Source: Spirochaetia bacterium UBA6919 (GTDB taxonomy: Bacteria; Spirochaetota; UBA6919). Taken from it: a stretch of 64,000 nucleotides of DNA. Under the pieces are notes generated by a model. It ran no database searches and was not told where the DNA came from. It saw only the letters and a list, made by a program, of their open reading frames with translations. Positions within the stretch are counted from its first letter, which is position 1. Each line of letters opens with the position of its first letter. The translations under genes were made by a program, and so were the position numbers. Where the stretch lies: positions 70,097 to 134,096 of the forward strand of contig DKAT01000070.1 in the NCBI GenBank assembly GCA_002450905.1, given 5' to 3'. Of the stretch, positions 1 through 64,000 are shown in pieces.

Positions 1-171
1 TTCTAGTTTTAGATGATTATAGACATCTTGATATAAATTGTAAGGATTAAAGACTATGATGAGTTATTTTTTTTGTTAGCTCTACAAGTATTAATCTATT
101 ATTTTTAAATGAATTATAATACTATCTTGGAAATAGAATAAATCTTCTGGCATTGCTAAGTATTAATTTTT

Positions 172-1449
172 TCAGATAGTTTTGGGTTCTATGACATCAC
201 TTCCATTGAAATAGGGCTGCAATACCTTTGGTATTTTGACACTTCCGTCTTTCTGCTGATAGTGTTCCAACAATGGAATAAGAATTCGTGGGGATGCGAT
301 ACACGTATTATTGAGTGTATGCACAAAATTCGAGTGATCATTTTTCCCTTTATAACGGATATTGAGTCGGCGGGATTGAAAATCAAACATTGTAGAACAG
401 GAGTGGGTTTCACCATAAGAATTTCTTGAAGGCATCCATGTTTCAATATCATGTTTCATCACCTGTCCCATGCCAAGATCCCCTGAGCAAACTTTAACAA
501 TTCGATAGGGTAACTCAAGATCACGGAGGATTTCTTCTGCATTATTTAATAATTCGTAGTGTATTTTATTGGATTCCTCGGGATCATTTTTACAAAACAC
601 AACCTGTTCAACCTTCTGAAACTGATGGATACGATATAATCCATACGTATCTTTACCATAAGTACCAGCTTCTCTTCTAAAACAATTGGATAAGCCTACG
701 AGTTTCTTAGGGAGCTCTGATTCATTGAGTGTTTCATCTTTATAATAAGAACATAGAGGAACTTCTGAGGTTCCAACAAGGAATAATTCATCCCGATCTA
801 TGGAGTATGCCTGTTCTTCTCCTCCTGGAAAATATCCAGTGCCCTGCATAGCTTCATTTTTCACCATTACAGGAACGATGAGGGGTGAGAATCCTTTTTT
901 TACAAGGGATTGAATTGCATATTGCAAAATAGCCCATTCTAATAAAGCGCCTTCGTTTTTTAAGTAGTAGAATTTATTTCCTGATATTTTAACAGCACGG
1001 GGTATATCGATGATATCAAGGGATTTTCCAAGCTCTACATGATCTTTTGGTGTGAAATCAAACTCACGAGGGGTACCCCATTTTCTCAATTCAACATTAT
1101 CAGCATCACTCTGTCCAATAGGGACTTCATCGAGGTAGATATTGGGTATTTGCAACATCCTTGCTTTAAAAATATTTAATACTTCTTCCAGTTGTGGTTC
1201 TAATGTGGCAAGCTGATCTCGGAGCTCTTTCCCACGGTCAATCATCTTTTGCTTCTCATCTCCCTGAAGTTTGGGAATATCTTTAGAGATTTTATTTCTC
1301 TCATTTCTTAAGAGGTCAACCTGTTTGACAAGCTCTTTTCTCTGATCATTGATCTGTAAAAGCTTTTGAATATCAACCGGGAATTTCTTATTTCTTGCAC
1401 ATTCTTCGACACGTTGTGAATTTTCTTTTATAAACTCTATATCTAACAT
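172..1449 (-). CDS. serS: seryl-tRNA synthetase
   Basis: 425-aa ORF with an N-terminal coiled-coil arm and class II aaRS core motifs (FRREAG, GLYRIHQFQKVEQ, SGDLG). RBS-like AAGGTA upstream of the ATG. Confidence 0.93.
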   Translation of the reverse strand: MLDIEFIKENSQRVEECARNKKFPVDIQKLLQINDQRKELVKQVDLLRNERNKISKDIPKLQGDEKQKMIDRGKELRDQLATLEPQLEEVLNIFKARMLQIPNIYLDEVPIGQSDADNVELRKWGTPREFDFTPKDHVELGKSLDIIDIPRAVKISGNKFYYLKNEGALLEWAILQYAIQSLVKKGFSPLIVPVMVKNEAMQGTGYFPGGEEQAYSIDRDELFLVGTSEVPLCSYYKDETLNESELPKKLVGLSNCFRREAGTYGKDTYGLYRIHQFQKVEQVVFCKNDPEESNKIHYELLNNAEEILRDLELPYRIVKVCSGDLGMGQVMKHDIETWMPSRNSYGETHSCSTMFDFQSRRLNIRYKGKNDHSNFVHTLNNTCIASPRILIPLLEHYQQKDGSVKIPKVLQPYFNGSDVIEPKTI

Positions 1450-1460
1450 GAAATACCTTA

Positions 1461-2519
1461 TTAATTTTTGAAATAGACTGGCTGGTAACTCTTTTTATAG
1501 TTATTATATTTAAAATAAACCGGCTTATATTTATACACCGATGATTTGTAGTTCGAATATATATTCGCTGTTCTTTTGTAAACTCTTGTAGTTAAATACT
1601 TTTGAAGTATAATTTCATTCATTGAGCTTCCATAAATATCTTTGAACTGGATAGTATATTGGATAATTTTTTCAATACCACCACTTGAATAGGACTGGTA
1701 AATTTGATAATTAAATACCTTATTCCATCTTTCATCCTCGAGATTATAGAGATACACATATTCCCTGTGAACTGCGTTATTTGTGTGAGTCAGGGGGAGG
1801 GTGTGGATAATGATCTTAACCTGGGGAATACCATTATTCATAAAATACCCAATATCAAAGGCATTGAGATATTCTGCAGTTCCAATGAATGGATTTGTAA
1901 TCCTGGTAGCCACAGTTGAGCTATCTCCCCATAATATCAAATATAAATCATTATTACCATGATAGTAATTATAACTTGCCTCGTTTTTAATATCCTTTTT
2001 ATCAATTTTATAAGGTTTTGCACAGATTGCGACGAGTTTAAAATATCCATTGTTATCGAAATCGGCGAGCTGGGTAAATTTGATGATCATCTGTCCTGAG
2101 AGATAATTTTTTAGCTGACTTATTTTTGTATCGAGTTCAATTTTTTTTAAGCTGTTAATCCGTTTTGTAATTTTATTAATATAAATGATTTCTTTTTTAG
2201 TCAGATCACTATAGGAAAAATAATTACTTGGATTGTACCATGATCTTTTTTTCATTTCTCTTTGAAGGAAAATACTTTTAAATAAGTAACCTCTGGCAGC
2301 GTAGATTTCAGCACGCAAGATTATGAGTTCTCTCAAGTTGAGATAATCCAGTTGATAATCAGGTAATATTTTATAATTCTTTTTATCGAGTGCGTTGATA
2401 TTTATTGATATAATAATGGTTAATATTATAATGATAATTGGATAAATACGATTAAATGTCAATTTGTTCCCCAGAAAAAAATATTTTATTAATTTTAATG
2501 ACATCGGATGAATTTTCAA
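1461..2519 (-). CDS. membrane-anchored YARHG-domain protein (hypothetical)
   Basis: 352-aa ORF with an N-terminal hydrophobic segment (IYPIIIIILTIIISI), a YARHG-like motif (LRAEIYAARGYLFK) and a Tyr/Lys-rich repetitive C-terminus (YKYKPVYFKY...). No functional assignment possible. Confidence 0.5.
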   Translation of the reverse strand: MKIHPMSLKLIKYFFLGNKLTFNRIYPIIIIILTIIISININALDKKNYKILPDYQLDYLNLRELIILRAEIYAARGYLFKSIFLQREMKKRSWYNPSNYFSYSDLTKKEIIYINKITKRINSLKKIELDTKISQLKNYLSGQMIIKFTQLADFDNNGYFKLVAICAKPYKIDKKDIKNEASYNYYHGNNDLYLILWGDSSTVATRITNPFIGTAEYLNAFDIGYFMNNGIPQVKIIIHTLPLTHTNNAVHREYVYLYNLEDERWNKVFNYQIYQSYSSGGIEKIIQYTIQFKDIYGSSMNEIILQKYLTTRVYKRTANIYSNYKSSVYKYKPVYFKYNNYKKSYQPVYFKN

Positions 2520-2871
2520 AGTAAATTCGAATAGGATTTTTGTCTATTTAAATTATTTTTATTAATTTATTATTTAACAGGTTGTATAGCTGAAATTAAT
2601 AATTCCATAGGTTTATAGAAAATACAATATAATTTAAAAAAAAGTCTTGACAAAATCAAGGTATTTATTGAAATTTTAGCTCCATAAATAACTACAATCC
2701 GTTTTCATATAGACTCAGTTCATTTCATCTTCGATAACTTATAAATATATCAATGAAATAATCTTGAGGCAACGTGTAATATTTTTAAAATATAGTGGTA
2801 TACGTATTTTCAGATATTACTGGATTTCAAGTATTTATGTTTTAATAAAATGACAGTACAAGGAATATTTA

Positions 2872-4095
2872 ATGGCTGATGAAGGCAAGAATAGCAAGCC
2901 AGAAGCTCAAATTGATGAGGTGAAATCCAAGGCTAAGAAAGAAATGAAGAAAGATGATACTCCAAAACCTCTTAAGGTAAAGAAACAAGACCCCCAAACA
3001 TGGGATGATCCTTCCCTCATAGTATCGACATCACCTCACGTCCATAATAAGGAATCTGTAGGGAAAGTGATGTGGACTGTATTTATAGTACTTCTTCCGG
3101 CCACAATCTGGGGTATCCTGCACTTTACATTTGGACTCCGTTTTAATTTTGAAACTTATGAATTTTCATTTAAACAGGAACTTATTAAGGATGGGTGGCT
3201 TCTTACCTTAATCCAGAGTAGTTCCTTTCTTCAAATCATAGCTTCTATTCTATCTTGTATGCTTGCTGAAGTTATTATGAATAAGCTGAGAAAGCAAAGG
3301 ATCTCAGCATTGGATGGTAGTGCTGCTGTGACAGGATTATTACTGGGGATGTTATTACCTCCCAATGCCCCGTTATTTATTTCGATTATCAGTTCTTTTT
3401 TTGCAATTATCATAGTGAAACAGTTGTTTGGAGGACTGGGAAGTAATTTTCTCAATCCTGCTGCGGCTGGTCGTGTATTTGCGATGTCTGCCTGGCCTGC
3501 AATTCTCTATACCCAAGAATATTATCTTACAAAAACATCGGTGGATACTCAGGCATCAGCTACTGCTCTTGAAATGATGAAAAATTATATCGCAGGATCA
3601 AGTCCAGGAAAGATAGTTCAGAATCCAAATCAGTTTTATCCCCTTTCAGACCTGTTTATTGGTAATATTGGAGGATCTATCGGGGAGATTTCAGCCATAT
3701 TATTATTGCTTGGTGGGTTTTATCTCTATATTAAGAAGTATATTACCTGGGAGATCCCTATTACATTCCTAGGGACTGTATTTTTAATAACCTATCTCAT
3801 CGGGGGAAAAATTAATTTTGATCTTCACTTCGCCCTGTATCACCTACTATCAGGAGGATTAATCCTTGGAGCTCTTTATATGGCTACTGACATGGTTACT
3901 TGTCCCTTAACCTCCCTTGGTCAAATTATATTTGGAGTTAGTTGTGGTCTATTAACTGTTCTTATACGATTATACGGTGGTTATCCAGAAGGGGTTGTGT
4001 TTTCTATAGTAATTATGAATTTGTTTGTACCACTGATTGATCGTGTCACTATGCCAAGAGTGTTTGGTCATAAGGAGAGAGCAAGGGCTAATTAA
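2872..4095 (+). CDS. rnfD: Rnf/Nqr electron-transport complex subunit D (RnfD/NqrB family) with a Lys/Glu-rich N-terminal extension
   Basis: 407 aa, polytopic membrane protein with the RnfD signatures GGLGSNFLNPAAAGRVF and the FMN-attachment region ATDMVTCPLTS. About 60 extra N-terminal residues are low-complexity and K/E-rich. Confidence 0.85.
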   Translation: MADEGKNSKPEAQIDEVKSKAKKEMKKDDTPKPLKVKKQDPQTWDDPSLIVSTSPHVHNKESVGKVMWTVFIVLLPATIWGILHFTFGLRFNFETYEFSFKQELIKDGWLLTLIQSSSFLQIIASILSCMLAEVIMNKLRKQRISALDGSAAVTGLLLGMLLPPNAPLFISIISSFFAIIIVKQLFGGLGSNFLNPAAAGRVFAMSAWPAILYTQEYYLTKTSVDTQASATALEMMKNYIAGSSPGKIVQNPNQFYPLSDLFIGNIGGSIGEISAILLLLGGFYLYIKKYITWEIPITFLGTVFLITYLIGGKINFDLHFALYHLLSGGLILGALYMATDMVTCPLTSLGQIIFGVSCGLLTVLIRLYGGYPEGVVFSIVIMNLFVPLIDRVTMPRVFGHKERARAN

Positions 4096-4139
4096 CCCAA
4101 ATCATTTATTTTGAGTTTGTCTCGTAGGAGTGTACATAT

Positions 4140-4820
4140 ATGAACGACTTTTTTAAAGGATTTACCCAGGAAAATCCAGTCTATTCACTATTCTTAGGCC
4201 TGTGCCCTGCATTGGCTGTGACTAATATATCCATCAATGGTCTGGCTATGGGTGCAGCAACGACTTTTGTGCTTGTTGGATCCAATGTAGTGGTTTCTTT
4301 GGTACGAAATGTCATACCCGCTAAGATCCGAATTCCCAGTTACATCCTGATTATAGCGTCGTTTGTAACGGTAGTCAAACTTCTGATGAATGCTTATTTT
4401 ATTGATTTGTATGAAACTATGGGGGTATTTATATCGCTCATCGTGGTGAATTGTATAATCCTTGGACGAGCTGAGGGATTTGCAGGGAAGAATGGCGTAG
4501 TCAGATCATTTTTAGACGGGCTTGGTATGGGTCTTGGATTTACTGTAGCGATTACTGTACTCTCTGTTGTCCGGGAAATCCTTGGAGAGGGTAAAATGAC
4601 CTTTGCCCTTAATTTCGGTGGGGATATCATTGGTTCTGTGATCCAGTTCAGTGATTTTCTGAAGTCGATTGGACTGGAACAAAATGGAAATTATGCAAAT
4701 CTACTGGTCTTCATATTACCAGCAGGGGGTTTTTTCGCTATTGGACTCATCATTGGGGGATTCAATCGCCTTAAAAATGCCCTTCCAAAACCAGTTGAAG
4801 ACGAGGAGGAAGCATTATGA
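4140..4820 (+). CDS. rnfE: Rnf complex subunit E
   Basis: 226 aa. LGLCPALAVT motif and NCIILGRAEGFA motif are typical of RnfE/NqrD. Its stop overlaps the rnfA start by 4 nt. Confidence 0.85.
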   Translation: MNDFFKGFTQENPVYSLFLGLCPALAVTNISINGLAMGAATTFVLVGSNVVVSLVRNVIPAKIRIPSYILIIASFVTVVKLLMNAYFIDLYETMGVFISLIVVNCIILGRAEGFAGKNGVVRSFLDGLGMGLGFTVAITVLSVVREILGEGKMTFALNFGGDIIGSVIQFSDFLKSIGLEQNGNYANLLVFILPAGGFFAIGLIIGGFNRLKNALPKPVEDEEEAL

Positions 4821-5422
4821 GTGAATATATCGCCTTAGCTATTGCTGCAATTACTGTAAATAATTATATTTTATCCAAGTTTCTCGGATTATGTCCTTTT
4901 GTGGGAGTGTCAAAGAAACTTCACTCAGCCATTGGAATGGGGTTTGCGGTTACTTTCGTCATGACGTTAACGGTATTATCTACATTCCTAATCTATGAAT
5001 ATGTTTTAACACCTTTAAATATAAAATACTTAGATACAATCACATTTATTCTGGTCATAGCCAGTCTTGTCCAGTTTGTTGAAATGGTCATGGAAAAATA
5101 TAGCCCAACATTATATAAAGCCCTTGGAGTCTATCTTCCACTCATAACAACCAACTGTGCCATCTTAGGAGTAGCTCAATTCAACGTACAATATATGGAA
5201 AATCCCACTCTCCACTTTGATTTCTTAAAATGTATTACCAATGGATTCTTTTCAGGATTAGGATTCACCCTTGCAATTATTCTTATGGCTGGTATAAGAG
5301 AACGACTCGAGTTTGCCAATATCCCCGAAGTATTCAAGGGAGCGCCAGCAACGTTCATATCAGCAGGACTTATGGCACTGGCATTCCAGGGGTTTGCAAA
5401 TCTGATTAAGTTCGGTGGGTGA
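4817..5422 (+). CDS. rnfA: Rnf complex subunit A
   Basis: 201 aa. NNYILSKFLGLCPFVGVSKK and PLITTNCAILGVA motifs are typical of RnfA/NqrE. Translationally coupled to rnfE. Confidence 0.85.
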   Translation: MSEYIALAIAAITVNNYILSKFLGLCPFVGVSKKLHSAIGMGFAVTFVMTLTVLSTFLIYEYVLTPLNIKYLDTITFILVIASLVQFVEMVMEKYSPTLYKALGVYLPLITTNCAILGVAQFNVQYMENPTLHFDFLKCITNGFFSGLGFTLAIILMAGIRERLEFANIPEVFKGAPATFISAGLMALAFQGFANLIKFGG

Positions 5423-5582
5423 TCAAACGATATATAGCACAGAATATTATAATATTTCCATCATAGATTTCATGAAAGGCACTTGATGATACAATAACTT
5501 ATGATTATCATTGATAAATTACTTGTAAAAATAATTAGCCCTGTCAAATGGGTTACTAATATTCCTTATAAGGAGGGATACC

Positions 5583-6518
5583 ATGTTAATAATTTGGTCA
5601 ATCGTTGCAGTGGGTAGTTTAGCCCTGTTCTTCGGGTTAGGACTCGCTGTTGCACATAGAAAACTTGCTGTAGAAAAAAATCCTAAGATACAAGAAGTAG
5701 AAGAGATTCTTCCACAAGCCAATTGCGGAGCGTGTGGATTCCCGGGGTGTGCTGGATACGCTGTTGGATTGGTTGAAGAGAACTCATCCATTGATCTGTG
5801 CCCGCCTGGGGGGAAGAAATTGATAAAAAAATTAGCTGAGATGCTGGATAAAGATGTGATTGAAGGTGAGAGAATGATCGCTCGTATTCTCTGTAGCGGG
5901 GATCTCCAAACAGCTAAGCAAAAATACCACTATAACGGGATCACCGATTGTAACCAAGCGGTAGCGTTGTTTGGCGGCTCCAAAGTCTGCTCCTATGGAT
6001 GTATTGGTCTTGGTAGTTGTGTAAGAGCCTGTGCTTTCGATGCCATTGACATCACTAAAGATCTGAATGTCATTATCAACGAGCCCAAATGTACTGGGTG
6101 TACCCTCTGTGTCCCTGTCTGCCCTAAAGATATCATCCACATGGTACCAGCGAAGACAAGGATATACAACTCCTGCAGTTCTCTTGATAAATCTGGTCCT
6201 GTCAAAAAGTATTGTAACGTGGGATGTACTGCTTGTAAACTCTGTGAAAAGGCTTGTGAACACGATGCCATCAAAGTAGTGAATAATCTAGCCGTCTTCA
6301 CCTATGATAATTGCACTGAGTGTAATGAATGTACTGTGGTTTGCCCACCCGATTCCATCAAATCATGGATTCCTCTTGAAGAGCAGTCTGAGCGAGCCAA
6401 AGTAGGTCTAGCTGAACTAGCTAAACAACAACAGGAAAAAGCTCTTAAAAAGCCTGGTGAGAAAGAATCAAAGTCAGATAAAGAAGAGGAAAAGGAAGAA
6501 GAGCCAGTCACGGCTTAA
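5583..6518 (+). CDS. rnfB: Rnf complex subunit B, extended polyferredoxin form
   Basis: 311 aa. N-terminal TM helix, CGACGFPGCAGYA cluster motif, then several CxxCxxCxxxCP 4Fe-4S ferredoxin motifs and a Lys/Glu-rich C-terminal tail. RBS AAGGAGGGA upstream. Confidence 0.8.
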   Translation: MLIIWSIVAVGSLALFFGLGLAVAHRKLAVEKNPKIQEVEEILPQANCGACGFPGCAGYAVGLVEENSSIDLCPPGGKKLIKKLAEMLDKDVIEGERMIARILCSGDLQTAKQKYHYNGITDCNQAVALFGGSKVCSYGCIGLGSCVRACAFDAIDITKDLNVIINEPKCTGCTLCVPVCPKDIIHMVPAKTRIYNSCSSLDKSGPVKKYCNVGCTACKLCEKACEHDAIKVVNNLAVFTYDNCTECNECTVVCPPDSIKSWIPLEEQSERAKVGLAELAKQQQEKALKKPGEKESKSDKEEEKEEEPVTA

Positions 6519-6609
6519 CAAATAATTTTGCGTACTTGACCAAGCCAATGATCTCAAACGGATTGCTGGTTTATTTTTAAAATAGATCTATAAATGCTCT
6601 GTCATCTGG

Positions 6610-8031
6610 TTAAATAATTCTAAAGCCATCGATGAGGGAGCATCTCCGTTCCCGGGTAAAATTAATCGATGTTGTAAGCCCCTCACCCGTCGGACTCGCT
6701 ATTGTAAAAGAGGTATACCCCGGACCTCCAAATCCCAAGCCATTATAATTAGGCCCATTCTTCACAAAAATAGACGCATTCACGAGTCTCGCCATCTTGG
6801 ATAATTTCGATACATTCTGAGAATACATCACCGCAGTATGTCGGTTATTCTGCTCAACTTCCAAAGCAAACTGGATCGCCTCATCCACACAAGATACCCG
6901 CACCAGAGGGATAATCGGCATGAGTTGTTCAGTCCACACAAGGGGATGATCGGCAGGTACATCCATAAATGCAATACGCACATTCTCATCCACATCGATA
7001 TTGGCATGCCGTAAAATATATTGCGCAGATTTCCCCACAAACTCTTTTTTCATGTGACCACCACACCCCGGCTTGCCCTGATCAGCCATAATAAGATCGG
7101 TAACCCGCTTAATCTGCTGTCCTTTGAGTTCAAAAGCTCCATACTTCTTCATTGCCTGTTTAAGAGATTGAGCTACAGAATCCACGACGATGATTTCTTT
7201 CTCACAGGTACAAATGATATTGTGATCGAATCCAGCCCCATCGACAATGCCCTTCCCGGCCTGATCTATAATCGCCGTTTCATCCACCACCACAGGAGGA
7301 TTGCCAGGACCCGCCGCTATCACCTTCTTTCCACTATTCATGGCCACTTTCACGACAGCAGGACCCCCTGTCACAACGAGGAGACGAATATCCTTATGCT
7401 TCATCAACTCCTGAGCTGATTCTATAGTAGGGTTTGCAATGGTTGTTACAAGATTTTCAGGTCCCCCAGCTGATATGATCGCTTCATTAATGAGTCTTAC
7501 CGTTTCAGAAGAGGTTTTTGTAGCTGTGGGATGGGGATTAAACACAACGCTGTTCCCACCGGAGATCATCCCGATAGAATTACAGATAATAGTTTCAGAA
7601 GGGTTAGTGACGGGAGTAATCGATCCAATAACCCCATAAGGAGCTCGTTCCATAATCATCAGTCCATCGTCATCACTATAACTCAATGAACGGAGTATCT
7701 CTGGACCCGGAGTTCTTTCAACAGCCAGGGTATTTTTCTTAATCTTATCCCGAACATTCCCCAATCCCGACTCCTCAACAGCGAGAGAAGCCAAATAATC
7801 AATGTGATTCCTTAAATGAGCACGGATGCTATTAATAATCTGCTCTCGTTTCCTGAGTCCTAAATCCATAAGAGATTCATAAGCCTGATATGCCTTAGCG
7901 ATAGCCGTGTTACAATCATTAAAACTCCCCAATCCCTGAGAATTAGGATAAGACTTTGGTGTCCCCCCACTTTGCAACTGGCTTATAACCTGTTCCACAA
8001 TACTATTGATCTGTGCTTCTGAAAAGTTCAT
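6610..8031 (-). CDS. aldehyde dehydrogenase family protein (CoA-acylating EutE/PduP-like)
   Basis: 473 aa. Rossmann-type G-rich segments, a catalytic-Cys region (ICTCEKEIIVVDS) and a size typical of acetaldehyde/propionaldehyde dehydrogenases. RBS GAGGGAGA upstream. Confidence 0.7.
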   Translation of the reverse strand: MNFSEAQINSIVEQVISQLQSGGTPKSYPNSQGLGSFNDCNTAIAKAYQAYESLMDLGLRKREQIINSIRAHLRNHIDYLASLAVEESGLGNVRDKIKKNTLAVERTPGPEILRSLSYSDDDGLMIMERAPYGVIGSITPVTNPSETIICNSIGMISGGNSVVFNPHPTATKTSSETVRLINEAIISAGGPENLVTTIANPTIESAQELMKHKDIRLLVVTGGPAVVKVAMNSGKKVIAAGPGNPPVVVDETAIIDQAGKGIVDGAGFDHNIICTCEKEIIVVDSVAQSLKQAMKKYGAFELKGQQIKRVTDLIMADQGKPGCGGHMKKEFVGKSAQYILRHANIDVDENVRIAFMDVPADHPLVWTEQLMPIIPLVRVSCVDEAIQFALEVEQNNRHTAVMYSQNVSKLSKMARLVNASIFVKNGPNYNGLGFGGPGYTSFTIASPTGEGLTTSINFTRERRCSLIDGFRII

Positions 8032-8185
8032 GTTTCTCCCTCGAATCGTGAAGGATGAATATTAATAAGGATTCCCCGTTTTGTCAATGTAAACCGTTCG
8101 AATATCTTGAAATTGTAAATATTTTTATCGTAAAATTCAACGATAGTTTAAAGATTATACCATCCAATTACAAAAAATAATCGCA

Positions 8186-8213
8186 ATCGGAACTAAGAAT
8201 TTTGATTCCGATC
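8186..8213. repeat. palindromic motif ATCGGAAC-N13-GATTCCGATC (copy 1 of 4)
   Basis: 7-bp inverted arms atcggaa/ttccgat with a 13-nt spacer. Near-identical copies at 51402-51429, 58508-58535 and 60012-60039, all intergenic. Confidence 0.6.
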
Positions 8214-8350
8214 TTGTTTATTTATTTCGTCAGGGTCTCAAGATTTTTAATTTACCCTGTCGACTTTGTATGAACAATAGTTACTATCCTTGTGAGGCAC
8301 TAATATCCATGACCAGTCAAGACACTGAGTAACGAGAAGACTTACTAGCA

Positions 8351-8440
8351 TGTCATGGTGAGGCTCTCGAACCATGTGATAAACAAGACCCTTCGAGAAC
8401 CTCAGGGTGACGGAGGTTGAGTCTCAGGATGACAGGGATT
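8351..8440. repeat. nested-palindrome repeat element, copy A
   Basis: gtcatggtgaggctctcgaaccatg...cccttcgagaacctcagggtgac, i.e. roughly 20-nt inverted arms around a short loop, followed by a ctcaggatgacag submodule. Same family as the copies at 16242, 18349, 18884, 19618 and 20005. Confidence 0.6.
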
Positions 8441-8496
8441 ATAGCTTAAAGTAACAGGGGTTGTGGCTCAGAGTGTTTTATTTAAGGAGGCTACCA

Positions 8497-9162
8497 ATGG
8501 CGATTATTTTAGAAGGGGTGGATCACAGTCCGGTAATGTGGGGTAAGATAGGCAAACACCTTGTCCAGAGGACTAAACTCGGTAAGATGTTCATTAAAAT
8601 TAAGGTGACACCAGCAAATCCGAAAACTCCAATCCAACAGGAGAAGAGGAGTGCTTTGACTGTGGGGGTTCTAAGATGGAAGAACTTTGAGAAACTCTTT
8701 AATAAGGATTATTGGGATCTTATGGCTGTGGATCATCGGTTTAGAGATGGATATAGGGCATTCTTATCCTCGTTTCTCGTAACCTATAGGATGAAGTTAT
8801 CAGAATTAGGAGATCACACCCAAGCTCTGGAATATGTTTCGAATACATCAAATCCCATTACGTATCAGGAGTCCCCGAAGAAAATTAGGATGGAAGAGAG
8901 AGATCGACGACTCATCAAGGCGATTTATACTTATCGGAAAACGAAAAGTTTTATGAGACAACTGGGACGAAGTTTAAAATATCTGGATACTCATCAGTGG
9001 TTGAATGTCATGCGATATGGGATTCTTCCGGATTCGGGGAAAGTGATTGATGATGTGTGGTACGACATGGGGATTATCCCGCCCTATGAACCGATTCCCA
9101 AGGGAAATTTTGGGACAGGGAAATTCGGGAGAGGGGTTTTTGGGGGAAAGAGGGTAATCTAA
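8497..9162 (+). CDS. hypothetical protein with Gly-rich C-terminus
   Basis: ORF with a strong AAGGAGG RBS 7 nt before the ATG at 8497. The ORF track's 8461 start lies inside the repeat. No recognisable domain. C-terminal GNFGTGKFGRGVFGGK. Confidence 0.5.
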   Translation: MAIILEGVDHSPVMWGKIGKHLVQRTKLGKMFIKIKVTPANPKTPIQQEKRSALTVGVLRWKNFEKLFNKDYWDLMAVDHRFRDGYRAFLSSFLVTYRMKLSELGDHTQALEYVSNTSNPITYQESPKKIRMEERDRRLIKAIYTYRKTKSFMRQLGRSLKYLDTHQWLNVMRYGILPDSGKVIDDVWYDMGIIPPYEPIPKGNFGTGKFGRGVFGGKRVI

Positions 9163-9691
9163 TATTCAATTTTACATTTTGGTAATGCATTTTTTAATTC
9201 TTCTACCTGTTCTTTAGATACTTTTGTACCCAATAGTTCAAGTACTTTTAAATTCCTGAGATCTTTTAAGGGTCTTAGGTTGTATACAGGTGTCCATGCT
9301 AGGGTAAGATATATTAGGTTTCTGAAGTCTTTTAAGGGTGTCAGGTCAGATATTTGTATACCATCACAAGACCAAGTCGCTGTAAGTTCCTGAGGTCTTT
9401 AATTGGAGTGAGATCTGATATATTTGAATAATTCAGATATAATTTTTTTAGTGAAGTGAGAGTTGATAAAGGTTGAAAATCTATGATTGAATTTTTATTT
9501 TTCAATATACCAATGAGAACGAGTTCCTTGATCGTTTTGAGTTGGTCTATGGTATAGTGTTTGCCTTGTTCTTTTAGCCATTTTTGGGTGTCTTCTAAGG
9601 TGTATTGCTTGGAATGAGAGATGTTTATGGTGATCAGAACTACAATGCAGGCTGTTACGAAATAGGTTATTATTTTAAAAGAGTTTTTCAT
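9159..9691 (-). pseudogene. leucine-rich-repeat lipoprotein-like gene, frameshifted
   Basis: N-terminal signal peptide and LRR units (LYLNYSNISDLTPIKDLRNLQRL). The reading frame breaks near 9360 but LRR units continue in the -1 frame (DLTPLKDFRNLIYLTL...LGTKVSKEQVEELKKALPKCKIEY) to a stop at 9159. Confidence 0.55.
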
Positions 9692-9737
9692 ATCTTTGTC
9701 CTCTATTTGATTGGAATATAATATAGAATTATCTTGA

Positions 9738-9807
9738 ATGTCAAGGAAAATATTTTTGTCATAGGTGGTGATTTCGGGTTGGAGGGTCGAGAATCTTTAT
9801 AGGGGTT
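9738..9807 (-). promoter_or_regulatory. ~70-bp conserved cassette-upstream module R1, ending in a TTGACA -35
   Basis: One of 4 near-identical direct repeats (consensus gtcaagaaaaatatttttatcctgagtggtgatttcggg..gacgagaatctttatgggg). In the gene (minus) orientation it ends in TTGACA, followed 17 nt later by TTATAT and an AGAGGA RBS for the LRR gene. Confidence 0.5.
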
Positions 9808-9823
9808 TTGTGATTTCGATGAA

Positions 9824-10039
9824 TTATTTTAACTGATTGAACTCTTCTGAAGTAATACCCATTTGTTTGATGATCTCATAGTATAATGGGGGTTCTATGT
9901 TTGTGGAAGGATGAATAGGAATTGTTGTTGCTCTGCCATCCTTGTGAATCCATCTTTGATGAGATCCCTTCTGGCGTGATATGGAGAATCCCAGTTTCTC
10001 TGCAACCCTTTGAAATGTTTTGGCATTGTCACCTGGCAT
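9824..10039 (-). CDS. hicA: HicA-family mRNA interferase toxin
   Basis: 71 aa. The segment LGFSISRQKGSHQRWIHKDGRATTIPIHP matches the YcfA/HicA fold. Overlaps the upstream hicB by 11 nt. Confidence 0.75.
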   Translation of the reverse strand: MPGDNAKTFQRVAEKLGFSISRQKGSHQRWIHKDGRATTIPIHPSTNIEPPLYYEIIKQMGITSEEFNQLK

Positions 10040-10241
10040 GGATCGATAGTTCTACATCCTCAGGAAGTTCCAGATGTTTTTCAGCATATTCTTCTGCTAT
10101 CATAGAAAACACACATTCCAATTCCTTTAAAACTTCGTCTCTTGTGGGCATAATGGCATGGCATCCTGGAATTGCGGGTATATAAGCTCCCCATGAATTA
10201 TCTTTCTGTTGATATAATACAATTTTATAATTACCGATCAT
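10029..10241 (-). CDS. hicB: HicB-family antitoxin (UPF0150)
   Basis: 70 aa. YxxxxxxxxDGxWxAxxPxxPGC pattern (YQQKDNSWGAYIPAIPGCHA) typical of the HicB N-domain. Sits upstream of hicA. Confidence 0.75.
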   Translation of the reverse strand: MIGNYKIVLYQQKDNSWGAYIPAIPGCHAIMPTRDEVLKELECVFSMIAEEYAEKHLELPEDVELSIHAR

Positions 10242-10271
10242 GGTTTAATGTTAACTAAAATTATTTGCTGT

Positions 10272-10340
10272 GTCAAGAAAAATATTTTTATCCTGAGTGG
10301 TGATTTCGGGTTGGGTTGACGAGAATCTTTATGGGGTTGG
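10272..10340 (-). promoter_or_regulatory. cassette-upstream module R2
   Basis: Repeat copy 2. In minus orientation it ends in TTGACA, then 17 nt, then TAACAT only 6 nt before the hicB ATG, which would give a leaderless or near-leaderless transcript. Confidence 0.5.
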
Positions 10341-10351
10341 TAAATTATTTA

Positions 10352-10555
10352 TTATCGATTTTCTGTGTTGATGGCAATTAAGATTTGTTTTACAACTTTT
10401 GGATGGAGAATTTTTCCACTGTGAAAGGGAATGATAATCTTCTTATCGTCTCTTTCATAGATTCGATGGCTTCCTCTGGTTCTTAGTAATTGAAATCCTG
10501 CTGTTAGTAGAAGAGATTCACCTTCCTTTGCGGTGAGACGAGATTGTTTAGACAA
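10352..10555 (-). CDS. hicA: HicA-family toxin (second copy)
   Basis: 67 aa, RTRGSHRIYERDDKKIIIPFHSGKILHPK. Confidence 0.7.
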   Translation of the reverse strand: MSKQSRLTAKEGESLLLTAGFQLLRTRGSHRIYERDDKKIIIPFHSGKILHPKVVKQILIAINTENR

Positions 10556-10558
10556 TTT

Positions 10559-10774
10559 TTAAACCTCAAGACTTGTTGTGAGAATCTCCTTACTGCATAC
10601 CAGTCTTTTTTCTTCATCTGTCAGGGTTTCCATATAGAGAGTGACTGCTTCTTTGATATTTGCCATAACCTCTTCTATCGTATCACCCTGGGTTTGACAT
10701 CCTTCTAATTCTGGGGAATAGGCGTAGTAGCCAAATTCATCTTTTTCAATAACAATCGATACTTTATAGGACAT
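10559..10774 (-). CDS. hicB: HicB-family antitoxin (second copy)
   Basis: 71 aa, FGYYAYSPELEGCQTQGDTIEEVMANIKEA (UPF0150 pattern). Lies 3 nt upstream of hicA. Confidence 0.7.
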   Translation of the reverse strand: MSYKVSIVIEKDEFGYYAYSPELEGCQTQGDTIEEVMANIKEAVTLYMETLTDEEKRLVCSKEILTTSLEV

Positions 10775-10833
10775 TTATATTATTCCTTGTAATACTTATT
10801 TATCCTCAATATTACATAATTTTCTGTAGATTT

Positions 10834-10895
10834 TCAAGAAAAATATTTTTATCCTGAGTGATGATTTCGGATACGGGTGACGAAAATCTTAGCAG
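10834..10895 (-). promoter_or_regulatory. cassette-upstream module R3
   Basis: Repeat copy 3. In minus orientation: TTGAAA, 17-nt spacer, TAATAT, 34-nt leader with an AAGGA RBS 9 nt before the hicB-2 ATG. Confidence 0.55.
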
Positions 10896-10925
10896 GAAGT
10901 ATTGTTATTAAAAGGATTTTATATA

Positions 10926-12653
10926 TTATTGAGTTAGAAAGCCTTTCAGAAAGCTGGTTAAACCATTTCGTATGCCTCTGACGTTGTATCCCCCTTCCTG
11001 TACAACAAGGATAGGTCTTTTTAATGTGTTCAGCTGTGAAGCAATCTCTTCATATATCCCAGGGCTTAATAGGAAAAGTCCTGTGGGATCACCCTTTAAA
11101 ATATCGAATCCAAGGGAAAGCACTATGACATCTGGATTGTAATTCTTAATAATAGAAATAACCTTTCCAAAGGTCTTTAGATATTTCATTTCATCTGTTT
11201 TTGGAGCTAGAGGGAAATTATAATTATGATGTAAGCCTTCTGCTTCACCTGTCTCAGATTCATAACCACTGAAATAAGGATAGGAATAATCAGGGTGCCC
11301 ATGAATGGATATGGTGAGGACATCACTCCTGTGATAGAAGATATCTTGAGTTCCATTTCCGTGATGGTAGTCTATATCAATTATCACAACACGACCTTCT
11401 AAGCTGAGATAATGGGCTGCAATGGCAGCATTATTAAAATAACAGAAACCCCCATAAAATCTCCTTCCAGCGTGATGACCTGGCGGACGACATACGGCAT
11501 AGGTTAATTTTTTTCCAGATAATATTTCATCAGCACAGGTTAGGACAGCGTTTACTGCAGAACGAGCCGCTTTGTATGCATTGGGATAAAGTGGAGTCCC
11601 TGAATCTAGACAATAATACCCTGCCTGAACAGGTAATAATTTGGGATGATTATCAGGTCTACGGATAGGAAAGGTGTCTGGATAGATGGGTCGTTTTTCT
11701 TTTAGTGTAGTACAAACTGTTCTAAGATAATGTACAAATCTTTTTTCATGGACTGCTAAAATCCATTTCTCTTCATATTCTCTGGGACTTACGATAGATA
11801 TACCTCCTACTGAATCAATTACTTCCCGTATAGTATCTACCCGAACCGGCTTTTCAAAATATCCTCTTTCCTTGATATGATGAATTTCATGTTTAGCAGT
11901 GAAAACACACACCATGCTTGAAATCGATTGTGACTTTGATAATTTTATTTGTTTACTTGAAATGGACTTCACATATCGAAAGGGGTGGAATGGGATGGGG
12001 TCTTCCTGAAATGATTCAATGACGTGCTGGGTATACTCAGGAGTAACTGATTTTGCAAACCGTGTTTTGAATATAAGTTGAATGGTATTCTTAGCATCAT
12101 CTGCACTAAGGGTATTGGATATTCCCAAACCATCGTATAGGAGATAGGCAGTGGATGGAGGGTTACCTGTTGGTGTGGAATAGGCTGGATTATTGATGAT
12201 ACGCACCCCATGTTGTTCATAGAACTGGATTCGTAGTTTAGCTAATTTTAATTCCTCTGGATTAGGTGTTAGTTCTGGTGTATCGGGTTGTACTTCCAGA
12301 TATATACCCTTAACAGACAGGCTCTTGCAGTACTCACTGATCGATTCATAAAGGGCTGATCCAACACCACGACCCTTTAAACCCTCTCGTGTAGCAATAA
12401 AATCAAGAAAACATACATTCTCTTGAGGATAGTAGATAAGAAGAGCAAATCCATCCACTCTACTCATGGCTCCTTCAGCAACAAAAAGAATAGAGCAATA
12501 TTGGTTTGTTATTGGATCAATAATGAGTGATGGAATTTTATCAGAATATCCTTCCAGATATGGAAAATTATATTTAAAAATCTCTTGTATTTGTTTCATT
12601 CTATCTTTTGAGAGAAGAGTTCCAGTATCCCTCAGGATTCGTATTCTAATCAT
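10926..12653 (-). CDS. GNAT acetyltransferase / histone-deacetylase-family (arginase-fold) fusion protein
   Basis: 575 aa. The N-terminal part has a GNAT acetyl-CoA-binding motif (REGLKGRGVGSALYE). The C-terminal part has HDAC-class signatures (HHAGRRFYGGFCYFNN, IIDIDYHHGNGTQDIFY, ISIHG). GGAG RBS 6 nt upstream of the ATG. Confidence 0.75.
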   Translation of the reverse strand: MIRIRILRDTGTLLSKDRMKQIQEIFKYNFPYLEGYSDKIPSLIIDPITNQYCSILFVAEGAMSRVDGFALLIYYPQENVCFLDFIATREGLKGRGVGSALYESISEYCKSLSVKGIYLEVQPDTPELTPNPEELKLAKLRIQFYEQHGVRIINNPAYSTPTGNPPSTAYLLYDGLGISNTLSADDAKNTIQLIFKTRFAKSVTPEYTQHVIESFQEDPIPFHPFRYVKSISSKQIKLSKSQSISSMVCVFTAKHEIHHIKERGYFEKPVRVDTIREVIDSVGGISIVSPREYEEKWILAVHEKRFVHYLRTVCTTLKEKRPIYPDTFPIRRPDNHPKLLPVQAGYYCLDSGTPLYPNAYKAARSAVNAVLTCADEILSGKKLTYAVCRPPGHHAGRRFYGGFCYFNNAAIAAHYLSLEGRVVIIDIDYHHGNGTQDIFYHRSDVLTISIHGHPDYSYPYFSGYESETGEAEGLHHNYNFPLAPKTDEMKYLKTFGKVISIIKNYNPDVIVLSLGFDILKGDPTGLFLLSPGIYEEIASQLNTLKRPILVVQEGGYNVRGIRNGLTSFLKGFLTQ

Positions 12654-12697
12654 ATAGGCTCCATTTTGTTGGAAAATAAAACATTATTATATTGAAT

Positions 12698-12767
12698 GTC
12701 AAGAAAAATATTTTTATCCGGGGTGGTGATTTCGGATCGGGGTTTCGAGAATCTTGAGGGGGTTTGG
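12698..12767 (-). promoter_or_regulatory. cassette-upstream module R4
   Basis: Repeat copy 4. Its 3' end abuts the stop of orf75. Its 5' end carries TTGACA with a weak TTATTT/TATTTT -10, about 40 nt before the GNAT-HDAC ATG. Confidence 0.45.
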
Positions 12768-12775
12768 GAAATGTT

Positions 12776-13003
12776 TTAATCTGTATTAAAATAATTTAGT
12801 TGTTCCTGAGATATTTCTTTCCACGCTGACCTTGGAACTCCATATTCAGTTTCTGCTTGTTCCAATGTGATTTCCAAGGTATCTTGCAAGTGGTCAGCAA
12901 TACTTATTCCACTCTTTTCAGGATATACAAATAAATAATATCCGACACCTTCTTCTTGTTTAAGGATAAGTGTTAATTTAACTTCTGCAATAAGTGGCTT
13001 CAT
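12776..13003 (-). CDS. hypothetical small protein
   Basis: 75-aa acidic ORF between typA and the repeat array. No recognisable domain. Confidence 0.4.
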   Translation of the reverse strand: MKPLIAEVKLTLILKQEEGVGYYLFVYPEKSGISIADHLQDTLEITLEQAETEYGVPRSAWKEISQEQLNYFNTD

Positions 13004-13081
13004 ACAATCTCAGAGGTTCAATAATCTCATTGGCGTTTTCTGATATCATTTTTAAAGAAAAGTTATTATTTATCTCTTTAT

Positions 13082-14902
13082 CTATTCTTTCTTTGACTGG
13101 CGTTTACGATCCGTTTCCTTGAGAAATTTTTTACGTAACCGGATATTTTGTGGGGTGATTTCCACATATTCATCGTCCTGGATATACTCTAATGCCTTTT
13201 CAAGAGTCATTTTAAGGGGTGGTACAAGACGTATTGCCTCATCAGATCCTGATGCACGGACGTTTGTTAATTTCTTTTCCTTTATAGGATTTACCGTTAA
13301 GTCTGAACCCTTGTTGTGTTCCCCGATGATCATTCCCTCATATACTTCAGTAGCCGGATCAATGAAGAGTGGTCCACGCTCCTGGAGATTCCATAGAGAA
13401 TAGGCAGTGGCTACACCACCCTCTGCGGATATAAGGGATCCTACACTTCTCTTATCTATTTTGCCTTTGTAAGGAGCATAGTGATCAAATGAGTGATACA
13501 TAGTGCCTTCACCACGTGTTAATATGATGAATGTTGATCTGAATCCAAGAATACCCCGTGTTGGGATTAAAAATTCCATTATGGTATTCCCTTTATCAGA
13601 GGACATACTCTTTAATTCTGCTTTACGAGGGGATAAGGCTTCAATAACTTTACCTGATATTTCATCTGGAACCGTAATAACAACCTGTTCAACGGGTTCA
13701 TGATTTTTTCCATCGATTTCCTGTAAAATGACTTTTGGCTGTGAGACTTGCAATTCAAATCCTTCACGTCGCATATTTTCTATCAGAATAGCTAAGTGCA
13801 TTTCTCCTCGTCCGTATACCTTGAATACATCAGCATTTTCAACTGTTTCCACGTTAAGACCTACGTTGGTTTCAAGCTCACGAAAGAGTCTTTGCCGGAT
13901 ATGTCGACTGGTAACAAAATTTCCCTCACGACCAGCAAAGGGGGAATTATTTACCATAAAATCCATAGCAAGGGCGGGTGGATCTACTTTTATTGCTGGA
14001 AGAACTTCAGCAGATTCATTTGTAGATATCGTTTCTCCCACATAGACATAAGGTAGTCCTGCTATAGCTACAATATCACCTGCAATGACTTCATCAACCT
14101 CTCGTCGTTCCATACCATGAAATGTAAAGACATTTGTAATTTTACCAGTTCGTTTATGACCTTCTAGATCAAATATAAAAACATTTTCCCCAGATTTCAC
14201 CTTTCCTTCATATATTCTACCGATAGCTATGCGTCCTTTAAAGTTATCATAGGTTAATGTAGCGGGTTGCATTCTGAAATCCTTTTCTGTATCAGAGATT
14301 GATATGGGGACATGCTCGATAATAAAGTCCAGTAGGGGAATAATATCCTTTTTCTCGTCGTTCAGATCTTTATATGCAATTCCTTCTCTCGCAATGGCAT
14401 AGATATACGGGAAATCTAATTGCTCATCTGTGGCACCCAGTTTATCCATCAGCTCAAAGATTTGGTCTACAACAACCGCTGGTTTTGCCTGTGGACGATC
14501 CATTTTATTTAATACAACAAGAATTGGCAAGCCCAAAGCAATGGATTTTGATAACACAAACTTCGTCTGGGGCATGGGACCTTCATAAGCATCGACAACG
14601 AGGATGACTGCATCAACCATTCTTAAAATACGCTCTACTTCCGATCCAAAATCAGCGTGACCTGGGGTATCGACAATATTAATTTTTGTGTTATTATAGG
14701 TGATGGCGGCATTTTTAGCGTAAATTGTAATACCACGCTCTTTTTCCTGATCATCACTGTCCATCATACGGACTTCTAATTCCTTGTGTTCTGAAAAAAC
14801 TTTACCAGCCTTCAAAAGGGCATCAACGAGGGTGGTTTTCCCGTGGTCAACGTGGGCTATGATAGCTATATTTCGGATTTCCTGTTTCATATCAACTCTC
14901 AA
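13082..14902 (-). CDS. typA: translational GTPase TypA/BipA
   Basis: 606 aa. G-domain motifs AHVDHGKTT, DTPGH, NKMD. Domain order matches the EF-G-like TypA. The true start may be the second Met (MKQEIRNIAII) at about 14890. Confidence 0.9.
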   Translation of the reverse strand: MRVDMKQEIRNIAIIAHVDHGKTTLVDALLKAGKVFSEHKELEVRMMDSDDQEKERGITIYAKNAAITYNNTKINIVDTPGHADFGSEVERILRMVDAVILVVDAYEGPMPQTKFVLSKSIALGLPILVVLNKMDRPQAKPAVVVDQIFELMDKLGATDEQLDFPYIYAIAREGIAYKDLNDEKKDIIPLLDFIIEHVPISISDTEKDFRMQPATLTYDNFKGRIAIGRIYEGKVKSGENVFIFDLEGHKRTGKITNVFTFHGMERREVDEVIAGDIVAIAGLPYVYVGETISTNESAEVLPAIKVDPPALAMDFMVNNSPFAGREGNFVTSRHIRQRLFRELETNVGLNVETVENADVFKVYGRGEMHLAILIENMRREGFELQVSQPKVILQEIDGKNHEPVEQVVITVPDEISGKVIEALSPRKAELKSMSSDKGNTIMEFLIPTRGILGFRSTFIILTRGEGTMYHSFDHYAPYKGKIDKRSVGSLISAEGGVATAYSLWNLQERGPLFIDPATEVYEGMIIGEHNKGSDLTVNPIKEKKLTNVRASGSDEAIRLVPPLKMTLEKALEYIQDDEYVEITPQNIRLRKKFLKETDRKRQSKKE

Positions 14903-15080
14903 GTGAATATATATTTATTTGATTATATCTTTTATAAATATTCAAATATCAATTCATAATTATTTTATATTAAATGGGAGGGAAATATAATGTTTTTTTT
15001 TAGATAGGGGAAAATAATTTTAATAAATCGATTTTATGGGAATATTTATACGTCATTGAATGTATTGGCGGAACTATTTT

Positions 15081-15539
15081 TTAAGCACTTTTATCTGGAT
15101 TTTCTGGTACCATATAAGGATTCCAGGCGATCTCCCAGGGATGTCCATCCAGATCTGAGAAATATCCAGAATAACCACCCCAATCAGTATCCATAGGCTG
15201 TCTTGTAATTATCCCACCTGAATTTTCTGCCTGCTTGAGAAGATTATCCACTTCAATTTTACTTGAGACAACCTGAGCCAGGGTTATTCCGCTATATCCT
15301 ACGTTATCTATTAAATTAGCATCGATACTCAGAAGATTTCTTGGATATAATGCCAGATTGGAACCTATATTCAATTGGAACAGTGCAAAATCTCCTCCAC
15401 TGAGATCAGATAGTGACAATCCAAGGACATCAGAATAAAACCGGATAGCCTTCTTAAGATCACTTACACCCAGAGTAACAATATTAATCACCCTGAAATC
15501 CTTTATCAATATAGAATGATTGGGAAAAATCCTTTTCAT
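15081..15539 (-). CDS. VOC-family (glyoxalase/bleomycin-resistance fold) protein
   Basis: 152 aa. VINIVTLGVSDLKKAIRFYSDVLGL matches a glyoxalase-like beta-alpha-beta-beta-beta module. The start codon is uncertain; the ORF overlaps the upstream ORF by about 55 nt. Confidence 0.6.
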   Translation of the reverse strand: MKRIFPNHSILIKDFRVINIVTLGVSDLKKAIRFYSDVLGLSLSDLSGGDFALFQLNIGSNLALYPRNLLSIDANLIDNVGYSGITLAQVVSSKIEVDNLLKQAENSGGIITRQPMDTDWGGYSGYFSDLDGHPWEIAWNPYMVPENPDKSA

Positions 15540-16113
15540 CTCGGAGGGAGAATACCACGTATTTATGGGCTATAAATTTGGCAAAGGTATAGACCACAAG
15601 ATCATAGTGAACAAGGGAGGAGTAGGGGGGAGATGAGCTCAATCTATCATTTATCTTTAAATATATTCTGCTGATATGATGGATTTTTTTGGGGGAAAGG
15701 AGCATACCATTGGAATATATTTTTAATCTGTTTTGGGAGCGTTCAGGCTTATTTATATATAAAACTGGGATATAGACATTGTTATCGGATCCATATTTCT
15801 TTTGACGGATAAAAAAATCTCTCATCATTAATATGGATTCATTAAAATTATTCAATTGCACTTTCTTATTATCTTTCATATAATAAGACAGGATATCTTT
15901 CTTCCATTGGATGAAACCATAATAATTTCTAAAGATGGATACAAAAAAACCCGGATCCTTTAAATAATTGGTATTTTGGGCAGAATTATTTTGACTTATA
16001 TTAAAATTACTTAGAATGATAAATATACTGAAAATGACGAAATATTTTTTCATCTCCCCCCCAGAGATACTTATCTTTCTCGTCATGTCAGAAAAAAAAA
16101 TTAGAAAAAACAA
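15484..16113 (-). CDS. hypothetical secreted protein
   Basis: 209-aa ORF. The likely real start is the internal MKKYFVIFSIFIILSNF at about 16053, which is signal-peptide-like. No domain recognised. Confidence 0.4.
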   Translation of the reverse strand: MFFLIFFSDMTRKISISGGEMKKYFVIFSIFIILSNFNISQNNSAQNTNYLKDPGFFVSIFRNYYGFIQWKKDILSYYMKDNKKVQLNNFNESILMMRDFFIRQKKYGSDNNVYIPVLYINKPERSQNRLKIYSNGMLLSPKKIHHISRIYLKINDRLSSSPPYSSLVHYDLVVYTFAKFIAHKYVVFSLRDEKDFSQSFYIDKGFQGD

Positions 16114-16242
16114 TGATTTATGGTAATATTATTCTAATTTCTTGTTATGAAAGAATATTTTATATAATTTATTTAATGGAATGACTAAGTTTTTTAAATT
16201 GATCTATACTGATAATTTTTGAAATCTGAAATCCTTTGAAAC

Positions 16243-17408
16243 ATGGTTCGAGAGCCTCACCATGACAGTTTTGATATTAATGCAACGATTAACGGGGAGG
16301 TGGTTGAAATTAGTGTTGAGGATACTGGGATTGGTATTGCTGGAGATAAATTGGATGTTATATTTCAATCATTTCGCCAGGAAGATTCTGGAATAGTCAG
16401 GACTTTTGGAGGAACGGGTCTTGGATTAACTATTAGTAAAACCCTTATAGAACTTCATGGAGGTACAATCGCTGTTCATTCCACTAAAGGACTGGGTTCT
16501 CAATTTAATTTTACCACACCCAAAGCGGATATTGCCCATGAATCGGTCATCATTGACCAGCCCATAGCTATGATAACAAATAATCTATCCTTAGAAAGTT
16601 CTCTGGAAGGATCAAATATCCAATCTATTCAAGGGAAACGGGGAAGGATTCTTGCTGTGGATGATGATCCTGTAATTCTCCATGTTCTGGTAAATTATCT
16701 TACTTAGAGAAATATTCCGTACAAACGGCGAATAATGGGCAGATTGCACTGGATATGATTAAAAATCAGTCCTTTGACATGGTGTTCCTAGATATTATGA
16801 TGCCAATAATGAGTGGGTATGAGGTTTATAAACGCATACGAGAAAAATATTCTCCTGTGGAATTGCCAATTATATTACTAACTGCACGAAATCAGATATC
16901 AGATCTTATAAAGGGACTTGAGATAGGTGCTAATGATTATTTAACAAAGCCCTTTAGTCGGGGTGAGTTTATCGCACGAATGAAAACTCATTTGAGTATT
17001 TCCTATTATTATAAACAAATCATAGAATTAAACAGGGAATTAAACCAAAATATCAAGGTGAGAAGAAGTGTTACCACAAAAATTCATTCAGGTAAGGTGC
17101 AGGGGATACTGGATATTTATCTGGAATAATTAAATAATATTGTAAAACACTCATCAGCAAAGAATGTTGATATACGGGTTACTTATGAGAATGATATTTT
17201 CTCCTTATCAGTAAAGGATGATGGAATTGGTTTTAATACTGAATCTTTTGTCAAAAAGAATAATTCTTATGGTATGAATATTATTCGTGAATTAGTACAG
17301 TAAATGGATAGTGAATATCATTATAATTCCTCTATTAATCAAGGAACTGAATTTACTATCTCCGTGAAAGATTGTCCATTACCCCCTTCTAATCTTCATT
17401 TTATTTAA
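16243..17408 (+). pseudogene. decayed paralog of the C-terminal half of the 7TMR-DISM hybrid histidine kinase
   Basis: Three successive frames encode an HATPase_c fragment, a receiver fragment and a second HATPase fragment. These align with residues about 560-1027 of the kinase at 39387-42470, for example EVVEISVEDTGIGIAGDKLDVIFQSFRQEDSG versus EMVEISVKDTGIGISEEKLDLIFESFQQGDSG. There are two frameshifts, an internal deletion and an in-frame stop. The 5' end coincides with a repeat arm at 16242-16268. Confidence 0.75.
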
Positions 17409-17533
17409 ATTAGCTTCTATTCATTGTTTCATAAATTATTAAAAAAAAATTAGAAATTTTCACTCCATGTAAACTTTCTTGACAGACAATTTTTTTTATT
17501 GTTGTAAATTTCTGATGCTAACAGTATAAATCT

Positions 17534-18199
17534 ATGAATAAATTAGTGCCCATAAAATTATCTATTATCGATGACAGCGATAGTTACAGGAATTATTTAA
17601 AATCACTTATCCAGGATGATTCCCGTATTCACTTATATGGTGAATATAATTCGCCTATTGCATTTATAGCTCAGTTAAATAGCCCGTTTCAACCCGATGT
17701 TTGTCTTGTGGATCTTGTTATGCCGGAGATGTCGGGGTTGGATTGTGCTCAGATCATTAAAACAAAGTGCCCTAAAATTCATGTTATCATTGTCACCAGT
17801 TTTCCTACAAAGGAATCCATTGAAATTGCCAAGATGTTAGGGGCTGGATATATTCAAAAGGGCACTATAGGAGAGAATTTTATGAAACATATCATCACCA
17901 ATACTCAAATCAAAGATGTGTTCTTTCTTTCTGTCAGTAAAGAATATGAAGAAAAGCACAAATATTTTATTGACTTCATTCATAAAGTGGGAGCCATTCA
18001 AAAAAACGTATCTCTCCTTTCTGAAACACAAAGAAAAGTCCTTCAAATGCGTAAGGAAAATAAATCTGTTGAAGAAATTGCTGAAATATTAAATACTTCT
18101 ACAAATACTGTAAAAACTCATATATTTCGTGCTATGACAAAACTGGATATACCTAATATTCTCGATTATATCCAATTAGATGATAATAATAATCCATAA
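17534..18199 (+). CDS. two-component response regulator (REC + LuxR/sigma-70 region-4-type HTH)
   Basis: 221 aa. Receiver aspartate pocket (IIDDSD...VDLVMPEMSG...IVTS). C-terminal HTH LSETQRKVLQMRKENKSVEEIAEILNTSTNTVKTHIFRAMTKL. Confidence 0.75.
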   Translation: MNKLVPIKLSIIDDSDSYRNYLKSLIQDDSRIHLYGEYNSPIAFIAQLNSPFQPDVCLVDLVMPEMSGLDCAQIIKTKCPKIHVIIVTSFPTKESIEIAKMLGAGYIQKGTIGENFMKHIITNTQIKDVFFLSVSKEYEEKHKYFIDFIHKVGAIQKNVSLLSETQRKVLQMRKENKSVEEIAEILNTSTNTVKTHIFRAMTKLDIPNILDYIQLDDNNNP

Positions 18200-18348
18200 A
18201 TATCTGACTGGGAAGGGAACACAACGAATTATCATTGATAATCTCCTTTAATTTATTAACATGCAGTTAACTTTCATCCTGCCCTCTTCATGATGGAGAG
18301 GGAGTTTCAGGGTGATAGAAGTGGGTAAGTCTTAGAGTGACACAGGAT

Positions 18349-18422
18349 TGTCATGGTGAGGTTCTCGAACCATGTTTGTACAACGCTTGTGTGTGTCCCC
18401 CTTCGAGAGCCTCAAGGTGACA
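18349..18422. repeat. nested-palindrome repeat element, copy C
   Basis: attgtcatggtgaggttctcgaaccatg...cccttcgagagcctcaaggtgacaat. The outer 7-bp inverted repeat is also complementary. Confidence 0.6.
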
Positions 18423-18569
18423 ATGGAGTAGCTCTGGGTGTGACGGAGGGAGAAATCAAGCCCTTCGACAGGGAAGGTATTCAATGCCGTGAAGAAAGAT
18501 ATTCAAATAAATGTTCTCCAAATAACGAATATTGATTATAATTATCATAACGTTATTGAATAAAGGGGT

Positions 18570-18710
18570 TTTCTTATGAAAGATTTAAGATTTAAACAGG
18601 AGTTGATGGATGAATTTAATGATTTATCAGAACAACAAATAAAAGAAGTTTTGGACTATGTTTACTTTGTCAAAGCAAGATTGACACTAGATCCTTCTCA
18701 GATGTATTTC
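18570..18710 (+). CDS. small antitoxin-like ORF (possible TA remnant)
   Basis: 46 aa, MKDLRFKQELMDEFNDLSEQQIKEVLDYVYFVKARL. It resembles the small antitoxins that pair with PIN or RelE toxins. An in-frame stop is followed by 33 more codons, and no toxin gene follows. It is below the ORF-track size cutoff. Confidence 0.3.
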
Positions 18711-18883
18711 TAGACATCCCAGTGGCAGAAGATGGAACAGGACGTCAATCAGGATAAATTATCGAATCAGATTACAGGAGATGAGATATTATGAGGGTTG
18801 TTGCCAATCACGATGATGTGTTAAAAAATCCGTGATGGGTAGAATTGTCGTCCTTCCCCTGCTCCTGGACAGCCGTGTGCTTG

Positions 18884-18975
18884 TCGCCCTTCGAGAATCT
18901 CAGGGTGAGGAGGGGGAAAATCCTGAATCAAGTTCAGGATGACAGAGAGGGCTGAAGACTCGCCCTACGGAGGAT
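18884..18975. repeat. repeat element copy D (right arm plus ctcaggatgacag / ggctgaag..gcc.tacgga submodules)
   Basis: cccttcgagaatctcagggtgagg...ttcaggatgacagagagggctgaagactcgccctacgga. Shares submodules with copies A and F. Confidence 0.5.
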
Positions 18976-19098
18976 TATGGTTTGGAGGGAAACCCGGATG
19001 GGGTTTAAGGTTGGTTTATTTGAAATAGTTTGTAAATTGTTCATGAATATGTTTAATTATATGTATATCCGTTAAGAATTATCCAACAGGAGGACGAA

Positions 19099-19299
19099 AT
19101 GTCTCAGATCCATGAAATCCAGAAGGCTGTAGAATCTCTATCCGATCAGGATTACAAGGAATTCAGGCAATGGTTTTATGATAAAGAAAATAATCGGTGG
19201 GAAGAGCAAATTAAAAGAGACTCTGAATCAGGGGTTCTCGATTTTTTAATAAAAGAAGTCCGGGAGGAAAAGAAACTGGGGAATCTGAAGGACTTATGA
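19099..19299 (+). CDS. putative antitoxin of a RelE/ParE-type TA pair
   Basis: 66-aa acidic ORF whose stop overlaps the toxin start by 4 nt (ATGA). AGGAGG RBS upstream. Confidence 0.55.
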   Translation: MSQIHEIQKAVESLSDQDYKEFRQWFYDKENNRWEEQIKRDSESGVLDFLIKEVREEKKLGNLKDL

Positions 19300-19559
19300 G
19301 GCACTTCACATCCCGACGATTCTGGAAATGCTTTAATAATCTTCCTGAACATGTTCAGGAATTGTCAAACAGGAAGTTCAATTTATTGAAGAAGAATCCA
19401 AAACATCCTTCCTTACATTTCAAGAAAATAGGATCACTGTGGTCCGTCAGGGTGGATGATCATTACAGGGCATTAGCGGTTGAAGATGAGGAGGATATGA
19501 TCTGGGTTTGGATAGGACATCATGATGAATACGAAAGATTACTGGCTGCTAGTCGGTGA
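19296..19559 (+). CDS. RelE/ParE-superfamily toxin
   Basis: 87 aa. HFKKIGSLWSVRVDDHYRALAVEDEEDMIWVWIGHHDEY is the typical RelE/StbE-family C-terminal pattern. Translationally coupled to the upstream small ORF. Confidence 0.7.
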   Translation: MRHFTSRRFWKCFNNLPEHVQELSNRKFNLLKKNPKHPSLHFKKIGSLWSVRVDDHYRALAVEDEEDMIWVWIGHHDEYERLLAASR

Positions 19560-19617
19560 TTATGGAATCATCCTTTGAGTGGATCAGGTAGGGGTTTGTT
19601 ATGGAGAGGTTACAAAC

Positions 19618-19685
19618 TGTCATGGTGAGGCTCTCGAATCCATGACTGGGTGTTGTCGCCCTTCGAGAGCCTCAGGGTGACGGGG
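19618..19685. repeat. nested-palindrome repeat element, copy E
   Basis: tgtcatggtgaggctctcgaatccatg...cccttcgagagcctcagggtgacgg, immediately upstream of the GIY-YIG gene. Confidence 0.6.
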
Positions 19686-19706
19686 GCGGGCATAAAGGAT
19701 TTTAGG

Positions 19707-19976
19707 ATGAAAACATATTCTGTTTATATTCTCCGGTGCAACGATGAAAGCTATTATACCGGGGTGACGAATGATATTGAATTGCGATTAGAAGAACATC
19801 ATCATGGAGTTGATAATAAATGTTATACCTATCCCCGACATCCTGTTCAGTTGGTGTTTTATGAGGAGTTTGGCGATATCAATGATGCGATTGGTCGGGA
19901 GAAGCAGATTAAGAAGTGGTCGAGGGCGAAGAAAGAGGCTTTGTTTAGGGGTATTATGATGGGTTGGTTCGGTTGA
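19707..19976 (+). CDS. GIY-YIG domain protein (UPF0213/YhbQ-like)
   Basis: 89 aa from the ATG at 19707 (AAAGGA RBS). YSVYILRC...YYTGVTNDIELRLEEHH...REKQIKKWSRAKK. The 5' part of the longer ORF-track frame is just repeat sequence. Confidence 0.75.
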   Translation: MKTYSVYILRCNDESYYTGVTNDIELRLEEHHHGVDNKCYTYPRHPVQLVFYEEFGDINDAIGREKQIKKWSRAKKEALFRGIMMGWFG

Positions 19977-20004
19977 GTCAGAGGTATAGTCCACAAGACG
20001 GTAG

Positions 20005-20095
20005 TCATCCTTCGAGAGCCTCAGGATGACAAGGGGAATTCAGAGTGGCAGTGAGGTGGCAAGGCTGAAGGCTTGCCATACGGAACAATATGATA
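20005..20095. repeat. repeat element copy F (collapsed hairpin form)
   Basis: gtcatccttcgagagcctcaggatgac (7-bp stem around the ttcgagagcctca core), then ggctgaaggcttgccatacgga, a submodule shared with copy D. Confidence 0.5.
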
Positions 20096-20211
20096 TGCAA
20101 ATTTTAATATTGGGTTGTGATTTTCTTATAAGTTTCTCCTGTCTTGGGTGATTTTAAAGAAAGTTTGGTGCTGTTGTTAATAATGTTTTTTTAAAATAAA
20201 TTGTTTGGAGG

Positions 20212-20789
20212 GTGCTTGATGCCTTTGTATTTTTAATTTGGAATGATAAATATCAACGGCGTTCAGGGTTTGCTCCTTTAGCTCAATGTGCTAATGATGT
20301 TTTATTATTGAGCAGGATATTTGAAAAATACTCCAAGGTGGATAAGAAGAATATTTTTGAGAATTATAATCTCACCTATGATGAATTTATTAGTCGTTTT
20401 AAGAAGTTTGTTGAGGTGGTGAAGAAAAAAAGAATTATTCTGTGATTATTACTTACAGCGGTCATGGAGATGAGGGGGGATCTCTGGTGTTTGTGGATGG
20501 GAAGCAGTATGTAGAGTATCTTGCATTTCTTGCAGAGTTGCACCCCAATCAGAGGAAACATGCTCATGAGAGGCTTAATCAACAGCCGAAGATCCTTCCA
20601 GTTCAAGAGAGAGTTGGTTTTAATGACCGGAATAATAATTTTATTCTGATTCAAAAATATATCCGGGCTAATAATATTGAGTTGAGCGCATTTGGTGGGA
20701 TCATGATGCCTGTTGGGGCTTTTTCAAGAATGTTCAGTATTTTAATATGTCTTCGATTCCCGATAATACGAAACGAGATCTCACATTGA
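20212..20789 (+). pseudogene. caspase-family (peptidase C14) gene remnant, frameshifted
   Basis: Two consecutive frames encode the caspase N-terminal half (IWNDKYQRRSGFAPLAQCANDVLLL...KKKRIIL / IITYSGHGDEGGSLVFVDGK). The frame changes at an A7 run near 20440. The catalytic Cys box is absent. Confidence 0.55.
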
Positions 20790-20833
20790 ATATAATTATT
20801 CCGTCGTTAGGACTTAAGTATAATCTATTTTAG

Positions 20834-21100
20834 ATGAAGTTTTTTTCGATGTCCTTGGGAGTCGATGCGGGTTATGCTTTCACATTTCAGAAGGTTGGGT
20901 CGTTTGGTCCTTTGAAGGAAGAGTCGAGTACGGCTTATAATTTTTATTATGGTGGTCATTTGGATTTAAAATTCGAAGTGTTTAATCAGTTTTTTATTGT
21001 AGTACCTTCGCGTTTTTTTTCAATATTATATATTGGTGAAAAACTTTATGGATTGACGTTTAAACCTGGGATTACAGTATTATTTTTAAGCGGACTGTGA
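20834..21100 (+). CDS. hypothetical fragment (possible beta-barrel C-terminal remnant)
   Basis: 88-aa ORF with alternating hydrophobic/aromatic pattern (YGLTFKPGITVLF). May be the 3' remnant of the decayed upstream gene. Confidence 0.25.
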   Translation: MKFFSMSLGVDAGYAFTFQKVGSFGPLKEESSTAYNFYYGGHLDLKFEVFNQFFIVVPSRFFSILYIGEKLYGLTFKPGITVLFLSGL

Positions 21101-21202
21101 TTTTTGTATTAGCAAGATCGATTTGATTTTTTATACTAAAGAACTCATTCTTCCAGAGATATGGATTTAATCCTGGCTGAATGAGTTTTATAATTAGATT
21201 AT

Positions 21203-24200
21203 TTATTTTGCCAACTGCTTAAAGAATTCAATGGATTTTTTATCACCCCAATTTCTTGCACCAACTGTCTTTCCTATTATCACTCCTTCTTTATTGATAA
21301 TCAGGGTAGTGGGAATTGCTGAAACACCAAACATACTTCCCAATGAGTTTCTTTGATCCAAGAATATGGGGAATGTGAAGTTTTTTGATTTTAGAAAATT
21401 CTCAACAACCGATTTTTTTTCACCGAGGGAAACAGCAAGCATTACGAAGTTATCATTTTTCATAGCTTTATGGAGTTTTTCCATTGAAGGCATTTCCTGA
21501 ACGCAGGGGGGACACCATGTTGCCCAGAAATTAAGAAATATGATTTTTCCTTTGTAATTTTTTATGGGAATATTTTTTCCATCTAGATTTGATATAACAA
21601 TATTTCCAATGGTTTGATTCATTGGGGTGATTTTGAGGGCTTTATAACTTCCCATTAATTTTGGATCGATATTTGCTAGTTCAAGACTTGATTTAGCTCC
21701 AGCTTTTTTGAGGATTTCTTTGATTTCATCAGATTTTGCAAGGTCAATAGCTGTAGATCCATTTGATAATTTAAGATTTACCTTCCCACCCTTATCAATA
21801 AGTAATTTTAATATTTCTGGGTGATTATAATGGGTTGCCATGTGAACAGGAGTCATTTGGTACCACCACTTGTTCGATACAGGGATATTTGGGTCAGCAC
21901 CAACTCCCAGAAAGATTTTAACCAGATTCAGATCCCCTTTTTGAATTGCGATGTGAAGTGGGGCAAATCCTTTTTTATTTGTAACATTAATATCAACACC
22001 ATCGGCAATTAGTTTTTTCATCAGGTCTGTATTCCCTTCATCTAATGCCTGGAAGAAACGAATAACAGGATTTTCTTTGCCGCCTGATTTTATTAGAAGT
22101 TGTTTAATTTCTTCATTTTGTGTGAGATTTAAGGGAGTGTTATCTTGTTCATCCTTCGCATTAATGGATGCCCCTTTATTGATGAGTAATTTGATAACCG
22201 GGATATTTTCATAGATGACAGCGACGTGGAGTGGTGTATACCCCCGTTTTGTGCTTTGATTCACGACAGCGCCATTTGCCAGGAGGAAAGTAACTACTTT
22301 GATATCTCCTACTTTAATTGCGATATGGAGTATGGAGACTTCCTGATCATACCAAGTTTTAGAAGGAGATTTAAATGTATAATTTTTAAGGACAGCATTG
22401 GTGTCGGATTTTTTTTGGATGAGGAGTTTAATCATTTCGCCATTTTTATTTTCAACAGCGTGGATTAAAGCTATATCACCCTGAGATCCTTTATTATTTG
22501 GGTCAGCGTCTTGTGAGAGAAGATCTTTTACATTTCCGATATTATTTTCGAGGGCTGCTTTTCTGAGTTCGAAATTAATATTGAATTTAGCCCCTGATTC
22601 TTTTAAAAGTTTTATGATATTTTTGTCTGTAGCAATATCTAATGGAGTTCTGCCTTCTTCATCCTGCTGATTTAAATTAGCATTATTTTTTAAAAGGAGT
22701 TGGGTGATTTTATAATTCTTTGAATAGACAGCGAGATGGAGAGGTGAAACATTTTTAAATAAGTATTTTTTCATGTAGGGGGTGATGTATAAATTTGTGG
22801 TTTGATTGAGATTTACATTTTTTTCGATGAGTTTTTTAACAACAGAAACTGCGTTATTTTGAATGGCTGTGAATAGAGGGGTTAATTTGGAATAACCATA
22901 GATTTCATTGACATTTGCGCCTTTATCAATTAAAAGATTTGCGGTTTTGAAGGATTTTCTTTTGATGGCTGTAATTAGCATAGGTTCATGATTTTTAGAG
23001 GGTTTATAATTTGGATCGGCGCCGTTGTTGAGGTATTCAGAGATTTTTTTGAAATTGTTTGTCGAGATCAGTTTGTATAATTCATAATTAATATTGATTT
23101 TAGCACCGGACTTCAGGAGTAATTCCTTTATGAGTAGATTCTTTGCCAGATCGATAGGTGTAGCTCCCTGGAGGTTAGTGGCATTGACGTTTATGCCTTT
23201 TTTTAAGAGGAGTTGGATGAGATCAGTATATCCATTTTGTGCAGCCCAGTGTAATAAAGTATTTCCGTATAACTTAACCTCGTGGGAAACTCCCTGATTG
23301 ATAAAGAAGATTACCATATTAGGTTTATTTCTTAACCAGGCGTAATGGATGGGATACCAGTCATTATTCATTTTGACATCAAGTCTTGCACCATTTTTGA
23401 GGAGGAATTTTGCCATTTCGACATTACCGTTATATGCTGAGACATGAAGGGGAGAGACACCATAATCAGATTGGACATCTACCTTTGCACCATGCTTGAT
23501 AAGGAGTTTTACGATTTGTTTATTATCGGTTCCAATGGCGAAGTAGATTGGTGTGAATCCAGCACTATTTCTCTTATTAACATCAGCACCTTTTGAAATG
23601 AGAAATTGTGTAATAGCAAAGCTTTTAATGGAAGCAGAAGCGTGAAGAGTGCTCCAATTTGTCGTTGATCCAAAGAATGAATGCAGATCTGTTGTTGCAT
23701 CAGCTTTGGCGCCTTTTTTAATGAGTTCCTGGACTTGTTTAAGATCATTGCTGTTAATTGCCTTGAATAATTCTTTGTTTAGATTAAGTTTAGCACCTGC
23801 ATTAACAAGAAGCTGCTGTATTTCTTTTGTTTTGGCATAGTCAACAGGTGTATTTTTATATTTATCCGAAACATTGAGATCTGCTTTGGCATTAATGAGG
23901 AGCTGAACAACCTTTGCCTGATTATTATAGACAGCGATGTGAAGTGCAGTTGTTCCATAGGAAGTCTTGGCATTGACGTTTGATCCTTTGTCAAGGAGGA
24001 ATTTTACAAGTACGACGTTTGAATTATAATTGATAGAGGAGTGGAGGGGAATCATACCATATTTATTTGTTTTGTTAAGATTTGCACCTTTCTCAAGGAG
24101 TACTTTTACAAGATCGAGTTCCCCTGTTGCTGAGGCGGTGTGGAGGGGAGTATCTCCTGAATAATTTTGGACATGGATATTTACACCTTTGTTTATGAGG

Positions 24201-27200
24201 AAGATAGCGAGGTCTTTATTTCTTTTCTGAATTGCGAGTTGAAGGAGATTTGTTTTGTATCTATCAATAATATTGATATTTGCACCATTATCAATAAGAT
24301 ATTCTGCTATGTCTCTATGATTTGATTCAACAGAATAGAATAGGGATGATTTTCCGTTTCCATCCACAACATCAATTTGGGCGTTTTTTGAAATAAGTAA
24401 TTGAACCAGATCAATATTTCCTTGTTTTGCAGCAAGATGGAGTGGAGTTTGATCTTTTGTGTAGTAAGTGCCAGATAATTTGGAATTTATTTTTGCACCG
24501 TGATCAATTAATTCTTTTGCAATTTCTAAATATCCCTTTTGGGAAGCGATGTGGAGTGGGGTCCAGTCATCTGTTATTCTGGCATTGACATCAGCTTTTT
24601 TTTGTAAGAGGAATTTAACGATATTTTTTTGACCATTATATACTGCGAAGTGAAGGGGCTGTATATTGTTATACATTTTGTAGTAGGTGAGCTTCATGTT
24701 ATTTTGTGCTGTGGTATTTACATTTAGTCCTTGATTTAATAACTTAATAACAAGTTTAGAGTTACCATCGTGGATGGCGTCGAAGAGTTCGATTACCGGA
24801 TTTGGCTTTGCACCTGCTTTTTTTAGTATAGCAATGATATAACTATTTTTAGTTAAGGATATGGGGGAGCGATCTGCTTTATTTTTAATGTTAGTATCAG
24901 CTTTATATTTAATTAACAGTTTGATGACAGGTAAATTTGAGTTTTGAACAGCATGATGGAGGGGTGTATTTTTATAATAATCTTGACTATTAATATTTAT
25001 ACCGCTATTTATAAGTAATTTTGCTATAGCAACACCTTGTGGGGACGAGAATTTTTTTTGAGAGATGGCATGCAGAGCTGATTGATCATAAGAATTTGTT
25101 GAATTGATGTCTATTCCCTTTGAAACAGCGAATTGAGCAATTCTTAGATTTTCTTTTTCAGCAGCTATGTGGAGAATATTTTTTTTGGAATATGGGATAG
25201 CTGAATTGATATCGACACCGTTTTCAATTAATATTTTAGCAATATTTAAATTTGAAAAGTACAAAGCATTTTCTATAGGAGATCTCCCATAAAAAGGTTT
25301 TTTATTTACATCTATACCTTTTTTAATAGCTTCAATGACAATCCATTTGGTGCCAGCCTGAGTAGCTGCGTGGAGGAGGTTTTCACCTCGTTTTGTTTCC
25401 ACAAGGATATTAGCACCTTTTTGATATAATAAACGGGAGATAGAAGAAAATCCGTTGTATGTTGCAAAATAGAGAGCTGTATATCCATAGTTATCTTGAT
25501 GATTAATATTTGCACCCTTATTGATCAGGTAGAGAGCAATTGACTTAGACTTATTAACGAGAGCTTCAATCAACGCGGAACGATTATTTGATGTGATGGT
25601 TTTATTAATATCTGCACCATGAGATAGGAGTAATTCAACTGTTTTTGTACTTGTACTTTTGACTGCTCTGATAAGGGGTGTGTATCCATATCCATCAACG
25701 ACATCTACTTTAACCCCTTTATCTAAAAATAATTTAACAATTTTAGTATATCCGTAGAATGCGGCAATATGGATGGGTTGCCATTTTGCGTAATCTCCTT
25801 CAGTATGGATATTCGCACCATTATTTACAAGATATTGCACTAGTTGATAATTTCCGGAATAGACAGCATCGTGCAGAGGAGTTTTATTGTAAGTTGTTTT
25901 GGAATTTATATCAAAACCCATGCTCAGTAATTTTTTAACCAGATCAAGATTTCCTGAATTTGCGGCATCGTGAAGGAGATTTCGGTTTCCGTAATAAGTG
26001 GTTTTGGTTTCTACCTTATATTGCATGAGAATGTTAATAATTTTTGTCAAATTGTATTGTACAGCAACTTTAATGGGGCTTGTCTTGTATCTATCGACGA
26101 TATTAGGATTCGCACCATGAGATAGGAGGAATTGAACCATTTCAGGTTTGTTGTGCTTAACTGCAAGGATGAGTGGAGATTCACCATTTTGAGTCAGGCT
26201 GTTCACATCAAAATCATTTTTAAGCAGATATTGTGCGATTTTAATGCTTCCACTTTCAGCTGAGAAATGCAGAGCGTTAAAACCCTGATTATTGGTGTCT
26301 TTGAGTGGAACACCTTTTTTTAATAATAATTTAAGGAGGTCAAAATTACCACTCTTAGCGGAAATATGAATCAAATTGTTATTGAAAAGGTATTTAAAAT
26401 CAATTTTGCCACCCTTCTCGATAAGGTATTTTGTGATTTCATAATTTCCATTTTGTACAGCGAGGCTGAGTGGGGTTTCACCGGGTTGAAAGTTTTTACC
26501 AAGGACTCTATAATAACTTGTGGATTTTAAGTTAATATCAAGGCCTTTTTGAACAAATTGCTTTACCAGTTTGAGATTATTGGTAATAACAGCCGTGTGG
26601 AGAGGTGACCATTGGAAACGGGTTGGATCTATCTTAGCACCCCGACTTAACAAATAATTGACTATATGAATATGATTATGCTGAACAGCGAAATCCAGAG
26701 GGCTTGCGGTATTATTATCAATACCATTTATATTAAAACCCTTTTTTAAGAGGTACTTTACAAACCATAGTGATCCTCCTGAACAGGCTGAGTGGAGAAG
26801 AGAATAGGATCTTTGATTGTTTGCATCTATGACAGCACCCATTTTGATAAGATATTTTATAGAATTGAGTTTATTGAAATCAGCCGCTGCCTGGAGGGGT
26901 GTGTATCCGTTGTTATCCTGCACATTGATATTGGCACCAATTTTAATCAGATAGGAAATAAGCCAGTGCAAATTGCCTCCTGCAGCTGAGTGCATCAGGG
27001 TAAGCCCTCTTGCATCTTTTGCCCAGATATTGGCATTTTTACGGATAAGTAATCGGACGATATCACTATGTCCCTGTTCAGCAGCAATTAAAAGAGGGGT
27101 GGAGTGAATGGGATATTCGTATTTAGTAGAAATTGCGAAATAATATTTTGATTTGGCGTCGACATTTGCACCGGATTCAATAAGATAATTTGCTATATCG

Positions 27201-27403
27201 TATCCACCATAATAAGATACCCAGTGAAGTGGAGTCCATCCTTTTTTATCAAATGAATTTACGTCATAATCATTTTCAACAAGAATACTTTTAACCTGAG
27301 TGAGAGACTTATTTTTAATAGCTTGTATAAGATTATCCTCTGGTTTAGCCCAGGTGATGGCAGTGATCAATAACAACAGGATTACAGGTAGGATGCGTTT
27401 CAT
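21203..27403 (-). CDS. giant secreted ankyrin-repeat protein with C-terminal TlpA-like thioredoxin domain
   Basis: 2066 aa. Cleavable signal peptide MKRILPVILLLLITAITWA. Then more than 50 tandem about-33-aa ankyrin units (TPLHxAxxxGHxxxVxxLLxxGA). The final about 150 aa are a thiol:disulfide oxidoreductase domain with WATWCPPC (FLNFWATWCPPCVQEMP). AAGGAG RBS. Confidence 0.88.
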   Translation of the reverse strand: MKRILPVILLLLITAITWAKPEDNLIQAIKNKSLTQVKSILVENDYDVNSFDKKGWTPLHWVSYYGGYDIANYLIESGANVDAKSKYYFAISTKYEYPIHSTPLLIAAEQGHSDIVRLLIRKNANIWAKDARGLTLMHSAAGGNLHWLISYLIKIGANINVQDNNGYTPLQAAADFNKLNSIKYLIKMGAVIDANNQRSYSLLHSACSGGSLWFVKYLLKKGFNINGIDNNTASPLDFAVQHNHIHIVNYLLSRGAKIDPTRFQWSPLHTAVITNNLKLVKQFVQKGLDINLKSTSYYRVLGKNFQPGETPLSLAVQNGNYEITKYLIEKGGKIDFKYLFNNNLIHISAKSGNFDLLKLLLKKGVPLKDTNNQGFNALHFSAESGSIKIAQYLLKNDFDVNSLTQNGESPLILAVKHNKPEMVQFLLSHGANPNIVDRYKTSPIKVAVQYNLTKIINILMQYKVETKTTYYGNRNLLHDAANSGNLDLVKKLLSMGFDINSKTTYNKTPLHDAVYSGNYQLVQYLVNNGANIHTEGDYAKWQPIHIAAFYGYTKIVKLFLDKGVKVDVVDGYGYTPLIRAVKSTSTKTVELLLSHGADINKTITSNNRSALIEALVNKSKSIALYLINKGANINHQDNYGYTALYFATYNGFSSISRLLYQKGANILVETKRGENLLHAATQAGTKWIVIEAIKKGIDVNKKPFYGRSPIENALYFSNLNIAKILIENGVDINSAIPYSKKNILHIAAEKENLRIAQFAVSKGIDINSTNSYDQSALHAISQKKFSSPQGVAIAKLLINSGININSQDYYKNTPLHHAVQNSNLPVIKLLIKYKADTNIKNKADRSPISLTKNSYIIAILKKAGAKPNPVIELFDAIHDGNSKLVIKLLNQGLNVNTTAQNNMKLTYYKMYNNIQPLHFAVYNGQKNIVKFLLQKKADVNARITDDWTPLHIASQKGYLEIAKELIDHGAKINSKLSGTYYTKDQTPLHLAAKQGNIDLVQLLISKNAQIDVVDGNGKSSLFYSVESNHRDIAEYLIDNGANINIIDRYKTNLLQLAIQKRNKDLAIFLINKGVNIHVQNYSGDTPLHTASATGELDLVKVLLEKGANLNKTNKYGMIPLHSSINYNSNVVLVKFLLDKGSNVNAKTSYGTTALHIAVYNNQAKVVQLLINAKADLNVSDKYKNTPVDYAKTKEIQQLLVNAGAKLNLNKELFKAINSNDLKQVQELIKKGAKADATTDLHSFFGSTTNWSTLHASASIKSFAITQFLISKGADVNKRNSAGFTPIYFAIGTDNKQIVKLLIKHGAKVDVQSDYGVSPLHVSAYNGNVEMAKFLLKNGARLDVKMNNDWYPIHYAWLRNKPNMVIFFINQGVSHEVKLYGNTLLHWAAQNGYTDLIQLLLKKGINVNATNLQGATPIDLAKNLLIKELLLKSGAKININYELYKLISTNNFKKISEYLNNGADPNYKPSKNHEPMLITAIKRKSFKTANLLIDKGANVNEIYGYSKLTPLFTAIQNNAVSVVKKLIEKNVNLNQTTNLYITPYMKKYLFKNVSPLHLAVYSKNYKITQLLLKNNANLNQQDEEGRTPLDIATDKNIIKLLKESGAKFNINFELRKAALENNIGNVKDLLSQDADPNNKGSQGDIALIHAVENKNGEMIKLLIQKKSDTNAVLKNYTFKSPSKTWYDQEVSILHIAIKVGDIKVVTFLLANGAVVNQSTKRGYTPLHVAVIYENIPVIKLLINKGASINAKDEQDNTPLNLTQNEEIKQLLIKSGGKENPVIRFFQALDEGNTDLMKKLIADGVDINVTNKKGFAPLHIAIQKGDLNLVKIFLGVGADPNIPVSNKWWYQMTPVHMATHYNHPEILKLLIDKGGKVNLKLSNGSTAIDLAKSDEIKEILKKAGAKSSLELANIDPKLMGSYKALKITPMNQTIGNIVISNLDGKNIPIKNYKGKIIFLNFWATWCPPCVQEMPSMEKLHKAMKNDNFVMLAVSLGEKKSVVENFLKSKNFTFPIFLDQRNSLGSMFGVSAIPTTLIINKEGVIIGKTVGARNWGDKKSIEFFKQLAK

Positions 27404-27647
27404 AGATACTCCTTAATAATACGTTTCATTTTTTTCATTTAAATAATATAACAGATAATTATGATTTGTCATTAAAAAATTATCAATTCATGATATTAAT
27501 ATATAAATTATAATATTTAATTGATTTAATATAACTATAGATCTTGTTATGTCCATGTTTCCTGTATAATTTAGTTAATCTTTTCTGTTGAAATAATTTA
27601 TATCGGATGTACACTGAAAATCTTCTGATTTTGAAATATCCAACGAA

Positions 27648-27671
27648 TGGTTCGACTCCGCTCACCAACCG
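27648..27671. repeat. 24-nt conserved element cggttggtgagcgNagNcgaacca (reverse orientation), copy 1 of 2
   Basis: Its reverse complement matches 55681-55706 at 22 of 24 positions. Both copies lie in 3' intergenic regions of convergent genes. It forms an imperfect inverted repeat (ggttgg / ccgaacc). Confidence 0.45.
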
Positions 27672-27760
27672 AATTAGAAGTTATTGGTATATATGGAAAT
27701 TGGTATTAAATATTTTGTGAATTGTCGTTGAATAGTCTATTCTTTGTTCAAATGAGGAAT

Positions 27761-30700
27761 TTACTGAGGAATCAATACCTCGTCCTCGTCTTCATCAATA
27801 TTTTTAGACTTAAATCGGGATTGAATTTCATCAAACAGGTCATAAACCACGGGAACTACTATGAGAGTCAGAAACAGAGAGCTCATTAATCCACCAATAG
27901 TAGCAACAGCCATAGGAGCACGGCTTTCAGCCCCTTCACCTGTTGCGAGTGCTATAGGAAGCATACCAAATACCATTGCCATGGTAGTCATTAGGATAGG
28001 TCTAAGTCTCACAGGTCCTGCCTTTAAAATAGCTTCTTTACGCTCCATTCCCTGGTTTCTAAGGGTATTGGTATAGTCTACAAGCAGGATAGCATTCTTC
28101 TTCACTAAACCCATTAATAGAATAAGTCCAATATAACTGTAAATATTCAGGGTCATGTTGGCAAGATATAGAGCACCAAAGGCACCAATAAATGAAAATG
28201 GCATGGAGAGTAGAATAGTAAAGGGATGAATAAAACTTTCAAACTGGGATGCCAGTATCATATAGGCTAGGATGATTCCAAGGATTAATGCGAAATAGAG
28301 GTATTGGAAGGATTCAGACATCAGCTCAGCACTTCCCTTGTATCGACCCGAGTAACCGAAAGATAGGACATTTGATAGGATCTTATCCAATTCTTGTTTA
28401 GCTTGTCCAAGGGTCTTTCCTTCAAGATTGGCAAATAGAGTGATGGCTCTCTGTCGATCTACGCGATTTATGACATTGGGACCACCTGTTTCTTTAATGT
28501 CTATAATGTTTTGTAGTTTAATCAATCTGTTATCATTGGATCTTACGTAAATTTGTTCAATATCTTTTGGATCACTCCGATCTTTATGGAACAGCCTTAC
28601 GCGTACATCATACCGCCTTCCCTTCCTCTCATCCTTGTATTTCGTAATATCAACTTCTCCACCTATAAGGAAATTAATAGCTTCACCAATAGTTGCGGCG
28701 TTTATAGATAGATCAGCAGCTTTATCACGATTTATAAATACTCTTAGTTCTGGTTTACCCGATTTTAGTGAGGTATCAATATCTACAAATCCCTTTATCT
28801 TTCTGACTTCAGCTGATATTTTTTTTGTAAGATGCTCTAATACTTTCAGATCTATGCCTCTTATACTTAGTTGTATCGGCACCTGGCGTTCTTGTCCTTC
28901 ACCGGCAAAAGAGGTAACATCTTCAGCACTTGCTTTCAATCCTACAATATTATTTAGTTTCTTTCTTACAATAGATTTTAATTCATCCTGATATCTTTTA
29001 CGCTGAATCTTTGGGGTGAGTGTGACAAACATAGTCGCTTTGTTAATTTCACCCTGATTTGTCCCCAAACTATAGAATACAGATTTGACTTCCGGTAATG
29101 ATTTAAGATAATTCTCTACTTTATTAAACATTTTATCGGACTGATCGATGGAATAGTCAATAGGGGCCTCCAAACGAATTATAAAAGATCCCTGATCTTC
29201 AGGTGGAATGAGTTCTTTTCCGATAAAATTGGTGAGATAGAGGCTTAGTATGAATATAATAATGGTGCATGTGATAACAATTATTCTATGACGCAATGCC
29301 AAGTCAAGGGTCTTTCGGTACATATTTTCTAGTAAGAAATATGGTTTTTCAATGAGATCAGATATTTTACCAATCAATGTTTTATGGTAACTAGGGTCGC
29401 TATGATGTGTTCTTTTAAGGAATTTTGATGATAACATCGGTGTAAGTGTGAATGAAACAAATAATGAGAACATTACAGAGAAAACTACAGTGAGGGCAAA
29501 CTGTAGGAAAAATCGTCCGATCATCCCTTTCATAAAAGCCACAGGGAGGAATATAGCTACAACAGCCATTGTGGTTGCCATAACCGCTAAACCGATTTCG
29601 GATGTAGCTTTTGAAGAAGCTTCTTTTGGGGATAGACCTGTTTCAATATGCCTGTGGATATTCTCAATCACAATGATAGCATCGTCAATCAATATTCCAA
29701 TTGAGAGGGAGAGAGCTAGCATGGTCATATCGTTGAATGTGAAATTAAAGAAATATATCATATAGAATGTTGCTATAACAGATGTAGGGATGGCAAGGGC
29801 ACTAATAAGAGTAATACGAAAACTTTTTAAAAATAATAGAACAGCTAATGCAGCAAAGATTCCACCGTATATTAGATGTGTTTTTACTTCATTGATAGAA
29901 CGCTGTATAAATGTAGATTGGTCAAAACTAATGTCAATAGCCATTCCTGGTGGTAATGTTGTTTTTATGTTTTCCAGTTCTTTCTTTACTAATTTTATTA
30001 CAGCAACAGTATTTGTACCAGACTGCTTTTGAACACCAAGTGCCACAGTAGTTTTCCCATTGAAACGAGCGATGGACCTCTTCTCTTCCATAGAATCTTC
30101 TGCTCTACCGACATCTTGGATACGAATTGGCGTACCCTTGTCATATCCTATGATGAGTTCATTGAATTGTTGTGGGGATCGAAATTCTCCCTTGATTTTG
30201 ATACCGTATTCCTTTGTCTTACTTTCAATTCGTCCACCAGGTAATTCAATATTTTCTTTAGATAAGGCATTTGATATATCCTGAGCTGTAATTTGGTGGG
30301 CTGATAATTTATCAATACTAAGCCATATTCTAACTTGTCTGAGTCGAAGACCTGATAATTGAATAGCACCTACACCATTTATTCTTTGAATCTTGTTTTT
30401 AAGGACTTCATCAGCATAAGTTGATAGATCACGCACGGATTTTCGACCAGTTAGATTTAACCAGAGTATAGGGGTTGCGTCTGGATCGACCTTTTGGATA
30501 ATTGGCTCAAGGATATCTTTGGGTAGTAAGGAACGAATGGAAGAAACTTTTTCCCGGACATCTTGTACAGAAAGATCAATATTTCTCTCTAAGATAAATT
30601 CTATTGTGATAACAGATGTTTCTTCTGTACTACTTGAAGATATACTCTTGACACCGTTTATAGTATTTACAGCTTCTTCAATCTTGTCTGTAACATCAAT

Positions 30701-30880
30701 ATCCATGATCTCCGGGCTTGCACCTTTGAGTGTCGTTGTAATGGTGACCATTGGATAATCTACTTTCGGGTACAGATCAAGACCAATATCTGGGTAACTG
30801 ACAACACCAAGTATGACAAGGGATGCTATCATCATCGTTGCAAAGACAGGCCTTTTAATAGAAGTATCAGCTAACCACAT
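27761..30880 (-). CDS. RND efflux transporter permease (HAE1/AcrB family), pump 2
   Basis: 1039 aa, 12-TM architecture with two large periplasmic loops, and RND motifs throughout. About 60% identical to the upstream paralog. Confidence 0.9.
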   Translation of the reverse strand: MWLADTSIKRPVFATMMIASLVILGVVSYPDIGLDLYPKVDYPMVTITTTLKGASPEIMDIDVTDKIEEAVNTINGVKSISSSSTEETSVITIEFILERNIDLSVQDVREKVSSIRSLLPKDILEPIIQKVDPDATPILWLNLTGRKSVRDLSTYADEVLKNKIQRINGVGAIQLSGLRLRQVRIWLSIDKLSAHQITAQDISNALSKENIELPGGRIESKTKEYGIKIKGEFRSPQQFNELIIGYDKGTPIRIQDVGRAEDSMEEKRSIARFNGKTTVALGVQKQSGTNTVAVIKLVKKELENIKTTLPPGMAIDISFDQSTFIQRSINEVKTHLIYGGIFAALAVLLFLKSFRITLISALAIPTSVIATFYMIYFFNFTFNDMTMLALSLSIGILIDDAIIVIENIHRHIETGLSPKEASSKATSEIGLAVMATTMAVVAIFLPVAFMKGMIGRFFLQFALTVVFSVMFSLFVSFTLTPMLSSKFLKRTHHSDPSYHKTLIGKISDLIEKPYFLLENMYRKTLDLALRHRIIVITCTIIIFILSLYLTNFIGKELIPPEDQGSFIIRLEAPIDYSIDQSDKMFNKVENYLKSLPEVKSVFYSLGTNQGEINKATMFVTLTPKIQRKRYQDELKSIVRKKLNNIVGLKASAEDVTSFAGEGQERQVPIQLSIRGIDLKVLEHLTKKISAEVRKIKGFVDIDTSLKSGKPELRVFINRDKAADLSINAATIGEAINFLIGGEVDITKYKDERKGRRYDVRVRLFHKDRSDPKDIEQIYVRSNDNRLIKLQNIIDIKETGGPNVINRVDRQRAITLFANLEGKTLGQAKQELDKILSNVLSFGYSGRYKGSAELMSESFQYLYFALILGIILAYMILASQFESFIHPFTILLSMPFSFIGAFGALYLANMTLNIYSYIGLILLMGLVKKNAILLVDYTNTLRNQGMERKEAILKAGPVRLRPILMTTMAMVFGMLPIALATGEGAESRAPMAVATIGGLMSSLFLTLIVVPVVYDLFDEIQSRFKSKNIDEDEDEVLIPQ

Positions 30881-30948
30881 TGGTTTAATTCCTTGGACTT
30901 AAAGTAGAATTTGTGATTTTAGGATGACATTTTGAAATGGATTTCATT

Positions 30949-33900
30949 TTAATTGTCCTTTACAGATTGCTTTCTTAAGGATTTTACCCATTGAATCCCT
31001 GAATCGAATAGATCATAAACAACAGGAATAACAATTAGAGTTAGGAATAGAGAGCTGATCAGACCACCTATAGTTGTAACAGCCATAGGAGCACGGGTTT
31101 CAGCCCCTTCGCCAATACCAATAGCTATTGGAAGCATTCCAAAGATCATTGCTATAGTAGTCATTAAAATTGGTTTGAGTCGAACAGGACCTGCATGAAT
31201 TATAGCCTCTCTTCTTTCCATTCCCTGGGATCTTAGGGTATTTGTATAATCAACCAATAGAATAGCATTCTTTTTAACAAGACCCATTAATAGGATTAGC
31301 CCTATAAAACTAAATATATTGAGTGTCATTCCTGCAATTAAAAGAGCTGTAAAGGCTCCTATAAATGAAAATGGCATAGATAATAGTATAGTAAAGGGAT
31401 GAATAAAACTACCAAACTGGGATGCCAGTATCATATAAGCCATCACTATACCTAATACAATTGCAAACATGAGATATTGGAAGGATTCAGCCATTCGCTC
31501 TGATCTTCCCCTGAATTTACCAGTGTATTCCCTTGTAAGAACTTTACCCATAATTGATTTTACCTGTTCCATAGCCTCTCCAAGGGGCTTATTATCCAGA
31601 TTTGCATATAACATAATTGCTCTTTGGCGATCCGCACGGCTAATCAGATTAGGACCTCCCGTTTCTTTAATATCAACAATGCTGGATAGCTCTATGAGAC
31701 GACCATCATTTGAGCGTACATAGATATTTTTAATATCCAGTGGATTCATTCTATCTTTTTGATAAAGGCGCATACGAACATCATATCTTCTTCCCCGTTT
31801 CTCATCCTTATATTTTGTAACATCTACTTCTCCACCAATAAGGAGATTAATGGCTTCAGTAACTGTGGATATATTAACGCCAAGATCAGCTGCTTTATCA
31901 CGATTTACATAAACTCTCAATTCAGGCTTACCCTGCTGAATAGAAGTATCAATATCAACAAAACCAGGTATCTTCGATATTCGTTTAACGATATTATTTG
32001 TATGTTTTTGTAAAACTGTCAAATCAGGTCCTTTGATGTTTACCTGGACAGGAACTTGTCTTAAACCACCACCCAACATAGAAACATCTTCTGCAGTAGC
32101 TTTCAATCCAGTAATTGGAATTAACTTTAGTCTGATTTCCTTTTTTAACTGCTCTTGATTTTTTTTCCTTTGTGATTTTGGTATAAATGTGATATACATA
32201 GTTCCTTTATTAATGTCACCCTGGTCAAGCCCAAGTCCATAAAATGCAGTTTTAATCTCAGGAAAAGATTTCAGGTATTTTTCAACTCTTTTGAACATCT
32301 TATCTGATTCTTCTATTGAATAGTCGATAGGAGCCTCTAATCTGAGGATAATAGTACCTTGGTCCTCAGGTGGAATGAATTCTTTACCAATAAATTTTGT
32401 CATATACATACTGAAAGCGAAAATTCCAATAGCCAGCAACACTACAATTGCTCTATGTCTTAGAGCATATATCAATATATGTTTGTATACCTTTTCCATA
32501 ATTAAATAAGGCTTATCAAGCCAGTCAGATATTTGCTTCAGTCGCCATTTAATAGTTCCTGGGGTGTAATTATGTCTTATTTTAAGGAATTTTGCAGCTA
32601 GCATTGGTGTTAGTGTAAATGAAATTAAGAGTGAAACAGATACCGCGAAAACGACTGTTAGGGCAAATTGCATAAAGAATCTTCCAATCATCCCTTTCAT
32701 GAAACCGACTGGTAAAAATATTGCTACAACAGCAAGAGTTGTTGCCATAACAGCTAGACCTATTTCTGAAGTGGCAATCAGTGCCGCTTTTTTGGGAGGA
32801 ATACCCATTTCCATGTGTCGATGGATGTTTTCAATAACGATAATAGCATCATCGATGAGAATACCTATTGAGAGAGTGAGTGCAAGCATACTCATATTGT
32901 TAAATGTGAATTTAAAGATATAAATTATGAAAAATGTGGCAATTATAGAAGTTGGGATGGCTAGGGCACTAATTAATGTAATTCGGATATTTTTTAAGAA
33001 TAAAAATACAGCTAGTGCAGCAAAGAATCCTCCGTATACAAGGTGATGTTTTACCTCATTGATAGAACGTTTTATAAATACAGATTGATCAAAACTAATA
33101 CTAATTGACATTCCAGGAGGTAAGACTTTTTGTATATTTGTTAATTCTGATTTTATCCGATCTACAATCTCGACAGTGTTTGATCCAGACTGTTTTTGAA
33201 TACCAAGTGCAATGGCTGGTTCCCCATTGAAACGGGCAATAGACCTCATTTCTTCCTTAGAATCCTCTGCACGTCCAACATCCTTCAGTTTGACAGGAGT
33301 TCCATTAAAATAACCCAGGATAAGTTCATTAAATTCCTGAGGTGAATTGAATTCCCCTTTTACCTTAATGGAATATTCTTTTGTTTGAGTTTCTATACGA
33401 CCACCTGGCAATTCTACATTTTCCCGTTTGAGAGCACGAGCAACATCCTGAGCAGTGATTTTATATGCTGTGAGCTTAGTAGTGTTTAATGAGACTCTAA
33501 TCTGTCTTCGTCTTATACCGGCCATTTGAATAGCCCCTACTCCCTGTATCTTTTGTATTTGGCTACTCAGAATTTCATCGGCATAAGTTGAAAGATCACG
33601 AACAGATTTCCGACCAGTTAGATTTAACCAAAGTACTGGAACAGCATCTGGATCAACCTTCATAATAACTGGTTCCAGGATATCGGATGGTAACTGGGAT
33701 CGAATTATTGATATTTTCTCACGAACGTCCTGTACAGCTTGATCAATGTTACGTTCTAAAAAGAATTCTATGATGACAGCAGATTTTCCTTCTATACTAT
33801 TTGATGAAATGCTATTCACACCGTTTATTGTGCTAACAGCTTCTTCTATTTTATCTGTGATATCAACATCCATGATTTCTGGACTTGCTCCTTTAAGAAC

Positions 33901-34047
33901 AGTCGTTACAGTGACGACCGGAACATCTACCTTTGGGAATAAATCTACGCCTATACTTGGATAGCTTACAATTCCAAGTGTGACAAGGGATGCAATCATC
34001 ATTGTAGCAAATACTGGACGTTTGATTGAGATTTCAGCAAGTAACAT
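30949..34047 (-). CDS. RND efflux transporter permease, pump 1
   Basis: 1032 aa paralog of the downstream pump. AAGGGA RBS. Lies 4 nt after the fusion-protein gene. Confidence 0.9.
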   Translation of the reverse strand: MLLAEISIKRPVFATMMIASLVTLGIVSYPSIGVDLFPKVDVPVVTVTTVLKGASPEIMDVDITDKIEEAVSTINGVNSISSNSIEGKSAVIIEFFLERNIDQAVQDVREKISIIRSQLPSDILEPVIMKVDPDAVPVLWLNLTGRKSVRDLSTYADEILSSQIQKIQGVGAIQMAGIRRRQIRVSLNTTKLTAYKITAQDVARALKRENVELPGGRIETQTKEYSIKVKGEFNSPQEFNELILGYFNGTPVKLKDVGRAEDSKEEMRSIARFNGEPAIALGIQKQSGSNTVEIVDRIKSELTNIQKVLPPGMSISISFDQSVFIKRSINEVKHHLVYGGFFAALAVFLFLKNIRITLISALAIPTSIIATFFIIYIFKFTFNNMSMLALTLSIGILIDDAIIVIENIHRHMEMGIPPKKAALIATSEIGLAVMATTLAVVAIFLPVGFMKGMIGRFFMQFALTVVFAVSVSLLISFTLTPMLAAKFLKIRHNYTPGTIKWRLKQISDWLDKPYLIMEKVYKHILIYALRHRAIVVLLAIGIFAFSMYMTKFIGKEFIPPEDQGTIILRLEAPIDYSIEESDKMFKRVEKYLKSFPEIKTAFYGLGLDQGDINKGTMYITFIPKSQRKKNQEQLKKEIRLKLIPITGLKATAEDVSMLGGGLRQVPVQVNIKGPDLTVLQKHTNNIVKRISKIPGFVDIDTSIQQGKPELRVYVNRDKAADLGVNISTVTEAINLLIGGEVDVTKYKDEKRGRRYDVRMRLYQKDRMNPLDIKNIYVRSNDGRLIELSSIVDIKETGGPNLISRADRQRAIMLYANLDNKPLGEAMEQVKSIMGKVLTREYTGKFRGRSERMAESFQYLMFAIVLGIVMAYMILASQFGSFIHPFTILLSMPFSFIGAFTALLIAGMTLNIFSFIGLILLMGLVKKNAILLVDYTNTLRSQGMERREAIIHAGPVRLKPILMTTIAMIFGMLPIAIGIGEGAETRAPMAVTTIGGLISSLFLTLIVIPVVYDLFDSGIQWVKSLRKQSVKDN

Positions 34048-34051
34048 CTTG

Positions 34052-35164
34052 TTAATCCCTTGGTTTAATTAAATCATTTTGAGGATCGATTTTCACTACT
34101 ACGCCATCAGACAAGTTTTGTTGACCAACAATGACGATTTTCTCATTTTCTTTCAGACCTTCTGTAATTTCAATTACCTCATCATATTTATTACCCACTT
34201 TAACAAATCTTTCCTTTGCAGTTTTTCCTTGTATAGTAAACAATTTCACAAGATTATCTTCATAAGTCAGAGAAGTGATAGGAACAACAATAATATTTCT
34301 TGGATCACCAAGGTATAAAATAACTTTAGCAAAGAAACCAGGTTTTAAAATTCCGTATGGATTGCGTGTAAGGGCTTCAACTTGAACAGTACGTGTTTTT
34401 TCATCAAGATTTGGATAAATTACAGAGACTTGTGCGTGAAAATCTTTTTTAGGATAGGCACTTACCTTAAAAACGACATTCTGTCCAATACTGATAAGAC
34501 TAATATCTTTTTCTGATATATTGAAATTAAGTTTCAGAGGGTTATTATCCAATATAGTAAATAGCTCAGTACCGTTTCGAACATAATTTCCAGCTGATAC
34601 TTTCTTAGATTTTACGACTCCATTTAGAGGAGAAAAGATTTTAGTTTTAGAAAGTTTTTCCCGAGCGATTTCAAGGGCAACACGTGCTTTTTCTACTTCG
34701 TATTTTGATGTTATATACTGAGTTTTCACCTGATCATATTTTTGACGTGTAGTTGCATTGGAGTATAACAGGGTTTTTTCACGCGAGTATTCAATTTTAT
34801 CATTTTCCAGTTTAGCTTTGGCTTGCTGTAATATAACTTCAGCCTGATCAACAGATAGTTTATAATCTACAGGATTTATTTCCCCCAATAGAGTCTCCTT
34901 TGATACCAGTGTCCCTTCGTCTGCATTGACAGATTTTAATATTCCATCTATTTCTGCACTGACAGTTACAGTGTCATTAGGATTTAAAGTACCAGTAGCC
35001 TCAATATATGGTTTTAGTAGCTTTTTTTTAGCTAGCTGCACCTGCACACGAACTGATCTATCAATGATTTTTTTATTCATTTCCTTTTTTTTACAGTTCA
35101 GAATTGAAAAAATAACTATCAGTGAAATGAAACATAGCTTAGTATTTATTTTATATATACCCAT
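34052..35164 (-). CDS. RND periplasmic adaptor (membrane fusion protein, HlyD family)
   Basis: 370 aa. N-terminal anchor, coiled-coil hairpin region, beta-barrel/MP domain motifs. Confidence 0.85.
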   Translation of the reverse strand: MGIYKINTKLCFISLIVIFSILNCKKKEMNKKIIDRSVRVQVQLAKKKLLKPYIEATGTLNPNDTVTVSAEIDGILKSVNADEGTLVSKETLLGEINPVDYKLSVDQAEVILQQAKAKLENDKIEYSREKTLLYSNATTRQKYDQVKTQYITSKYEVEKARVALEIAREKLSKTKIFSPLNGVVKSKKVSAGNYVRNGTELFTILDNNPLKLNFNISEKDISLISIGQNVVFKVSAYPKKDFHAQVSVIYPNLDEKTRTVQVEALTRNPYGILKPGFFAKVILYLGDPRNIIVVPITSLTYEDNLVKLFTIQGKTAKERFVKVGNKYDEVIEITEGLKENEKIVIVGQQNLSDGVVVKIDPQNDLIKPRD

Positions 35165-35205
35165 AGACTTATTTAACCCTTATTATAAAGATATTTTTAT
35201 ATATT

Positions 35206-36579
35206 TTATTTTAAATACTCTCCCATTGAGTGAATTAAATTCAGTAAAGCTATATAGTAATTATATAACTCTTGATAGAAGGATAATTGAGTTTGAAAGT
35301 ATTGTAGTTCTATATCTCTATAGTTTAGATAGTCAAGAACTCCTGTTTGGTATTGTTTTGTAGAGATTTTAAAATTTTCTTTTGCCATATTAAAAATAGA
35401 TTGCTGTCGTTTTGCATCCCTCTGGGCTTCTTTAAGAGATAAATAATTTTGAGTAATCTCTTGTTTAATCTGATTTTTCATTGCTTGTAACTGGTAAAAA
35501 GTACTCTGAGCTTCATGATGAAAACCCTTTGCCTGACTTCGTGCCTTTGATTTTGGGAAAAGAAAATCTGTTAGTGAAAAACTCATCTGTATTCCAATTG
35601 AAAATGTAGTTGACATCTTATAATCCCCAAGTCCATAACCTTTTTGTGTTAATACAGTATTTTGAGTATAGTCTGACTGCACATTGCTAAATACACTAAC
35701 AACGGGTTTCCAGCCTGTATCAGATATATTTTGATTTAATTGGTTATTTTTCATTTGTATAACAAATTTTTTTACTTCTGGGCGATACCATTGTCCTATA
35801 TTAATAGCTTCTTCAAGGGTCTTTTGAAATTTAATATTTATTCTACCCAGATATTTTGAAAACTGTCCCTTGAAACTATGAGGGATTTCCTTATAATTTT
35901 TCACCGTATTAATTCCCATCAATGTGTATAAGTGATTTATTGAATTTATATAATTTGTAATAGATTTGTCTAATTGAATTTTATCATTTTGATATTGAAT
36001 ATTCACTCTGAGGAATTCACTTTTTAAGATTTTACCTGCTCTAAGATTCTTTTTCTGGTAATTTACAACATTTTTTGAAACCTGATAATTTTCATTACGG
36101 ACTTTCAACGCTTTCCAATTAAATAATACTGTGTAATAAGCAGTTTTAACATTCTTAACCAGATCATTTCGTGCCTGGAAGTAGTCTATTTCGGCTAATT
36201 GATAATTGTTTTCTGATATAGAAAGCTGGTCTGATAATTTACCAAAATTATATATGATTTTATTGATGCTTAAAGAAGTACTGAACTTATTCGGAGCAAC
36301 AGGAAGCCCTGGTTCAGGGGAAATATCCGTGTATGTATATTTCAAACCAAGATCAATACTGGGATAATAAAAATTTGCCTTGTATTCATATACATTCTGC
36401 CTACGAGCTTTCATTTTAAATATCGTACTTACCAAATTGGGATTTTTATTTAGGGCTATCAATACAGATTCTTCTAGTGTTAGAATGGGTTTTTTCTTAG
36501 TAATATTATTAAATATCTTTTTAGAATAGATAATCGAGTTAATACCAAGAATTATTATTAATATCAATAAGTATTTCAT
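35206..36579 (-). CDS. outer-membrane efflux factor (TolC family)
   Basis: 457 aa. Signal peptide, then two repeats of coiled-coil/beta-strand segments typical of OEP family proteins. Confidence 0.8.
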   Translation of the reverse strand: MKYLLILIIILGINSIIYSKKIFNNITKKKPILTLEESVLIALNKNPNLVSTIFKMKARRQNVYEYKANFYYPSIDLGLKYTYTDISPEPGLPVAPNKFSTSLSINKIIYNFGKLSDQLSISENNYQLAEIDYFQARNDLVKNVKTAYYTVLFNWKALKVRNENYQVSKNVVNYQKKNLRAGKILKSEFLRVNIQYQNDKIQLDKSITNYINSINHLYTLMGINTVKNYKEIPHSFKGQFSKYLGRINIKFQKTLEEAINIGQWYRPEVKKFVIQMKNNQLNQNISDTGWKPVVSVFSNVQSDYTQNTVLTQKGYGLGDYKMSTTFSIGIQMSFSLTDFLFPKSKARSQAKGFHHEAQSTFYQLQAMKNQIKQEITQNYLSLKEAQRDAKRQQSIFNMAKENFKISTKQYQTGVLDYLNYRDIELQYFQTQLSFYQELYNYYIALLNLIHSMGEYLK

Positions 36580-36626
36580 ATATTTTTATACCACGAATCA
36601 TTCTTCAATAATAGATATAATAAATT

Positions 36627-37115
36627 TCAATGATTTAAACCCTGTACTTTATTGATTATTTTCTGCATTAATGAAAGGAAAACATCTTGTTCATCCTCAT
36701 CGAGTGGCCGGAGCATATTTATACAAAAGTGCTTATCCCATTCCAGCTTAATTTTATATATATTGGCACCATTTTCAGTTAATTCCACACGAACAACACG
36801 CCGATCTTCTTCGGATCTAAACCGTCGTACTAAATTCTTATTAATTAGCTTATCAATGATCCCAGTCATTGTGCTCAAAGCTAATTTCATATAGTCGGCA
36901 ATCTCTTTCATCATACTGACAGAGGATTCTTGTTTTCCAAGATAACAGATTACCTGGATTTCCTGATAATTTATATCAAGATCCACTTCCGTCATACTGT
37001 TGAACTGGATTGTTCTGAGATTATAGACAAGTTGCTCAATATAACTCCTTAGTTTTTCAGCCTTCTCATCAAATGTCAACATGTGGTTACCATAACAATT
37101 TATTTCGGAATTCAA
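36627..37115 (-). CDS. MarR-family transcriptional regulator
   Basis: 162 aa winged HTH (QVICYLGKQESSVSMMKEIADYMKLALSTMTGIIDKLINKNLVRR). The ORF-track start at 37115 is TTG. ATG at 37081 is a plausible alternative start. Confidence 0.75.
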   Translation of the reverse strand: MNSEINCYGNHMLTFDEKAEKLRSYIEQLVYNLRTIQFNSMTEVDLDINYQEIQVICYLGKQESSVSMMKEIADYMKLALSTMTGIIDKLINKNLVRRFRSEEDRRVVRVELTENGANIYKIKLEWDKHFCINMLRPLDEDEQDVFLSLMQKIINKVQGLNH

Positions 37116-37315
37116 ACTATTCTGAATATAAAATAAATTTATTCTGTTGTCAATGAAATTGATAACTATTTATAAACTTTTTTATTTCAAATTACTATTG
37201 GATTTATAAAAGAAATATTAATTTTTTACAGCCTTTTTACATAGGAAACTATTTTATGTATTTTACAATGATGGGTTCTTGAATTTCTTTTTTATTATTA
37301 ATTTAATAGGTAAAT

Positions 37316-38653
37316 CTATTTTTTTATAAAGAATTTAAATATGTATTTCTTCATTTTTTCAGACCTTGCAAAATTTTTTATGGTCCTACCTGATTTACTC
37401 TTCTGATGGATATTGGCACCATATTTTACTAAAATATTCGCTATTCGAAATCGATTAAAATAGACAGCGTAGTGAATTGGGGTATGTCCTCTGAAATCAG
37501 CTCTATTGACATCTGCAGAGGATTTGATGAGGTATTTCGTGATTTTAATAAATCCTTTTTTAATAGCCAGATGGAGAGGGGTCATTTTTTTAGCAGTTAT
37601 GGCATTGACATCCGCTTTGTTTTTTAATAAGATTTTAACTACTTTATAATTAGCATCGAGGACTGCCAGATGGAGAGGGGTATATAAATCCTTTTTTGTA
37701 GTGCTTTTAAGATCTGCACCGTGTTGGATGAGGAGTTTTACAATAGTAGAATGACCTCTCTTCGATGCCCAGTGGAGGGGAGTCCACAAATCATTATCTG
37801 TCGCGTTCACCTCTGATCCATGTTTAATTAAATTTGCTGCAGTTTTATATAAACCCCTTTCAGATGCCCAGTGGAGGGGAGTCCAGCCTAGGCTATCCTT
37901 TGCGTTAATATTCGATTTATTTTCTATTAAGAGATTGACAATTTTATTATAACGACGTGCAACAGCTTCGTGGAGAGGGGTCCAGGCTTCTATATCGGTG
38001 TGATTGACGTTTGATCCAATTTTTATGAGGAATTTTACCGTATTAAAACGCTTATTACTTACGGCATAGTGGAGGGGCGTTTTTTTGTAGTGATCTTCTG
38101 TGTCTAAGGGGTATTTTATTTTGTGAAGATATTTTATGATACTTAAGAATCCCATTTTAGCGGAGAAATGGCTTATCAATTTTCCTTCGTTTGTTTTCAG
38201 GAGAGGATTTGCACCCTGTTGTATGAGGAGTTTAATTATGGGGAGATTTTTTTGTAAAACAGCTTCATGAAGGGGTGAATAACCGTTTGATGATTGGACA
38301 TTGAGATTTATTTTGTACTGAATGAGGAGTTTTGTGATTTTATCATTTTTTTTTCTTATGGAATAATGGATAGGGGTTTCCTTATGATATGATTTTGCGT
38401 TGGGATCGACATTTTTACTGAGTAGTAGAATAGCGATGTCGTCATGACCCATTAAAATAGCCCAGTGGAGTGGAGTTCTTCCGTTATCATCCCGTTGTTC
38501 CAGGTCGATTTTTGTTTTCAGAAGGTTATTTACTTCTTTAATATCTCCATTTTTTACTGTATTGATCAGGGTATTTGACCAGAGATGAGTTGAGAATACC
38601 GTTATACTAAGGATAATGAGAATTTTTAATATATTATTTCTTTTGTAGATCAC
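37316..38653 (-). CDS. ankyrin-repeat protein with signal peptide
   Basis: 445 aa, about 11 ankyrin units. Its start overlaps the stop of the upstream methyltransferase gene (ATGA). Confidence 0.8.
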   Translation of the reverse strand: MIYKRNNILKILIILSITVFSTHLWSNTLINTVKNGDIKEVNNLLKTKIDLEQRDDNGRTPLHWAILMGHDDIAILLLSKNVDPNAKSYHKETPIHYSIRKKNDKITKLLIQYKINLNVQSSNGYSPLHEAVLQKNLPIIKLLIQQGANPLLKTNEGKLISHFSAKMGFLSIIKYLHKIKYPLDTEDHYKKTPLHYAVSNKRFNTVKFLIKIGSNVNHTDIEAWTPLHEAVARRYNKIVNLLIENKSNINAKDSLGWTPLHWASERGLYKTAANLIKHGSEVNATDNDLWTPLHWASKRGHSTIVKLLIQHGADLKSTTKKDLYTPLHLAVLDANYKVVKILLKNKADVNAITAKKMTPLHLAIKKGFIKITKYLIKSSADVNRADFRGHTPIHYAVYFNRFRIANILVKYGANIHQKSKSGRTIKNFARSEKMKKYIFKFFIKK

Positions 38654-39276
38654 TGATTTTTTTCCAGGATAAAGATTTTGAATAGTCCACCCCAGAAAGC
38701 TGGGATTTCTTTAATTATCGTAAGATGGGTGTGCTGAATTAAGTGATGAAAGTCGATATTAATATTCGTTGCAAGAAGATTTGTTAAGACATTAAGGGAT
38801 TTACGGATGAGAGAGGGATTTTTATTTTTATGAAGGAATTTATCAAATACAATAAGACGTCCCCCGGGAGATAAAACACGTTCTGCTTCCTGGAGTGCCT
38901 TAATAGGATCTTCACATACAGCAAGGATGAGTGGCATGATGATTCGGTGGTATGTATTATTATTAAAATCCAGTTTCTGTGCATTCATACGGTGGATTGT
39001 TATATTATTATGATTTTTTGCTTTCCTAACAAGGATTTTTATCATTGTCTTGCTGTAATCAATGATTGTTATAGGGATATTCTGGTCGATGAGATGGATT
39101 TCTTGTCCTGTCCCACCACCGATGATAAGAATATTATTAATTTCTGTTTCTGGTGGAGATATCTGAATGGCTTCCTGAATATAGTTTATCCGAGCAGTTT
39201 TTAGAAATGCTGTGGTGATAAAATCATAGATTGGGGCGTAAAAATCCCATAGCTGAGATCCAATTTTATGTCTCAT
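38650..39276 (-). CDS. class I SAM-dependent methyltransferase
   Basis: 208 aa. Motif I (ILIIGGGTGQE), a post-I acidic residue, and motif II/III spacing typical of small-molecule/UbiE-like methyltransferases. Confidence 0.7.
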   Translation of the reverse strand: MRHKIGSQLWDFYAPIYDFITTAFLKTARINYIQEAIQISPPETEINNILIIGGGTGQEIHLIDQNIPITIIDYSKTMIKILVRKAKNHNNITIHRMNAQKLDFNNNTYHRIIMPLILAVCEDPIKALQEAERVLSPGGRLIVFDKFLHKNKNPSLIRKSLNVLTNLLATNINIDFHHLIQHTHLTIIKEIPAFWGGLFKIFILEKNQ

Positions 39277-39386
39277 GAGAATAGTCGGATGTTTATAATA
39301 TTTTTTGTATTGTATAGTAAATTTAATAAGAAAATTATTATATTAGTAGAATAATTAGAAATAAAATAAGTTTTTATGGAATTTCA

Positions 39387-42300
39387 ATGCTCAGCACAAT
39401 AAATTCTTATTGTAGGGTTATTTTAATATCTGTATTTTTTGTTATTATAATGAGTAGTCCATTGTTCTCATCGGATGGGGTGATAATCCGGGATGGACAG
39501 GAGAGGATAGAGTTATTCAAGAAATATGATTACTTAGTGGATAAGAAAAATAGTCTTGGGATAAAAGATATTCTCTCTCCAGATTATGCTAAGCGATTTT
39601 CGAAACCGAATAAACCCTTTCCCCACTATGGATATACCCAGGATACTTATTGGGTACATGCAAGGATTCAGAACGTATCAGGCAGGGAAAGGTGGTATCT
39701 TGAGATCCAATCGCCATCTATAGACACAGCGAAAATATATTTAGTACATAATGGTGTTGTATTAAAGGAAATGAAGGCAGGGTGGAAAGTTAATTTAAGA
39801 GAATGGTCCTATCCTTATCGCTTTCCATTATTTCCTATTAATTTCAAAAATAAGCAAACCACAGACATTTATCTGAGAGTCAGTACAAGAAATAATATGC
39901 GATTTCCTATGGTTTTATGGAAACCACGTGTATTTCAACACGCCGTGAATAAGGAATCTGTGCTTATTGGAACGCTATTAGGATTAGTGATTTTTGCAAT
40001 GCTTTATAATACATTTACTTATTTTAGACTTAAAGATAAGAACTATTTATATTTCTTGATGATCGTATTTTTCTATGGCTTATTTGTAATAGAATTTTAT
40101 GGACTTCGTTTTCTATATTTAACATCGATTCATATTAGTTACTATAATATATTAATTTCTATTTATTTAGGAATGATAGCTCTTTTTTTTAATATATTTA
40201 CACGATCGTTTTTAGATACAAAATCCATTTCACCAGTTTTGGATAAGATCTTATTATTTTTATTTATACCCCTTACTATTCAACTTGTATTATCCTTTTC
40301 AGGTCAAGCAGCATTTGCGAATACACTATTTTTTATATATTTTTTTTTACTAGGATTTATTTTAACCCCCCTTGCTATTTTATTGAATAAAAAGAAAGTA
40401 TTTATATCAAAATTCTATCTCATATCATGGCTCTCTTTACCCATTGGGATAGGATTATTGTTTTTGAGAAATATGGGTCTAATCCCGTTTTCGATCCTTT
40501 CGTTAAATTCTCCTCATATTGGAGCAATAATACAGGTATCATTACTGTCCATTGCCCTTTCTGATAAGATAAAAGCGGTAGAAAAAGAACGAGATCTTGC
40601 TCAGAGACAGGCGATAGAGAATCTTCACAAAGCAGATCATCTGAAGGATGAGTTCCTTGCCAATACCAGCCATGAATTGAAGAGTCCTTTAAATGGGATT
40701 ATCGGCTTGTCTGAATCGATGATCGATGGGGTAGCTGGAGTATTGAACGATCATCAGAAGTCCATCCTCAATATGGTGATCCGAAGCGGGAAGCGATTAT
40801 CCAATTTAGTGAATGATATTTTGGATTATTCCTTGCTGAAACATAAGAATATTGTCCTCCAAAAGAAACACATCCCGTTAAAACCCCTTGTCGACATGGT
40901 GATCCAGATTTCTGAACCCCTGTTGTATAATAAATCGGTTCGTCTTGTGAATCTTGTTTCAGATAGGGAATTGTATATCTATGCGGATGAGAATCGTCTT
41001 CAACAGATCCTTCATAATCTGATCAACAATGCCATTAAGTATACAGAAGAAGGAATTATTGAGATATCTGCTAATATTTCGGGAGAAATGGTTGAGATCA
41101 GCGTTAAGGATACGGGGATTGGTATTTCAGAAGAGAAACTGGATCTTATATTTGAATCATTTCAACAAGGTGATTCTGGAATAGCAAGGTTATATGGTGG
41201 AACCGGTCTTGGATTGACTATTAGTAAGACTCTTGTAGAGCTTCATGGAGGTTCAATTAGTGTTCAATCCAGTAAAGGACAGGGTAGTCATTTTTATTTT
41301 ACTGTTCCTCAAGGAGAAATAACAGATGAGCCCATGATATCCGATGAATCTGTAGCGGTAATATCTCATCAACCATCGACAGAAAGTCCTTTGGAAACAT
41401 CAATTATTCAGTCCAGTGATGGAAGACGTGGGAATATTCTTGCTGTTGACGATGATCCGGTGAATCTCCAGGTGTTGGTGAATTATCTATCTATGGAAAA
41501 ATATACCGTAGTAACCGCAATGAATGGACAGGATGCCTTGAATCTTGTTAATAATCAATCCTTTGATATTGTACTACTCGATATCATGATGCCCAGGATG
41601 AGTGGTTATGAGGTTTGTACCCATATAAGACAATTTTATTCTGCTATAGAACTACCAATTATATTATTAACTGCTAAGAATCAACTAACTGATCTTGTAA
41701 TGGGACTTGAATGTGGAGCTAATGATTATCTGACAAAGCCGTTTACCCGTGGTGAATTGATAGCCCGCATGAAAAATCATTTGAACATATCCTATTATTA
41801 TAATCAGTTAAAGGAATTAAACAATCGATTAAACCATAGTGTTCAGGAGAGGATTAGAATTACTGCCCGTATTCACAATTCTCTGAAAAATAAACTGGAA
41901 GCAGCAAGAGGACATCTACACAATCAAATACGAAAGCCTGAAAAGTATAATAATCTTCAGCTAATAGAAAATCTTTTAACACACTGTACCCGGGAGAGTG
42001 GTAACATCTTGTTTGTATTAAATAACAGTGAATGTACAGTGGAAAAGCTTTTAGACGAGATCAAATTACACACAGAGCTGATGTTCAAGATTTATAATAT
42101 ATCCTTCAGTGTAACACCTGATAAACTCTATATAAAAGACGTTTTAGATATGGAAAAAGTCCATGGAATCCTGGATATCTACCTGGAAATATTAAATAAC
42201 ATCATAAAACACTCTTCAGCAAACCATGTTGATATACAAGCGAGTTATGAGAATGATATATTATCCATATCTGTAAAGGATAATGGTATCGGATTTGATT

Positions 42301-42470
42301 ATCATAACGCAAGAAGAAAGCATATTTCCTATGGTTTAAATATCATTGACGATCTGGCTCTGCAAATAGGAGGGAAATACCGGTATAATTCCGCTATCAA
42401 TCAAGGAACAGAGTTTTATCTTACTGTAAAAGAATGCCATAAAGCCCCTTCTAAGATTCTATTTATTTAA
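39387..42470 (+). CDS. 7TMR-DISM hybrid sensor histidine kinase (HisKA/HATPase + REC + second HisKA_3-like/HATPase module)
   Basis: 1027 aa. Signal, 7TMR-DISM extracellular region, 7 TM helices, H-box NTSHELKSPLNGIIG, HATPase (DTGIGI...GGTGLGL), receiver domain (LAVDDDP...DIMMP...TAKNQ), coiled coil, then a second ATPase domain with DNGIGF...G-box. Confidence 0.85.
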   Translation: MLSTINSYCRVILISVFFVIIMSSPLFSSDGVIIRDGQERIELFKKYDYLVDKKNSLGIKDILSPDYAKRFSKPNKPFPHYGYTQDTYWVHARIQNVSGRERWYLEIQSPSIDTAKIYLVHNGVVLKEMKAGWKVNLREWSYPYRFPLFPINFKNKQTTDIYLRVSTRNNMRFPMVLWKPRVFQHAVNKESVLIGTLLGLVIFAMLYNTFTYFRLKDKNYLYFLMIVFFYGLFVIEFYGLRFLYLTSIHISYYNILISIYLGMIALFFNIFTRSFLDTKSISPVLDKILLFLFIPLTIQLVLSFSGQAAFANTLFFIYFFLLGFILTPLAILLNKKKVFISKFYLISWLSLPIGIGLLFLRNMGLIPFSILSLNSPHIGAIIQVSLLSIALSDKIKAVEKERDLAQRQAIENLHKADHLKDEFLANTSHELKSPLNGIIGLSESMIDGVAGVLNDHQKSILNMVIRSGKRLSNLVNDILDYSLLKHKNIVLQKKHIPLKPLVDMVIQISEPLLYNKSVRLVNLVSDRELYIYADENRLQQILHNLINNAIKYTEEGIIEISANISGEMVEISVKDTGIGISEEKLDLIFESFQQGDSGIARLYGGTGLGLTISKTLVELHGGSISVQSSKGQGSHFYFTVPQGEITDEPMISDESVAVISHQPSTESPLETSIIQSSDGRRGNILAVDDDPVNLQVLVNYLSMEKYTVVTAMNGQDALNLVNNQSFDIVLLDIMMPRMSGYEVCTHIRQFYSAIELPIILLTAKNQLTDLVMGLECGANDYLTKPFTRGELIARMKNHLNISYYYNQLKELNNRLNHSVQERIRITARIHNSLKNKLEAARGHLHNQIRKPEKYNNLQLIENLLTHCTRESGNILFVLNNSECTVEKLLDEIKLHTELMFKIYNISFSVTPDKLYIKDVLDMEKVHGILDIYLEILNNIIKHSSANHVDIQASYENDILSISVKDNGIGFDYHNARRKHISYGLNIIDDLALQIGGKYRYNSAINQGTEFYLTVKECHKAPSKILFI

Positions 42471-42869
42471 TCTATTCTATAGCAATAAATCAAAGATATT
42501 AACCAATGAATCATAGACATATTGCAAAAAATGCATAATCCCATGGAAAGATTCAGTTGTGATGATAAAAATGCATTAAGATATATTTCATTACCAAAAT
42601 TAAAATAATAAAATTATGAAACAATCTCTCAAAAATATTTATGTAAAAAATGCACTCCTTATTCTGACACCAAAATCTGATATAAATTAATTCTTTAAAT
42701 AATAATATACTAACACCCATAAAATAATTTAGTAACATGGCACAAAAATTGAATATATTTTAACAGATAAATAAGAAATATTAAATATTTGTTTATCATC
42801 CAAGGAAAAGAGTTATTAGGTGATTATTAGATTAATTGGTTAATTGCATGTTAATCAAAGAGTTTGACT

Positions 42870-42907
42870 AAAGGTGGTCATTGGGATCACCTTTATTTTT
42901 TTTCCCC
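42870..42907 (+). terminator. intrinsic terminator-like hairpin (orphan)
   Basis: aaaggtg-gtcattgggat-caccttt, a 7-bp perfect stem with an 11-nt loop, followed by aTTTTTTTT. It lies 400 bp after the kinase stop in an AT-rich gene-free gap. Confidence 0.5.
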
Positions 42908-43172
42908 TCCCAAAATTCATCAGTATATTAAATCATATAAACCGTTACAACATTCTTAATTATATAAATACCCCTTTAATATTTCTTTTCATTAGAAAAA
43001 ATTGTCATTTTCTGGAATATTTATTATTATTACTTCCTTATAAGAATGCTATATTATTTATAAGTTAATTATAATAATTGACTTAATTAACGTTACGATG
43101 TTTTATAACCATAACACGGATAACCATTAATAAATTATATTATATTTCTTATTTAAATCAATAAATCAGGAG

Positions 43173-43457
43173 TTGTTCATGGACAATAATTTTATTTTTC
43201 AATTACTACCCATCGTTGGTATCTTTGCAATATTCTATTTCCTAATGATTCGTCCTCAACAAAAGAGACAAAAGGAATTACAACGCCAAATTGAAACTCT
43301 CACAAAAGGTGACAGATTTCTAACCGCTGGTGGAATCTATGCTACCGTAATAGGAATCAAAGATAATGTCGTCACAGCTAAAATAGCCGATGAAGTCAAA
43401 GTAGAAATCGCTAAAACAGCAATCTCCGCCGTCGTCTCAAAAGGGGAAGTGAGCTAA
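43173..43457 (+). CDS. yajC: preprotein translocase subunit YajC
   Basis: 94 aa, single TM, LMIRPQQKRQKE motif. AGGAG RBS. Confidence 0.85.
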   Translation: MFMDNNFIFQLLPIVGIFAIFYFLMIRPQQKRQKELQRQIETLTKGDRFLTAGGIYATVIGIKDNVVTAKIADEVKVEIAKTAISAVVSKGEVS

Positions 43458-43569
43458 TTTATTTCTATATATAATAATTTATGATTTTTAACCTGAATCC
43501 TATAAATACGTTATTCGGTTACAAATTATTTTTATTCCTTAAATTTAATTAAATGGAGATATATTTCCT

Positions 43570-45585
43570 ATGCAATCCAAAACCAGTCGTACTCTTGTCT
43601 TCATCGCTGTTCTGTTAATTTGTGGATATGTCTTGTATCCTAGTGTTGAATGGTACTATCTCACAGATAAAGCAACCCGGGAAAAATTCGATCTTACAAA
43701 TCCAGAACTCGCTCAAAAAGATCAGGAATTAACAGATATTTACGTTCAACTCCGACAAATGATTCCTAATAAAAAACAACGCCTCAAGGATAAAGACGAA
43801 AAGGAATATATTTTTAACATCAATCCATCTCAGGAAAAGCGATACAAAGAAAAATATTTACTAACTACCGATGACACAATTATACACCGTATTTTTGGTG
43901 ATCAAACAAAGGAGATGAAACCTAAATTCCTCACCCTGGTTAAAAAAGCAAATCAAATTAAAGAAGATATCCGATTGGCTGAGTCTTTTAAAAAGAAAAG
44001 AAATAGTATTGTAAAGATGGGTCTTGACCTCGATGGAGGTACTCACCTCACTTTCGCTGTAGATAAGGAAGATCTCATCCGTCGGCTACGAAAAAACTAT
44101 GCCTCATCAGGGATCAAAGATACCAATACTATCGAAGAGATTATTTCAGACGGAAAAATCCCTGATAAAAATAAAATAACTGTTGATGAGAAACTACTCA
44201 AAGAATACTATAAAGATCAATCCTCCAGTGAGCCAATTAATAATCTCAAGCAAAGACGCATTGATGACTATATCAAAGATATAGAAGATAAGCTGACAAA
44301 ATCCAGTGATGATGCCAGTAAGCTAATCCGCACCCGTATCGATAAATTCGGTGTATCAGAACCAACAATTTCTAAGGGCTTGGGTGATACTATCTTTGTA
44401 GAACTCCCCAGATTAAATAAAAAAGACGTTGAAACCACAATCAAAACTATTACTGAAGCAGGTCATCTTAATTTCCACCTTGTCCATGAAGAATGGATGG
44501 ATCGTATCCCCTCAAAATACCTCGTAGGTTCAGGTCGTGGTAGTGGCTATGTTAATAAAACATATGTCAAATATGATCCTTCAAAAAACGCACCCCCTGT
44601 TCTCCGTGAACAAGCTATAGAAGATTTTAAAGAAGCTGGAATTCAACTCTCAGAAGACATCAAAGGTGCAAATTTATACCCCTACGTTGAAACTGATCGC
44701 CGTGGATTTCCTCAAATCCTAGGATATGAAATCCTTTATAATAAAATATCAATTGAAGGGGAACGCCTCACCAGTGCTCATTCAGGATTCGATAATAAAA
44801 CAAATCAGCCCCTCGTCTATTTTAATCTGGATAACGACGGTGGGGTTAAAATGGCTAAAATATCTGGTGATAATCTCCACAAAAGAATGGCTATTGTGCT
44901 GGATGGCAATGTGAGAAGCGATCCACGATTTCAAAGTGTTATCCATTCCTCAGGACAAATCACCCTCGGCAGATCTTCAGAAGACGAAGTCAAGAAATTA
45001 GTAGTTATCCTGCAAGCAGGAGCTCTCCCAGCTAAGTTGTTATTCAGAAATGCCATCACAATCGGCCCTAAACTGGGAAAGGAGAATATCCAGAAAGGTA
45101 TTTTTTCAGTAATTGTTGGTCTGGCTGTCATCACAATTTTCATGCTCATATATTATAAATTATCAGGAATCATTGCTGTAATGGGTCTGGTATTTAATGT
45201 CTATGTACTTGTTGCTATCTTATCAGCATTTGGTTTCACCCTAACACTACCAGGTATTGCTGGTATAGCCCTAACAATTGGTATGGCAGTGGATGCAAAT
45301 GTCATCATATTCGAAAGAATGCGGGAAGAAATTAGGGAAGGTAAGTCCCATCACGCTGTAGTGGATATTGGATATAAAAAAGCATTTAGTGCCATCTTTG
45401 ATTCAAATATCACGACGATCATCGCCGCATTTGTCCTTGCTCAAATTGGTACAGGCGTTATTAAGGGATTTGGATTCACGTTGATGTGGGGAATTATAAG
45501 CAGTATGTTCACAGCTCTCTTTGTGACGCATCTTATTTTCGACTTTCTAAAAGATACTTTCAAACTAAAGAAAGTCTATGTATAA
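43570..45585 (+). CDS. secD: protein translocase subunit SecD
   Basis: 671 aa. Large periplasmic P1 domain, then 5 C-terminal TM helices with conserved GLDLxGG and FVLAQIGTG-like motifs. Confidence 0.9.
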   Translation: MQSKTSRTLVFIAVLLICGYVLYPSVEWYYLTDKATREKFDLTNPELAQKDQELTDIYVQLRQMIPNKKQRLKDKDEKEYIFNINPSQEKRYKEKYLLTTDDTIIHRIFGDQTKEMKPKFLTLVKKANQIKEDIRLAESFKKKRNSIVKMGLDLDGGTHLTFAVDKEDLIRRLRKNYASSGIKDTNTIEEIISDGKIPDKNKITVDEKLLKEYYKDQSSSEPINNLKQRRIDDYIKDIEDKLTKSSDDASKLIRTRIDKFGVSEPTISKGLGDTIFVELPRLNKKDVETTIKTITEAGHLNFHLVHEEWMDRIPSKYLVGSGRGSGYVNKTYVKYDPSKNAPPVLREQAIEDFKEAGIQLSEDIKGANLYPYVETDRRGFPQILGYEILYNKISIEGERLTSAHSGFDNKTNQPLVYFNLDNDGGVKMAKISGDNLHKRMAIVLDGNVRSDPRFQSVIHSSGQITLGRSSEDEVKKLVVILQAGALPAKLLFRNAITIGPKLGKENIQKGIFSVIVGLAVITIFMLIYYKLSGIIAVMGLVFNVYVLVAILSAFGFTLTLPGIAGIALTIGMAVDANVIIFERMREEIREGKSHHAVVDIGYKKAFSAIFDSNITTIIAAFVLAQIGTGVIKGFGFTLMWGIISSMFTALFVTHLIFDFLKDTFKLKKVYV

Positions 45586-45613
45586 TTAAATTATTTCGGT
45601 AAAAGGTTTTATT

Positions 45614-47050
45614 GTGAAGATTTTTGATTACATGCGGTATAGTAGATACTTTATCACCGTTTCAGTTATAATAATTCTATCAGGTTTCGTAGTTTTCTTT
45701 GTAAAAGATGGATTCCGCTATGGTATCGACTTCCAGGGTGGTAGCCAGATTCAGGTGGATATCGGTGTCCCCTCTGATATTTCTGAACTACAAAAAATCG
45801 TTGGAGAAAATGTCGAAATCACGGCTATTGGGAATGAAAAAAAGGAATTCATCTTAAAATCCGTTGTAGAAAAAGATATTAATGAAAAAATTATTAAATC
45901 GGTATTTGACGAAAAGGTGTTCAATCCCTTGAAATCAAAATACCCTCAAATGAAAGTGATCGGTAATATTCGCTATGAACTCAGTGGAATCAAGTTTCGT
46001 GTTGACCTCGGTGAAAAAATCGTTATCCAGAAGCTTGAAAAAAAATATGGTGCTTCTATCACCCAGCCAATCAAGAATAAAAATGAATATATCTTTAATG
46101 TCAACTTGAGCCAGCTCCTCGCCAGAAAAAATATAATTGATCCCCTCTCATCCCGTTATTTTAATAAAGAAGTCAATTATCGTATTGATCTGGGTGAAGA
46201 CACAAATATTACAGAAGCCACGAAATCTGTTGCAAACATCAAAGGAATTAAGGTCGATGCCGAAAGCCCTAGAGAATATAACTTCCTCATCGATGTTGGT
46301 GGTAAAAAAGGATCTGTAAATGTTAAGTCCGCTGTAGACCAAAAAAAATCATATATCGAAATTCAAGTCTTTACAGAAATTAAAAAGAAATTTACAAAAG
46401 CATCCATTAAAAGTCATACTGTCGAAGATGGATTTATCATTAGTGAAACAACTTATGATCCCACTCAGGGTGCTGCTATTAAAAAACAGGCATGGTATGT
46501 TACTGCTCTTGTTCTAATTATTATATTAATTTATGTTGCATTGAGATTCCAACTCAAATATGCTGTGGGTGCTATTCTGGCATTAATTCACGATGCCTTT
46601 GCAGTCCTTGCTTTCGTATTATTTTTCGATCGGGAAATGGATATCCCCACCCTGGTTTCTATTCTCACCCTCATGGGTTACTCTTTAAATGATACCATTA
46701 TTATTTTTGACCGTATCCGTGAAAACCGTGAACTGACGAACACCGAAGATATCAGACCCCTTGTCAATAAGAGTATCAGCCAGTCTTTCAGCAGAACAAT
46801 TATTACGTCGACATTAACGTTATTCGCCGTAGGTTGTATATTATTTTTGGGAGGACAAGCCCTTGAAAACCTCTCCTTTGCATTATTTATTGGAATTATT
46901 GTCGGTACTTACAGTTCGATTTATATAGCAAGTCCTCTTGTAATTGTATGGGAACATCTTGTTGAACGCCGGTTAGAAAAAAATGCAGGTGAAAAAAGAC
47001 CTTCTGCCCGCAAAAAGAAAGATGACACAAAAGATAAGGTTGTTGTATAA
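45614..47050 (+). CDS. secF: protein translocase subunit SecF (enlarged periplasmic domain)
   Basis: 478 aa, GTG start. TM1, then an about-260-aa periplasmic region, then 5 TM helices with SecF motifs (GYSLNDTIIIFDRIREN). Confidence 0.88.
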   Translation: MKIFDYMRYSRYFITVSVIIILSGFVVFFVKDGFRYGIDFQGGSQIQVDIGVPSDISELQKIVGENVEITAIGNEKKEFILKSVVEKDINEKIIKSVFDEKVFNPLKSKYPQMKVIGNIRYELSGIKFRVDLGEKIVIQKLEKKYGASITQPIKNKNEYIFNVNLSQLLARKNIIDPLSSRYFNKEVNYRIDLGEDTNITEATKSVANIKGIKVDAESPREYNFLIDVGGKKGSVNVKSAVDQKKSYIEIQVFTEIKKKFTKASIKSHTVEDGFIISETTYDPTQGAAIKKQAWYVTALVLIIILIYVALRFQLKYAVGAILALIHDAFAVLAFVLFFDREMDIPTLVSILTLMGYSLNDTIIIFDRIRENRELTNTEDIRPLVNKSISQSFSRTIITSTLTLFAVGCILFLGGQALENLSFALFIGIIVGTYSSIYIASPLVIVWEHLVERRLEKNAGEKRPSARKKKDDTKDKVVV

Positions 47051-47284
47051 TTTATTTTACTGAAAATAGATTTTAATCCCGACAACTCTTATAATTTATT
47101 TCTATGCTGATAATCCTTTATAATTGAAGTCCGCATATTCAAATTTTAAAAGATTATTGGTATACCTAAATAATTATCTATATACAAATATTACCTTCCA
47201 GTAAGCGTTTCAAAATAATTCAAAAAATATCTCCCCCAAAATCCAAAATAAATTATATTTCAGTATATTGAAATCCATAATCGA

Positions 47285-47992
47285 TTGTCGACAAAGAGAA
47301 TTATTATGAAAAGACCCCTCATCATTTTTTTAACAATATTTATTGCCATTCTGTCCTGTTCAGATAACCACAATAAATCAAATAAACAAGTCGCTTCAAA
47401 TGACCTCAATAAATCGGATAAAAATACTAATAAAGTACCCAATGATTACGTCAAAACAGATAAAATTCTTAATCCAATAAAAATACCCAAATATGCGAAA
47501 TACCATCGTCCCAAGAAACTTTATAGTAATATACCCAAAACAGCTTTCCAAGCCCTTGAGCAATCTAAAACATTTCATTTCCTGACCTTAATACCTGGAG
47601 GTCCAATTAGAACAACGAATAACAATATATTTTTACATAGTCATAAAATCCTTGGCTGGGCAGTGATCAAGGATAAATCCATCCGCATGGCAATCCTCAA
47701 TAATCTTTACCGAAACATTGAGAGCCATGATGACAAGGTTGCAGATTGTTTTATACCCCGTCATGGCATTCGTGTCGATGTGGGAGGTATAACTTGGGAC
47801 TGGGTAATCTGTTTTGAATGCCAGAAAATCCGTATCTATACATCCAATTGCAATGAATATTATATATATGTCAAAAACAATGGACAATTCTTTAATCAAA
47901 TCGCCCGTATGTATGGTTTAAAGAACTCTTCAAAACGACGAAAGCCAAAACACCAATATCGCAAAGAAGATTTTGAAGGACGTTTTAAGTGA
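47285..47992 (+). CDS. hypothetical lipoprotein
   Basis: Likely starts at MKRPLIIFLTIFIAILSC (about 47306) with a lipobox Cys. Its stop overlaps the GTG start of the downstream ankyrin gene. Confidence 0.5.
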   Translation: MSTKRIIMKRPLIIFLTIFIAILSCSDNHNKSNKQVASNDLNKSDKNTNKVPNDYVKTDKILNPIKIPKYAKYHRPKKLYSNIPKTAFQALEQSKTFHFLTLIPGGPIRTTNNNIFLHSHKILGWAVIKDKSIRMAILNNLYRNIESHDDKVADCFIPRHGIRVDVGGITWDWVICFECQKIRIYTSNCNEYYIYVKNNGQFFNQIARMYGLKNSSKRRKPKHQYRKEDFEGRFK

Positions 47993-49272
47993 AAGGACCC
48001 ATATTTATAATTTTAATCCTATTTCTCCTCAACACCTGTTCAAGTCCTGAAGACAAATTATTCCGGGCAGTCAGGGAGAACAATCTCAATCAGGTCAAAC
48101 AACTTCTTAATATAAGTCTTAACATCAACACAAGAGATTCCAAGGGCAGAACTCCTCTCCACATAGCCTTTCAAAATGGAAATATCCCTATAGTCCGTAT
48201 CTTACTCAAACAGAAGGCTGATATCAATGCCCAGGATCGTGATGGAAGAACACCCCTTCATCTCCTGTTTTTAAATAATACTAAGACCTTACGAAAGAAA
48301 TATAACTATGATTTTCGAGATGAAATCATCAAACTCCTCACCCAATATAAACCACAATACAATACCAGAGACCAATTAGGCAGAACAATCTTTCATTATA
48401 TCGCTCTCAATAGACATATAAAGTTTTTTTACAGACCCATTCGAAGTCATATTAAAGTCAATTTGAAGGATAATCAGGGTAAAACAGCTTATGATCTGGC
48501 TTCCAATGACATGAAATCACATATAGAATCGGCAGGAGCCCTAAAAGGAGAAGATTGGTCAGTCTATTACTATCCTCTCCTCGAATCAGCAAGAGATGGA
48601 GATCTGAATAAACTGAAATCCCTTCTTGAGAAAGGTGCCAATATCAATGCAAAGGATGATGTTCATGAATCAAATAAGCTCGAAGGGTATACCCCTCTAT
48701 TATATGCCGCATCAAACGGGCATTTACACATAATTTTATACTTAATATCTAAAGGAGTCAAAGTAAATTACCATACACTGGGTGGATACACTGCACTGTA
48801 TTATGCTGCAGAGAACGGTCATTATAAAGTTGTTCAATATCTCTTATCGAAAGGGGCGACAGCGAATATTCATAGTGCCTGTGATGCCCTTATGCCATTG
48901 GATCGTGCGGTACAAAACGGCTATGCCGATATTGCAAAACTCCTTGTACAACATGGTGGTACAGTATCCCAATATAATATGTATGCAGAATGCCCTCTGG
49001 CAGTAGCTTCCCTTATCGGAGACTATAAAATGGCATTGTCATCCATCCAAAATAGACATAACATTGATAGAAATAATGTTAATGGGAACACACCCCTTCA
49101 CTCTGCGGTTAAAATGGGACACGTTTCCATCATAAAGCTCCTATTAATTCATGGTGCATCTCCCTATATAAAAAACAATAAGAACCAAACCCCCTTAGAT
49201 CTTGCCACAGACAAAAAAATCCGTGAACTCCTTTTAAAACACGGTGCCAAATCCGGTAAAAAAATCAAATAA
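47989..49272 (+). CDS. ankyrin-repeat lipoprotein (copy 1 of a local paralog family)
   Basis: 427 aa. Lipobox LLNTCSS, about 10 ankyrin units. C-terminus TPLDLATDKKIRELLLKHGAKSGKKIK is shared with the copies at 49883-51295 and about 59368-59905. Confidence 0.8.
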   Translation: MKGPIFIILILFLLNTCSSPEDKLFRAVRENNLNQVKQLLNISLNINTRDSKGRTPLHIAFQNGNIPIVRILLKQKADINAQDRDGRTPLHLLFLNNTKTLRKKYNYDFRDEIIKLLTQYKPQYNTRDQLGRTIFHYIALNRHIKFFYRPIRSHIKVNLKDNQGKTAYDLASNDMKSHIESAGALKGEDWSVYYYPLLESARDGDLNKLKSLLEKGANINAKDDVHESNKLEGYTPLLYAASNGHLHIILYLISKGVKVNYHTLGGYTALYYAAENGHYKVVQYLLSKGATANIHSACDALMPLDRAVQNGYADIAKLLVQHGGTVSQYNMYAECPLAVASLIGDYKMALSSIQNRHNIDRNNVNGNTPLHSAVKMGHVSIIKLLLIHGASPYIKNNKNQTPLDLATDKKIRELLLKHGAKSGKKIK

Positions 49273-49397
49273 CCCGTATACAAACGTTCCCTTCCAATCA
49301 GCCATTCCAAATTATCCAAATTTTTCTTCCCCTTAATTAAAAATAATATATATTTCATATCAATATTGTTCTATGGATAATTCGATAATCGTTTAAA

Positions 49398-49661
49398 ATG
49401 AGTAAACAAAATAAAATACTCAATAAAATCGTAAGTGGAACAAGCGATTCCAATATCTCATTCAGGGATACCTGTTACCTCCTCACCAAACTGGGATTCA
49501 AAGACAGGATCAACGGCGATCACCATATCTACTTCAGAGAGGATATTGGAGAGATCATTAATCTACAGCCCAAAGATGGGATGACAAAGAATTATCAGGT
49601 CAAACAGGTACGAAATCTAATTTTAAAATACAAATTAGGAGAAATCCATGACAAAATATGA
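49398..49661 (+). CDS. HicA-like toxin (divergent)
   Basis: 87 aa. LLTKLGFKDRINGDHHIYFRE...NLQPKD resembles the YcfA/HicA fold, with GDHH in place of GSH. Overlaps the downstream hicB by 14 nt. Confidence 0.55.
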   Translation: MSKQNKILNKIVSGTSDSNISFRDTCYLLTKLGFKDRINGDHHIYFREDIGEIINLQPKDGMTKNYQVKQVRNLILKYKLGEIHDKI

Positions 49662-49857
49662 AATCATTTTATACTGGAGTGAGGAGGATGGATCATATAT
49701 CGCAGAAGTTCCCGAATTAGCAGGATGTTCAGCCGATGGATCCACCTATCAGGAAGCCCTTGAGAACGTAGAAATCGTCATCGCAGAATGGATTGAAACC
49801 GCCCAATCGCTGAATCGTCCCATCCCAAAACCAAAGGGGCGACTTCTCTTTGCATAA
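49648..49857 (+). CDS. hicB: HicB-family antitoxin (UPF0150)
   Basis: 69 aa, DGSYIAEVPELAGCSADGSTYQEALENV. Confidence 0.7.
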   Translation: MTKYEIILYWSEEDGSYIAEVPELAGCSADGSTYQEALENVEIVIAEWIETAQSLNRPIPKPKGRLLFA

Positions 49858-49882
49858 CACAATATCGACAACGAGGTTCCCA

Positions 49883-51295
49883 ATGAATAGACCCATCCTA
49901 ATAATTTTAATCCTATTTCTCCTCAATGCCTGTTCAAGTCCTGAAGACAAATTATTCCAGGCAGTCCGGGAAAACAATCTCAATCAGGTCAAACAACTTC
50001 TTAATACAAGTCTGAACATCAACACCAAAGATTCCAAAAGTAGAACTCCCCTCCACTATGCTACCCAACAAGTTCAGGTCGATATAACGAAACTCCTGTT
50101 CCAGCAAGGTGCAAATCCAAATATACAGGACAATGACAAACGTACTCCTCTCCATCTCCTCTTCTTCCAGAAAGCAAGTGAACTCAAGAAATCAAAATCC
50201 GAATCAGTACAAAAAGATCTCATCAAGCTGTTCATCAAACACAAAGCCCATTTCAATTAAAAGATAATTTAGGCAGAGCCCTTGCCCACTACGTTGCCTT
50301 GAACAATCATAATTTGGAATTACTAATAGCCAATAGAGATAATTATCTTGAGAAGGTATTAATCCGGGTGAATCTTAAGGACAATCAAAATAAATCACCC
50401 TTGGATCTGGCTACTGATAAGAAAACTATTGAAATATTCCAACGGTTAGGTGCCAGATCAGGCAAAGATTGGTCAAAGTATAGTTCCCTTATTAGAGGCT
50501 TCAGAGAAAGGGGATCTGGAGAAAGTGAAATATTCTCTCTCCAAAGGTGCAAATATCGAAGCAAGGTTAGATTCACGATCTCTTTCTATAAAAGGGGGGT
50601 GGGAAGCAACGCCTCTTATACTCGCTTCCAAACAAGGACATGAGCATATAGTAAAATATCTGCTTGAGAAAGGGGCTAATGTCAATAATAGTACAAGAAT
50701 TGGTTTAACACCCATCTACATAGCGAGTGAGAAGGGTCATTTCAATGTTGTAAAGCTGTTAATAGAATATGGCTCTGAAATAAATCGAGAACTCGCGTGT
50801 GGATTTGATACCCCCGCCACTTTAGCTCTAAAGAATAAACATTTTAAATTGATGGAATTCCTTATGTTGTATGGAGGTTATGTAACAATTGATGAATATG
50901 AATACATTTTACATACAGATGATCTTAAGAAATTGTCCCAAAAAGAGAAATTAGAATTACATCAAAAAATATTACGACATACCCAGAAACTAAGTCTTTC
51001 CAGTCACCTGATTAAAGCTGTGAAAGAAGGAAATCTCAATAAGGTGAAATCTCTTGTCCAGCAGGGAGCGATTATTCACGTAACTAGGGTTAAGCAGGAA
51101 TCAACAATTGATGGCTTGCTATTCATTGCAGTTGAAAAATCTAACTATAATCTGGTTAAATATCTGATTGACAATGGCATTCGTTTAAATACCAAAACAT
51201 ATCAAAATAAAACCCCCTTAGACCTTGCCACAGACCCCAAAATCCGTGAACTCCTCATAAAACACGGTGCCAAATCAGGTAAAAAAATCAAATAA
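49883..51295 (+). pseudogene. ankyrin-repeat lipoprotein paralog (copy 2), interrupted by two frameshifts
   Basis: The 5' 150 nt are near-identical to copy 1 (same signal peptide/lipobox). The reading frame shifts -1 near 50258, in an A-run within HFN/TKDNLGR, and +1 near 50490 (DWSKY/VPLLEASEKGD). The C-terminus matches copy 1. Confidence 0.6.
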
Positions 51296-51401
51296 TCCCT
51301 GAGACGATCCTATCCTTATCCGACTATACAATCCACATGAGCCTTCATTTGCATATCTCTTGATATAACTTTCTCATACAAAGCCACCCAAAGCCATCAC
51401 C

Positions 51402-51429
51402 ATCGGAACCAAAATTTCTGATTCCGATC
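51402..51429. repeat. palindromic motif ATCGGAAC-N13-GATTCCGATC (copy 2)
   Basis: catcggaaccaaaatttctgattccgatcc. See copy 1. Confidence 0.6.
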
Positions 51430-51625
51430 CTCATCGTTGGTGTTGACTGTGTGTATATATTTTAAATTTTCAATATTGATAAGTTTTCTTGTCTATTTTT
51501 ATAGTTGGAATTATATTTGATCTACACGGATTTACATCTGTTCAAAGGATTGAAATGAGACAGGGATATTAAATATCATCAGACTCTGTTGTAAATTATT
51601 TAAATCATTTTTTGGAGAAAAAATT

Positions 51626-52231
51626 ATGTATCAAAGAAAAATATTATCTTCTATTCAATTACTGGTATCAATTTTAATTTTAATGAGTATATCAAAAGTC
51701 TTATCTGCCCACAATGTTGTGAATTCAGCAACTGGTGGATTTTTACACCCCCTTACTGGATTGGATCACATGATTGCTATGATCAGTGTTGGTATTCTCA
51801 GTACTCAAATTGGTGGTTTAGCTGTCTGGTATGTCCCTGGGACATTTGTATTATCCATGAGTGCTGGGGGTTTTCTTGGAATACAAGGAGTTAATATCCC
51901 CCTTGTCGAATATGGGATAATTTTTTCAATAGTTGCACTGGGAACAATGATTTTTCTAACAAATAAATCACCACTTATCTTTACAATGGCATTTGTTTCC
52001 CTGTTTGGAATGCTTCATGGGCATGCTCACGGGACTGAAATCCCTAATCTATCTGAGCCTCTTGGATTCTTCCTTGGATTTATCATTGCAACTGTAGGTT
52101 TACATATTGCCGGAGTTATTTTAGGTTTAATCTATCGACGTTCTGAAGCTCAGTTAAAGATATTCCGCTGGACTGGTGCTGTGATTGTTTTCTCTGGCAT
52201 CGCATTTATTTTGTGGAATGTGATAAAATAA
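51626..52231 (+). CDS. HupE/UreJ-family membrane protein (Ni/Co transporter-like)
   Basis: 201 aa. Signal peptide, 6 TM helices, N-terminal HPxxGxDH motif (LHPLTGLDHMIAM). Confidence 0.75.
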   Translation: MYQRKILSSIQLLVSILILMSISKVLSAHNVVNSATGGFLHPLTGLDHMIAMISVGILSTQIGGLAVWYVPGTFVLSMSAGGFLGIQGVNIPLVEYGIIFSIVALGTMIFLTNKSPLIFTMAFVSLFGMLHGHAHGTEIPNLSEPLGFFLGFIIATVGLHIAGVILGLIYRRSEAQLKIFRWTGAVIVFSGIAFILWNVIK

Positions 52232-52267
52232 TTCATAATCGACTAATAATAAATTTAGGATTGACTA

Positions 52268-53245
52268 TTGAAAGCTGTAGTCTATGAGGAATATGGTTCA
52301 CCCGATGTCCTACAATTAAAAGAAATTGATAAACCTGTACCTAAGGATAATGAAGTCCTGATTAAAGTTCATTCTGTATCTCTAAACTCGCTGGACTGGA
52401 GGATACTTCGAGCTAATCCATTCCTTGTACGTTTCATGGGATTTGGATTATTGAAACCTAGTGTTAATATACTTGGAGCGGATATATCAGGTACAATTGA
52501 ATCTATAGGAAAGAATATCAAACAATTTCAGGTGGGGGATGAAGTCCTTGGAGACAAAGTACCGGGAAAATTGGGTGGCCTGGCAGAGTATACCTGTGCA
52601 ACTGAAGATGTTATTATTAAGAAGCCCAGACAACTTTCCTTTGATGATTGTGCTTGTCTTCCAATTGCTCGAGTAACTGTACTTCAAGGACTTCGGGATT
52701 ATGGTAAGATTCAGTCTGGACAACGGGTATTGATCCATGGTGCTTCCGGTGGAGTGGGGACTTTTGCGGTTCAGATAGCTAAATATTTTGGTGCAGATGT
52801 TACAGGTCAATGCAGTACAGGAAATATTGATATGGTACAATCTTTGGGAGCAGACCAAGTCATAGATTATAAGAAAGAAGATTTCGTTAAGCTGGGTCAA
52901 AAATATGATCTCATCTTCGCAGCCAACGGAGGACGTTCTATATTTGAATATAAACAAGCAATGAATCCTCATGGTATCTATGTCATGGTTGGGGGATCGG
53001 GTAAACAAATGTTTCAGGCTATGGCACTAGGGCCTATATTATCAATATTTAGTAATCAAAGATTCAGACATGTAATAGCTAAGACAAATTTAAAAGACAT
53101 GTCATTTTTAATAGATATTCTTGAATCAGGTCATTTGAAACCACTTATTGATCGTAAGTATTCACTCGATGAAACAGCTGATGCCTTTCGGTACATAGAA
53201 ACAGGTCACGCCAGTGGGAAAGTAATTATCCATGTTAACCAGTAA
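52268..53245 (+). CDS. MDR-superfamily NAD(P)H-dependent oxidoreductase (quinone oxidoreductase-like)
   Basis: 325 aa, TTG start with an AGGA RBS. MKAVVYEEYGSPDVLQL N-terminus and the GASGGVGTFAVQIAK nucleotide-binding motif. Confidence 0.8.
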   Translation: MKAVVYEEYGSPDVLQLKEIDKPVPKDNEVLIKVHSVSLNSLDWRILRANPFLVRFMGFGLLKPSVNILGADISGTIESIGKNIKQFQVGDEVLGDKVPGKLGGLAEYTCATEDVIIKKPRQLSFDDCACLPIARVTVLQGLRDYGKIQSGQRVLIHGASGGVGTFAVQIAKYFGADVTGQCSTGNIDMVQSLGADQVIDYKKEDFVKLGQKYDLIFAANGGRSIFEYKQAMNPHGIYVMVGGSGKQMFQAMALGPILSIFSNQRFRHVIAKTNLKDMSFLIDILESGHLKPLIDRKYSLDETADAFRYIETGHASGKVIIHVNQ

Positions 53246-53443
53246 ATAATTTCTTATTCCAGAATACTTAATAAATAATTTTCAATATCAATATTTTTTA
53301 ATATATTTATAGGAAGAAGGGTATTACGAAATGCCTTTGTGGTATTTATTATTATTTATTAATATTATTGTAATAACAGTATGTGATAACCACCATGATT
53401 TAAAATTAATTTCTGATAAATAGTATATTATAGTGAGGGTTGT

Positions 53444-55633
53444 TTGGAAATCACTGAAGCCATTATTAAAAGTCATAATCTCACATTAGATGAATACGAA
53501 AAGATTAAAAAAATCCTTGGACGAGAGCCGAATATCACTGAACTAGGGATGTATTCCGTATTATGGTCTGAGCATTGTTCTTATAAAAGTTCTAAGCCCT
53601 TATTGAAATTATTATTGAGTAGTGGTGAGCATATTATCCAAGGCCCAGGCGAGAATGCAGGGGTCATTGATATCGGAGATGGTCTTGCCATCGTCATGAA
53701 AGTGGAGTCTCATAATCATCCCAGTGCTATTGAGCCATATCAGGGTGCTGCAACGGGTGTTGGCGGAATAATCAGAGATATCATTACCATGGGTGCTCGT
53801 CCTATTGCTCTGCTGAACTCCTTACGATTCGGTGAATATAATAACAACAAGACAAAACACCTTTTCTCCGGTGTTGTATCAGGAATAGCAGGCTATGGCA
53901 ATTGTGTGGGTATCCCAACAGTTGCTGGAGAAGTGTATTTTGAGGAATGTTATCAGGCAAATCCCCTTGTGAATGCTATGTGTGTTGGTCTACTGGATAC
54001 AAAACACCTTGTGAAAGCTATTGCTACTGGGGAGGGGAATCCGGTTATCTATGCTGGTTCAACAACAGGACGAGATGGATTGGGTGGAGCTGCTTTTGCA
54101 TCAAAAGAACTGAGTGATAAGAGTGAAGAAGATAGACCAGCTGTTCAGGTTGGAGATCCATTCCTTGAAAAACTATTAATCGAAGCTTGTTTAGAGATAT
54201 CTCAAAAGGAATATCTTGTAGGTATGCAGGATATGGGAGCTGCAGGTCTTACAAGTTCTTCTTCCGAGATGGCTGGCAAGGGGAATAGTGGTATGGTCAT
54301 AGATCTATCCAAGGTTCCTCAGAGGGATAAGAATCTTACCCCCTATGAAATGATGCTCTCAGAATCCCAGGAAAGAATGCTCCTTGTTGTAAAGAAGGGT
54401 CATGAAGACGATGCTATGAAGATATTCCATAAATGGGGACTTCACGCAGTTGTTATAGGAGAGGTCAATTCAGATGGATATCTCACTGTTATGTATGATG
54501 GTAAACAAGCCGCTAAAGTCCCTGCTAAATCTCTATCCGACGATGCTCCAGTATACAATAGACCAGACAGCAAACCAACATATATAGATGAACGAAAGAA
54601 TGCCATTAATAACAAGCGTTTCAAGGAGGAGGATTATAATCAAGCCTTATTGAAAGTCCTATCCTCACCATCAATTATGAGTAAACGACCTATCTATGAA
54701 CAATATGACCACATGATCGGTACAAGTACTGTTATCATCCCAGGAAAGGGAGATTCAGCCGTTATACGCATTAACAACTCCCAGAAAGCCATTGCCGTCA
54801 CCATTGATGGGAACAGTCGATATTGTTATCTTGATCCACATACAGGAGGACAGATTACAGTTGCAGAAGCCGCACGGAATATAGTCTGTGTTGGAGCCAA
54901 ACCTCTGGCAATTACCGACGGGATTAATTTCGCTAATCCTGAGAACAAAGAGATCTTCTATCAATTGAAACAAGCTATTTTAGGGATCAATGAAACCTGT
55001 GAAGCACTCAACACTCCTGTAGTAAGCGGTAATGTAAGTCTCTATAATGAAACCAATGGTATCCCCATCTATCCTACCCCTATCATCGGTATGGTGGGAC
55101 TCATTGAGGACGTGAATAATGTAATGACTATGGATTTCAAACATGCAGAAGATGTGATTATCTTATTAGGAGATACATTAGAAGAGATCGGTGGGAGTGA
55201 ATACCTCAAAGTCCTTTATAATATTGTTGGAGGAGAGTGCCCATCTATTAATTTATCCTTAGAAAAACAGATTCAGGATATATGCTTATCCATGATTCAA
55301 AAGGGAATTATATCCTCAGCTCACGATATATCCGAAGGCGGATTGGCAATAGCTTTGAGTGAATGTTGTATAGCAGGAGACAAAGGAGCTAAGATATTTA
55401 TCGGAGATACTGGACTTACCCCCTCAGCCCAATTATTTGGTGAATCCCAATCAAGAATTATTATAACTGTATCCGCGGAAAATCTTTATGATGCTATAAC
55501 CTATCTTGAATACACCGATATTCCCTACCAACAAATCGGTCTTGTTACAGATGAGAAGGTGCTTAAAATAGATAAGCTCATTGATATTCCTGTCCAGAAG
55601 CTAAGAGAACACTGGGACAACCTTAAAATATAA
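53444..55633 (+). CDS. purL: phosphoribosylformylglycinamidine synthase subunit PurL
   Basis: 729 aa, TTG start with a GAGGG RBS. AIRS-like tandem domains. N-terminus LTLDEYEKIKKILGREPNITELGMYSVLWSEHCSYKSS is diagnostic of small PurL. Confidence 0.92.
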   Translation: MEITEAIIKSHNLTLDEYEKIKKILGREPNITELGMYSVLWSEHCSYKSSKPLLKLLLSSGEHIIQGPGENAGVIDIGDGLAIVMKVESHNHPSAIEPYQGAATGVGGIIRDIITMGARPIALLNSLRFGEYNNNKTKHLFSGVVSGIAGYGNCVGIPTVAGEVYFEECYQANPLVNAMCVGLLDTKHLVKAIATGEGNPVIYAGSTTGRDGLGGAAFASKELSDKSEEDRPAVQVGDPFLEKLLIEACLEISQKEYLVGMQDMGAAGLTSSSSEMAGKGNSGMVIDLSKVPQRDKNLTPYEMMLSESQERMLLVVKKGHEDDAMKIFHKWGLHAVVIGEVNSDGYLTVMYDGKQAAKVPAKSLSDDAPVYNRPDSKPTYIDERKNAINNKRFKEEDYNQALLKVLSSPSIMSKRPIYEQYDHMIGTSTVIIPGKGDSAVIRINNSQKAIAVTIDGNSRYCYLDPHTGGQITVAEAARNIVCVGAKPLAITDGINFANPENKEIFYQLKQAILGINETCEALNTPVVSGNVSLYNETNGIPIYPTPIIGMVGLIEDVNNVMTMDFKHAEDVIILLGDTLEEIGGSEYLKVLYNIVGGECPSINLSLEKQIQDICLSMIQKGIISSAHDISEGGLAIALSECCIAGDKGAKIFIGDTGLTPSAQLFGESQSRIIITVSAENLYDAITYLEYTDIPYQQIGLVTDEKVLKIDKLIDIPVQKLREHWDNLKI

Positions 55634-55680
55634 GTTAGAAGAATCATTTGACAGGTTTAATACAATTTAACCGGTTGGTG

Positions 55681-55706
55681 AGCGTAGCCGAACCAACATT
55701 TATTAA
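55681..55706. repeat. 24-nt conserved element, copy 2
   Basis: ccggttggtgagcgtagccgaaccaa. See 27648-27671. Confidence 0.45.
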
Positions 55707-55760
55707 TTTCATATATGAATTACAATCAGTATACTGAACGATAGCAGAAGTGCCAAACCA

Positions 55761-55997
55761 TTACTTCTTCTGGATATACACTAAAAAATCATCATCATAG
55801 GGCTGTACATCAACGATCTGATGACCTGTGATCCTGGACCACGCATTAAAATCACTACAAGTCCCTGCTCCCTTCACAAACATCCTCAGAACTTCCCCCT
55901 GAGACAACTTATCCAGAGCCAGTTTCGTCTTCGCCATCAATACCCCGCAACGAAATCCCCTCCCATCCAATTCCTTATGAAACAATACGTCATTCAT
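55761..55997 (-). CDS. TusA-like sulfur-carrier protein (variant active-site motif)
   Basis: 78 aa. LDGRGFRCGVLMAKTKLALDKLSQGEVL aligns with the TusA LDxxGLxCPxPV...GE motif. The Cys is retained but the CPxP prolines are replaced. Confidence 0.65.
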   Translation of the reverse strand: MNDVLFHKELDGRGFRCGVLMAKTKLALDKLSQGEVLRMFVKGAGTCSDFNAWSRITGHQIVDVQPYDDDFLVYIQKK

Positions 55998-56355
55998 ATG
56001 TACCCCCTACAAATATCTTTAATATTACTAAAATTATAGCGCCATGTCAAATCCATATTATTATAGTGATTACCACGATACAATGAACACCCAGTCCGCT
56101 AAATATACTATATTATGTAAAAAACGACGATTACTATTATTGACAAAGTATTATTTGTATAGTATATTTATCGACACCAATAAGGAATTTATTCTGAAAC
56201 AAGTTATTAATCACTAAAGGAGGAATATTCTTTTAAATTATATTCTCATCATATTTTAATCAGATAATGTGTGGAACATACCCAGAGCTATGCTGAAGGG
56301 GCAAACCATCAATTATCAATCTTAAAACACAATTTATACCTCAAAGGGGGGCTAC

Positions 56356-58284
56356 ATGCTAAAAAATCTTAGTCTTACAATGAAAATGGCAATGGGTTTC
56401 GGGATAATCCTGATCCTCATGGCTATCTTAGCGGGAGTATCCTACAACGCCATGAACAAGGTCGAAGACCGCGAAAGTAAATTAAACAACGTCAATCAAT
56501 TGGTACAAAGAATCCTTGAAATGCGGCGTGAGGAGAAAAATTATATCCTCCGTGGAAACAAACAATACCTCGACAACCACCAAAAATTATATGCTGAAAT
56601 GATCTCCACTTCAAAGAAACTCAAAGAAGATTTCAAAGATCAATACAACAAAGATGAGATGGACAAAATAATTAAATTCACCAATGAATATAAAACCGCT
56701 GTGGTTACCTATATCAAACTACAAAATGAAAAAAACAACCTTGAGAACAGCATGTTAAAAGACATTGCAAACCTCGAGAAGGAAGCGACAGAGGTTCGGG
56801 AAGATCAGAAAAAATTATATAGAGAACTCGTTCAATCAGGAGCAAATGCAGGATTATTAAATGACAGAGTGATGAAAGCCGATTCCGCAAACCGAATAAT
56901 TAAGATTATGCTGGATATGAAGGTCGAACGCAGAAATTATGTTATCACCAAGGATGAGAAAAGTGCTAAATCCGTTCAAAATCTCTCAAATAATATTAAA
57001 AACGAAGCGGAAAACCTTCTCAAAACCCTTAAACGGGAACAAAATATCAAACAGATCAACGATGTCACAAATGCTTTGGATACCTACCTTAAAAACTTCA
57101 ATAAATATGTGGATCTCACCAAAACCCAGATCAAAGCAGAAAACACCATGCTCAAAGATGCAAAAGAAGTTAGGGAGCAATGCTACAGAACTCAAGCGGA
57201 TCAGAAAAAGAAATTAGAAGCCGTGATAACATCAACGAACCTCATCATCATTTCCGGAGCTCTCATTGCGATAATATTAGGTATTGCTATGAGTTATTTC
57301 ATCACCCGATCCATCACAAAACCCTTAAATACAGCCATCAATTCCCTAACCGAATCCTCAGAACAAGTTGCCTCAGGATCCCAGCAGGTCAGTGTTGCCA
57401 GTCAGAAGTTAGCCGAAGGAGCCTCGGAATCCGCCGCATCCCTCGAAGAAACTTCCGCTTCCCTGGAAGAAATCGCCGCCATGAGTCAGAGCAATTCCAC
57501 CAGTTCTGAAAAAGCGGATGAAATCGCTCAAAACACCACACAAATCGTCAATAGAGCCAATGAGTCCATGGTTACCCTCAAAATAGCTATTGAAGATATC
57601 AACAAAACAAGCGAACAGACCGTAAAAATCATTAAGGTCATCGATGATATTGCTTTCCAAACCAACTTACTATCCCTCAATGCCGCCGTCGAAGCTGCCA
57701 GAGCAGGGGAAGCGGGGATGGGATTTGCCGTCGTCGCGGATGAAGTCCGAAATCTTGCCCAGAGAACTTCAGAAGCCGCTAAAAGTACGGCTGAACTCAT
57801 CGAAAATTCCATTAAAAACATCAAAGAGGGTTTCACTCTCACACAGAACACGGAAAAGGAATTCATCCAGGTGGTGGAATCTATGGTCAAATTAAAAGAA
57901 CTCATTGGAGAGGTCACCAGTTCCTCTCAGGAGCAATCCAAAGCCATTGAACAGGTCAGTATAACAGTCGCTACCATGAATCAGGTCACTCAAAATAACG
58001 CCAGCAGTTCAGAAGAATCCGCATCCGCCAGTGAAGAACTCGGTGCACAGGCACAATCCATGATCACCATCGTCGATTCCTTAAATCAGATCATTGGTCG
58101 AAATGGTAACGGTTTGTTAAATAAGATCTCTGGAAACGGACACAACGGGAATGGACATCACAAAATACAGATCCATCCCATAGAACACACGAGTATGAAG
58201 CCTCTGGAATACCACCCCATTGGAAAGAAGGATTATCCCACAAAAGAATTTCCAATGGATCATGATTTTAAAGACTTTAAATAA
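56356..58284 (+). CDS. methyl-accepting chemotaxis protein
   Basis: 642 aa. N-terminal TM, helical sensor region, second TM, HAMP, highly conserved MCP signalling hairpin ([40 protein letters not shown]). C-terminal NGNGH-repeat tail. AAGGGGGG RBS. Confidence 0.88.
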
Positions 58285-58507
58285 AGATTTTATCCCAAAT
58301 ACCCTTCTCAGTAACACGGAATCTATCCCTGGGATTGAGTTGGGTATTGCACACCTCCCCATGCATTGACATTTGAATCCTCATCCAACAGATCCTACGT
58401 TCATTTCATAAAATTATATGAGCTCAAATCAATATTTCGTTAAAGCGATAAGACTATAAAACCGATTTTACTACTTAATTCGAACAAAGGCACTTAAACG
58501 AAACACA

Positions 58508-58535
58508 ATCGGAACCAAAATTTCTGATTCCGATC
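58508..58535. repeat. palindromic motif ATCGGAAC-N13-GATTCCGATC (copy 3)
   Basis: aatcggaaccaaaatttctgattccgatc. Confidence 0.6.
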
Positions 58536-58665
58536 ATGATAGCTTGGGGTAATTGTCTTCTTAAAGTGTTTTGAGTTGATGTGAAAACTAAACGTCAGGT
58601 TATATCCTCTTTGTAAATCAAAAATAATTAACTAATTTTTTAATTCTATTGTTATATTTAATAAT

Positions 58666-59238
58666 ATGAAAAATACCATCTCCCCAAAAAAATCCAAATA
58701 CCATCTGAAACCCGCCAATGTCACCCAATATGACCATCTCGACGACGACGGATTCCGCTACGAACTCATCGAAGGAGTTTTAACTATGGCAGCCTCACCA
58801 AGACCTTTACATCAAGATATTATTTTTCAAATTGCAAAGATCATAGCTAATTATCTCGATAAAAAACTCTTGGGTAAAATATATCTTTCTCCACTCGATG
58901 TCCAGTTCAACGATAAAAACATCTACCAACCCGACCTCCTCTTCGTATCCAATGAGAGACTCCATATCATATCCGAGAAACGTATTATAGGAGCGCCCGA
59001 TCTCATCATCGAAATATTATCCGAATCCTCCTACGAGCTCGACACGAAAATAAAATACAGGGTCTATGAGGAATCCGGGGTACAAGAATACTGGATAATT
59101 GATCCTAACAAGAAATCCATGACCTTCTACCATCGCATCGATAAGTCCTTCAAAAAAATCCCCTATGATAAGGAATATTCAAGCTCTGTATTAAAAGATT
59201 TCTCTATCCACCCCCAAAACTTCTTCCAAATGATTTAA
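58666..59238 (+). CDS. Uma2-family (DUF820) PD-(D/E)xK endonuclease-like protein
   Basis: 190 aa. ELIEGVL...PDLLFVS...PDLIIEILSESS...EYWIID is the characteristic Uma2 pattern. Confidence 0.75.
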   Translation: MKNTISPKKSKYHLKPANVTQYDHLDDDGFRYELIEGVLTMAASPRPLHQDIIFQIAKIIANYLDKKLLGKIYLSPLDVQFNDKNIYQPDLLFVSNERLHIISEKRIIGAPDLIIEILSESSYELDTKIKYRVYEESGVQEYWIIDPNKKSMTFYHRIDKSFKKIPYDKEYSSSVLKDFSIHPQNFFQMI

Positions 59239-59367
59239 GTCGTATACAAATGTCCCCTTCCAATCAGTTATTCCTAAATAATCAAAATAAATATTCCTCC
59301 AATCCCAAAATAAATTATATTCAATATATTGAATTCTATATCCCCTTGTCGACAATCGAGAAGTACT

Positions 59368-59905
59368 ATGAATAGAACACTGTACAAGGGTCAATGAGGA
59401 ATTATCCAGTGCTTACCATAACCCAACAACTTTAGCCCTTTCAAATAAACATTATGATGTGATGGAACTCCTAATGAATAATGGTGGTATCATACAAACC
59501 AATGAAATTAATTTTGCTACGGGGAAAACATATTTACAGGAAGCTCTGAGAATAAATAATAATCATCTGAAAAACTCCTTATTCGTCATACCAAACGCTT
59601 AGAGCTTTCAAAGGATTTAGTCAAGTCTGTGAAAGCGGGTCATTTAAATCAGGTTAAATATCTTATCCAACAGGGATCAATTGTACATATCGAAACACAC
59701 GATGAGGGCTTAAAAAAATGGTACTCTCCTCCATATTGCTGTTCAGAAAGGATATTACGATATAACAAGGCTCCTTATCGATAAAGTCATTCGAATCAAC
59801 ATGACCAATACGTACAGTGAAACAGCTTTAGATTATGCTAAAGACCCGAAAACACATAAACTCCTCATAAAACGCGGTGCCAAACCCGGTAAAAAAATCC
59901 GATAG
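59368..59905 (+). pseudogene. ankyrin-repeat paralog remnant (copy 3)
   Basis: Multiple frames encode ankyrin fragments (PATLALSNKHYDVMELLMNNGG..., KTHKLLIKRGAKPGKKIR*) homologous to the 3' half of copies 1 and 2. The 5' half is missing. It is preceded by the same upstream sequence (caaaataaattatattcaatatattgaa...gtcgacaa) seen at 47235-47300. Confidence 0.45.
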
Positions 59906-60011
59906 AAATCACTATTATCGTATCCTTACTTGACTCTTTAAGGCATCTCGAGACCCATTTCTTCAACTGCTGATATAATAAATCAATGGACAGTTTCTGT
60001 AAAAGAAAACC

Positions 60012-60039
60012 ATCGGAACTGAAAATTTTGATTCCGATC
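60012..60039. repeat. palindromic motif ATCGGAAC-N13-GATTCCGATC (copy 4)
   Basis: catcggaactgaaaattttgattccgatcc. Confidence 0.6.
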
Positions 60040-60106
60040 CCCCTTAGGTATAGCATCAACATAATAGTTGATTTAATAATTGAGATAGATTTTCCTGGAT
60101 ATTTGA

Positions 60107-60397
60107 TTACTGGGATTTAAGTTCATAGACCCGAATGCTGGATGTATATGGATTCTCTTGAGCTATTTTAACCGCTTCGTCCATATTTTCAGCTTCAACA
60201 ATGGTATAACCTGTAATCGAATCCAAACCGAGGGGTAATTTTTTGACTCCCTCTTTCGATATCTCACGACCATCCATAAAATGTCCACCCATGTCAATAA
60301 TCGTATCACTATAGGATTCAAACCACTTTCCCCATGCTGTCATAATTTCTGGTGTGGGTTTAGTGAATCCATAGTGTAATAAAATATATTGTTTCAT
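60107..60397 (-). CDS. YciI-like small protein (hypothetical)
   Basis: 96 aa. MKQYILLHYG...ENMDEAVKIAQENPY is consistent with the YCII-related dimeric alpha+beta fold. Weak assignment. Confidence 0.45.
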   Translation of the reverse strand: MKQYILLHYGFTKPTPEIMTAWGKWFESYSDTIIDMGGHFMDGREISKEGVKKLPLGLDSITGYTIVEAENMDEAVKIAQENPYTSSIRVYELKSQ

Positions 60398-60624
60398 TAG
60401 CTGTACCTTTATTTTTGATATAATATAATTTTTAATTATCGGTGATTAGACGTAACGGTAAAGAAAATTCTTCAGCCCATAATGTTGTGTAGTTGCATTC
60501 CGCTAGGGCAAATCGCAAAATATACACAAAGAATTTTAGGGATTAGATTGAATACTAAAAAATGGATTTGTATTTTCGGGGAATTATATATATTATTTGA
60601 TGATAATATCTGTTACAGGAGCAA

Positions 60625-62949
60625 TTGATTTTGGATAGAGATTCTATTCAGGAGTTGATCGAAGAAGGCAGGGAGTTGTATCAGGGCAAACACTATGCCA
60701 AAGCATTCTTTCCACTGGAGAAAGCTTATCATCTCACATCAGAAATAGATCATGAAGTAAAAGACCTCCTTATTGATTCAGCATACAGGGGAATATGGGC
60801 TGCCTATGCCGGACAGCAGTATGAACTCATGGAATATCTCAGCACCTTTACATTGAACTTTATTGAGAGTAATATTAATCAGTATAATACGATAGAATGG
60901 CAGATCCGTATTGCGAAGACATATAATGGTCTAGCCCTATCCCATTACGAATTAGGAAAGCGGAATATTGAATATAATCTTAAGTCGGATGAGGCTTACA
61001 ATCGTGTTATCTTGAGCGGTGAATTAGAAAAAAAAGATCTGAAAGAGGTAGTCAAGTCGAAAATTAAAAATGACTTCGGTCTTATTATCAATCTGGGCTT
61101 TGATGGGGATTTTGAAAGAGCCATTACGATTGCTCAGAAAGATATTAATCTATCAAGAGCTCATCATTTGTTATTAGAAGAAGGATTATCTCAGAAAATA
61201 ATGGGAAACCTTTTATTCTACAAAGAAGATTATGAGAAGAGCTTTGAATATCTTTTAGAATCAATGAAGACATTTCAATCAAAACAGACAAAAGACTTTA
61301 ATCACCGTGTGGGAGAGGTTTATTTATTGCTTTGTGAGAATCACTATAAATTAAAACAATATCAGGAGGGGAAAAAATATTTAGATTTCTATAAAATTCT
61401 TTATGAGAAGGATAATCAATTATCTTATTTATTCTATAGTTTATCAGGAGAATATTTTGAGAGTATCGGTAGTTTTGATATTGCCTGGACATATTATTAT
61501 AAATCAGCTACCATGTTAAATATATCAAAATGGGGAGTTCAGTTTGAAACCAATATGGATTCCTTTCTCAAACACAAGGATAAGGAGTTGATATATCTCA
61601 AGGCTATTTCAGGATTATTTTTAAAGAAAGAGGATCAACAGGCTATTGATTTACTGGAGAATTACAGATCGAAATTATTCGTTGAGAATGTATTATCAGG
61701 GAGAAAGGAGAGTTTAGGGGATATTCCAGCCGATTTAAAGAAAGAGAGGGAAAGTATTGTGGTGGAATTGATCAATGCTTATTCCAGAGATAGTATTATT
61801 ATCAAAGATGAATTGATAGTTCAATTGGAAAAGAAGCTTTATTTAATAGATGAGAAGATTGCATTAACCAAAGGATCATACAGAGCATTTTCAGAATATA
61901 CCGCCTTATCTATCAAGGAAATTCAGGAATATATCCCTATGGATTCCCTTGTCATAGGATATTTTTATTATGGGGATAACTCATTTATCTATCTCGTCAG
62001 CAAGGGTATTTTTAAAGTTGTTACGGTAAATATTTCATCCACACAGTTGGAAGAACTTTTCGAGGGCTATTTAAACCAAATCAAAGGGGAATTTAACAAC
62101 CCAAATTGGGAAACCATTGATGAATTCTATCGATCTCAGTGTCTTGACTATATTATCAATCCAATTATAAACGATATTAACGCATATCAACAAATTACTC
62201 TCATTCCATACAAGATTCTCCACACCTTCCCCCTTCATATTCTTTTTCTATCACTGAAAGAAGATATCACTATTTCTTATCTTCCTAATCTACAGTCCAT
62301 CCGATTACTCAAGCCCCACCCAATAGAGTTTAATGAGAGCCTTATTTTAGGGGATCCCAGGGGTGATTTACGCGGTGCACAGGAGGAAGTGAAGGGTATA
62401 CAATCTCTATTTAACCATCCATCTGTTTATACTGATCGTGAGGTGCAAAAAAATACCGTACTAAACATGATTTCACAGTATACAGTAATCCATTACAGTG
62501 GTCATATCCGATACAATTATCAACGACCATTATATTCTTATTTGGAATGCAGTTCATATTTTGACGAAAACAACCGAAAACAATTTGAAATGTCTTTTCA
62601 ACAAGATCAATCTGTGATATATTTAAAAGAGATTTATCAACTTAATCTGGAAAATATCCATTTCTTGTCCTTAAGTGGCTGTTCTTCAGGGCGATCCACT
62701 CATTATCGGGGGGAGGAGATGGTGGGAATGCTGAGAGGATTTTTTTTTAGTGGAGTGCAAAGCATTTTAGCTACCTTGTGGGATGTAGAAGATTTGTCCA
62801 GTAGAGATTTTCTTGTGTTGTTTTATCAAAAAACCCTTGAACACAGTGGGAATAAGAAGAAAGGTTTTTTAGAAGCCTACCACACAATGAAGAATAAGTA
62901 TAAGCATCCCTTTTTTTACGGAGGATTTATATTATATGAAAGTATATAA
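60625..62949 (+). CDS. TPR-repeat / CHAT-domain (caspase-like) protease
   Basis: 774 aa, TTG start. N-terminal half with TPR-like helical repeats. C-terminal CHAT domain with the His box VIHYSGHIRYN, the Cys box HFLSLSGCSSGRS and ATLWDVED. Confidence 0.8.
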   Translation: MILDRDSIQELIEEGRELYQGKHYAKAFFPLEKAYHLTSEIDHEVKDLLIDSAYRGIWAAYAGQQYELMEYLSTFTLNFIESNINQYNTIEWQIRIAKTYNGLALSHYELGKRNIEYNLKSDEAYNRVILSGELEKKDLKEVVKSKIKNDFGLIINLGFDGDFERAITIAQKDINLSRAHHLLLEEGLSQKIMGNLLFYKEDYEKSFEYLLESMKTFQSKQTKDFNHRVGEVYLLLCENHYKLKQYQEGKKYLDFYKILYEKDNQLSYLFYSLSGEYFESIGSFDIAWTYYYKSATMLNISKWGVQFETNMDSFLKHKDKELIYLKAISGLFLKKEDQQAIDLLENYRSKLFVENVLSGRKESLGDIPADLKKERESIVVELINAYSRDSIIIKDELIVQLEKKLYLIDEKIALTKGSYRAFSEYTALSIKEIQEYIPMDSLVIGYFYYGDNSFIYLVSKGIFKVVTVNISSTQLEELFEGYLNQIKGEFNNPNWETIDEFYRSQCLDYIINPIINDINAYQQITLIPYKILHTFPLHILFLSLKEDITISYLPNLQSIRLLKPHPIEFNESLILGDPRGDLRGAQEEVKGIQSLFNHPSVYTDREVQKNTVLNMISQYTVIHYSGHIRYNYQRPLYSYLECSSYFDENNRKQFEMSFQQDQSVIYLKEIYQLNLENIHFLSLSGCSSGRSTHYRGEEMVGMLRGFFFSGVQSILATLWDVEDLSSRDFLVLFYQKTLEHSGNKKKGFLEAYHTMKNKYKHPFFYGGFILYESI

Positions 62950-63481
62950 GATTATTTTATTATTTGGATTGCTTTTAATGGCATGTTCCAAGGAGTCCGT
63001 TAAATCGGATATATTTGTCAATGAGAAGTACTCAATACAAAGCGCTAAATCCTTTTCTATTGGTAAATTCGAAATACGTACCAATGTCCCTTACGTCACG
63101 TTAAACTATCGGGAACAGGTGGAATATCATCTCCAAAAGCAGAAATATAAAGTATATCCAGGAGAAAGAGTAGATAAGTATTATAAAGAAAAGAAAATAA
63201 AATTCCCACGTCTTTTAAAAGAGGAGGAAATTCAGGGGCTTCATGGCGAATTACCCTTTGACTATTTTATTCAGGGGATTATCTACGAGGAAAACCGCAG
63301 TATCTTGGACGAAGGGAATCATATCATTGTCCATTTATACTTCCATGATAAGAAAGGGGAGAAGGCATCAACGATTCGCTATATCTACTCAGGGGATAAA
63401 TCTCTTATATCAGGTGAACTTATTGATGAATCAATACTTAAAATGCTTAGTCTCATGAGTAGCCAGAGTTCCAGGAAATAA
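62936..63481 (+). CDS. hypothetical lipoprotein, co-transcribed with the CHAT gene
   Basis: 181 aa, lipobox LLMACSKE. Its start overlaps the CHAT gene stop by 14 nt. No recognisable domain. Confidence 0.5.
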   Translation: MKVYKIILLFGLLLMACSKESVKSDIFVNEKYSIQSAKSFSIGKFEIRTNVPYVTLNYREQVEYHLQKQKYKVYPGERVDKYYKEKKIKFPRLLKEEEIQGLHGELPFDYFIQGIIYEENRSILDEGNHIIVHLYFHDKKGEKASTIRYIYSGDKSLISGELIDESILKMLSLMSSQSSRK

Positions 63482-63506
63482 TCAAAGGCATTTTATATAC
63501 TATAAT

Positions 63507-64000
63507 TTATCTTGATTTATACATCCAATCAATACATTTTAATAATTCATTCCTCATACGTTCTTTTGGAGCATGATAGGAGCATCCGTGACCCGGTAAA
63601 ATCGACTCAAAGGGGTAATTCAATAGGGACTCCATAGATTTGATTTGTTCAGACCAGGAATACCAGCAGTAGTTTCTAAATCCATAGAGGTGATCCAATC
63701 GGATGGAATAGGATAAATGATCTCCCGTGAATAGAAAGTTATTCATATACAATAGCACCGTATGACCCTTTGTATGACCTGGAACAGGAATAATCACAGT
63801 ATCCTGATTAAGATGATAAGGGGTGTTTCCATCGATTTGAATCTCAATATTCTTTGTGGAATGGCAGATATCAGATGAATGCAGGATTCGTTTGCAGTTG
63901 AATCTTTGTTGATACTTATCGTGATCGGCGACATCGTCTCTGTGTGTGAGATATAAATACTTTATACCCCCTAATTTCCTGAACTGATCTGCTAAATCAG
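63507..64000 (-). CDS. MBL-fold metallo-hydrolase (partial; N-terminus beyond window end)
   Basis: The reading frame is open from the window edge to the stop at 63507. Contains YLYLTHRDDVADHDKY (THxHxDH-type), PVPGHTKGHT, TGDHL, PGHG. The ORF track shows only the part after an internal GTG. Confidence 0.65.
   Translation of the reverse strand, partial: DLADQFRKLGGIKYLYLTHRDDVADHDKYQQRFNCKRILHSSDICHSTKNIEIQIDGNTPYHLNQDTVIIPVPGHTKGHTVLLYMNNFLFTGDHLSYSIRLDHLYGFRNYCWYSWSEQIKSMESLLNYPFESILPGHGCSYHAPKERMRNELLKCIDWMYKSR

Follow-up and report, generated by a model that had tools for sequence, protein, structure and literature searches.

Within about 12 kb of a 64,000-nt stretch of contig DKAT01000070.1 from Spirochaetia bacterium UBA6919 (the whole stretch analyzed, referred to here as the window), a palindromic sequence recurs among small genes. 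This raises the question of what kind of element the repeat is, and with which gene, if any, it belongs.

Hairpin units in the window

With up to two mismatches allowed, TGAGGCTCTCGAA occurred nine times in the window, all within 8359 to 20023; the mean in the shuffled window was 1.0, and nine occurrences were reached in 0 of 100 shuffles. An independent repeat search of the window recovered identical arms. A covariance model, R1, built on 140 units and used for an unfiltered search of the 64-kb window, returned exactly nine strong matches, confined to 8349–20033 and scoring 31–49 bits (E = 2e-7 to 7e-13); there was one marginal match at 18914–18946 (−) (13.9 bits), and nothing above 11 bits elsewhere in the 64 kb. 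The basic unit of this repeat family is a hairpin of ~27 nt, GTCA-YSS / T-GAG-GYT-CTC-GAA / SSR-TGAC, with a conserved 13-nt loop. Its broader form, (T)GTCA-YSS-T-GAG-NNN-CTC-GAA-SSR-TGAC, is orientation-specific; the GTCA box is invariant or nearly so and is preceded by T in ~70% of units. The units and the genes discussed with them are as follows.

8352–8378, (+): U1, GTCATGG-TGAGGCTCTCGAA-CCATGTG, left half of convergent pair A (R1 8349–8381, 44.3 bits)
8385–8411, (−): U2, GTCACCC-TGAGGTTCTCGAA-GGGTCTT, right half of pair A (R1 8382–8414, 41 bits)
16240–16266, (−): U3, single unit at the 5' end of a truncated histidine-kinase ORF (R1 16237–16269, 43.5 bits)
16243–17129, (+): hybrid histidine-kinase/receiver pseudogene (kinase homolog alignment and Pfam)
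18350–18376, (+): U4, left half of convergent pair D (R1 18347–18379, 44 bits)
18395–18421, (−): U5, right half of pair D (R1 18392–18424, 39.3 bits)
18883–18909, (−): U6, CTCA start and TGAGATTCTCGAA loop, slightly decayed (R1 18880–18912, 35.9 bits)
19619–20030, (+): 412-bp module, unit(+)–GIY-YIG gene–unit(−), a layout common to 25 homolog loci
19619–19646, (+): U7, left end of the GIY-YIG module, in the orientation of the gene (R1 19616–19649, 31.5 bits)
19655–19681, (−): U8, forming convergent pair F with U7 (R1 19652–19684, 43.9 bits)
19707–19976, (+): small stand-alone GIY-YIG nuclease gene, 89 aa (Pfam PF01541, E = 5.9e-17)
20004–20030, (−): U9, GTCATCC-TGAGGCTCTCGAA-GGATGAC, right end of the GIY-YIG module, opposite to the gene (R1 20001–20033, 49.4 bits, the best match)

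Folding, proposed for RNA in the first-pass annotation of this DNA, gave hairpins for U1, U7 and U9 as single-stranded DNA. U1 formed the stem plus an inner GAG/CTC stem; U7, whose loop carries one inserted nucleotide, reached −6.7 kcal/mol (z −3.2); and U9 reached −7.3 kcal/mol (z −3.9), with equal stability seen in 0 of 200 shuffles. U2 was also recovered as repeat-search family D2, with a half-unit next to it at 8419–8437.

The annotation had described a real, structured, repeated and non-coding element at six places, and all six coordinates are right, since R1 matches fall there. Its three "complete", nested elements of ~70 nt exist as loci, each of which resolves into a convergent pair of ~27-nt units, and its three "single arms" are each one single unit. 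The ~20-bp imperfect stem drawn between distant arms is replaced by the short hairpin described above. The submodule ctcaggatgacag proved to be the 5' half of a minus-strand unit. The other submodule, ggctgaag...tacgga, occurs only twice, and is therefore not common to copies A, D and F: as a tail module at 18950–18971, where U6 is followed by the marginal unit and then by this module (as an alignment of the right ends also shows), and 3' of U9 at 20063–20084.

The units are intergenic. They lie 23–179 nt 5' of five ORFs, with pair F ending 23 nt before the GIY-YIG start codon, and they face both orientations relative to neighboring genes. Copies without a gene are either single units or convergent doublets of ~65–75 nt; they are found within ~12 kb of the GIY-YIG gene and bracket small toxin-antitoxin cassettes, in agreement with the clustering around such genes noted earlier.

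Stem covariation and distribution in reference genomes

The unit is widely distributed: further copies, for which a search had been suggested, were found in more than 114 reference-genome stretches from Bacteroidota, Patescibacteria, Nitrospinota, Neomarinimicrobiota and Chlorobi. Covariation confirmed the hairpin. For the three stem bases left free by the search pattern, 109 of 132 distinct reference-genome units had the perfect 3' complement, in five stem types (TGC/GCA 41, CCC/GGG 29, TCC/GGA 27, TGG/CCA 10 and CGC/GCG 2). Counts at the individual pairs were UA 88/CG 40, CG 71/GC 61 and CG 119/GC 14, with 3–6 of 140 unpaired. None of 500 shuffles equaled the real alignment in covariation score or in the percentage of paired cells, and slid controls collapsed. 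Because covariation in the stem preserves base pairs and not codons, the unit is not a fragment of a conserved protein-coding gene. The GIY-YIG gene was present in only 3 of the 114 genome stretches found by unit, so most copies lie far from any nuclease gene.

Association of the units with GIY-YIG genes

The reverse relationship was examined in 80 independent metagenome loci with GIY-YIG homologs, picked by protein similarity alone. Strict units occurred at 3.34 per kb within 0–150 nt of the gene, and at 1.14, 0.35, 0.11, 0.09 and 0.02 per kb in successive distance classes out to 2–4 kb, an enrichment of ~150-fold within 150 nt. The tie to this GIY-YIG clade is oriented as well as tight: upstream units were 38 (+) versus 15 (−), and downstream units 40 (−) versus 10 (+). 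Under a loose definition, a unit lay no more than 300 nt from the gene in 70 of 80 loci, and the gene was flanked on both sides in 26 of 73 loci (strict) or 53 of 73 (loose). Unit arrays adjoin the gene in three loci (L173, L188 and L193). Module length in 25 homolog loci had a median of 413 bp (range 360–690), compared with 412 bp in the window. Around these 25 gene-carrying modules no target-site duplications beyond chance 3-mers were found, and the only conserved base outside them was a T at position −1. No sign was found that loop class and protein sequence covary (p = 0.13 and 0.46). The GIY-YIG gene, listed in the first-pass annotation as one more neighbor of the repeats, is thus the gene with which the repeat family travels.

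The GIY-YIG protein and its relatives

The 89-aa window protein matches Pfam GIY-YIG over residues 4–76 and has no other domain; the homologs listed are mostly 95–110 aa. Its catalytic core is intact, with Y7, Y17 and E65 invariant in 32 aligned family members. After G82 the tail is out of frame relative to homologs, and among the best 150 representative matches listed the alignment ends at residues 73–86. The +2 frame restores the consensus GxYDxLxxLS, and 1 nt has probably been lost in a G-run. With this frameshifted C-terminal tail, the window's own gene may be inactive.

For SsnA and three of its homologs, cleavage of ssDNA has been demonstrated beside the hairpin repeats belonging to each (NTS in the case of SsnA); loop identity is dispensable, SsnA does not bind RNA, and the authors remarked on an IS-like layout (Chenal et al., Nat Commun 2025, PMC11893778). 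Homology to cd10448/SsnA was judged by proxy, using three proteins flanked by exact NTS repeats: an exact scan for the NTS core identified three loci (L242, L300 and L208) with a small GIY-YIG gene arranged as NTS(+)–gene–NTS(−). Of the three, the L242 protein scored best against the window protein, with 48% identity (E = 2e-14, 62–65 bits), and the motif EKxIKKW is common to window-type and NTS-flanked proteins. The window residues Y7, Y17 and E65 are the equivalents of Y6, Y17 and E64, which were mutated in SsnA (PMC11893778). Both systems have a single-domain GIY-YIG protein of ~90–100 aa with no separate DNA-binding domain, and an oriented hairpin repeat starting (T/C)GTCAY, as the GTCA-box hairpin of the window does. 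In both, the repeat is (+) on the 5' side and (−) on the 3' side of the gene in a module of ~400 bp, the window having the orientation of L242, L300 and L208; extra copies are clustered nearby and dispersed in the genome, and phylogenetic spread is wide.

The two systems differ in the hairpin, which in the window type has a stem of 4–7 bp including the GTCA box and a conserved 13–14-nt loop (TGAG...YCGAA), whereas in NTS a stem of 8–9 bp is closed by a loop of 3 nt. The published SRM search sequence, HGTCWYN(0-2)YYVSBRHN(0-5)WNVSBRGN(0-2)RNCYNB, gave no match in the window, none near the 80 homolog genes and one in 807 kb of unit-bearing loci, although it does detect the repeats of L242, L300 and L208. 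Window-type proteins also form a distinct clade, one residue shorter between GIY and YIG than the NTS-flanked proteins. Comparable similarity was found to UPF0213 (B. subtilis YazA, E. coli YhbQ), which shares the size and YILxCxDxSxYTG spacing of the window protein and includes its closest solved structures, 1zg2 and 1ywl (E = 9.6e-11 and 6.3e-9). The window-type clade scored 49–72 bits with UPF0213 (YazA, BH0048) versus 36–65 bits with NTS-flanked proteins; since UPF0213 scores equally high, membership of the window protein in the Ssn clade does not follow from sequence alone. UPF0213 genes reside in housekeeping operons; for YazA this is trmNF-yazA-rsmI, where no units were found, and YazA lacks EKxIKKW. 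Taking protein, repeat and layout together, we regard the window system as related to, though divergent from, the Ssn nuclease/hairpin-repeat systems, and not as a generic MITE.

Proposed function and alternative explanations

In our preferred reading, to which we assign a probability of roughly 0.6, the hairpins are the cognate sites of the small GIY-YIG nuclease encoded at 19707–19976 and form with it a module of ~412 bp, of which the other copies would be derivatives that lack the gene. By analogy with SsnA/NTS, the nuclease would bind the hairpin only in single-stranded DNA, as arises in replication, repair or incoming transforming or conjugative DNA, and would nick the DNA a short way (a few nucleotides) 5' of the GTCA box. 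With the flanking units in inverted orientation, each of the two cuts is expected on a different strand, immediately beyond the module. As a result, recombination could be controlled or stimulated locally, in keeping with a stretch that is cassette-like and rich in pseudogenes. We infer ssDNA binding, ssDNA cleavage, the cut position and the recombination effect from this analogy, and cleavage is put forward conditionally because the SRM sequence misses the units and the protein clade is equally near UPF0213.

The same layout could instead represent a selfish IS-like or homing-type mobile element, with the doublets as MITE-like non-autonomous derivatives and any effect on host recombination as a by-product. 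This explanation, which we hold to be possible though rather improbable, overlaps with the cognate-site reading and differs from it in the driver of spread. The compact form, terminal inverted repeats, conserved size (median 413 bp, n = 25), presence of the unit in at least five phyla, arrays beside the gene and IS-like layout (PMC11893778) are all in its favor, as are doublets 84–85% identical over 61–64 nt in Bacteroidota, though for the window's BipA the highest identity to any other is 77%. The 25 modules, however, lack target-site duplications, with only the T at −1 conserved. Characterized GIY-YIG enzymes hydrolyze DNA, and strand joining is not known among them. The unit has similar flanks in Epilithonimonas caeni (L021) and E. 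mollis (L032), which is suggestive of stable inheritance, and viral contigs hold very few copies (5 stretches).

The repeats were also compared with other small elements. A REP/MITE-like nature had been proposed, and the likeness to REP elements holds: as in REP/BIME with RAYT (TnpA-REP), short extragenic palindromes are found alone, as convergent pairs and clustered, and flank the gene whose product, as we propose for the window, recognizes the hairpins. The partner there is a Y1 HUH enzyme and the 5' box GTAG, whereas here the flanked gene encodes a GIY-YIG nuclease, the box is GTCA and no transposase was found among the window ORFs scanned; a REP/RAYT assignment was rejected. The MITE assignment was also set aside; inverted ends are present, but the target-site duplications (25 modules) and transposase gene (window ORFs scanned) usual for such elements are not. 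IS200/IS605 elements ("peel and paste" on ssDNA, subterminal hairpins) resemble the module in very small size, absence of target-site duplication and hairpin recognition on ssDNA, the last presumed here; their ends are not inverted and they use a strand-transferring HUH transposase, in contrast to the inverted ends and an enzyme class known only to cleave.

Two further explanations were considered. The hairpins might act in RNA, as REP-like mRNA stabilizers, terminators or 5'-UTR regulators beside an incidental GIY-YIG neighbor. Their intergenic position 5' of five ORFs would suit such a role, and covariation does not distinguish RNA from DNA hairpins. However, the units matched no Rfam family at gathering or relaxed thresholds, none had a T-run or lay at a terminator-like or promoter-like site, and both orientations relative to neighboring genes were seen. 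The oriented ~150-fold enrichment at one nuclease family would be unexpected for a generic RNA element, and SsnA does not bind RNA (PMC11893778); we consider an RNA role improbable. Least likely is an integron-like cassette array with the hairpins as attC-type recombination sites. Cassettes of ~0.4–0.7 kb, some of them toxin-antitoxin, are parted by imperfect palindromes, and attC sites too act as folded single strands. Against this, no integrase or recombinase was found among the region's ORFs or the 20 other ORFs of at least 180 aa scanned (three left out), the unit consensus lacks attC core sites (RYYYAAC / GTTRRRY), and the units are tied to the GIY-YIG gene and not to IntI.

A more speculative reading, which we hold to be rather improbable, is that the gene with its two inverted GTCA-hairpins constitutes an autonomous mobile module of ~413 bp, in which the Ssn principle would be represented by a second lineage of independent origin. 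It would then be among the smallest gene-carrying mobile elements, spreading via hairpin-directed ssDNA nicking followed by recombinational copying, and would have crossed phyla (Bacteroidota, Patescibacteria, Nitrospinota, Neomarinimicrobiota, Chlorobi and this uncultivated lineage). The gene-less doublets that it seeded would in turn provide toxin-antitoxin and defence cassettes with portable boundaries for recombination, and the lineage would be one that escapes the published SRM motif.

The histidine-kinase pseudogene

The kinase pseudogene lies outside the repeat/nuclease system, and its 5' breakpoint abuts U3. Alignment of full-length kinase homologs starts at nt 16255, and upstream of this nothing aligned to them in any frame; the truncation point therefore falls within the unit at 16240–16266 or at its border, to an accuracy of ~12 nt. 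An exact coincidence of one repeat arm with this boundary had been reported; U3 is indeed at the 5' end of the pseudogene, and by its position it may have had a causal role in the truncation. The pseudogene, whose truncated ORF spans 16243–16707, lacks HisKA and the N-box and changes frame near 16700; the HATPase_c match (Pfam) begins at profile position 24.

Repeat Unit and Its Copies in the Window

The 13-mer TGAGGCTCTCGAA, with up to two mismatches allowed, matched nine times in the window, all within 8359–20023; shuffled controls gave approximately one match on average, and 0 of 100 shuffles reached nine. The identical arms were also recovered by a repeat search as direct and inverted families. 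A covariance model of the unit (R1), built from 140 units and run over the whole window without filters, returned exactly nine matches of 31–49 bits, with a further marginal match at 18914–18946 and no match above 11 bits in the remaining 52 kb.

Matches to the unit model R1 in the window
8349–8381, +, U1, doublet A
8382–8414, −, U2, doublet A
16237–16269, −, U3, single unit
18347–18379, +, U4, doublet D
18392–18424, −, U5, doublet D
18880–18912, −, U6, single unit
19616–19649, +, U7, doublet F
19652–19684, −, U8, doublet F
20001–20033, −, U9, right end of the GIY-YIG module

The first-pass annotation had described a nested palindrome at six locations. All six locations are correct and the repeat is real, but both "arms" are the same unit of ~27 nt rather than distant arms of one element; its three "complete" elements are therefore pairs of facing units, and its three "single arms" are single units. 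Read on the strand that begins with GTCA, the unit has the form GTCA-YSS-TGAGGYTCTCGAA-SSR-TGAC, the left arms being GTCATGG...CCATG(AC) and the right arms, when reverse-complemented, GTCACCC...GGG(C)GAC or GTCATCC...GGATGAC. Folded as single-stranded DNA, it forms an outer stem, an inner GAG/CTC stem, and a GYT triloop (−2.8 to −7.3 kcal/mol), and the doublets can alternatively fold as one long hairpin (−11.6 to −20.3 kcal/mol).

Neither of the added submodules proposed earlier holds in its original form, "ctcaggatgacag" being the 5′ half of the unit on the opposite strand and the shared ggctgaag...tacgga sequence occurring only twice, each time 30–40 nt 3′ of a (−) unit. The latter module (GGCTGAAGNCTYGCCNTACGGA, at 18950–18971 and 20063–20084) has a small covarying hairpin of its own (AGGGC/GCCCT versus GGCAAG/CTTGCC) and was absent from all 335 fetched loci in which it was sought. 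Two further stretches, at 8283–8313 (...TGAGGCACT...) and 18460–18478 (CCCTTCGACAGGGAAGG), are probably decayed units of other loop classes, which suggests that more than one unit subtype once resided in the region.

Occurrence in Other Genomes and Stem Covariation

The unit is far from unique to the window locus. The pattern GTCAYSSTGAGGYTCTCGAA, in which the three 5′ stem bases were left free and the 3′ side was unconstrained, was scanned over GTDB at one genome per species and matched at least 114 genome stretches, with ~17 matches expected by chance (own calculation, uniform composition). The genome of the window itself was not among the stretches listed. Judged by the record titles of the first 80 loci among the matches listed, the taxa were mostly Bacteroidota (Chryseobacterium, Epilithonimonas, Mucilaginibacter, Cyclobacteriaceae, and Chitinophagaceae), together with Patescibacteria (Falkowbacteria, Kerfeldbacteria, Saccharibacteria, and Dojkabacteria), Nitrospinota, Neomarinimicrobiota, Prosthecochloris, and a few Proteobacteria. 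Doublets 84–85% identical to 8351–8411 over 61–64 nt were found in Cyclobacteriaceae and Sphingobacteriaceae genomes, whereas no other protein is more than 77% identical to the BipA of the window. Searching the doublet against plasmids by blastn gave chance matches only, and a full-text literature search with the unit as a sequence string returned only unrelated primers.

In 109 of the 132 distinct matches, the triplet following the loop was the exact complement of the free stem bases, giving five stem types (TGC/GCA, 41; CCC/GGG, 29; TCC/GGA, 27; TGG/CCA, 10; CGC/GCG, 2); the few matches without a closing stem, in GC-rich, coding-like contexts, are probably chance matches. Across the 140 units, stem pair 1 was UA in 88 and CG in 40, pair 2 was CG in 71 and GC in 61, and pair 3 was CG in 119 and GC in 14, with just 3–6 units unpaired at each position. 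The observed covariation score and percentage of paired cells were attained by 0 of 500 shuffles, and the signal collapsed once the partners were slid by 1–3 columns. The selection seen in this covariation is on a nucleic-acid hairpin and not on a protein fragment. The first-pass annotation would have been refuted if the sequence were part of a conserved coding gene or had no other copies in the genome; the covarying stem and the matched genome stretches answer this test.

Tandem, BIME-like arrays of the unit with a period of ~100–150 nt were observed in four fetched loci (L173, 1333–1757; L188, 672–1270; L193, 79–1347; L115, 7666–7990). The arrays in L173, L188, and L193 directly adjoin a GIY-YIG gene, and in L188 and L193 two stem types alternate in opposite orientation; L115 was found through the unit scan and has no GIY-YIG match.

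Association with a GIY-YIG Nuclease Clade

The ORF at 19707–19976 (+) encodes a stand-alone GIY-YIG domain (Pfam E = 5.9e-17) and lies between U7(+)/U8(−) and U9(−). For the association test, 80 metagenome loci were chosen solely for encoding a homolog (45–64% identity), the gene being set on the plus strand, and a strict unit was defined as GTCA-YNN-YGAG-N4-6-YGAA with a closed 3-bp stem. The 380 kb of homolog loci contained 133 strict units compared with ~0.015 expected by chance (own calculation), and their density fell steeply with distance from the gene.

Density of strict units by distance from the homolog gene
0–150 nt, 3.34 per kb
150–300 nt, 1.14 per kb
300–600 nt, 0.35 per kb
600–1000 nt, 0.11 per kb
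1–2 kb, 0.09 per kb
2–4 kb, 0.02 per kb

Upstream units were mainly in the orientation of the gene (38 versus 15) and downstream units mainly inverted (40 versus 10). The hairpin family is oriented, and it is coupled tightly and directionally to one nuclease clade. Most of the 39 loci without a strict unit had visible variants, which either start with GTCAG or carry an extra stem-loop of 20–45 nt in the loop (GTCACTTCGAGTG...TATCGAGAAG); under a looser definition, a unit lay within 300 nt of the gene in 70 of 80 loci and on both sides in 53 of 73. Variant units flank the homolog genes of loci L131, L140, L146, L147, L149, L150, L157, L172, L182, and L187, as well as L126, L152, L165, and L199. 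Module length, taken between the outer edges of the upstream (+) and downstream (−) units, had a median of 413 bp (360–690, n = 25), and that of the window module is 412 bp. The odd C-terminal tails of many annotated homologs (FDKLRVT, FDSAQDD, and STSSG) are read-through into the downstream unit.

In the other direction, the gene was present in only 3 of the 114 genome stretches listed for the unit, each time 64–123 nt away, so most copies are dispersed and gene-less. The window-type clade (the protein clade of the window gene) is large, with 1,434 cluster representatives at E ≤ 1e-10, or 10,236 when the cutoff is relaxed to E ≤ 0.001. Loop class and protein similarity gave no co-variation signal, which is consistent with the loop changes that SsnA, the Neisseria meningitidis nuclease discussed below, reportedly tolerates. 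No NCBIfam or PADLOC family matched the GIY-YIG protein or its small neighboring ORFs. In locus L326, from an abundant Bacteroidota MAG, a close homolog (P0007) has a CRISPR array (36-nt repeat, period 66) on one side and cas2–cas1 on the other (1038–1997 and 2501–4216).

Comparison with Ssn Nucleases and UPF0213 Proteins

The first description of site-specific single-strand DNA nucleases dates from 2025 (Chenal et al., PMC11893778). SsnA is a 94-aa single-domain GIY-YIG protein whose binding to the NTS hairpin repeat (CGTCATTCCCGCGMAVGCGGGAATCYRG) requires single-stranded DNA in one orientation and which cuts a few nucleotides upstream of it; three homologs cleaved beside their own repeats, loop identity was dispensable, and loop extensions were tolerated (PMC11893778). 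Homolog genes had the Ssn-related motif (SRM) on both sides in 42% of cases, and the authors remarked on the insertion-sequence look of NTS–ssnA–NTS (PMC11893778). A strong positive association, of 81%, is reported for SRM-rich genomes. A literature search for follow-up papers on Ssn found none.

As a proxy for SsnA, the exact NTS core was scanned in viral contigs, and the resulting loci were searched with the window protein. Three of these loci (L242, L300, and L208) encode small GIY-YIG proteins in the layout NTS(+)–gene–NTS(−) spanning ~400 bp, and L242 has an additional (−) copy further upstream, as in many window-type loci. The L242 and window proteins are 48% identical (E = 2e-14) and have in common the EKxIKKW-R motif and the positions of the catalytic Tyr, Tyr, and Glu; the association of the window-type hairpin with its clade is equally tight and has the same layout. 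The hairpins differ, however: the NTS has an 8–9-bp stem and a triloop, whereas the window unit has a short covarying stem, of which the GTCA box is part, and a loop of 13–14 nt that is conserved. The published SRM search sequence, which does detect the repeats of L242, L300, and L208, had no match in the window and none at distances up to 300 nt from the 80 homolog genes; unit-bearing genome loci totaling 807 kb gave a single match.

An all-against-all protein comparison resolved three groups, namely NTS-flanked, window-type, and UPF0213 proteins (YazA, BH0048, and EF2693). Window-type proteins scored 36–65 bits against NTS-flanked and 49–72 bits against UPF0213 proteins, and the latter two scored only 15–47 bits against each other. 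The window-type protein clade is distinct. The closest solved structures to the window protein are UPF0213 proteins. YazA is encoded in a housekeeping operon that has no units. Plasmid homologs (Sphingomonas, Methylobacterium, Planktothrix, Legionella, Cupriavidus, Acidiphilium, Xanthomonas, and Sinorhizobium) showed no canonical SRM or clear GTCWY hairpin flanks and therefore provide no bridge to Ssn. The GIY-YIG gene on a Planktothrix agardhii plasmid (L119, NZ_LR882964, 3001–3285) is closer to the NTS-flanked type and has an MmeI-type restriction-modification gene on one side and DISARM drmA on the other; weak R1 matches lie around it.

The window-type clade behaves in genomes like Ssn, although sequence by itself does not assign it to that family; it was filed as working like Ssn/SRM. 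Under the present definition of the Ssn family (cd10448 plus the SRM motif), the clade falls outside on one feature and is unproven on the other. The window system is a divergent variant, with a wide distribution, of the principle of 2025 that pairs a nuclease with a hairpin; it lies outside the published motif and, by analogy, may cut single-stranded DNA.

Proposed Mechanism and Alternatives

On the model of SsnA, the nuclease would bind the extruded hairpin on single-stranded DNA and nick just 5′ of GTCA. With the flanking units inverted, the nicks at the two ends would cut opposite strands immediately beyond the module, and units and doublets that lack the gene would be targeted as well. 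Small cassettes in the window are bounded by units: doublet D, a 45-aa ORF, and U6 with its tail are followed by a ParE-like toxin–antitoxin pair and then by doublet F, the GIY-YIG gene, and U9 with the tail module of U6. The other unit-bounded cassette (18425–18880) contained no second or decayed GIY-YIG gene, and no target-site duplications were found around the modules. The main alternative is a purely selfish mobile module, which overlaps with the nuclease/site explanation.

A role of the units at the RNA level, for which a covarying hairpin could be taken, is unlikely, as they occur in either orientation relative to genes and their enrichment is specific to the nuclease gene. Moreover, no Rfam match reached the gathering threshold in the whole window, a relaxed threshold over 18200–20200 gave only two sub-threshold chance matches, and scanned promoters and terminators did not coincide with units. 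No tRNA genes were found. An integron-like array was excluded because there was no integrase among the ORFs scanned (those of the region and 20 others of at least 180 aa) and there were no attC core sites.

The published SRM definition captures NTS-like hairpins only, and the window presents a different hairpin type with a separate GIY-YIG clade. If this clade cuts single-stranded DNA at the units, it would offer new enzyme/site pairs for single-stranded DNA tools and account for an intergenic repeat that is very common in Bacteroidota and candidate-phyla genomes, as well as for the odd tails of ORFs annotated as "GIY-YIG nuclease family". It would also be a concrete candidate for the shuffler of small toxin–antitoxin cassettes and for the maker of breakpoints like that of the truncated kinase.

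Kinase Breakpoint and GIY-YIG Tail

The hybrid histidine-kinase/receiver gene at 16243–17129 is a pseudogene with two lesions, a 5′ truncation and a frame change near 16700. The HATPase_c match of ORF 16243–16707 begins at profile position 24, and full-length kinase homologs align from nt 16255 on and nowhere upstream, which places the 5′ breakpoint within or at the edge of U3 (16240–16266). A repeat arm had been reported exactly at this truncation; the coincidence stands, but at a resolution of ~12 nt only. That the unit caused the truncation is a tentative idea and seems rather unlikely; the position of U3 fits a hairpin-associated rearrangement and would equally fit a unit occupying a pre-existing junction.

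The homology of the window GIY-YIG protein ends at residues 73–86 (150 best representative matches listed), and beyond G82 the family consensus GxYDxLxxLS is matched by the +2 frame instead of the annotated one. The gene has likely lost a single G from a G-run; at this tail, an independent Logan contig is identical in sequence. This copy may be inactive, like the neighboring kinase, caspase, and antitoxin remnants. The +2 frame over 19945–20030 (GYYDGLVRLSQRYS...SHPSRASG*) would stop at a TGA within the downstream unit.

Genomic Context

The window is chromosomal and encodes Rnf, AcrB/HlyD/OEP, SecDF, MCP, seryl-tRNA synthetase, and many ankyrin-repeat proteins. Parts of it are matched at 100% identity by Logan contigs from ERR688354/5. 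The host bacterium is uncultivated, and the closest relative of its BipA (77%) is a protein from a MAG named Spirochaetota. A caspase-domain fragment, several ankyrin-repeat proteins, and a CHAT-domain protein are encoded at 20212–20789, 37316–38653, 47989–51295, and 60625–62949, along with a 2066-aa ORF at 21203–27403, a set that is unusual for a bacterium with so distant a nearest BipA relative.

A separate family of 107-nt direct repeats (9701–9807, 10233–10339, 10794–10900, and 12659–12765; 64–79% identical to the reference copy) adjoins HicB/HicA-like small ORFs around a GNAT-deacetylase gene. Three tandem copies of 66–68 nt at 9248–9414 lie partly inside a leucine-rich-repeat ORF fragment (9341–9691, minus strand).

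What the first reader, a model, noticed from the sequence alone, without database searches (positions are those of the whole stretch)
9692..12775. Cassette-like array: four ~70-bp direct repeats, each ending in a TTGACA -35, precede an LRR gene, two hicBA operons and a GNAT-HDAC fusion
Four almost identical ~70-bp modules (9738-9807, 10272-10340, 10834-10895, 12698-12767) lie in the same orientation on the minus strand. The core sequence is gtcaagaaaaatatttttatcctgagtggtgatttcgg...gacgagaatctt.atgggg. Each abuts the stop of the preceding gene within 0-12 nt. Each ends, in the gene direction, with an AAAAATATTTTT palindrome followed by TTGACA/TTGAAA. A -10-like hexamer (TAATAT, TAACAT, TTATAT, TATTTT) sits 17-18 nt downstream in the unique flank. 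The module is therefore a portable promoter/UP-operator unit supplying the -35 for the LRR lipoprotein gene, hicBA-1, hicBA-2 and the GNAT-HDAC gene. TA operons are normally autoregulated from their own unique operators, so a shared 70-bp upstream module suggests either a common regulator or modular acquisition of cassettes. The latter would resemble integron/CALIN arrays, but without a classical attC core. For hicB-1 the -10 is only 6 nt from the ATG, implying a leaderless mRNA. The LRR gene in the same array carries a frameshift.
Basis: partly seen in the sequence, partly recalled or inferred. Interest (0 to 1): 0.72.

Follow-up and report, generated by a model that had tools for sequence, protein, structure and literature searches.

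The report
Reused promoter module before four genes
Four near-identical ~95-bp stretches are copies of the promoter region of a small leucine-rich-repeat gene family, now also sitting in front of two toxin-antitoxin operons and an acetyltransferase-deacetylase gene; this is a clear but ordinary case of promoter reuse, not an integron-like cassette array.

Summary
Four co-oriented copies of one module lie at 9713-9809, 10246-10339, 10805-10901 and 12671-12765 on the minus (gene) strand, and nowhere else in the 64 kb. Three independent assemblies reproduce them exactly.

The array is not self-contained. The same module, in the same orientation, sits directly 5' of two paralogues of the LRR gene on other contigs of the same organism. 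There it follows unrelated upstream genes.

All six copies share this layout: AAGATTyTyG, a variable C-rich spacer, CCGAAATCAyCA, AAAATATTTT, a -35 (TTGACA in five copies, TTGAAA in c3), then a -10 in register 17-18 nt further on. All three LRR loci carry TTGACA-18-TATATT.

The closest foreign relatives of hicB-2 (83-85% amino-acid identity) and of the GNAT-HDAC gene (66-72%) lack the module. Homology of hicB-2 to those relatives begins at its ATG.

No attC boxes, significant hairpin, terminal inverted repeats, integrase or transposase were found.

Best reading: a sigma-70 promoter with an upstream regulatory block, native to the LRR family and propagated to three unrelated transcription units. 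It meets the published sequence definition of a "putative mobile promoter". How it spread, and which regulator binds it, remain unknown. Promoter activity is inferred from sequence, not measured.

The parts
12671..12765 (-). Module copy c4, between orf75 and the GNAT-HDAC gene. Box A 12746-12755, box B 12723-12735, A/T palindrome 12704-12715, -35 TTGACA 12697-12702, -10 TATTTT 12673-12678.
   Evidence: nhmmer E 1e-24; box coordinates; promoter scan 10 of 12.
10805..10901 (-). Module copy c3, between GNAT-HDAC and hicB-2. Box A 10881-10890, box B 10858-10870, palindrome 10839-10850, -35 TTGAAA 10832-10837, -10 TAATAT 10809-10814.
   Evidence: nhmmer E 6e-23; (9 of 12).
10246..10339 (-). Module copy c2, between hicA-2 and hicB-1. 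Box A 10320-10329, box B 10297-10309, palindrome 10278-10289, -35 TTGACA 10271-10276, -10 TAACAT 10248-10253. The -10 ends 6 nt before the hicB-1 ATG at 10241.
   Evidence: nhmmer E 2.5e-22; (10 of 12).
9713..9809 (-). Module copy c1, between hicA-1 and the LRR gene. Box A 9788-9797, box B 9765-9777, palindrome 9746-9757, -35 TTGACA 9739-9744, -10 TATATT 9715-9720.
   Evidence: nhmmer E 5e-23; (11 of 12, the best in 8000-15500). Orthologous in layout to L017 1413-1508 and L018 9917-10013.
9159..9691 (-). Small secreted LRR protein gene, frameshifted at about 9356-9365. It belongs to a paralogue family (P0242-P0244), and the two members whose loci could be fetched (P0243, P0244) carry the same module upstream; P0242's could not be fetched.
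   Evidence: Pfam LRR_4; three-frame translation; tblastn of the paralogues; homologue search.
9824..10241 (-). hicBA-1 operon: hicB-1 10029-10241 (70 aa, no DNA-binding domain) and hicA-1 9824-10039.
   Evidence: Pfam PF15919 and PF07927.
10352..10774 (-). hicBA-2 operon: hicB-2 10559-10774 (71 aa) and hicA-2 10352-10555. Only 32-33% amino-acid identity to hicBA-1. It belongs to a HicB family that is 73-85% identical across several phyla.
   Evidence: DNA homology to the foreign homologues starts at the ATG.
10926..12653 (-). GNAT acetyltransferase fused to a histone-deacetylase-type domain, 575 aa. Member of a widespread conserved family.
   Evidence: Pfam. The search scored 7,982 proteins at E <= 0.001, the nearest at 72% identity. 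The three closest relatives' loci show no synteny and no module.
12776..13003 (-). orf75, a small protein of an uncharacterised family. It is the last gene before the first module and has no module upstream.
   Evidence: No Pfam, NCBIfam or PADLOC hit. 113 representatives at E <= 0.001. No PDB sequence or fold match.

Best explanation
Each repeat is a copy of a roughly 95-bp sigma-70 promoter with an upstream regulatory block.

Layout, with positions counted from a start site placed 7 nt after the -10:
- -10: TATATT, TAACAT, TAATAT or TATTTT.
- 17-18 nt spacer.
- -35: TTGACA, or TTGAAA in c3.
- An invariant AAAATATTTT palindrome at about -37 to -48, in the position of an UP element.
- An invariant dyad, GATTyTCG-N11-CGAAATC, centred near -73.

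The module is the native 5' region of a family of small secreted LRR proteins. The two family members whose loci could be fetched, on other contigs of the same genome, carry it. In this window it has additionally been placed in front of three unrelated units: GNAT-HDAC, hicBA-2 and hicBA-1. As a result four consecutive co-directional units each start from their own copy.

The two HicB antitoxins are 70-71 aa and have no DNA-binding domain, so they cannot autoregulate in the classical way. They presumably depend on this borrowed promoter.

Inferred mechanism: RNA polymerase with the housekeeping sigma factor starts transcription 12-28 nt upstream of three of the start codons and at the ATG of hicB-1, giving a leaderless mRNA. 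The dyad probably binds one unidentified dimeric regulator that ties the LRR family, the deacetylase and the two TA operons into one regulon.

The C-rich, G-poor upstream half of the module lies just after the preceding stop codon. It may also act as a Rho-loading tract that insulates each unit from read-through.

Shown: the repeat family, its layout, its constant position and orientation 5' of genes, and its absence from the foreign relatives of the captured genes that were examined.
Inferred: promoter activity, the regulator, the insulator role and the route of spread.
For: - Six copies at three loci, all oriented towards a start codon 6-34 nt after the -10.
- The upstream genes are unrelated: hicA-1, hicA-2, GNAT-HDAC, orf75, a DegT aminotransferase and a PAS histidine kinase. 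The module therefore goes with the downstream gene, not with a 3' gene end.
- The -35 and -10 are conserved in sequence and spacing: TTGACA-18-TATATT at all three LRR loci, 11 of 12. The other three copies keep hexamers in register.
- Variation is clustered, not uniform. Ten of the 11 columns between the dyad arms vary while the flanking blocks are invariant (permutation p = 0.007).
- The module is not carried with the captured genes. HicB-2 homologues of 83-85% identity carry different upstream sequences (TTGATA/TTGACA-type boxes are visible in L014/L015). DNA homology begins at the ATG, or 7 nt before it for one homologue.
- GNAT-HDAC relatives lack the module.
- hicBA-1 and hicBA-2 are 32-33% identical in protein, yet their modules are 89.5% identical over 57 nt.
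- The published sequence criterion for putative mobile promoters is met by four pairs: at least 50 nt at 80% identity or more, with non-homologous CDSs on both sides (definition in PMC3488235).
- The upstream half has C-G = 17-20 per 50 nt in three copies, at or near the 99.9th percentile of the window (18 for that strand).
- No intrinsic terminator lies between the units.
Against: - There are no transcription data. In a 36% G+C genome, sigma-70-like matches are common: 53 found against 27.5 expected in 7.5 kb.
- Between the LRR paralogues, the module core (68-76% identity) is no better conserved than synonymous third positions of their coding sequences (71-76%). Overall identity alone therefore does not prove constraint. 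Only the block pattern of variation does, and it rests on six sequences.
- The dyad is invariant and shows no covariation. It cannot be assigned to protein binding rather than a hairpin.
- No candidate regulator was identified. orf75 gave no DNA-binding signal.
- Only about 85 kb of this genome could be inspected, so the true copy number and distribution are unknown.
Confidence: 0.6

Rival explanations
1. The repeats are recombination sites (attC-like, or sites of another site-specific recombinase) that bound mobile cassettes. The array would be a CALIN-type remnant, and the promoter-like hexamers would be incidental.
For: - Four co-oriented sites within 3 kb separate small accessory-type genes, including two TA operons.
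- hicBA-2 is clearly horizontally spread.
- The repeats are far more alike than the genes they flank.
Against: - No R''/R' boxes.
- Single-strand folds of -3 to -7 kcal/mol, with z-scores between -2.1 and +0.1.
- The only dyad has an 11-nt spacer that is the most variable segment.
- No integrase, recombinase or transposase among the 41 ORFs of the 64 kb that were scanned with Pfam.
- The same module occurs singly, 5' of LRR paralogues, at two unrelated loci.
- GNAT-HDAC is a conserved gene family, not a typical cassette.
Confidence: 0.05
2. The module is a small non-autonomous selfish repeat (MITE- or REP-like) that inserts into intergenic DNA. It would carry an outward-facing promoter only by accident, as Correia elements do.
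For: - A discrete common 5' boundary in all six copies.
- Copies occur upstream of non-homologous genes.
- The genome carries at least one other dispersed intergenic repeat family.
Against: - No terminal inverted repeats or target-site duplications are visible in the alignments.
- All six copies have the same orientation relative to the next gene.
- The 3' boundary differs between copies: it ends at the -10 in c2 and c3 but runs to the ribosome-binding site in c1, c4 and L017.
- No transposase lies in the window.
- No copy was found in other genomes, metagenomes, plasmids, phages or viral contigs. The collection scans required an exact pattern, so they would miss diverged copies.
Confidence: 0.12
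3. The conserved part acts mainly at the RNA level, at the 3' end of the upstream transcript. It would be a C-rich, G-poor Rho-loading (rut) tract or a processing/stability element between cistrons, and the four units would be expressed largely by read-through.
For: - Extreme C>G skew on the gene strand.
- The hypervariable spacer stays C-rich and almost G-free in all six copies: 2 G in 66 nt.
- The module starts 6-28 nt after the preceding stop codon in five of six copies.
- No intrinsic terminators.
- The sequence is predicted to be unstructured, as rut sites are.
Against: - Rut sites need composition, not sequence, so the invariant blocks and the invariant -35/-10 geometry are left unexplained.
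- At L018 the module lies 85 nt beyond the upstream stop.
- This role is compatible with the promoter reading rather than exclusive of it.
Confidence: 0.12
4. The copies are neutral leftovers of local segmental duplications of an LRR gene's 5' region and have no present function.
For: - Identity between LRR-locus copies is no higher than at synonymous sites.
- The neighbouring copies show a mosaic pattern: c2 resembles c1 in its 5' half and c3 in its 3' half, which suggests gene conversion.
Against: - Variation is significantly clustered into blocks.
- Every copy is placed so that a start codon follows the -10 within 6-34 nt.
- No LRR coding remnants lie next to c2, c3 or c4.
- The hicB genes have no other recognisable promoter. 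Their native upstream regions are absent.
Confidence: 0.08

Closest known systems
Putative mobile promoters / promoter propagation (Matus-Garcia, Nijveen and van Passel 2012, PMC3488235)
   Same: Homologous upstream sequences of at least 50 nt at 80% identity or more, in front of non-homologous CDSs within one genome and with non-homologous upstream CDSs. The paper's showcase family is also from a spirochaete: Treponema brennaborense, 10 copies, conserved from -5 to -120.
   Different: - Here four copies are in tandem, on consecutive co-directional units.
- The donor context can be named (an LRR paralogue family).
- Two recipients are horizontally acquired hicBA operons whose antitoxins lack a DNA-binding domain.
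- That survey catalogued families by sequence only and proposed routes of spread without demonstrating one. The route is unknown here too.
Borrelia erp/ospE-F 'upstream homology box' with the erp promoter/operator (PMC9112904 and references there)
   Same: A spirochaete gene family of secreted or surface proteins shares a highly conserved 5' promoter-plus-operator region. That region allows coordinated control by common DNA-binding proteins (BpaB, EbfC, BpuR).
   Different: - No sequence relationship was observed or tested beyond inspection.
- The erp operator is about 145 bp and lies on cp32 prophages.
- Here the loci are flanked by chromosomal core genes, and the module has moved to unrelated genes.
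- No binding proteins are known.
Integron attC sites / CALIN (Cury et al. 2016, PMC4889954)
   Same: At least two co-oriented repeats within 4 kb separate small accessory genes, with TA operons among them.
   Different: There are no R/L boxes, no palindromic folded structure and no integrase. Each repeat carries a promoter, whereas cassettes are typically promoterless. The repeat also occurs outside arrays.
Correia (CREE) and ERIC elements: MITEs that carry partial promoters (own knowledge; cited in PMC3488235)
   Same: Short intergenic repeats that supply -35/-10 boxes to adjacent genes.
   Different: Those elements have terminal inverted repeats, target duplications, both orientations and tens to hundreds of copies. 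None of these features is seen here.

Membership tests
Putative mobile promoter (PMP) | Two upstream regions align over at least 50 nt at 80% identity or more. | tested here: met
   blastn of the 150-nt upstream regions: LRR-hicB1 85.5% over 69 nt; hicB1-hicB2 89.5% over 57; hicB1-HDAC 84.1% over 82; hicB2-HDAC 86.0% over 57.
Putative mobile promoter (PMP) | The downstream CDSs are not homologous. | tested here: met
   The downstream genes are an LRR gene, hicB and GNAT-HDAC, which fall in different Pfam families. The two hicB genes are distant homologues (33% over 36 aa), so that one pair is borderline.
Putative mobile promoter (PMP) | The upstream CDSs are not homologous. | tested here: met
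   The upstream genes are orf75, GNAT-HDAC, hicA-2 and hicA-1, plus DegT and a PAS kinase at the other loci. Two of them (hicA-1 and hicA-2) are distant homologues (32%).
Sigma-70 promoter | -35 and -10 hexamers with a 16-18 nt spacer, correctly oriented before a gene. | tested here: met
   scores of 9 to 11 out of 12 in all six copies, in register in alignment A4.
Sigma-70 promoter | Transcription starts about 7 nt downstream of the -10. | not testable with these tools
   No transcriptome data for this organism are reachable.
Integron attC / CALIN | R'' (RYYYAAC) and R' (GTTRRRY) boxes 40-130 nt apart. | tested here: not met
   A regex search on both strands found no such pair between 8 and 21 kb, and only 2 per strand in the whole window.
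Integron attC / CALIN | Imperfect palindrome that folds as single-stranded DNA (R and L stems, unpaired spacer, extrahelical bases). | tested here: not met
   DNA folds of both strands give -2.7 to -7.1 kcal/mol with z-scores of -2.1 to +0.1. The only shared stem has 7 bp. IntegronFinder's covariance model itself was not available.
Integron attC / CALIN | At least two sites on one strand within 4 kb. | tested here: met
   Four copies in 3.1 kb. On its own this is not diagnostic.
Integron (complete) | An IntI tyrosine recombinase nearby. | tested here: not met
   Pfam scans of 41 ORFs across the 64 kb found no recombinase or transposase. Not every ORF was scanned; for example, the 2066-aa ORF at 21203-27403 and the 1032-aa ORF at 30949-34047 were not.
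MITE (for example Correia/ERIC) | Terminal inverted repeats and target-site duplication. | tested here: not met
   The ends AAGATTCTCG and TTTTTCTTGACA share only AAGA/TCTT. No flanking direct repeats appear in alignments A2 and A4.
MITE (for example Correia/ERIC) | Many dispersed copies in either orientation. | tested here: inconclusive
   Six copies were seen in about 85 kb, all 5' of genes. The rest of the genome could not be scanned.
Structured cis-regulatory RNA (Rfam family or new) | A match to a known model, or a conserved and stable structure with covariation. | tested here: not met
   Rfam gathering and E <= 1 scans found nothing. RNA folds have z-scores of -0.1 to -1.2. The 7-bp helix shows no covariation.
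Rho-dependent terminator (rut tract) | A C-rich, G-poor, unstructured tract downstream of a stop codon. | tested here: met
   C-G of 17-20 per 50 nt in three copies, at or near the 99.9th percentile (18), and 11 in c3. The tract is unstructured. Rho dependence itself is not testable here.
Type II hicAB toxin-antitoxin | HicA (PF07927) preceded by a HicB-fold antitoxin (PF15919). | tested here: met
   HicB-1 scores below the gathering threshold (23.9 bits against 27), but it aligns with HicB-2.
Type II hicAB toxin-antitoxin | The antitoxin carries a DNA-binding domain (RHH or HTH) for autoregulation. | tested here: not met
   The HicB proteins are 70 and 71 aa and match only positions 1-61 of the 123-position HicB model.

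The most novel reading that the evidence does not exclude
The array could record an integrase-independent way of capturing genes. Incoming promoterless coding units (here hicBA-2, hicBA-1 and GNAT-HDAC) would be joined at or just upstream of their start codon to a resident promoter/insulator module that is copied at each capture. The copying could happen by recombination or template switching within the module. The result would be a growing tandem series of self-contained units, each consisting of terminator-like tract, operator, promoter and gene. In this reading the module would be both the landing pad and the expression signal.
Probability: 0.1. Interest if true: 0.7.

Novelty: new member of a known kind. 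Interest (0 to 1): 0.35.

Why it matters
This is a well-resolved natural example of promoter reuse. The donor context (an LRR paralogue family), the recipients and the junctions can all be named. For hicB-2, homology to its foreign relatives begins at the ATG, or 7 nt before it for one homologue.

It offers a plausible answer to how hicAB pairs whose antitoxins lack a DNA-binding domain get expressed after horizontal transfer: they borrow a host promoter.

If one regulator binds the invariant dyad, then secreted LRR proteins, a protein acetyltransferase-deacetylase and two toxin-antitoxin systems form a single regulon in an uncultured bacterium, probably a spirochaete.

The finding does not reveal a new class of mobile element or a new recombination system.

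Tried and rejected
1. Exact-pattern scans gave only isolated chance matches in unrelated taxa. The pattern CGAAATCANCACN7AAAAATATTTT was run on genome contigs and metagenome contigs, and a relaxed pattern on viral contigs. Their nhmmer alignments cover only the pattern itself. These scans require 20-22 exact bases and would miss diverged copies. The source genome is evidently not in those collections.
2. blastn of the module against plasmids and phages found nothing beyond a 33-nt chance hit.
3. Rfam at gathering thresholds and at E <= 1 gave no hit.
4. The attC test, DNA and RNA folding, and covariation counting were all negative or uninformative.
5. Synteny of the GNAT-HDAC gene in its three closest relatives showed no shared neighbours and no module.
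6. orf75 was examined as a candidate regulator. It has no domain hit, its single-sequence AlphaFold model has pLDDT 73, and there is no meaningful PDB sequence or fold match. This led nowhere.
7. I tested whether the module is related to the second repeat family, which shares CGAGAATCT. The alignment shows a different, strongly hairpinned element, so this was rejected.
8. I looked for LRR coding remnants next to c2-c4, which would indicate a decayed tandem LRR array. tblastn found none.
9. I tried to argue for constraint from overall identity. This was rejected because synonymous sites of the LRR paralogues are equally similar.

Full report
**1. The observation**

The four repeats are there. 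The repeat finder groups 9701-9807, 10233-10339, 10794-10900 and 12659-12765 into one family, and reading the sequence confirms them. A profile built from the copies finds only these four in the 64 kb, at E 1e-21 to 1e-25. The next hit has E of about 0.02-0.07. The two longest invariant sub-motifs each occur four times, and no shuffle reached four.

The array is reproduced base for base in a Logan assembly of run ERR688354 (L008, which covers all four copies). It is also reproduced in ENA assembly contigs of ERR688355 (L012, L013). It is not an assembly artefact.

**2. Gene order**

All genes lie on the minus strand, in this order:
- bipA/typA, 13082-14902
- orf75, 12776-13003
- module c4
- GNAT-HDAC fusion, 10926-12653
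- module c3
- hicB-2 / hicA-2, 10352-10774
- module c2
- hicB-1 / hicA-1, 9824-10241
- module c1
- an LRR gene, 9159-9691

The LRR gene is frameshifted near 9356-9365.

**3. Anatomy of the module**

In gene orientation the copies align as follows:
- (A)CCCC...
- box A: AAGATTyTyG
- 10-11 variable, C-rich nt
- box B: CCGAAATCAyCA
- about 5 variable nt
- GA..AAAATATTTT
- 1-2 nt
- -35: TTGACA, or TTGAAA in c3
- 17-18 nt
- a -10-like hexamer

Boxes A and B contain a 7-bp dyad with one bulged base, GATTyTCG / CGAAATC.

Similarity does not stop at the -35. The -10 hexamers are in register, and c1 and c4 stay similar up to the ribosome-binding site. The unit is therefore about 95 nt, not 70.

The promoter scan recovers all four:

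| Copy | Match | Score |
|---|---|---|
| c1 | TTGACA-18-TATATT | 11 of 12 (best site in 8000-15500) |
| c4 | TTGACA-18-TATTTT | 10 of 12 |
| c2 | TTGACA-17-TAACAT | 10 of 12 |
| c3 | TTGAAA-17-TAATAT | 9 of 12 |

Such matches are common in this 36% G+C DNA: 53 were found against 27.5 expected. The scan alone is therefore weak evidence.

**4. The decisive result: the module is not confined to the array**

The LRR protein has three paralogues of 58-63% identity, encoded on other contigs. Two of their loci could be fetched.
- L017 comes from the ERR688355 assembly.
- L018, L019 and L020 come from SRR5324714, ERR688354 and ERR688355.

In both loci nhmmer finds the same module (E 1e-13 to 1e-22) directly 5' of the LRR start and in the same orientation. 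Both carry the identical TTGACA-18-TATATT. The 5'UTR and start codon align with c1. This also shows that the called start of P0244 is 11 codons too far upstream.

The genes upstream of these two copies are a DegT-family aminotransferase and a PAS histidine kinase. The module therefore travels with the LRR gene and not with the 3' end of whatever precedes it.

**5. The captured genes did not bring the module with them**

- HicB-2 belongs to a family of 74-aa antitoxins that are 73-85% identical across Nitrospirota, Deltaproteobacteria, Aminicenantes and even Methanoperedens.
- The closest members (83-85%) have unrelated upstream regions (TTGATA/TTGACA-type boxes are visible in L014 and L015). 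No module is present there.
- At the DNA level, homology to the window begins at the hicB-2 ATG, or 7 nt before it.
- The three nearest GNAT-HDAC relatives (66-72%) share neither neighbours nor module.
- hicBA-1 and hicBA-2 are only 32-33% identical in protein. Yet their upstream modules are 89.5% identical over 57 nt.

The module was therefore joined to these coding units within this lineage.

**6. What it is not**

- **Not attC.** No RYYYAAC...GTTRRRY pair exists. Single-strand DNA folds are only -2.7 to -7.1 kcal/mol and not better than shuffles. The attC definition is taken from PMC4889954.
- **Not a typical recombinase core site.** The spacer between the dyad arms is 11 nt and is the most variable part of the module: 10 of 11 columns vary (p = 0.007).
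- **No recombinase, integrase or transposase** among the 41 ORFs across the 64 kb that were scanned with Pfam. The neighbours are core genes: serS, rnf, bipA, secDF, purL, RND efflux.
- **Not a known RNA family**, and not a stable or covarying structure.
- **Not a MITE.** There are no terminal inverted repeats or target duplications.

**7. How it most likely works**

The constant geometry fits a housekeeping-sigma promoter with an UP-like element:
- the -10, -35 and A/T palindrome are immediately adjacent;
- the orientation towards a start codon is constant;
- the same hexamers are retained at three LRR loci.

If the start site is placed 7 nt after the -10, starts fall near 9708, 10241, 10802 and 12666. 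That gives short leaders carrying GAGGA, AAGGA or GGAG for three genes, and a leaderless hicB-1. Its ATG is the first possible start of the ORF and has no Shine-Dalgarno sequence.

The invariant dyad, centred near -73, is most simply a binding site for an unidentified dimeric regulator. Both HicB proteins match only the N-terminal half of the HicB model and lack a DNA-binding domain. They are therefore unlikely to autoregulate, which fits dependence on a borrowed promoter.

A second, compatible role is suggested by composition. The upstream half is extremely C-rich and G-poor on the gene strand: C-G is 17-20 per 50 nt in three copies, at or near the 99.9th percentile. The hypervariable spacer keeps that bias in all six copies, with 2 G in 66 nt. 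The tract is unstructured and starts soon after the preceding stop codon. No intrinsic terminator lies between the units. This is what a Rho-loading tract looks like, so the module may be a terminator-plus-promoter insulator. All functional statements in this section are inferences from sequence.

**8. Caveats**

- Between the LRR paralogues, the module core is 68-76% identical. Synonymous third positions of their coding sequences are 71-76% identical. Overall conservation therefore does not exceed neutral expectation. Only the clustering of variation into blocks argues for constraint, and it rests on six sequences.
- The array copies are more alike (73-86%) and show a mosaic pattern: c2 resembles c1 in its 5' half and c3 in its 3' half. 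This suggests either recent spread or gene conversion between neighbours.
- Only about 85 kb of the genome could be examined.
- The mechanism that copied the module is unknown.

**9. Comparison with what is known**

The closest described category is the 'putative mobile promoter' of Matus-Garcia et al. (PMC3488235). It is defined as upstream regions that align over at least 50 nt at 80% identity or more, in front of non-homologous CDSs and with non-homologous upstream CDSs. Four pairs here meet that criterion. That paper's showcase family, conserved from -5 to -120, is also from a spirochaete, Treponema brennaborense.

A functional analogue is the Borrelia erp 'upstream homology box' with its promoter/operator. 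It coordinates a family of surface proteins through shared DNA-binding proteins (PMC9112904). This is a resemblance only; no sequence relationship is claimed.

**10. Verdict**

- The portable-promoter interpretation is supported.
- The integron-like interpretation is not supported.
- This is a new member of a known kind, and interest is moderate to low.

The tandem arrangement of four copies, and the capture of two foreign hicBA operons whose antitoxins lack a DNA-binding domain, make it a clear example of promoter reuse. It is not a new system.

Noticed in passing
window 8347-8418, 18345-18428, 18848-18917, 19615-19688, 19966-20036 (+ strand); L017 2708-2771 (-): A second, unrelated repeat family forms long imperfect hairpins: GTCATGGTGAGGCTCTCGAA, a loop of about 20-35 nt, then TTCGAGAGCCTCAGGGTGAC. 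RNA folds give -29 to -53 kcal/mol, so the elements look REPIN-like. Four co-oriented copies at 18.3-20.1 kb separate small accessory genes: an antitoxin-like ORF at 18578-18712, an antitoxin plus RelE/ParE-like pair at 19100-19560, and a GIY-YIG ORF at 19707-19977 (gene identities read from the translated sequence, no family search run). This stretch looks more like a structured-repeat cassette array than the finding itself. It has no canonical attC boxes and no Rfam hit.
   Followed up: partly
window 8186-8212, 51402-51428, about 58508, 60012-60038; 3' end of L018: A short conserved hairpin, ATCGGAAC-N(8-10)-GATTCCGAT, recurs in intergenic DNA at several loci of this genome. It could be a terminator-like or REP-like element.
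   Followed up: no
window 10559-10774 (hicB-2): This 71-aa HicB belongs to a family of 74-aa proteins that are 73-85% identical across distant bacterial phyla and an archaeon (Methanoperedens). That implies very wide horizontal spread of this hicBA type.
   Followed up: partly
L018 10001-10435 (protein P0244): The database gene call starts inside the promoter spacer, 17 nt after the -35. Alignment with the paralogues places the true start at Met12 (MKIVEK...).
   Followed up: yes
window 12776-13003 (orf75): This small protein belongs to an uncharacterised family of proteins of about 65-75 aa. There are 113 representatives at E <= 0.001, with a conserved G-[FY]-Y-L ... D-H-L-Q-D ... W pattern. 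It has no Pfam, PDB or fold match.
   Followed up: partly
window 27761-30880 and 30949-34047; 16243-17237 versus 41059-42299: Two tandem AcrB-type RND transporter genes are 70-77% identical in the repeat blocks reported (only the first was scanned with Pfam). Separately, the C-terminal part of the hybrid histidine kinase at 39387-42470 is duplicated as separate HATPase and receiver ORFs at 16243-17129 (about 75-80% DNA identity).
   Followed up: no
window 21203-27403, 37316-38653, 47989-51295: A 2066-aa ORF shares internal DNA repeats with a Pfam-confirmed ankyrin-repeat protein at 37316-38653. Several further ankyrin-repeat genes lie at 47989-49272, 49850-50260 and 50450-51295. That is an unusual density of ankyrin and LRR proteins for a bacterium.
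   Followed up: no
window 8461-9162 (+): A 233-aa ORF converges on the LRR gene. It has no Pfam, NCBIfam or PADLOC match and ends in a glycine-rich tail.
   Followed up: no

What the first reader, a model, noticed from the sequence alone, without database searches (positions are those of the whole stretch)
10926..12653. Single polypeptide fusing a GNAT acetyltransferase to an HDAC-type deacetylase, embedded among TA cassettes
Residues about 40-200 carry a GNAT acetyl-CoA-binding signature (REGLKGRGVGSALYE). Residues about 230-575 carry the full HDAC/arginase-fold signature set (HHAGRRFYGGFCYFNN, DIDYHHGNGTQ, ISIHG). Writer and eraser of the same modification in one protein is unusual. In Bacillus the corresponding activities, AcuA and AcuC, are separate proteins. 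GNAT toxins (AtaT/TacT type) are known type II toxins whose acetylation can be reversed by deacetylases. Together with the cassette location and the private promoter module, this could be a self-contained acetylation-switch or toxin-antidote fusion, or a polyamine or small-molecule acetylation cycle enzyme.
Basis: partly seen in the sequence, partly recalled or inferred. Interest (0 to 1): 0.6.

Follow-up and report, generated by a model that had tools for sequence, protein, structure and literature searches.

The report
Fused acetyltransferase–deacetylase enzyme, uncharacterised family
This gene really does encode one protein that joins an enzyme that adds acetyl groups to an enzyme that removes them; it belongs to a widespread but unstudied bacterial family that most likely cycles a small amine between free and acetylated forms, and it is not a toxin-antitoxin device.

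Summary
The 575-aa ORF at 10926-12653 (-) is real, uninterrupted and colinear with over 120 full-length relatives (47-72% identity) from many phyla. Residues 1-231 form a GNAT acetyltransferase with two extra helices, 232-246 a variable linker, and 247-572 a Zn-dependent deacetylase whose closest solved relatives are acetylpolyamine amidohydrolases (APAH). Catalytic residues of both halves are invariant in 38 of 38 members. One metagenome contig carries the halves as two genes overlapping by 4 bp, so they are a functional pair.

The deacetylase halves of fused and split forms make one clade that excludes 60 standalone APAHs and has its own signature: PTG for PIS, Phe403 for Tyr, Arg/Lys398 for Asp/Glu. 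This GNAT type was never found beside a standalone APAH.

The toxin-antitoxin reading fails. The two hicBA pairs and the "private" promoter module occur only in this genome, and the module is a 107-nt repeat shared by four adjacent units. About ten other contexts show no adjacent toxin-antitoxin genes, and there is no defence-model hit and no plasmid or phage copy.

In 7 of 20 more distant loci the gene adjoins a lysine-2,3-aminomutase, two ATP-grasp ligases and a GNAT, which points to a small amine substrate. The best reading is a bifunctional small-molecule acetylation/deacetylation enzyme. It is an uncharacterised variant of known kinds.

The parts
10926..12653 (-). Complete gene for the 575-aa GNAT-deacetylase fusion protein (stop codon included)
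   Evidence: ORF list. Identical protein P0001 is in the public collection. Colinear with 37 aligned homologues.
11961..12653 (-). Residues 1-231: GNAT acetyltransferase module. The core (b1-a1-a2-b2-b3-b4-a3-b5-a4-b6-b7) spans residues 3-174. Two family-specific helices follow (184-197, 205-213), then the conserved DDPV.FRP.RY tail.
   Evidence: Pfam Acetyltransf_1, 32.3 bits against a cut-off of 20.7. AlphaFold model pLDDT 86.8, pTM 0.84. Foldseek matches to Gcn5, PCAF, Ard1, PaiA and SpeG at about 1e-7. Standalone ~240-aa versions end exactly at this boundary.
12360..12377 (-). Acetyl-CoA pyrophosphate-binding loop K93-G-R-G96-V-G98 (GNAT motif A, Q/R-x-x-G-x-G/A)
   Evidence: G96 and G98 are invariant in 38/38. 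Position 93 is R/K in 30/38.
12219..12221 (-). Tyr145 in the F-Y-E-x-x-G motif of helix a4, the presumed general acid of the acetyltransferase
   Evidence: Invariant in 38/38. The catalytic role is inferred from established GNAT enzymology and was not tested.
11916..11960 (-). Residues 232-246: variable, disordered inter-domain linker
   Evidence: pLDDT below 50. Mean pairwise identity 17%, against 56% and 63% in the flanking domains. In the split form in L093 the genes divide exactly here.
10926..11915 (-). Residues 247-575 plus stop: Zn-dependent deacetylase of the arginase/HDAC fold, APAH-like, including the L1 hairpin (H255-E-I-H-H259 ... F266) and the extended L2 loop (F328-P-I-R-R ... 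Q343-A-G-Y-Y-C-L-D350)
   Evidence: Pfam Hist_deacetyl E 3.3e-76. Full-length matches to APAH structures 6phr, 3q9b, 9gkz and 3men at E 1e-56 to 1e-64. The top 16 Foldseek hits are all APAH.
11472..11477 (-). Catalytic His393-His394 within C-R-P-P-G-H-H-A (the RPPGHH motif)
   Evidence: Invariant in 38/38. The motif is defined in PMC11532494.
11364..11378 (-). D426-I-D428-Y-H430: K+ site ligand D426 and Zn ligands D428 and H430
   Evidence: Invariant in 38/38. Homologous to MrApaH D195/H197 by alignment offset.
11103..11105 (-). Asp517, the third Zn ligand
   Evidence: Invariant in 38/38.
11079..11087 (-). P523-T-G525 'gatekeeper' motif. This is the subfamily signature that replaces PIS of polyamine deacetylases and PEG of HDAC10.
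   Evidence: PTG occurs in 30/31 fused proteins plus the split form, against PIS in 41/60 standalone APAHs. The meaning of the motif comes from PMC11532494.
10986..10988 (-). Catalytic Tyr556 of the E-G-G-Y motif
   Evidence: Invariant in 38/38.
12659..12765 (-). Upstream copy of the 107-nt repeat that carries a sigma-70-like promoter: TTGACA at 12702-12697, an 18-nt spacer, TATTTT at 12678-12673. It is followed by GGAG at 12659-12662. This is the likely promoter of the gene.
   Evidence: Promoter scan. Repeat family D5. Motif search found 3 exact-core copies against 0 expected. Alignment of the four copies.

Best explanation
The ORF encodes a genuine, conserved bifunctional enzyme. An N-terminal GNAT N-acetyltransferase is joined by a flexible linker to a C-terminal Zn2+-dependent deacetylase of the acetylpolyamine-amidohydrolase (APAH) type.

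Shown: both halves are intact, both are under purifying selection, and they are evolutionarily locked together, either fused or as two translationally coupled genes. The deacetylase half belongs to its own clade with altered substrate-contact residues.

Inferred mechanism. The GNAT half binds acetyl-CoA through the K93-x-x-G96-x-G98 loop and transfers the acetyl group to a primary amine. Tyr145 would act as general acid and Asp84 or Glu120 as base. The deacetylase half hydrolyses the same or a closely related N-acetyl amide using His393/His394, Zn (Asp428, His430, Asp517) and Tyr556.

The substrate is most likely a small amine, meaning a diamine or a basic amino acid of the lysine, beta-lysine or ornithine type, or possibly a short polyamine. 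A protein is less likely, because the loops that close the APAH active site (L1, L2) are kept. The acidic residues that hold long polycations are lost or reversed (Glu106 to Pro, Asp163 to Arg/Lys).

The pair would either set the free/acetylated ratio of that amine according to acetyl-CoA supply, or act in sequence on two different nitrogens as a protect/deprotect step.

The gene is a stand-alone chromosomal gene. In this genome it happens to lie in a small array of units that share a promoter-bearing repeat, two of which are hicBA pairs.
For: The ORF is intact and both domains are above Pfam thresholds.

More than 120 full-length relatives at 47-72% identity occur in Spirochaetota, Planctomycetota (including Ca. 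Scalindua), Sumerlaeota, Hydrogenedentota and Bacteroidota. A further 20 fused loci come from other phyla. A search with the GNAT-half profile returns 357 representatives at 50% clustering with E <= 1e-10.

Conservation is 56% (GNAT), 63% (deacetylase) and 17% (linker), and all catalytic residues are invariant in 38/38.

A split form exists: a 244-aa GNAT gene whose TGA overlaps the GTG of a 335-aa deacetylase gene. That deacetylase aligns without gaps to residues 247-572 (44% identity, E 2e-99).

The deacetylase halves of 31 fused proteins plus the split one are monophyletic and exclude all 60 standalone APAHs. Their signature is PTG, F403 and R/K398. The family GNAT is absent from all 60 standalone-APAH loci.

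APAH affinity: full-length matches to 6phr, 3q9b, 9gkz and 3men at 195-221 bits, against 133 bits or less for other single HDAC domains. The L1 and L2 loops align. The top 16 Foldseek hits are APAHs.

Small-molecule context: 7/20 fused loci adjoin a KamA-family enzyme that keeps the lysine-binding Asp293 and Asp330 of lysine 2,3-aminomutase, plus two Ddl-like ATP-grasp ligases and a GNAT. None of the 60 standalone-APAH loci do. A Thermoguttaceae homologue lies downstream of a RimK/GSH-S ATP-grasp, a MATCAP peptidase and an FGase.
Against: No activity of either half has been measured for any member, and I found no publication on the family.

The GNAT fold search does not discriminate between substrates. 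Gcn5/PCAF (protein lysine), Ard1 (protein N-terminus), PaiA/SpeG (polyamine) and streptothricin acetyltransferases all score alike at 12-22% identity.

The aminomutase/ATP-grasp linkage is seen only in relatives at 39-49% identity. It is absent from this 64-kb window and from the eight distinct contexts sampled for relatives above 50% identity.

Phe403 and a neutral PTG gatekeeper resemble protein-lysine deacetylases more than polyamine deacetylases. A cluster-4 APAH can also deacetylate peptides and AcsA (PMC11532494).

Two opposing activities on one substrate would waste acetyl-CoA unless they are regulated, and I have no evidence of such regulation.

The inter-domain geometry is not reliably predicted (pTM 0.58).
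Confidence: 0.5

Rival explanations
1. It is a dedicated protein-lysine acetylation switch. The GNAT half acetylates a specific protein, for example an acyl-CoA synthetase or another metabolic enzyme, and the deacetylase half removes the mark. That would be AcuA/AcuC logic in a single chain.
For: The top Foldseek matches of the GNAT half include Gcn5/PCAF and Ard1. The deacetylase clade has Phe403 and a neutral PTG in place of the Tyr and PIS of polyamine deacetylases, and it lacks Glu106. The cluster-4 enzyme PsApaH deacetylates peptides and acetylated AcsA (PMC11532494). In Ca. Scalindua the gene lies directly downstream of the CODH/acetyl-CoA synthase cluster and a thioesterase. Stand-alone genes in housekeeping contexts would fit a global regulator.
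Against: The L1 hairpin and the extended L2 loop, which occlude the APAH active site against peptides, are retained and conserved. No candidate target gene is conserved next to it. The only recurrent neighbours are small-molecule enzymes: aminomutase, ATP-grasp ligases and a GNAT. No curated protein-acetyltransferase model (Pat/AcuA) is matched.
Confidence: 0.27
2. Only one half is a working enzyme. The other half is a sensor or scaffold. For example, the GNAT module could bind acetyl-CoA or CoA and gate the deacetylase allosterically, which would avoid a futile cycle.
For: Opposing activities in one chain invite futile cycling. At least one three-domain relative (P0178) has a degenerate deacetylase Zn site, with DLEGSH in place of DIDYHH. 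So loss of one activity is tolerated in some lineages.
Against: In the 38 aligned two-domain members every catalytic residue of both halves is invariant: G96, G98, Y145, H393, H394, D428, H430, D517 and Y556. Both halves have similar overall conservation. Standalone GNATs of this family exist, which suggests an autonomous enzyme.
Confidence: 0.12
3. It is a toxin-antidote or toxin-antitoxin-like fusion. The GNAT half would be an AtaT/TacT-like toxin and the deacetylase half its built-in antidote, recruited into an array of TA cassettes.
For: Two hicBA pairs lie immediately downstream, and the gene shares a 107-nt promoter-bearing repeat with them.
Against: The hicBA pairs, the repeat and the 75-aa upstream ORF are found with the gene only in this organism's contigs. 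About ten other contexts show unrelated housekeeping neighbours, with one hicBA pair 5 kb away in L082 and none adjacent. No DUF1778/RHH antitoxin gene is present. There is no PADLOC hit. None of 72,556 plasmids and none of 50,697 phages carry the fusion. No AtaT/TacT-type structure appears among the 50 best fold matches. The family is conserved at 47-72% identity across phyla as a chromosomal gene.
Confidence: 0.02
4. It is an artefact: two adjacent genes joined by a sequencing or assembly error.
For: A two-gene version exists in nature (L093).
Against: The ORF is continuous in this window and in an independent contig from a sequencing run (L001). More than 120 independent sequences from many sources have the same colinear single-ORF architecture.
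Confidence: 0.01

Closest known systems
Bacterial acetylpolyamine amidohydrolases (APAH / 'cluster 4' classical deacylases: Mycoplana ramosa ApaH 3Q9B, Pseudomonas sp. ApaH 9GKZ, Marinobacter APAH 6PHR, Burkholderia 3MEN)
   Same: The C-terminal half matches them over its full length at 30-38% identity, E 1e-56 to 1e-64, with target-normalised TM 0.77-0.84. The RPPGHH and EGGY motifs, the Zn and K+ ligands, the L1 hairpin with Phe27 (F266 here) and the extended L2 'polyamine-specificity loop' are all present.
   Different: It is always coupled to a dedicated GNAT, either fused or as an overlapping gene, whereas APAHs are single-domain proteins of about 340 aa. It forms a separate clade. PIS becomes PTG, Tyr168 becomes Phe403, and Glu106 (His in PsApaH) becomes Pro/Ala341. 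The dimer salt-bridge Asp163 becomes Arg/Lys398. Substrate and oligomeric state are unknown.
AcuA/AcuC of Bacillus subtilis (GNAT acetyltransferase and class-I-like deacetylase that control acetyl-CoA synthetase)
   Same: A GNAT writer and a classical Zn-dependent eraser are encoded together and act on one target. This is the same logic of paired opposing activities.
   Different: AcuA and AcuC are separate proteins. AcuC belongs to cluster 2c, not to the APAH cluster (PMC11532494). Neither half here matches an AcuA or AcuC model. There is no acsA/acu context.
AblA/AblB pathway for N-epsilon-acetyl-beta-lysine (lysine-2,3-aminomutase plus a GNAT)
   Same: In 7 of 20 more distant family loci the fusion gene is adjacent to a KamA-family enzyme. 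That enzyme is closest to AblA-type lysine 2,3-aminomutase (472-496 bits) and retains the lysine-binding aspartates. This is the same gene pairing as ablA-ablB.
   Different: No match to the AblB model. The aminomutase scores below the AblA equivalog cut-off of 525 bits. Two ATP-grasp ligases and a second GNAT are also present. None of this is found in the present window.
Bifunctional enzymes with opposing activities on one chain (GlnE, GlnD, SpoT/Rel, PFK-2/FBPase-2, GGDEF-EAL proteins). This comparison is from general knowledge.
   Same: A 'writer' domain and an 'eraser' domain of the same modification are fused, which suggests set-point control of a modification state.
   Different: The chemistry is different (acetylation). 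No regulatory domain is evident apart from two extra helices. Reciprocal regulation is not shown.
GNAT type II toxins (AtaT, TacT, KacT, ItaT)
   Same: The GNAT fold, and a location next to type II TA genes in this genome.
   Different: The architecture is a 575-aa two-domain protein, against toxins of about 170 aa. There is no DUF1778/RHH antitoxin, no conserved TA context, and the distribution is chromosomal and housekeeping-like.

Membership tests
Classical Zn-dependent deacetylases (arginase/HDAC fold, Pfam PF00850) | Profile match above the curated threshold | tested here: met
   256.9 bits against a cut-off of 27.9, residues 267-570
Classical Zn-dependent deacetylases (arginase/HDAC fold, Pfam PF00850) | Double-His, Zn ligands Asp-His-Asp, and the catalytic Tyr of xGGY | tested here: met
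   H393/H394, D428/H430/D517 and Y556 are present and invariant in 38/38
Acetylpolyamine amidohydrolases (cluster 4 of Graf et al. 2024) | Closest solved relatives are APAHs over the whole domain | tested here: met
   6phr, 3q9b, 9gkz and 3men score 195-221 bits over query 240-572. The next single-domain HDAC scores 133 bits or less. The top 16 Foldseek hits are APAHs.
Acetylpolyamine amidohydrolases (cluster 4 of Graf et al. 2024) | RPPGHH and EGGY motifs | tested here: met
   CRPPGHHA at 388-395 and QEGGY at 552-556
Acetylpolyamine amidohydrolases (cluster 4 of Graf et al. 2024) | Extended L2 loop (polyamine-specificity loop) and N-terminal L1 hairpin with Phe27 | tested here: met
   Residues 253-355 align to MrApaH 14-120 with gaps of only 1-3 residues. 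F27 corresponds to F266. These loops have low pLDDT in the monomer model.
Acetylpolyamine amidohydrolases (cluster 4 of Graf et al. 2024) | PIS motif after the third Zn ligand | tested here: not met
   PTG in 30/31 fused proteins plus the split form. PIS in 41/60 standalone APAHs.
Acetylpolyamine amidohydrolases (cluster 4 of Graf et al. 2024) | Acidic or His residue at the end of L2 (Glu106 / His106) that binds the distal polyamine nitrogen, and Tyr168 lining the tunnel | tested here: not met
   Position 341 is Pro in 27 and Ala in 10 of 38. Position 403 is Phe in 38/38, against Tyr in 58/60 standalone APAHs.
Acetylpolyamine amidohydrolases (cluster 4 of Graf et al. 2024) | Head-to-head dimer stabilised by the Arg95-Asp163 salt bridge | tested here: inconclusive
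   Arg95 is kept as R331 (38/38). Asp163 is replaced by Arg/Lys398 in 27/31. The oligomeric state itself cannot be tested here.
Acetylpolyamine amidohydrolases (cluster 4 of Graf et al. 2024) | Deacetylation of acetylputrescine, acetylcadaverine or acetylspermidine | not testable with these tools
   Needs an enzyme assay
GNAT superfamily | Profile match above threshold, and the GNAT fold | tested here: met
   PF00583 scores 32.3 bits against a cut-off of 20.7. The model has canonical GNAT topology at pLDDT 86.8. 544 PDB matches at E <= 1e-3, and all 50 listed are GNATs.
GNAT superfamily | Motif A Q/R-x-x-G-x-G/A, and a Tyr in helix a4 | tested here: met
   K93-G-R-G96-V-G98, with G96 and G98 invariant and position 93 R/K in 30/38. 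F144-Y145-E146 are invariant.
GNAT type II toxins (AtaT/TacT/KacT/ItaT) | Small single-domain toxin with an adjacent DUF1778/RHH antitoxin gene | tested here: not met
   This is a 575-aa two-domain protein. The upstream 75-aa ORF has no significant Pfam hit (best E 0.27, Xre-like) and is not conserved with the family.
GNAT type II toxins (AtaT/TacT/KacT/ItaT) | TA or defence context conserved among relatives, and frequent carriage on mobile elements | tested here: not met
   No adjacent TA genes in about ten other contexts. No PADLOC hit. No plasmid or phage copy of the fusion.
AcuA/AcuC acetoin-utilisation pair | AcuC-type (cluster 2c) deacetylase, AcuA-type GNAT, and acsA/acu operon context | tested here: not met
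   The deacetylase is nearest to cluster-4 APAHs. No curated acetyltransferase model is matched. The neighbours are TypA, hicBA and an LRR gene.
AblA/AblB (N-epsilon-acetyl-beta-lysine synthesis) | GNAT matches the AblB model | tested here: not met
   No AblB hit at E <= 1 for the window protein or for four aminomutase-linked relatives
AblA/AblB (N-epsilon-acetyl-beta-lysine synthesis) | Adjacent lysine-2,3-aminomutase gene | tested here: not met
   Absent from the 64-kb window. Present in 7/20 more distant fused loci.

The most novel reading that the evidence does not exclude
The family is a single-chain acetyl 'writer-eraser' that works as a homeostat for a small-molecule amine pool. Candidates are lysine, beta-lysine or ornithine-type solutes, or short polyamines. 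The acetylated fraction would be set by acetyl-CoA/CoA through reciprocal control of the two active sites. For acetylation this would be the counterpart of SpoT, GlnE or PFK-2/FBPase-2. In the aminomutase-linked lineages it would control a beta-lysine-derived metabolite made by the neighbouring ATP-grasp ligases.
Probability: 0.3. Interest if true: 0.7.

Novelty: new variant of a known kind. Interest (0 to 1): 0.5.

Why it matters
Reversible acetylation in bacteria is normally described as separate writers (GNATs) and erasers (sirtuins, classical deacetylases). The recent survey of bacterial classical deacylases does not mention a GNAT-coupled class.

This window shows a widespread lineage, with hundreds of sequence clusters in at least ten phyla, mostly uncultivated. 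In it a distinct APAH-like deacetylase is always locked to its own GNAT.

If both halves act on one substrate, this is a compact one-gene system for studying how opposing acetylation activities are balanced. It may also lead to unknown acetylated amine metabolites, given the link to aminomutase/ATP-grasp cassettes.

It also corrects a tempting over-reading. Lying next to toxin-antitoxin cassettes does not make a GNAT a toxin.

Tried and rejected
- **TA/defence reading.** Rejected after a PADLOC scan, Pfam scans of the neighbours, a tblastn search for the hicBA genes and the 75-aa ORF in 92 related loci, context sampling and plasmid and phage searches.
- **Integron attC-like recombination site for the 107-nt repeat.** Rejected because it shows no secondary structure beyond shuffled controls (z -0.01 to -0.67). 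The repeat was found in none of the other loci fetched.
- **Substrate from the GNAT fold.** Foldseek against the PDB gave only generic GNAT matches. A profile search of PDB sequences was weak (best E 3e-4). NCBIfam gave nothing.
- **Literature.** Six searches and targeted reading of two reviews and the deacylase survey found no description of the fusion. The 2009 amidoligase comparative-genomics paper could not be retrieved.
- **A universally conserved neighbour.** None was found.
- **Polyamine genes in the window.** None were seen within about 10 kb. The neighbours are SerRS, Rnf subunits, an aldehyde dehydrogenase, TypA, a glyoxalase-family protein and two-component proteins.
- **Inter-domain geometry.** The full-length model (pTM 0.58) is not reliable enough to use.
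Full report
**Observation**

The window carries an ATG-initiated open reading frame of 575 codons at 10926-12653 on the minus strand. It has no internal stop and a GGAG lies 5 nt before the start codon.

Pfam places Hist_deacetyl at 267-570 (E 3.3e-76, 256.9 bits, cut-off 27.9) and Acetyltransf_1 at 53-124 (E 1.3e-7, 32.3 bits, cut-off 20.7). An identical protein is encoded on an independent contig from a sequencing run.

**The fusion is a family, not an accident**

A search of 5.8 billion proteins returned at least 120 clusters that cover about 99% of the query at 47-72% identity. Most of them carry precomputed hits to both Pfam domains. Named sources include Spirochaetota, Thermoguttaceae, Pirellulales, Sumerlaeota, Hydrogenedentota and the cultured Bacteroidota species Catalinimonas alkaloidigena. 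The 66%-identical cluster is Candidatus Scalindua.

A scan of one genome per species added 20 fused loci. These come from Nitrospirales, Phycisphaerae, Gemmatimonadota, Desulfuromonas, Desulfonatronovibrio, Myxococcales, Acidobacteriota, Eisenbacteria and others. It also returned 60 standalone APAH-like genes that match only residues ~225-572. A profile of the GNAT half finds 357 representatives at 50% clustering with E <= 1e-10.

In an alignment of 38 members the protein is colinear throughout. Mean pairwise identity is 56% in the GNAT core, 45% in a helical extension, 17% in the linker and 63% in the deacetylase.

**Anatomy**

A confident model of residues 1-240 (pLDDT 86.8, pTM 0.84) shows the canonical GNAT topology, followed by two extra helices (184-197, 205-213). 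The linker 232-244 is disordered.

Invariant GNAT residues include G96 and G98 of the acetyl-CoA loop, Y145 of the F-Y-E-x-x-G motif, and E60, D84 and D124; E120 is nearly invariant (36/38). Invariant deacetylase residues are H393/H394, D426, D428, H430, D517 and Y556. Both halves therefore look catalytically competent. That is an inference from conservation, not a measurement.

**What the deacetylase half is**

By sequence, the best single-domain matches among solved structures are acetylpolyamine amidohydrolases aligned end to end. These are Marinobacter 6PHR, Mycoplana 3Q9B, Pseudomonas 9GKZ and Burkholderia 3MEN (E 1e-56 to 1e-64). The higher scores of HDAC6 are the sum of its two domains. 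By structure, the top 16 matches are the same APAHs, and no solved chain covers both halves.

The survey of bacterial deacylases (PMC11532494) lists the features of these 'cluster 4' polyamine deacetylases. Against that list:

| Feature in solved APAHs | Here |
|---|---|
| RPPGHH and EGGY motifs | present |
| L1 hairpin with Phe27 | present (F266) |
| Extended L2 'polyamine-specificity loop' | present |
| PIS motif | PTG |
| Tyr168 | Phe403 |
| Glu106 (MrApaH) / His106 (PsApaH) | Pro/Ala341 |
| Asp163, partner of Arg95 in the dimer salt bridge | Arg/Lys398 |

In a neighbour-joining tree of 92 deacetylase domains, the 31 fused proteins and the one split form make a single clade with none of the 60 standalone APAHs inside it. 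The four substitutions in the table are diagnostic of that clade. So this is a sister or sub-lineage of the APAHs with a remodelled, less acidic substrate entrance. It is not an ordinary APAH.

**The two halves are an evolutionary unit**

In metagenome contig L093, a 244-aa GNAT of this family ends with a TGA that overlaps the GTG start of a 335-aa deacetylase. That deacetylase aligns without gaps to residues 247-572 (44% identity, E 2e-99) and carries the clade signature.

Conversely, the family-specific GNAT is absent from all 60 standalone-APAH loci within 10 kb. Standalone GNAT modules of about 240 aa, GNAT-deacetylase-GNAT proteins, and one gene call that joins a Ddl-like ATP-grasp to this GNAT also exist.

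**Context**

In this window the gene lies between typA and two tandem hicB-hicA pairs, followed by a small LRR gene. The wider region is ordinary chromosome: seryl-tRNA synthetase, Rnf subunits, an aldehyde dehydrogenase and two-component genes. TypA (77% identity) and the fusion (72%) both have 'Spirochaetota bacterium' as their nearest named relatives, and the window has about 36% G+C.

The 'private promoter module' is one of four copies of a ~107-nt repeat, at 9701-9807, 10233-10339, 10794-10900 and 12659-12765. The copies precede the LRR gene, hicBA-2, hicBA-1 and the fusion gene, and each carries a TTGACA-type promoter. The repeat has no secondary structure beyond chance and occurs in none of the other loci fetched.

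The hicBA genes and the 75-aa upstream ORF accompany no other family member. Contexts were sampled for nine relatives at 51-72% identity. One was represented on two near-identical contigs and another was seen in two assemblies, so they give eight distinct contexts. The neighbours are unrelated: PS decarboxylase and glycosyltransferases, transketolase and Mfd, sulfatases, and the CODH/ACS cluster. The fusion has no PADLOC hit. None of 72,556 plasmids or 50,697 phages carries the full architecture. The toxin-antidote reading is therefore rejected.

**A functional lead from more distant relatives**

In 7 of 20 fused genome loci (L007, L008, L011, L013, L015, L020, L021; 39-49% identity) the gene is next to a recurring cassette, often in the same operon. 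The cassette comprises a KamA-family radical-SAM aminomutase, two D-Ala-D-Ala-ligase-like ATP-grasp enzymes and a small GNAT. None of the 60 standalone-APAH loci has it.

The aminomutase is closest to AblA-type lysine 2,3-aminomutase (472-496 bits, just below the 525-bit equivalog cut-off). It aligns with the Clostridium enzyme 2A5H at E 1.5e-136 and keeps Asp293 and Asp330. From my recollection of the LAM literature, those residues bind the lysine epsilon-ammonium group.

A Thermoguttaceae homologue lies downstream of a RimK/glutathione-synthetase-type ATP-grasp, a MATCAP-like peptidase and an FGase-family amidohydrolase.

These are enzymes of small amine or amino-acid metabolites. The pairing of a lysine aminomutase with a GNAT recalls ablA-ablB, although the GNAT here does not match the AblB model. 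None of this is present in the 64-kb window.

**Most likely mechanism**

My best explanation (confidence about 0.5) is a bifunctional small-molecule enzyme.
- The GNAT half acetylates a primary amine from acetyl-CoA.
- The APAH-like half hydrolyses the same or a closely related N-acetyl amide.
- The retained lid loops argue for a small substrate.
- The loss of Glu106 and the charge reversal at position 398 argue against long polycations. They favour a diamine or a basic amino acid of the lysine, beta-lysine or ornithine type.

Whether the two activities oppose each other (set-point control) or act on different nitrogens in sequence is not known.

**Rivals**

- A dedicated protein-lysine switch (about 0.27). 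It is supported by Phe403, the neutral PTG, the Gcn5-like fold matches, and the known peptide and AcsA activity of a cluster-4 enzyme.
- One half acting as a sensor and not as an enzyme (about 0.12).
- A toxin-antidote fusion (about 0.02).
- An assembly artefact (about 0.01).

**Novelty and verdict**

Both domains are of well-known kinds, and the proteins are already in databases under generic names: 'histone deacetylase family protein' and 'AcuC-like enzyme/GNAT'. I found no paper that describes or characterises the fusion. The 2024 survey of bacterial deacylases does not mention it in its main text. That literature search covers open-access papers and preprints only.

I rate it a new variant of a known kind. 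It is a distinct APAH-like deacetylase clade that is obligately coupled to its own GNAT, and it is of moderate interest (0.5).

Noticed in passing
window 9701-9807, 10233-10339, 10794-10900, 12659-12765 (minus strand): Four copies of a ~107-nt repeat precede four consecutive minus-strand units: the LRR gene, hicBA-2, hicBA-1 and the fusion gene. The core is CCGAAATCAyCAC..GGATAAAAATATTTTTCTTGAcA and includes a 12-nt palindrome AAAAATATTTTT abutting a TTGACA -35 box. This looks like a shared promoter/operator or a trace of cassette-wise assembly. It is not attC-like and occurs in none of the other loci fetched.
   Followed up: partly
window 9824-10774 (minus strand): Two tandem hicB-hicA pairs with very short HicB proteins (70-71 aa). 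The Pfam matches cover only the first half of the HicB_lk_antitox model, and no DNA-binding domain was detected. How they autoregulate is unclear. The shared upstream repeat may be relevant.
   Followed up: no
L007 6284-9923; L008 4483-8316; L015 1334-3849; L020 5907-10381; L021 8352-14374; also L011 and L013: A recurrent cassette lies next to the fusion gene in Desulfuromonas, Desulfonatronovibrio, Planctomycetota, Eisenbacteria and Acidobacteriota MAGs. It comprises a lysine-2,3-aminomutase-like radical SAM enzyme, two Ddl-like ATP-grasp ligases and a small GNAT. In L021 my ORF call joins ATP-grasp and GNAT matches in one 792-aa frame. The product is unknown, possibly a beta-lysine-containing acetylated metabolite.
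   Followed up: partly
P0141 (762 aa), P0178 (738 aa), P0173 (540 aa): Architectural variants of the family. P0141 and P0178 are three-domain GNAT-deacetylase-GNAT proteins. In P0178 the Zn site of the deacetylase is degenerate (DLEGSH for DIDYHH). P0173 is a gene call that joins a Ddl-like ATP-grasp to the family GNAT, and may be two merged genes.
   Followed up: no
L089 1-9734 (Candidatus Scalindua contig): The 66%-identical Scalindua homologue lies on the same strand directly downstream of the CODH/acetyl-CoA synthase gene cluster and a 4HBT thioesterase. This may be a link to acetyl-CoA metabolism, or coincidence.
   Followed up: no
L085/L086 3939-9845 (Thermoguttaceae): Same-strand run of an FGase-family amidohydrolase, a MATCAP-like metallopeptidase, a RimK/glutathione-synthetase-type ATP-grasp and then the fusion gene. 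This is another ATP-grasp association.
   Followed up: no
window 8383-8416, 18393-18426, 18881-18914, 19653-19686, 20002-20035: Five copies of a 34-nt GC-rich element with the core CCCTTCGAGAGCCTCAGGGTGAC, which contains an inverted repeat. It is probably a REP-like intergenic element.
   Followed up: no
window 8186-8232, 51402-51448, 58484-58556, 60012-60058: Copies of a palindromic element, ATCGGAACcAAAAtTTcTGATTCCGAT, at several intergenic sites. It may be a terminator or an operator-like repeat.
   Followed up: no
window 27761-30880 and 30949-34047 (minus strand): Two adjacent paralogous genes of about 1035 aa each. They are 70-77% identical at the DNA level over several 300-nt blocks and repeat with a period of ~3170 nt. 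They were not annotated here.
   Followed up: no
window 21203-27403 (minus strand): A 2066-aa ORF with many internal degenerate repeats (repeat families D6, D13 and D14). It is probably a large repeat-containing surface protein.
   Followed up: no
window 8461-9162 (+) and 12776-13003 (-): Two ORFs have no Pfam or PADLOC match. One is 233 aa with a TTG start. The other is the 75-aa ORF between typA and the fusion gene, and it lies upstream of the repeat copy. Neither is conserved near other family members.
   Followed up: partly
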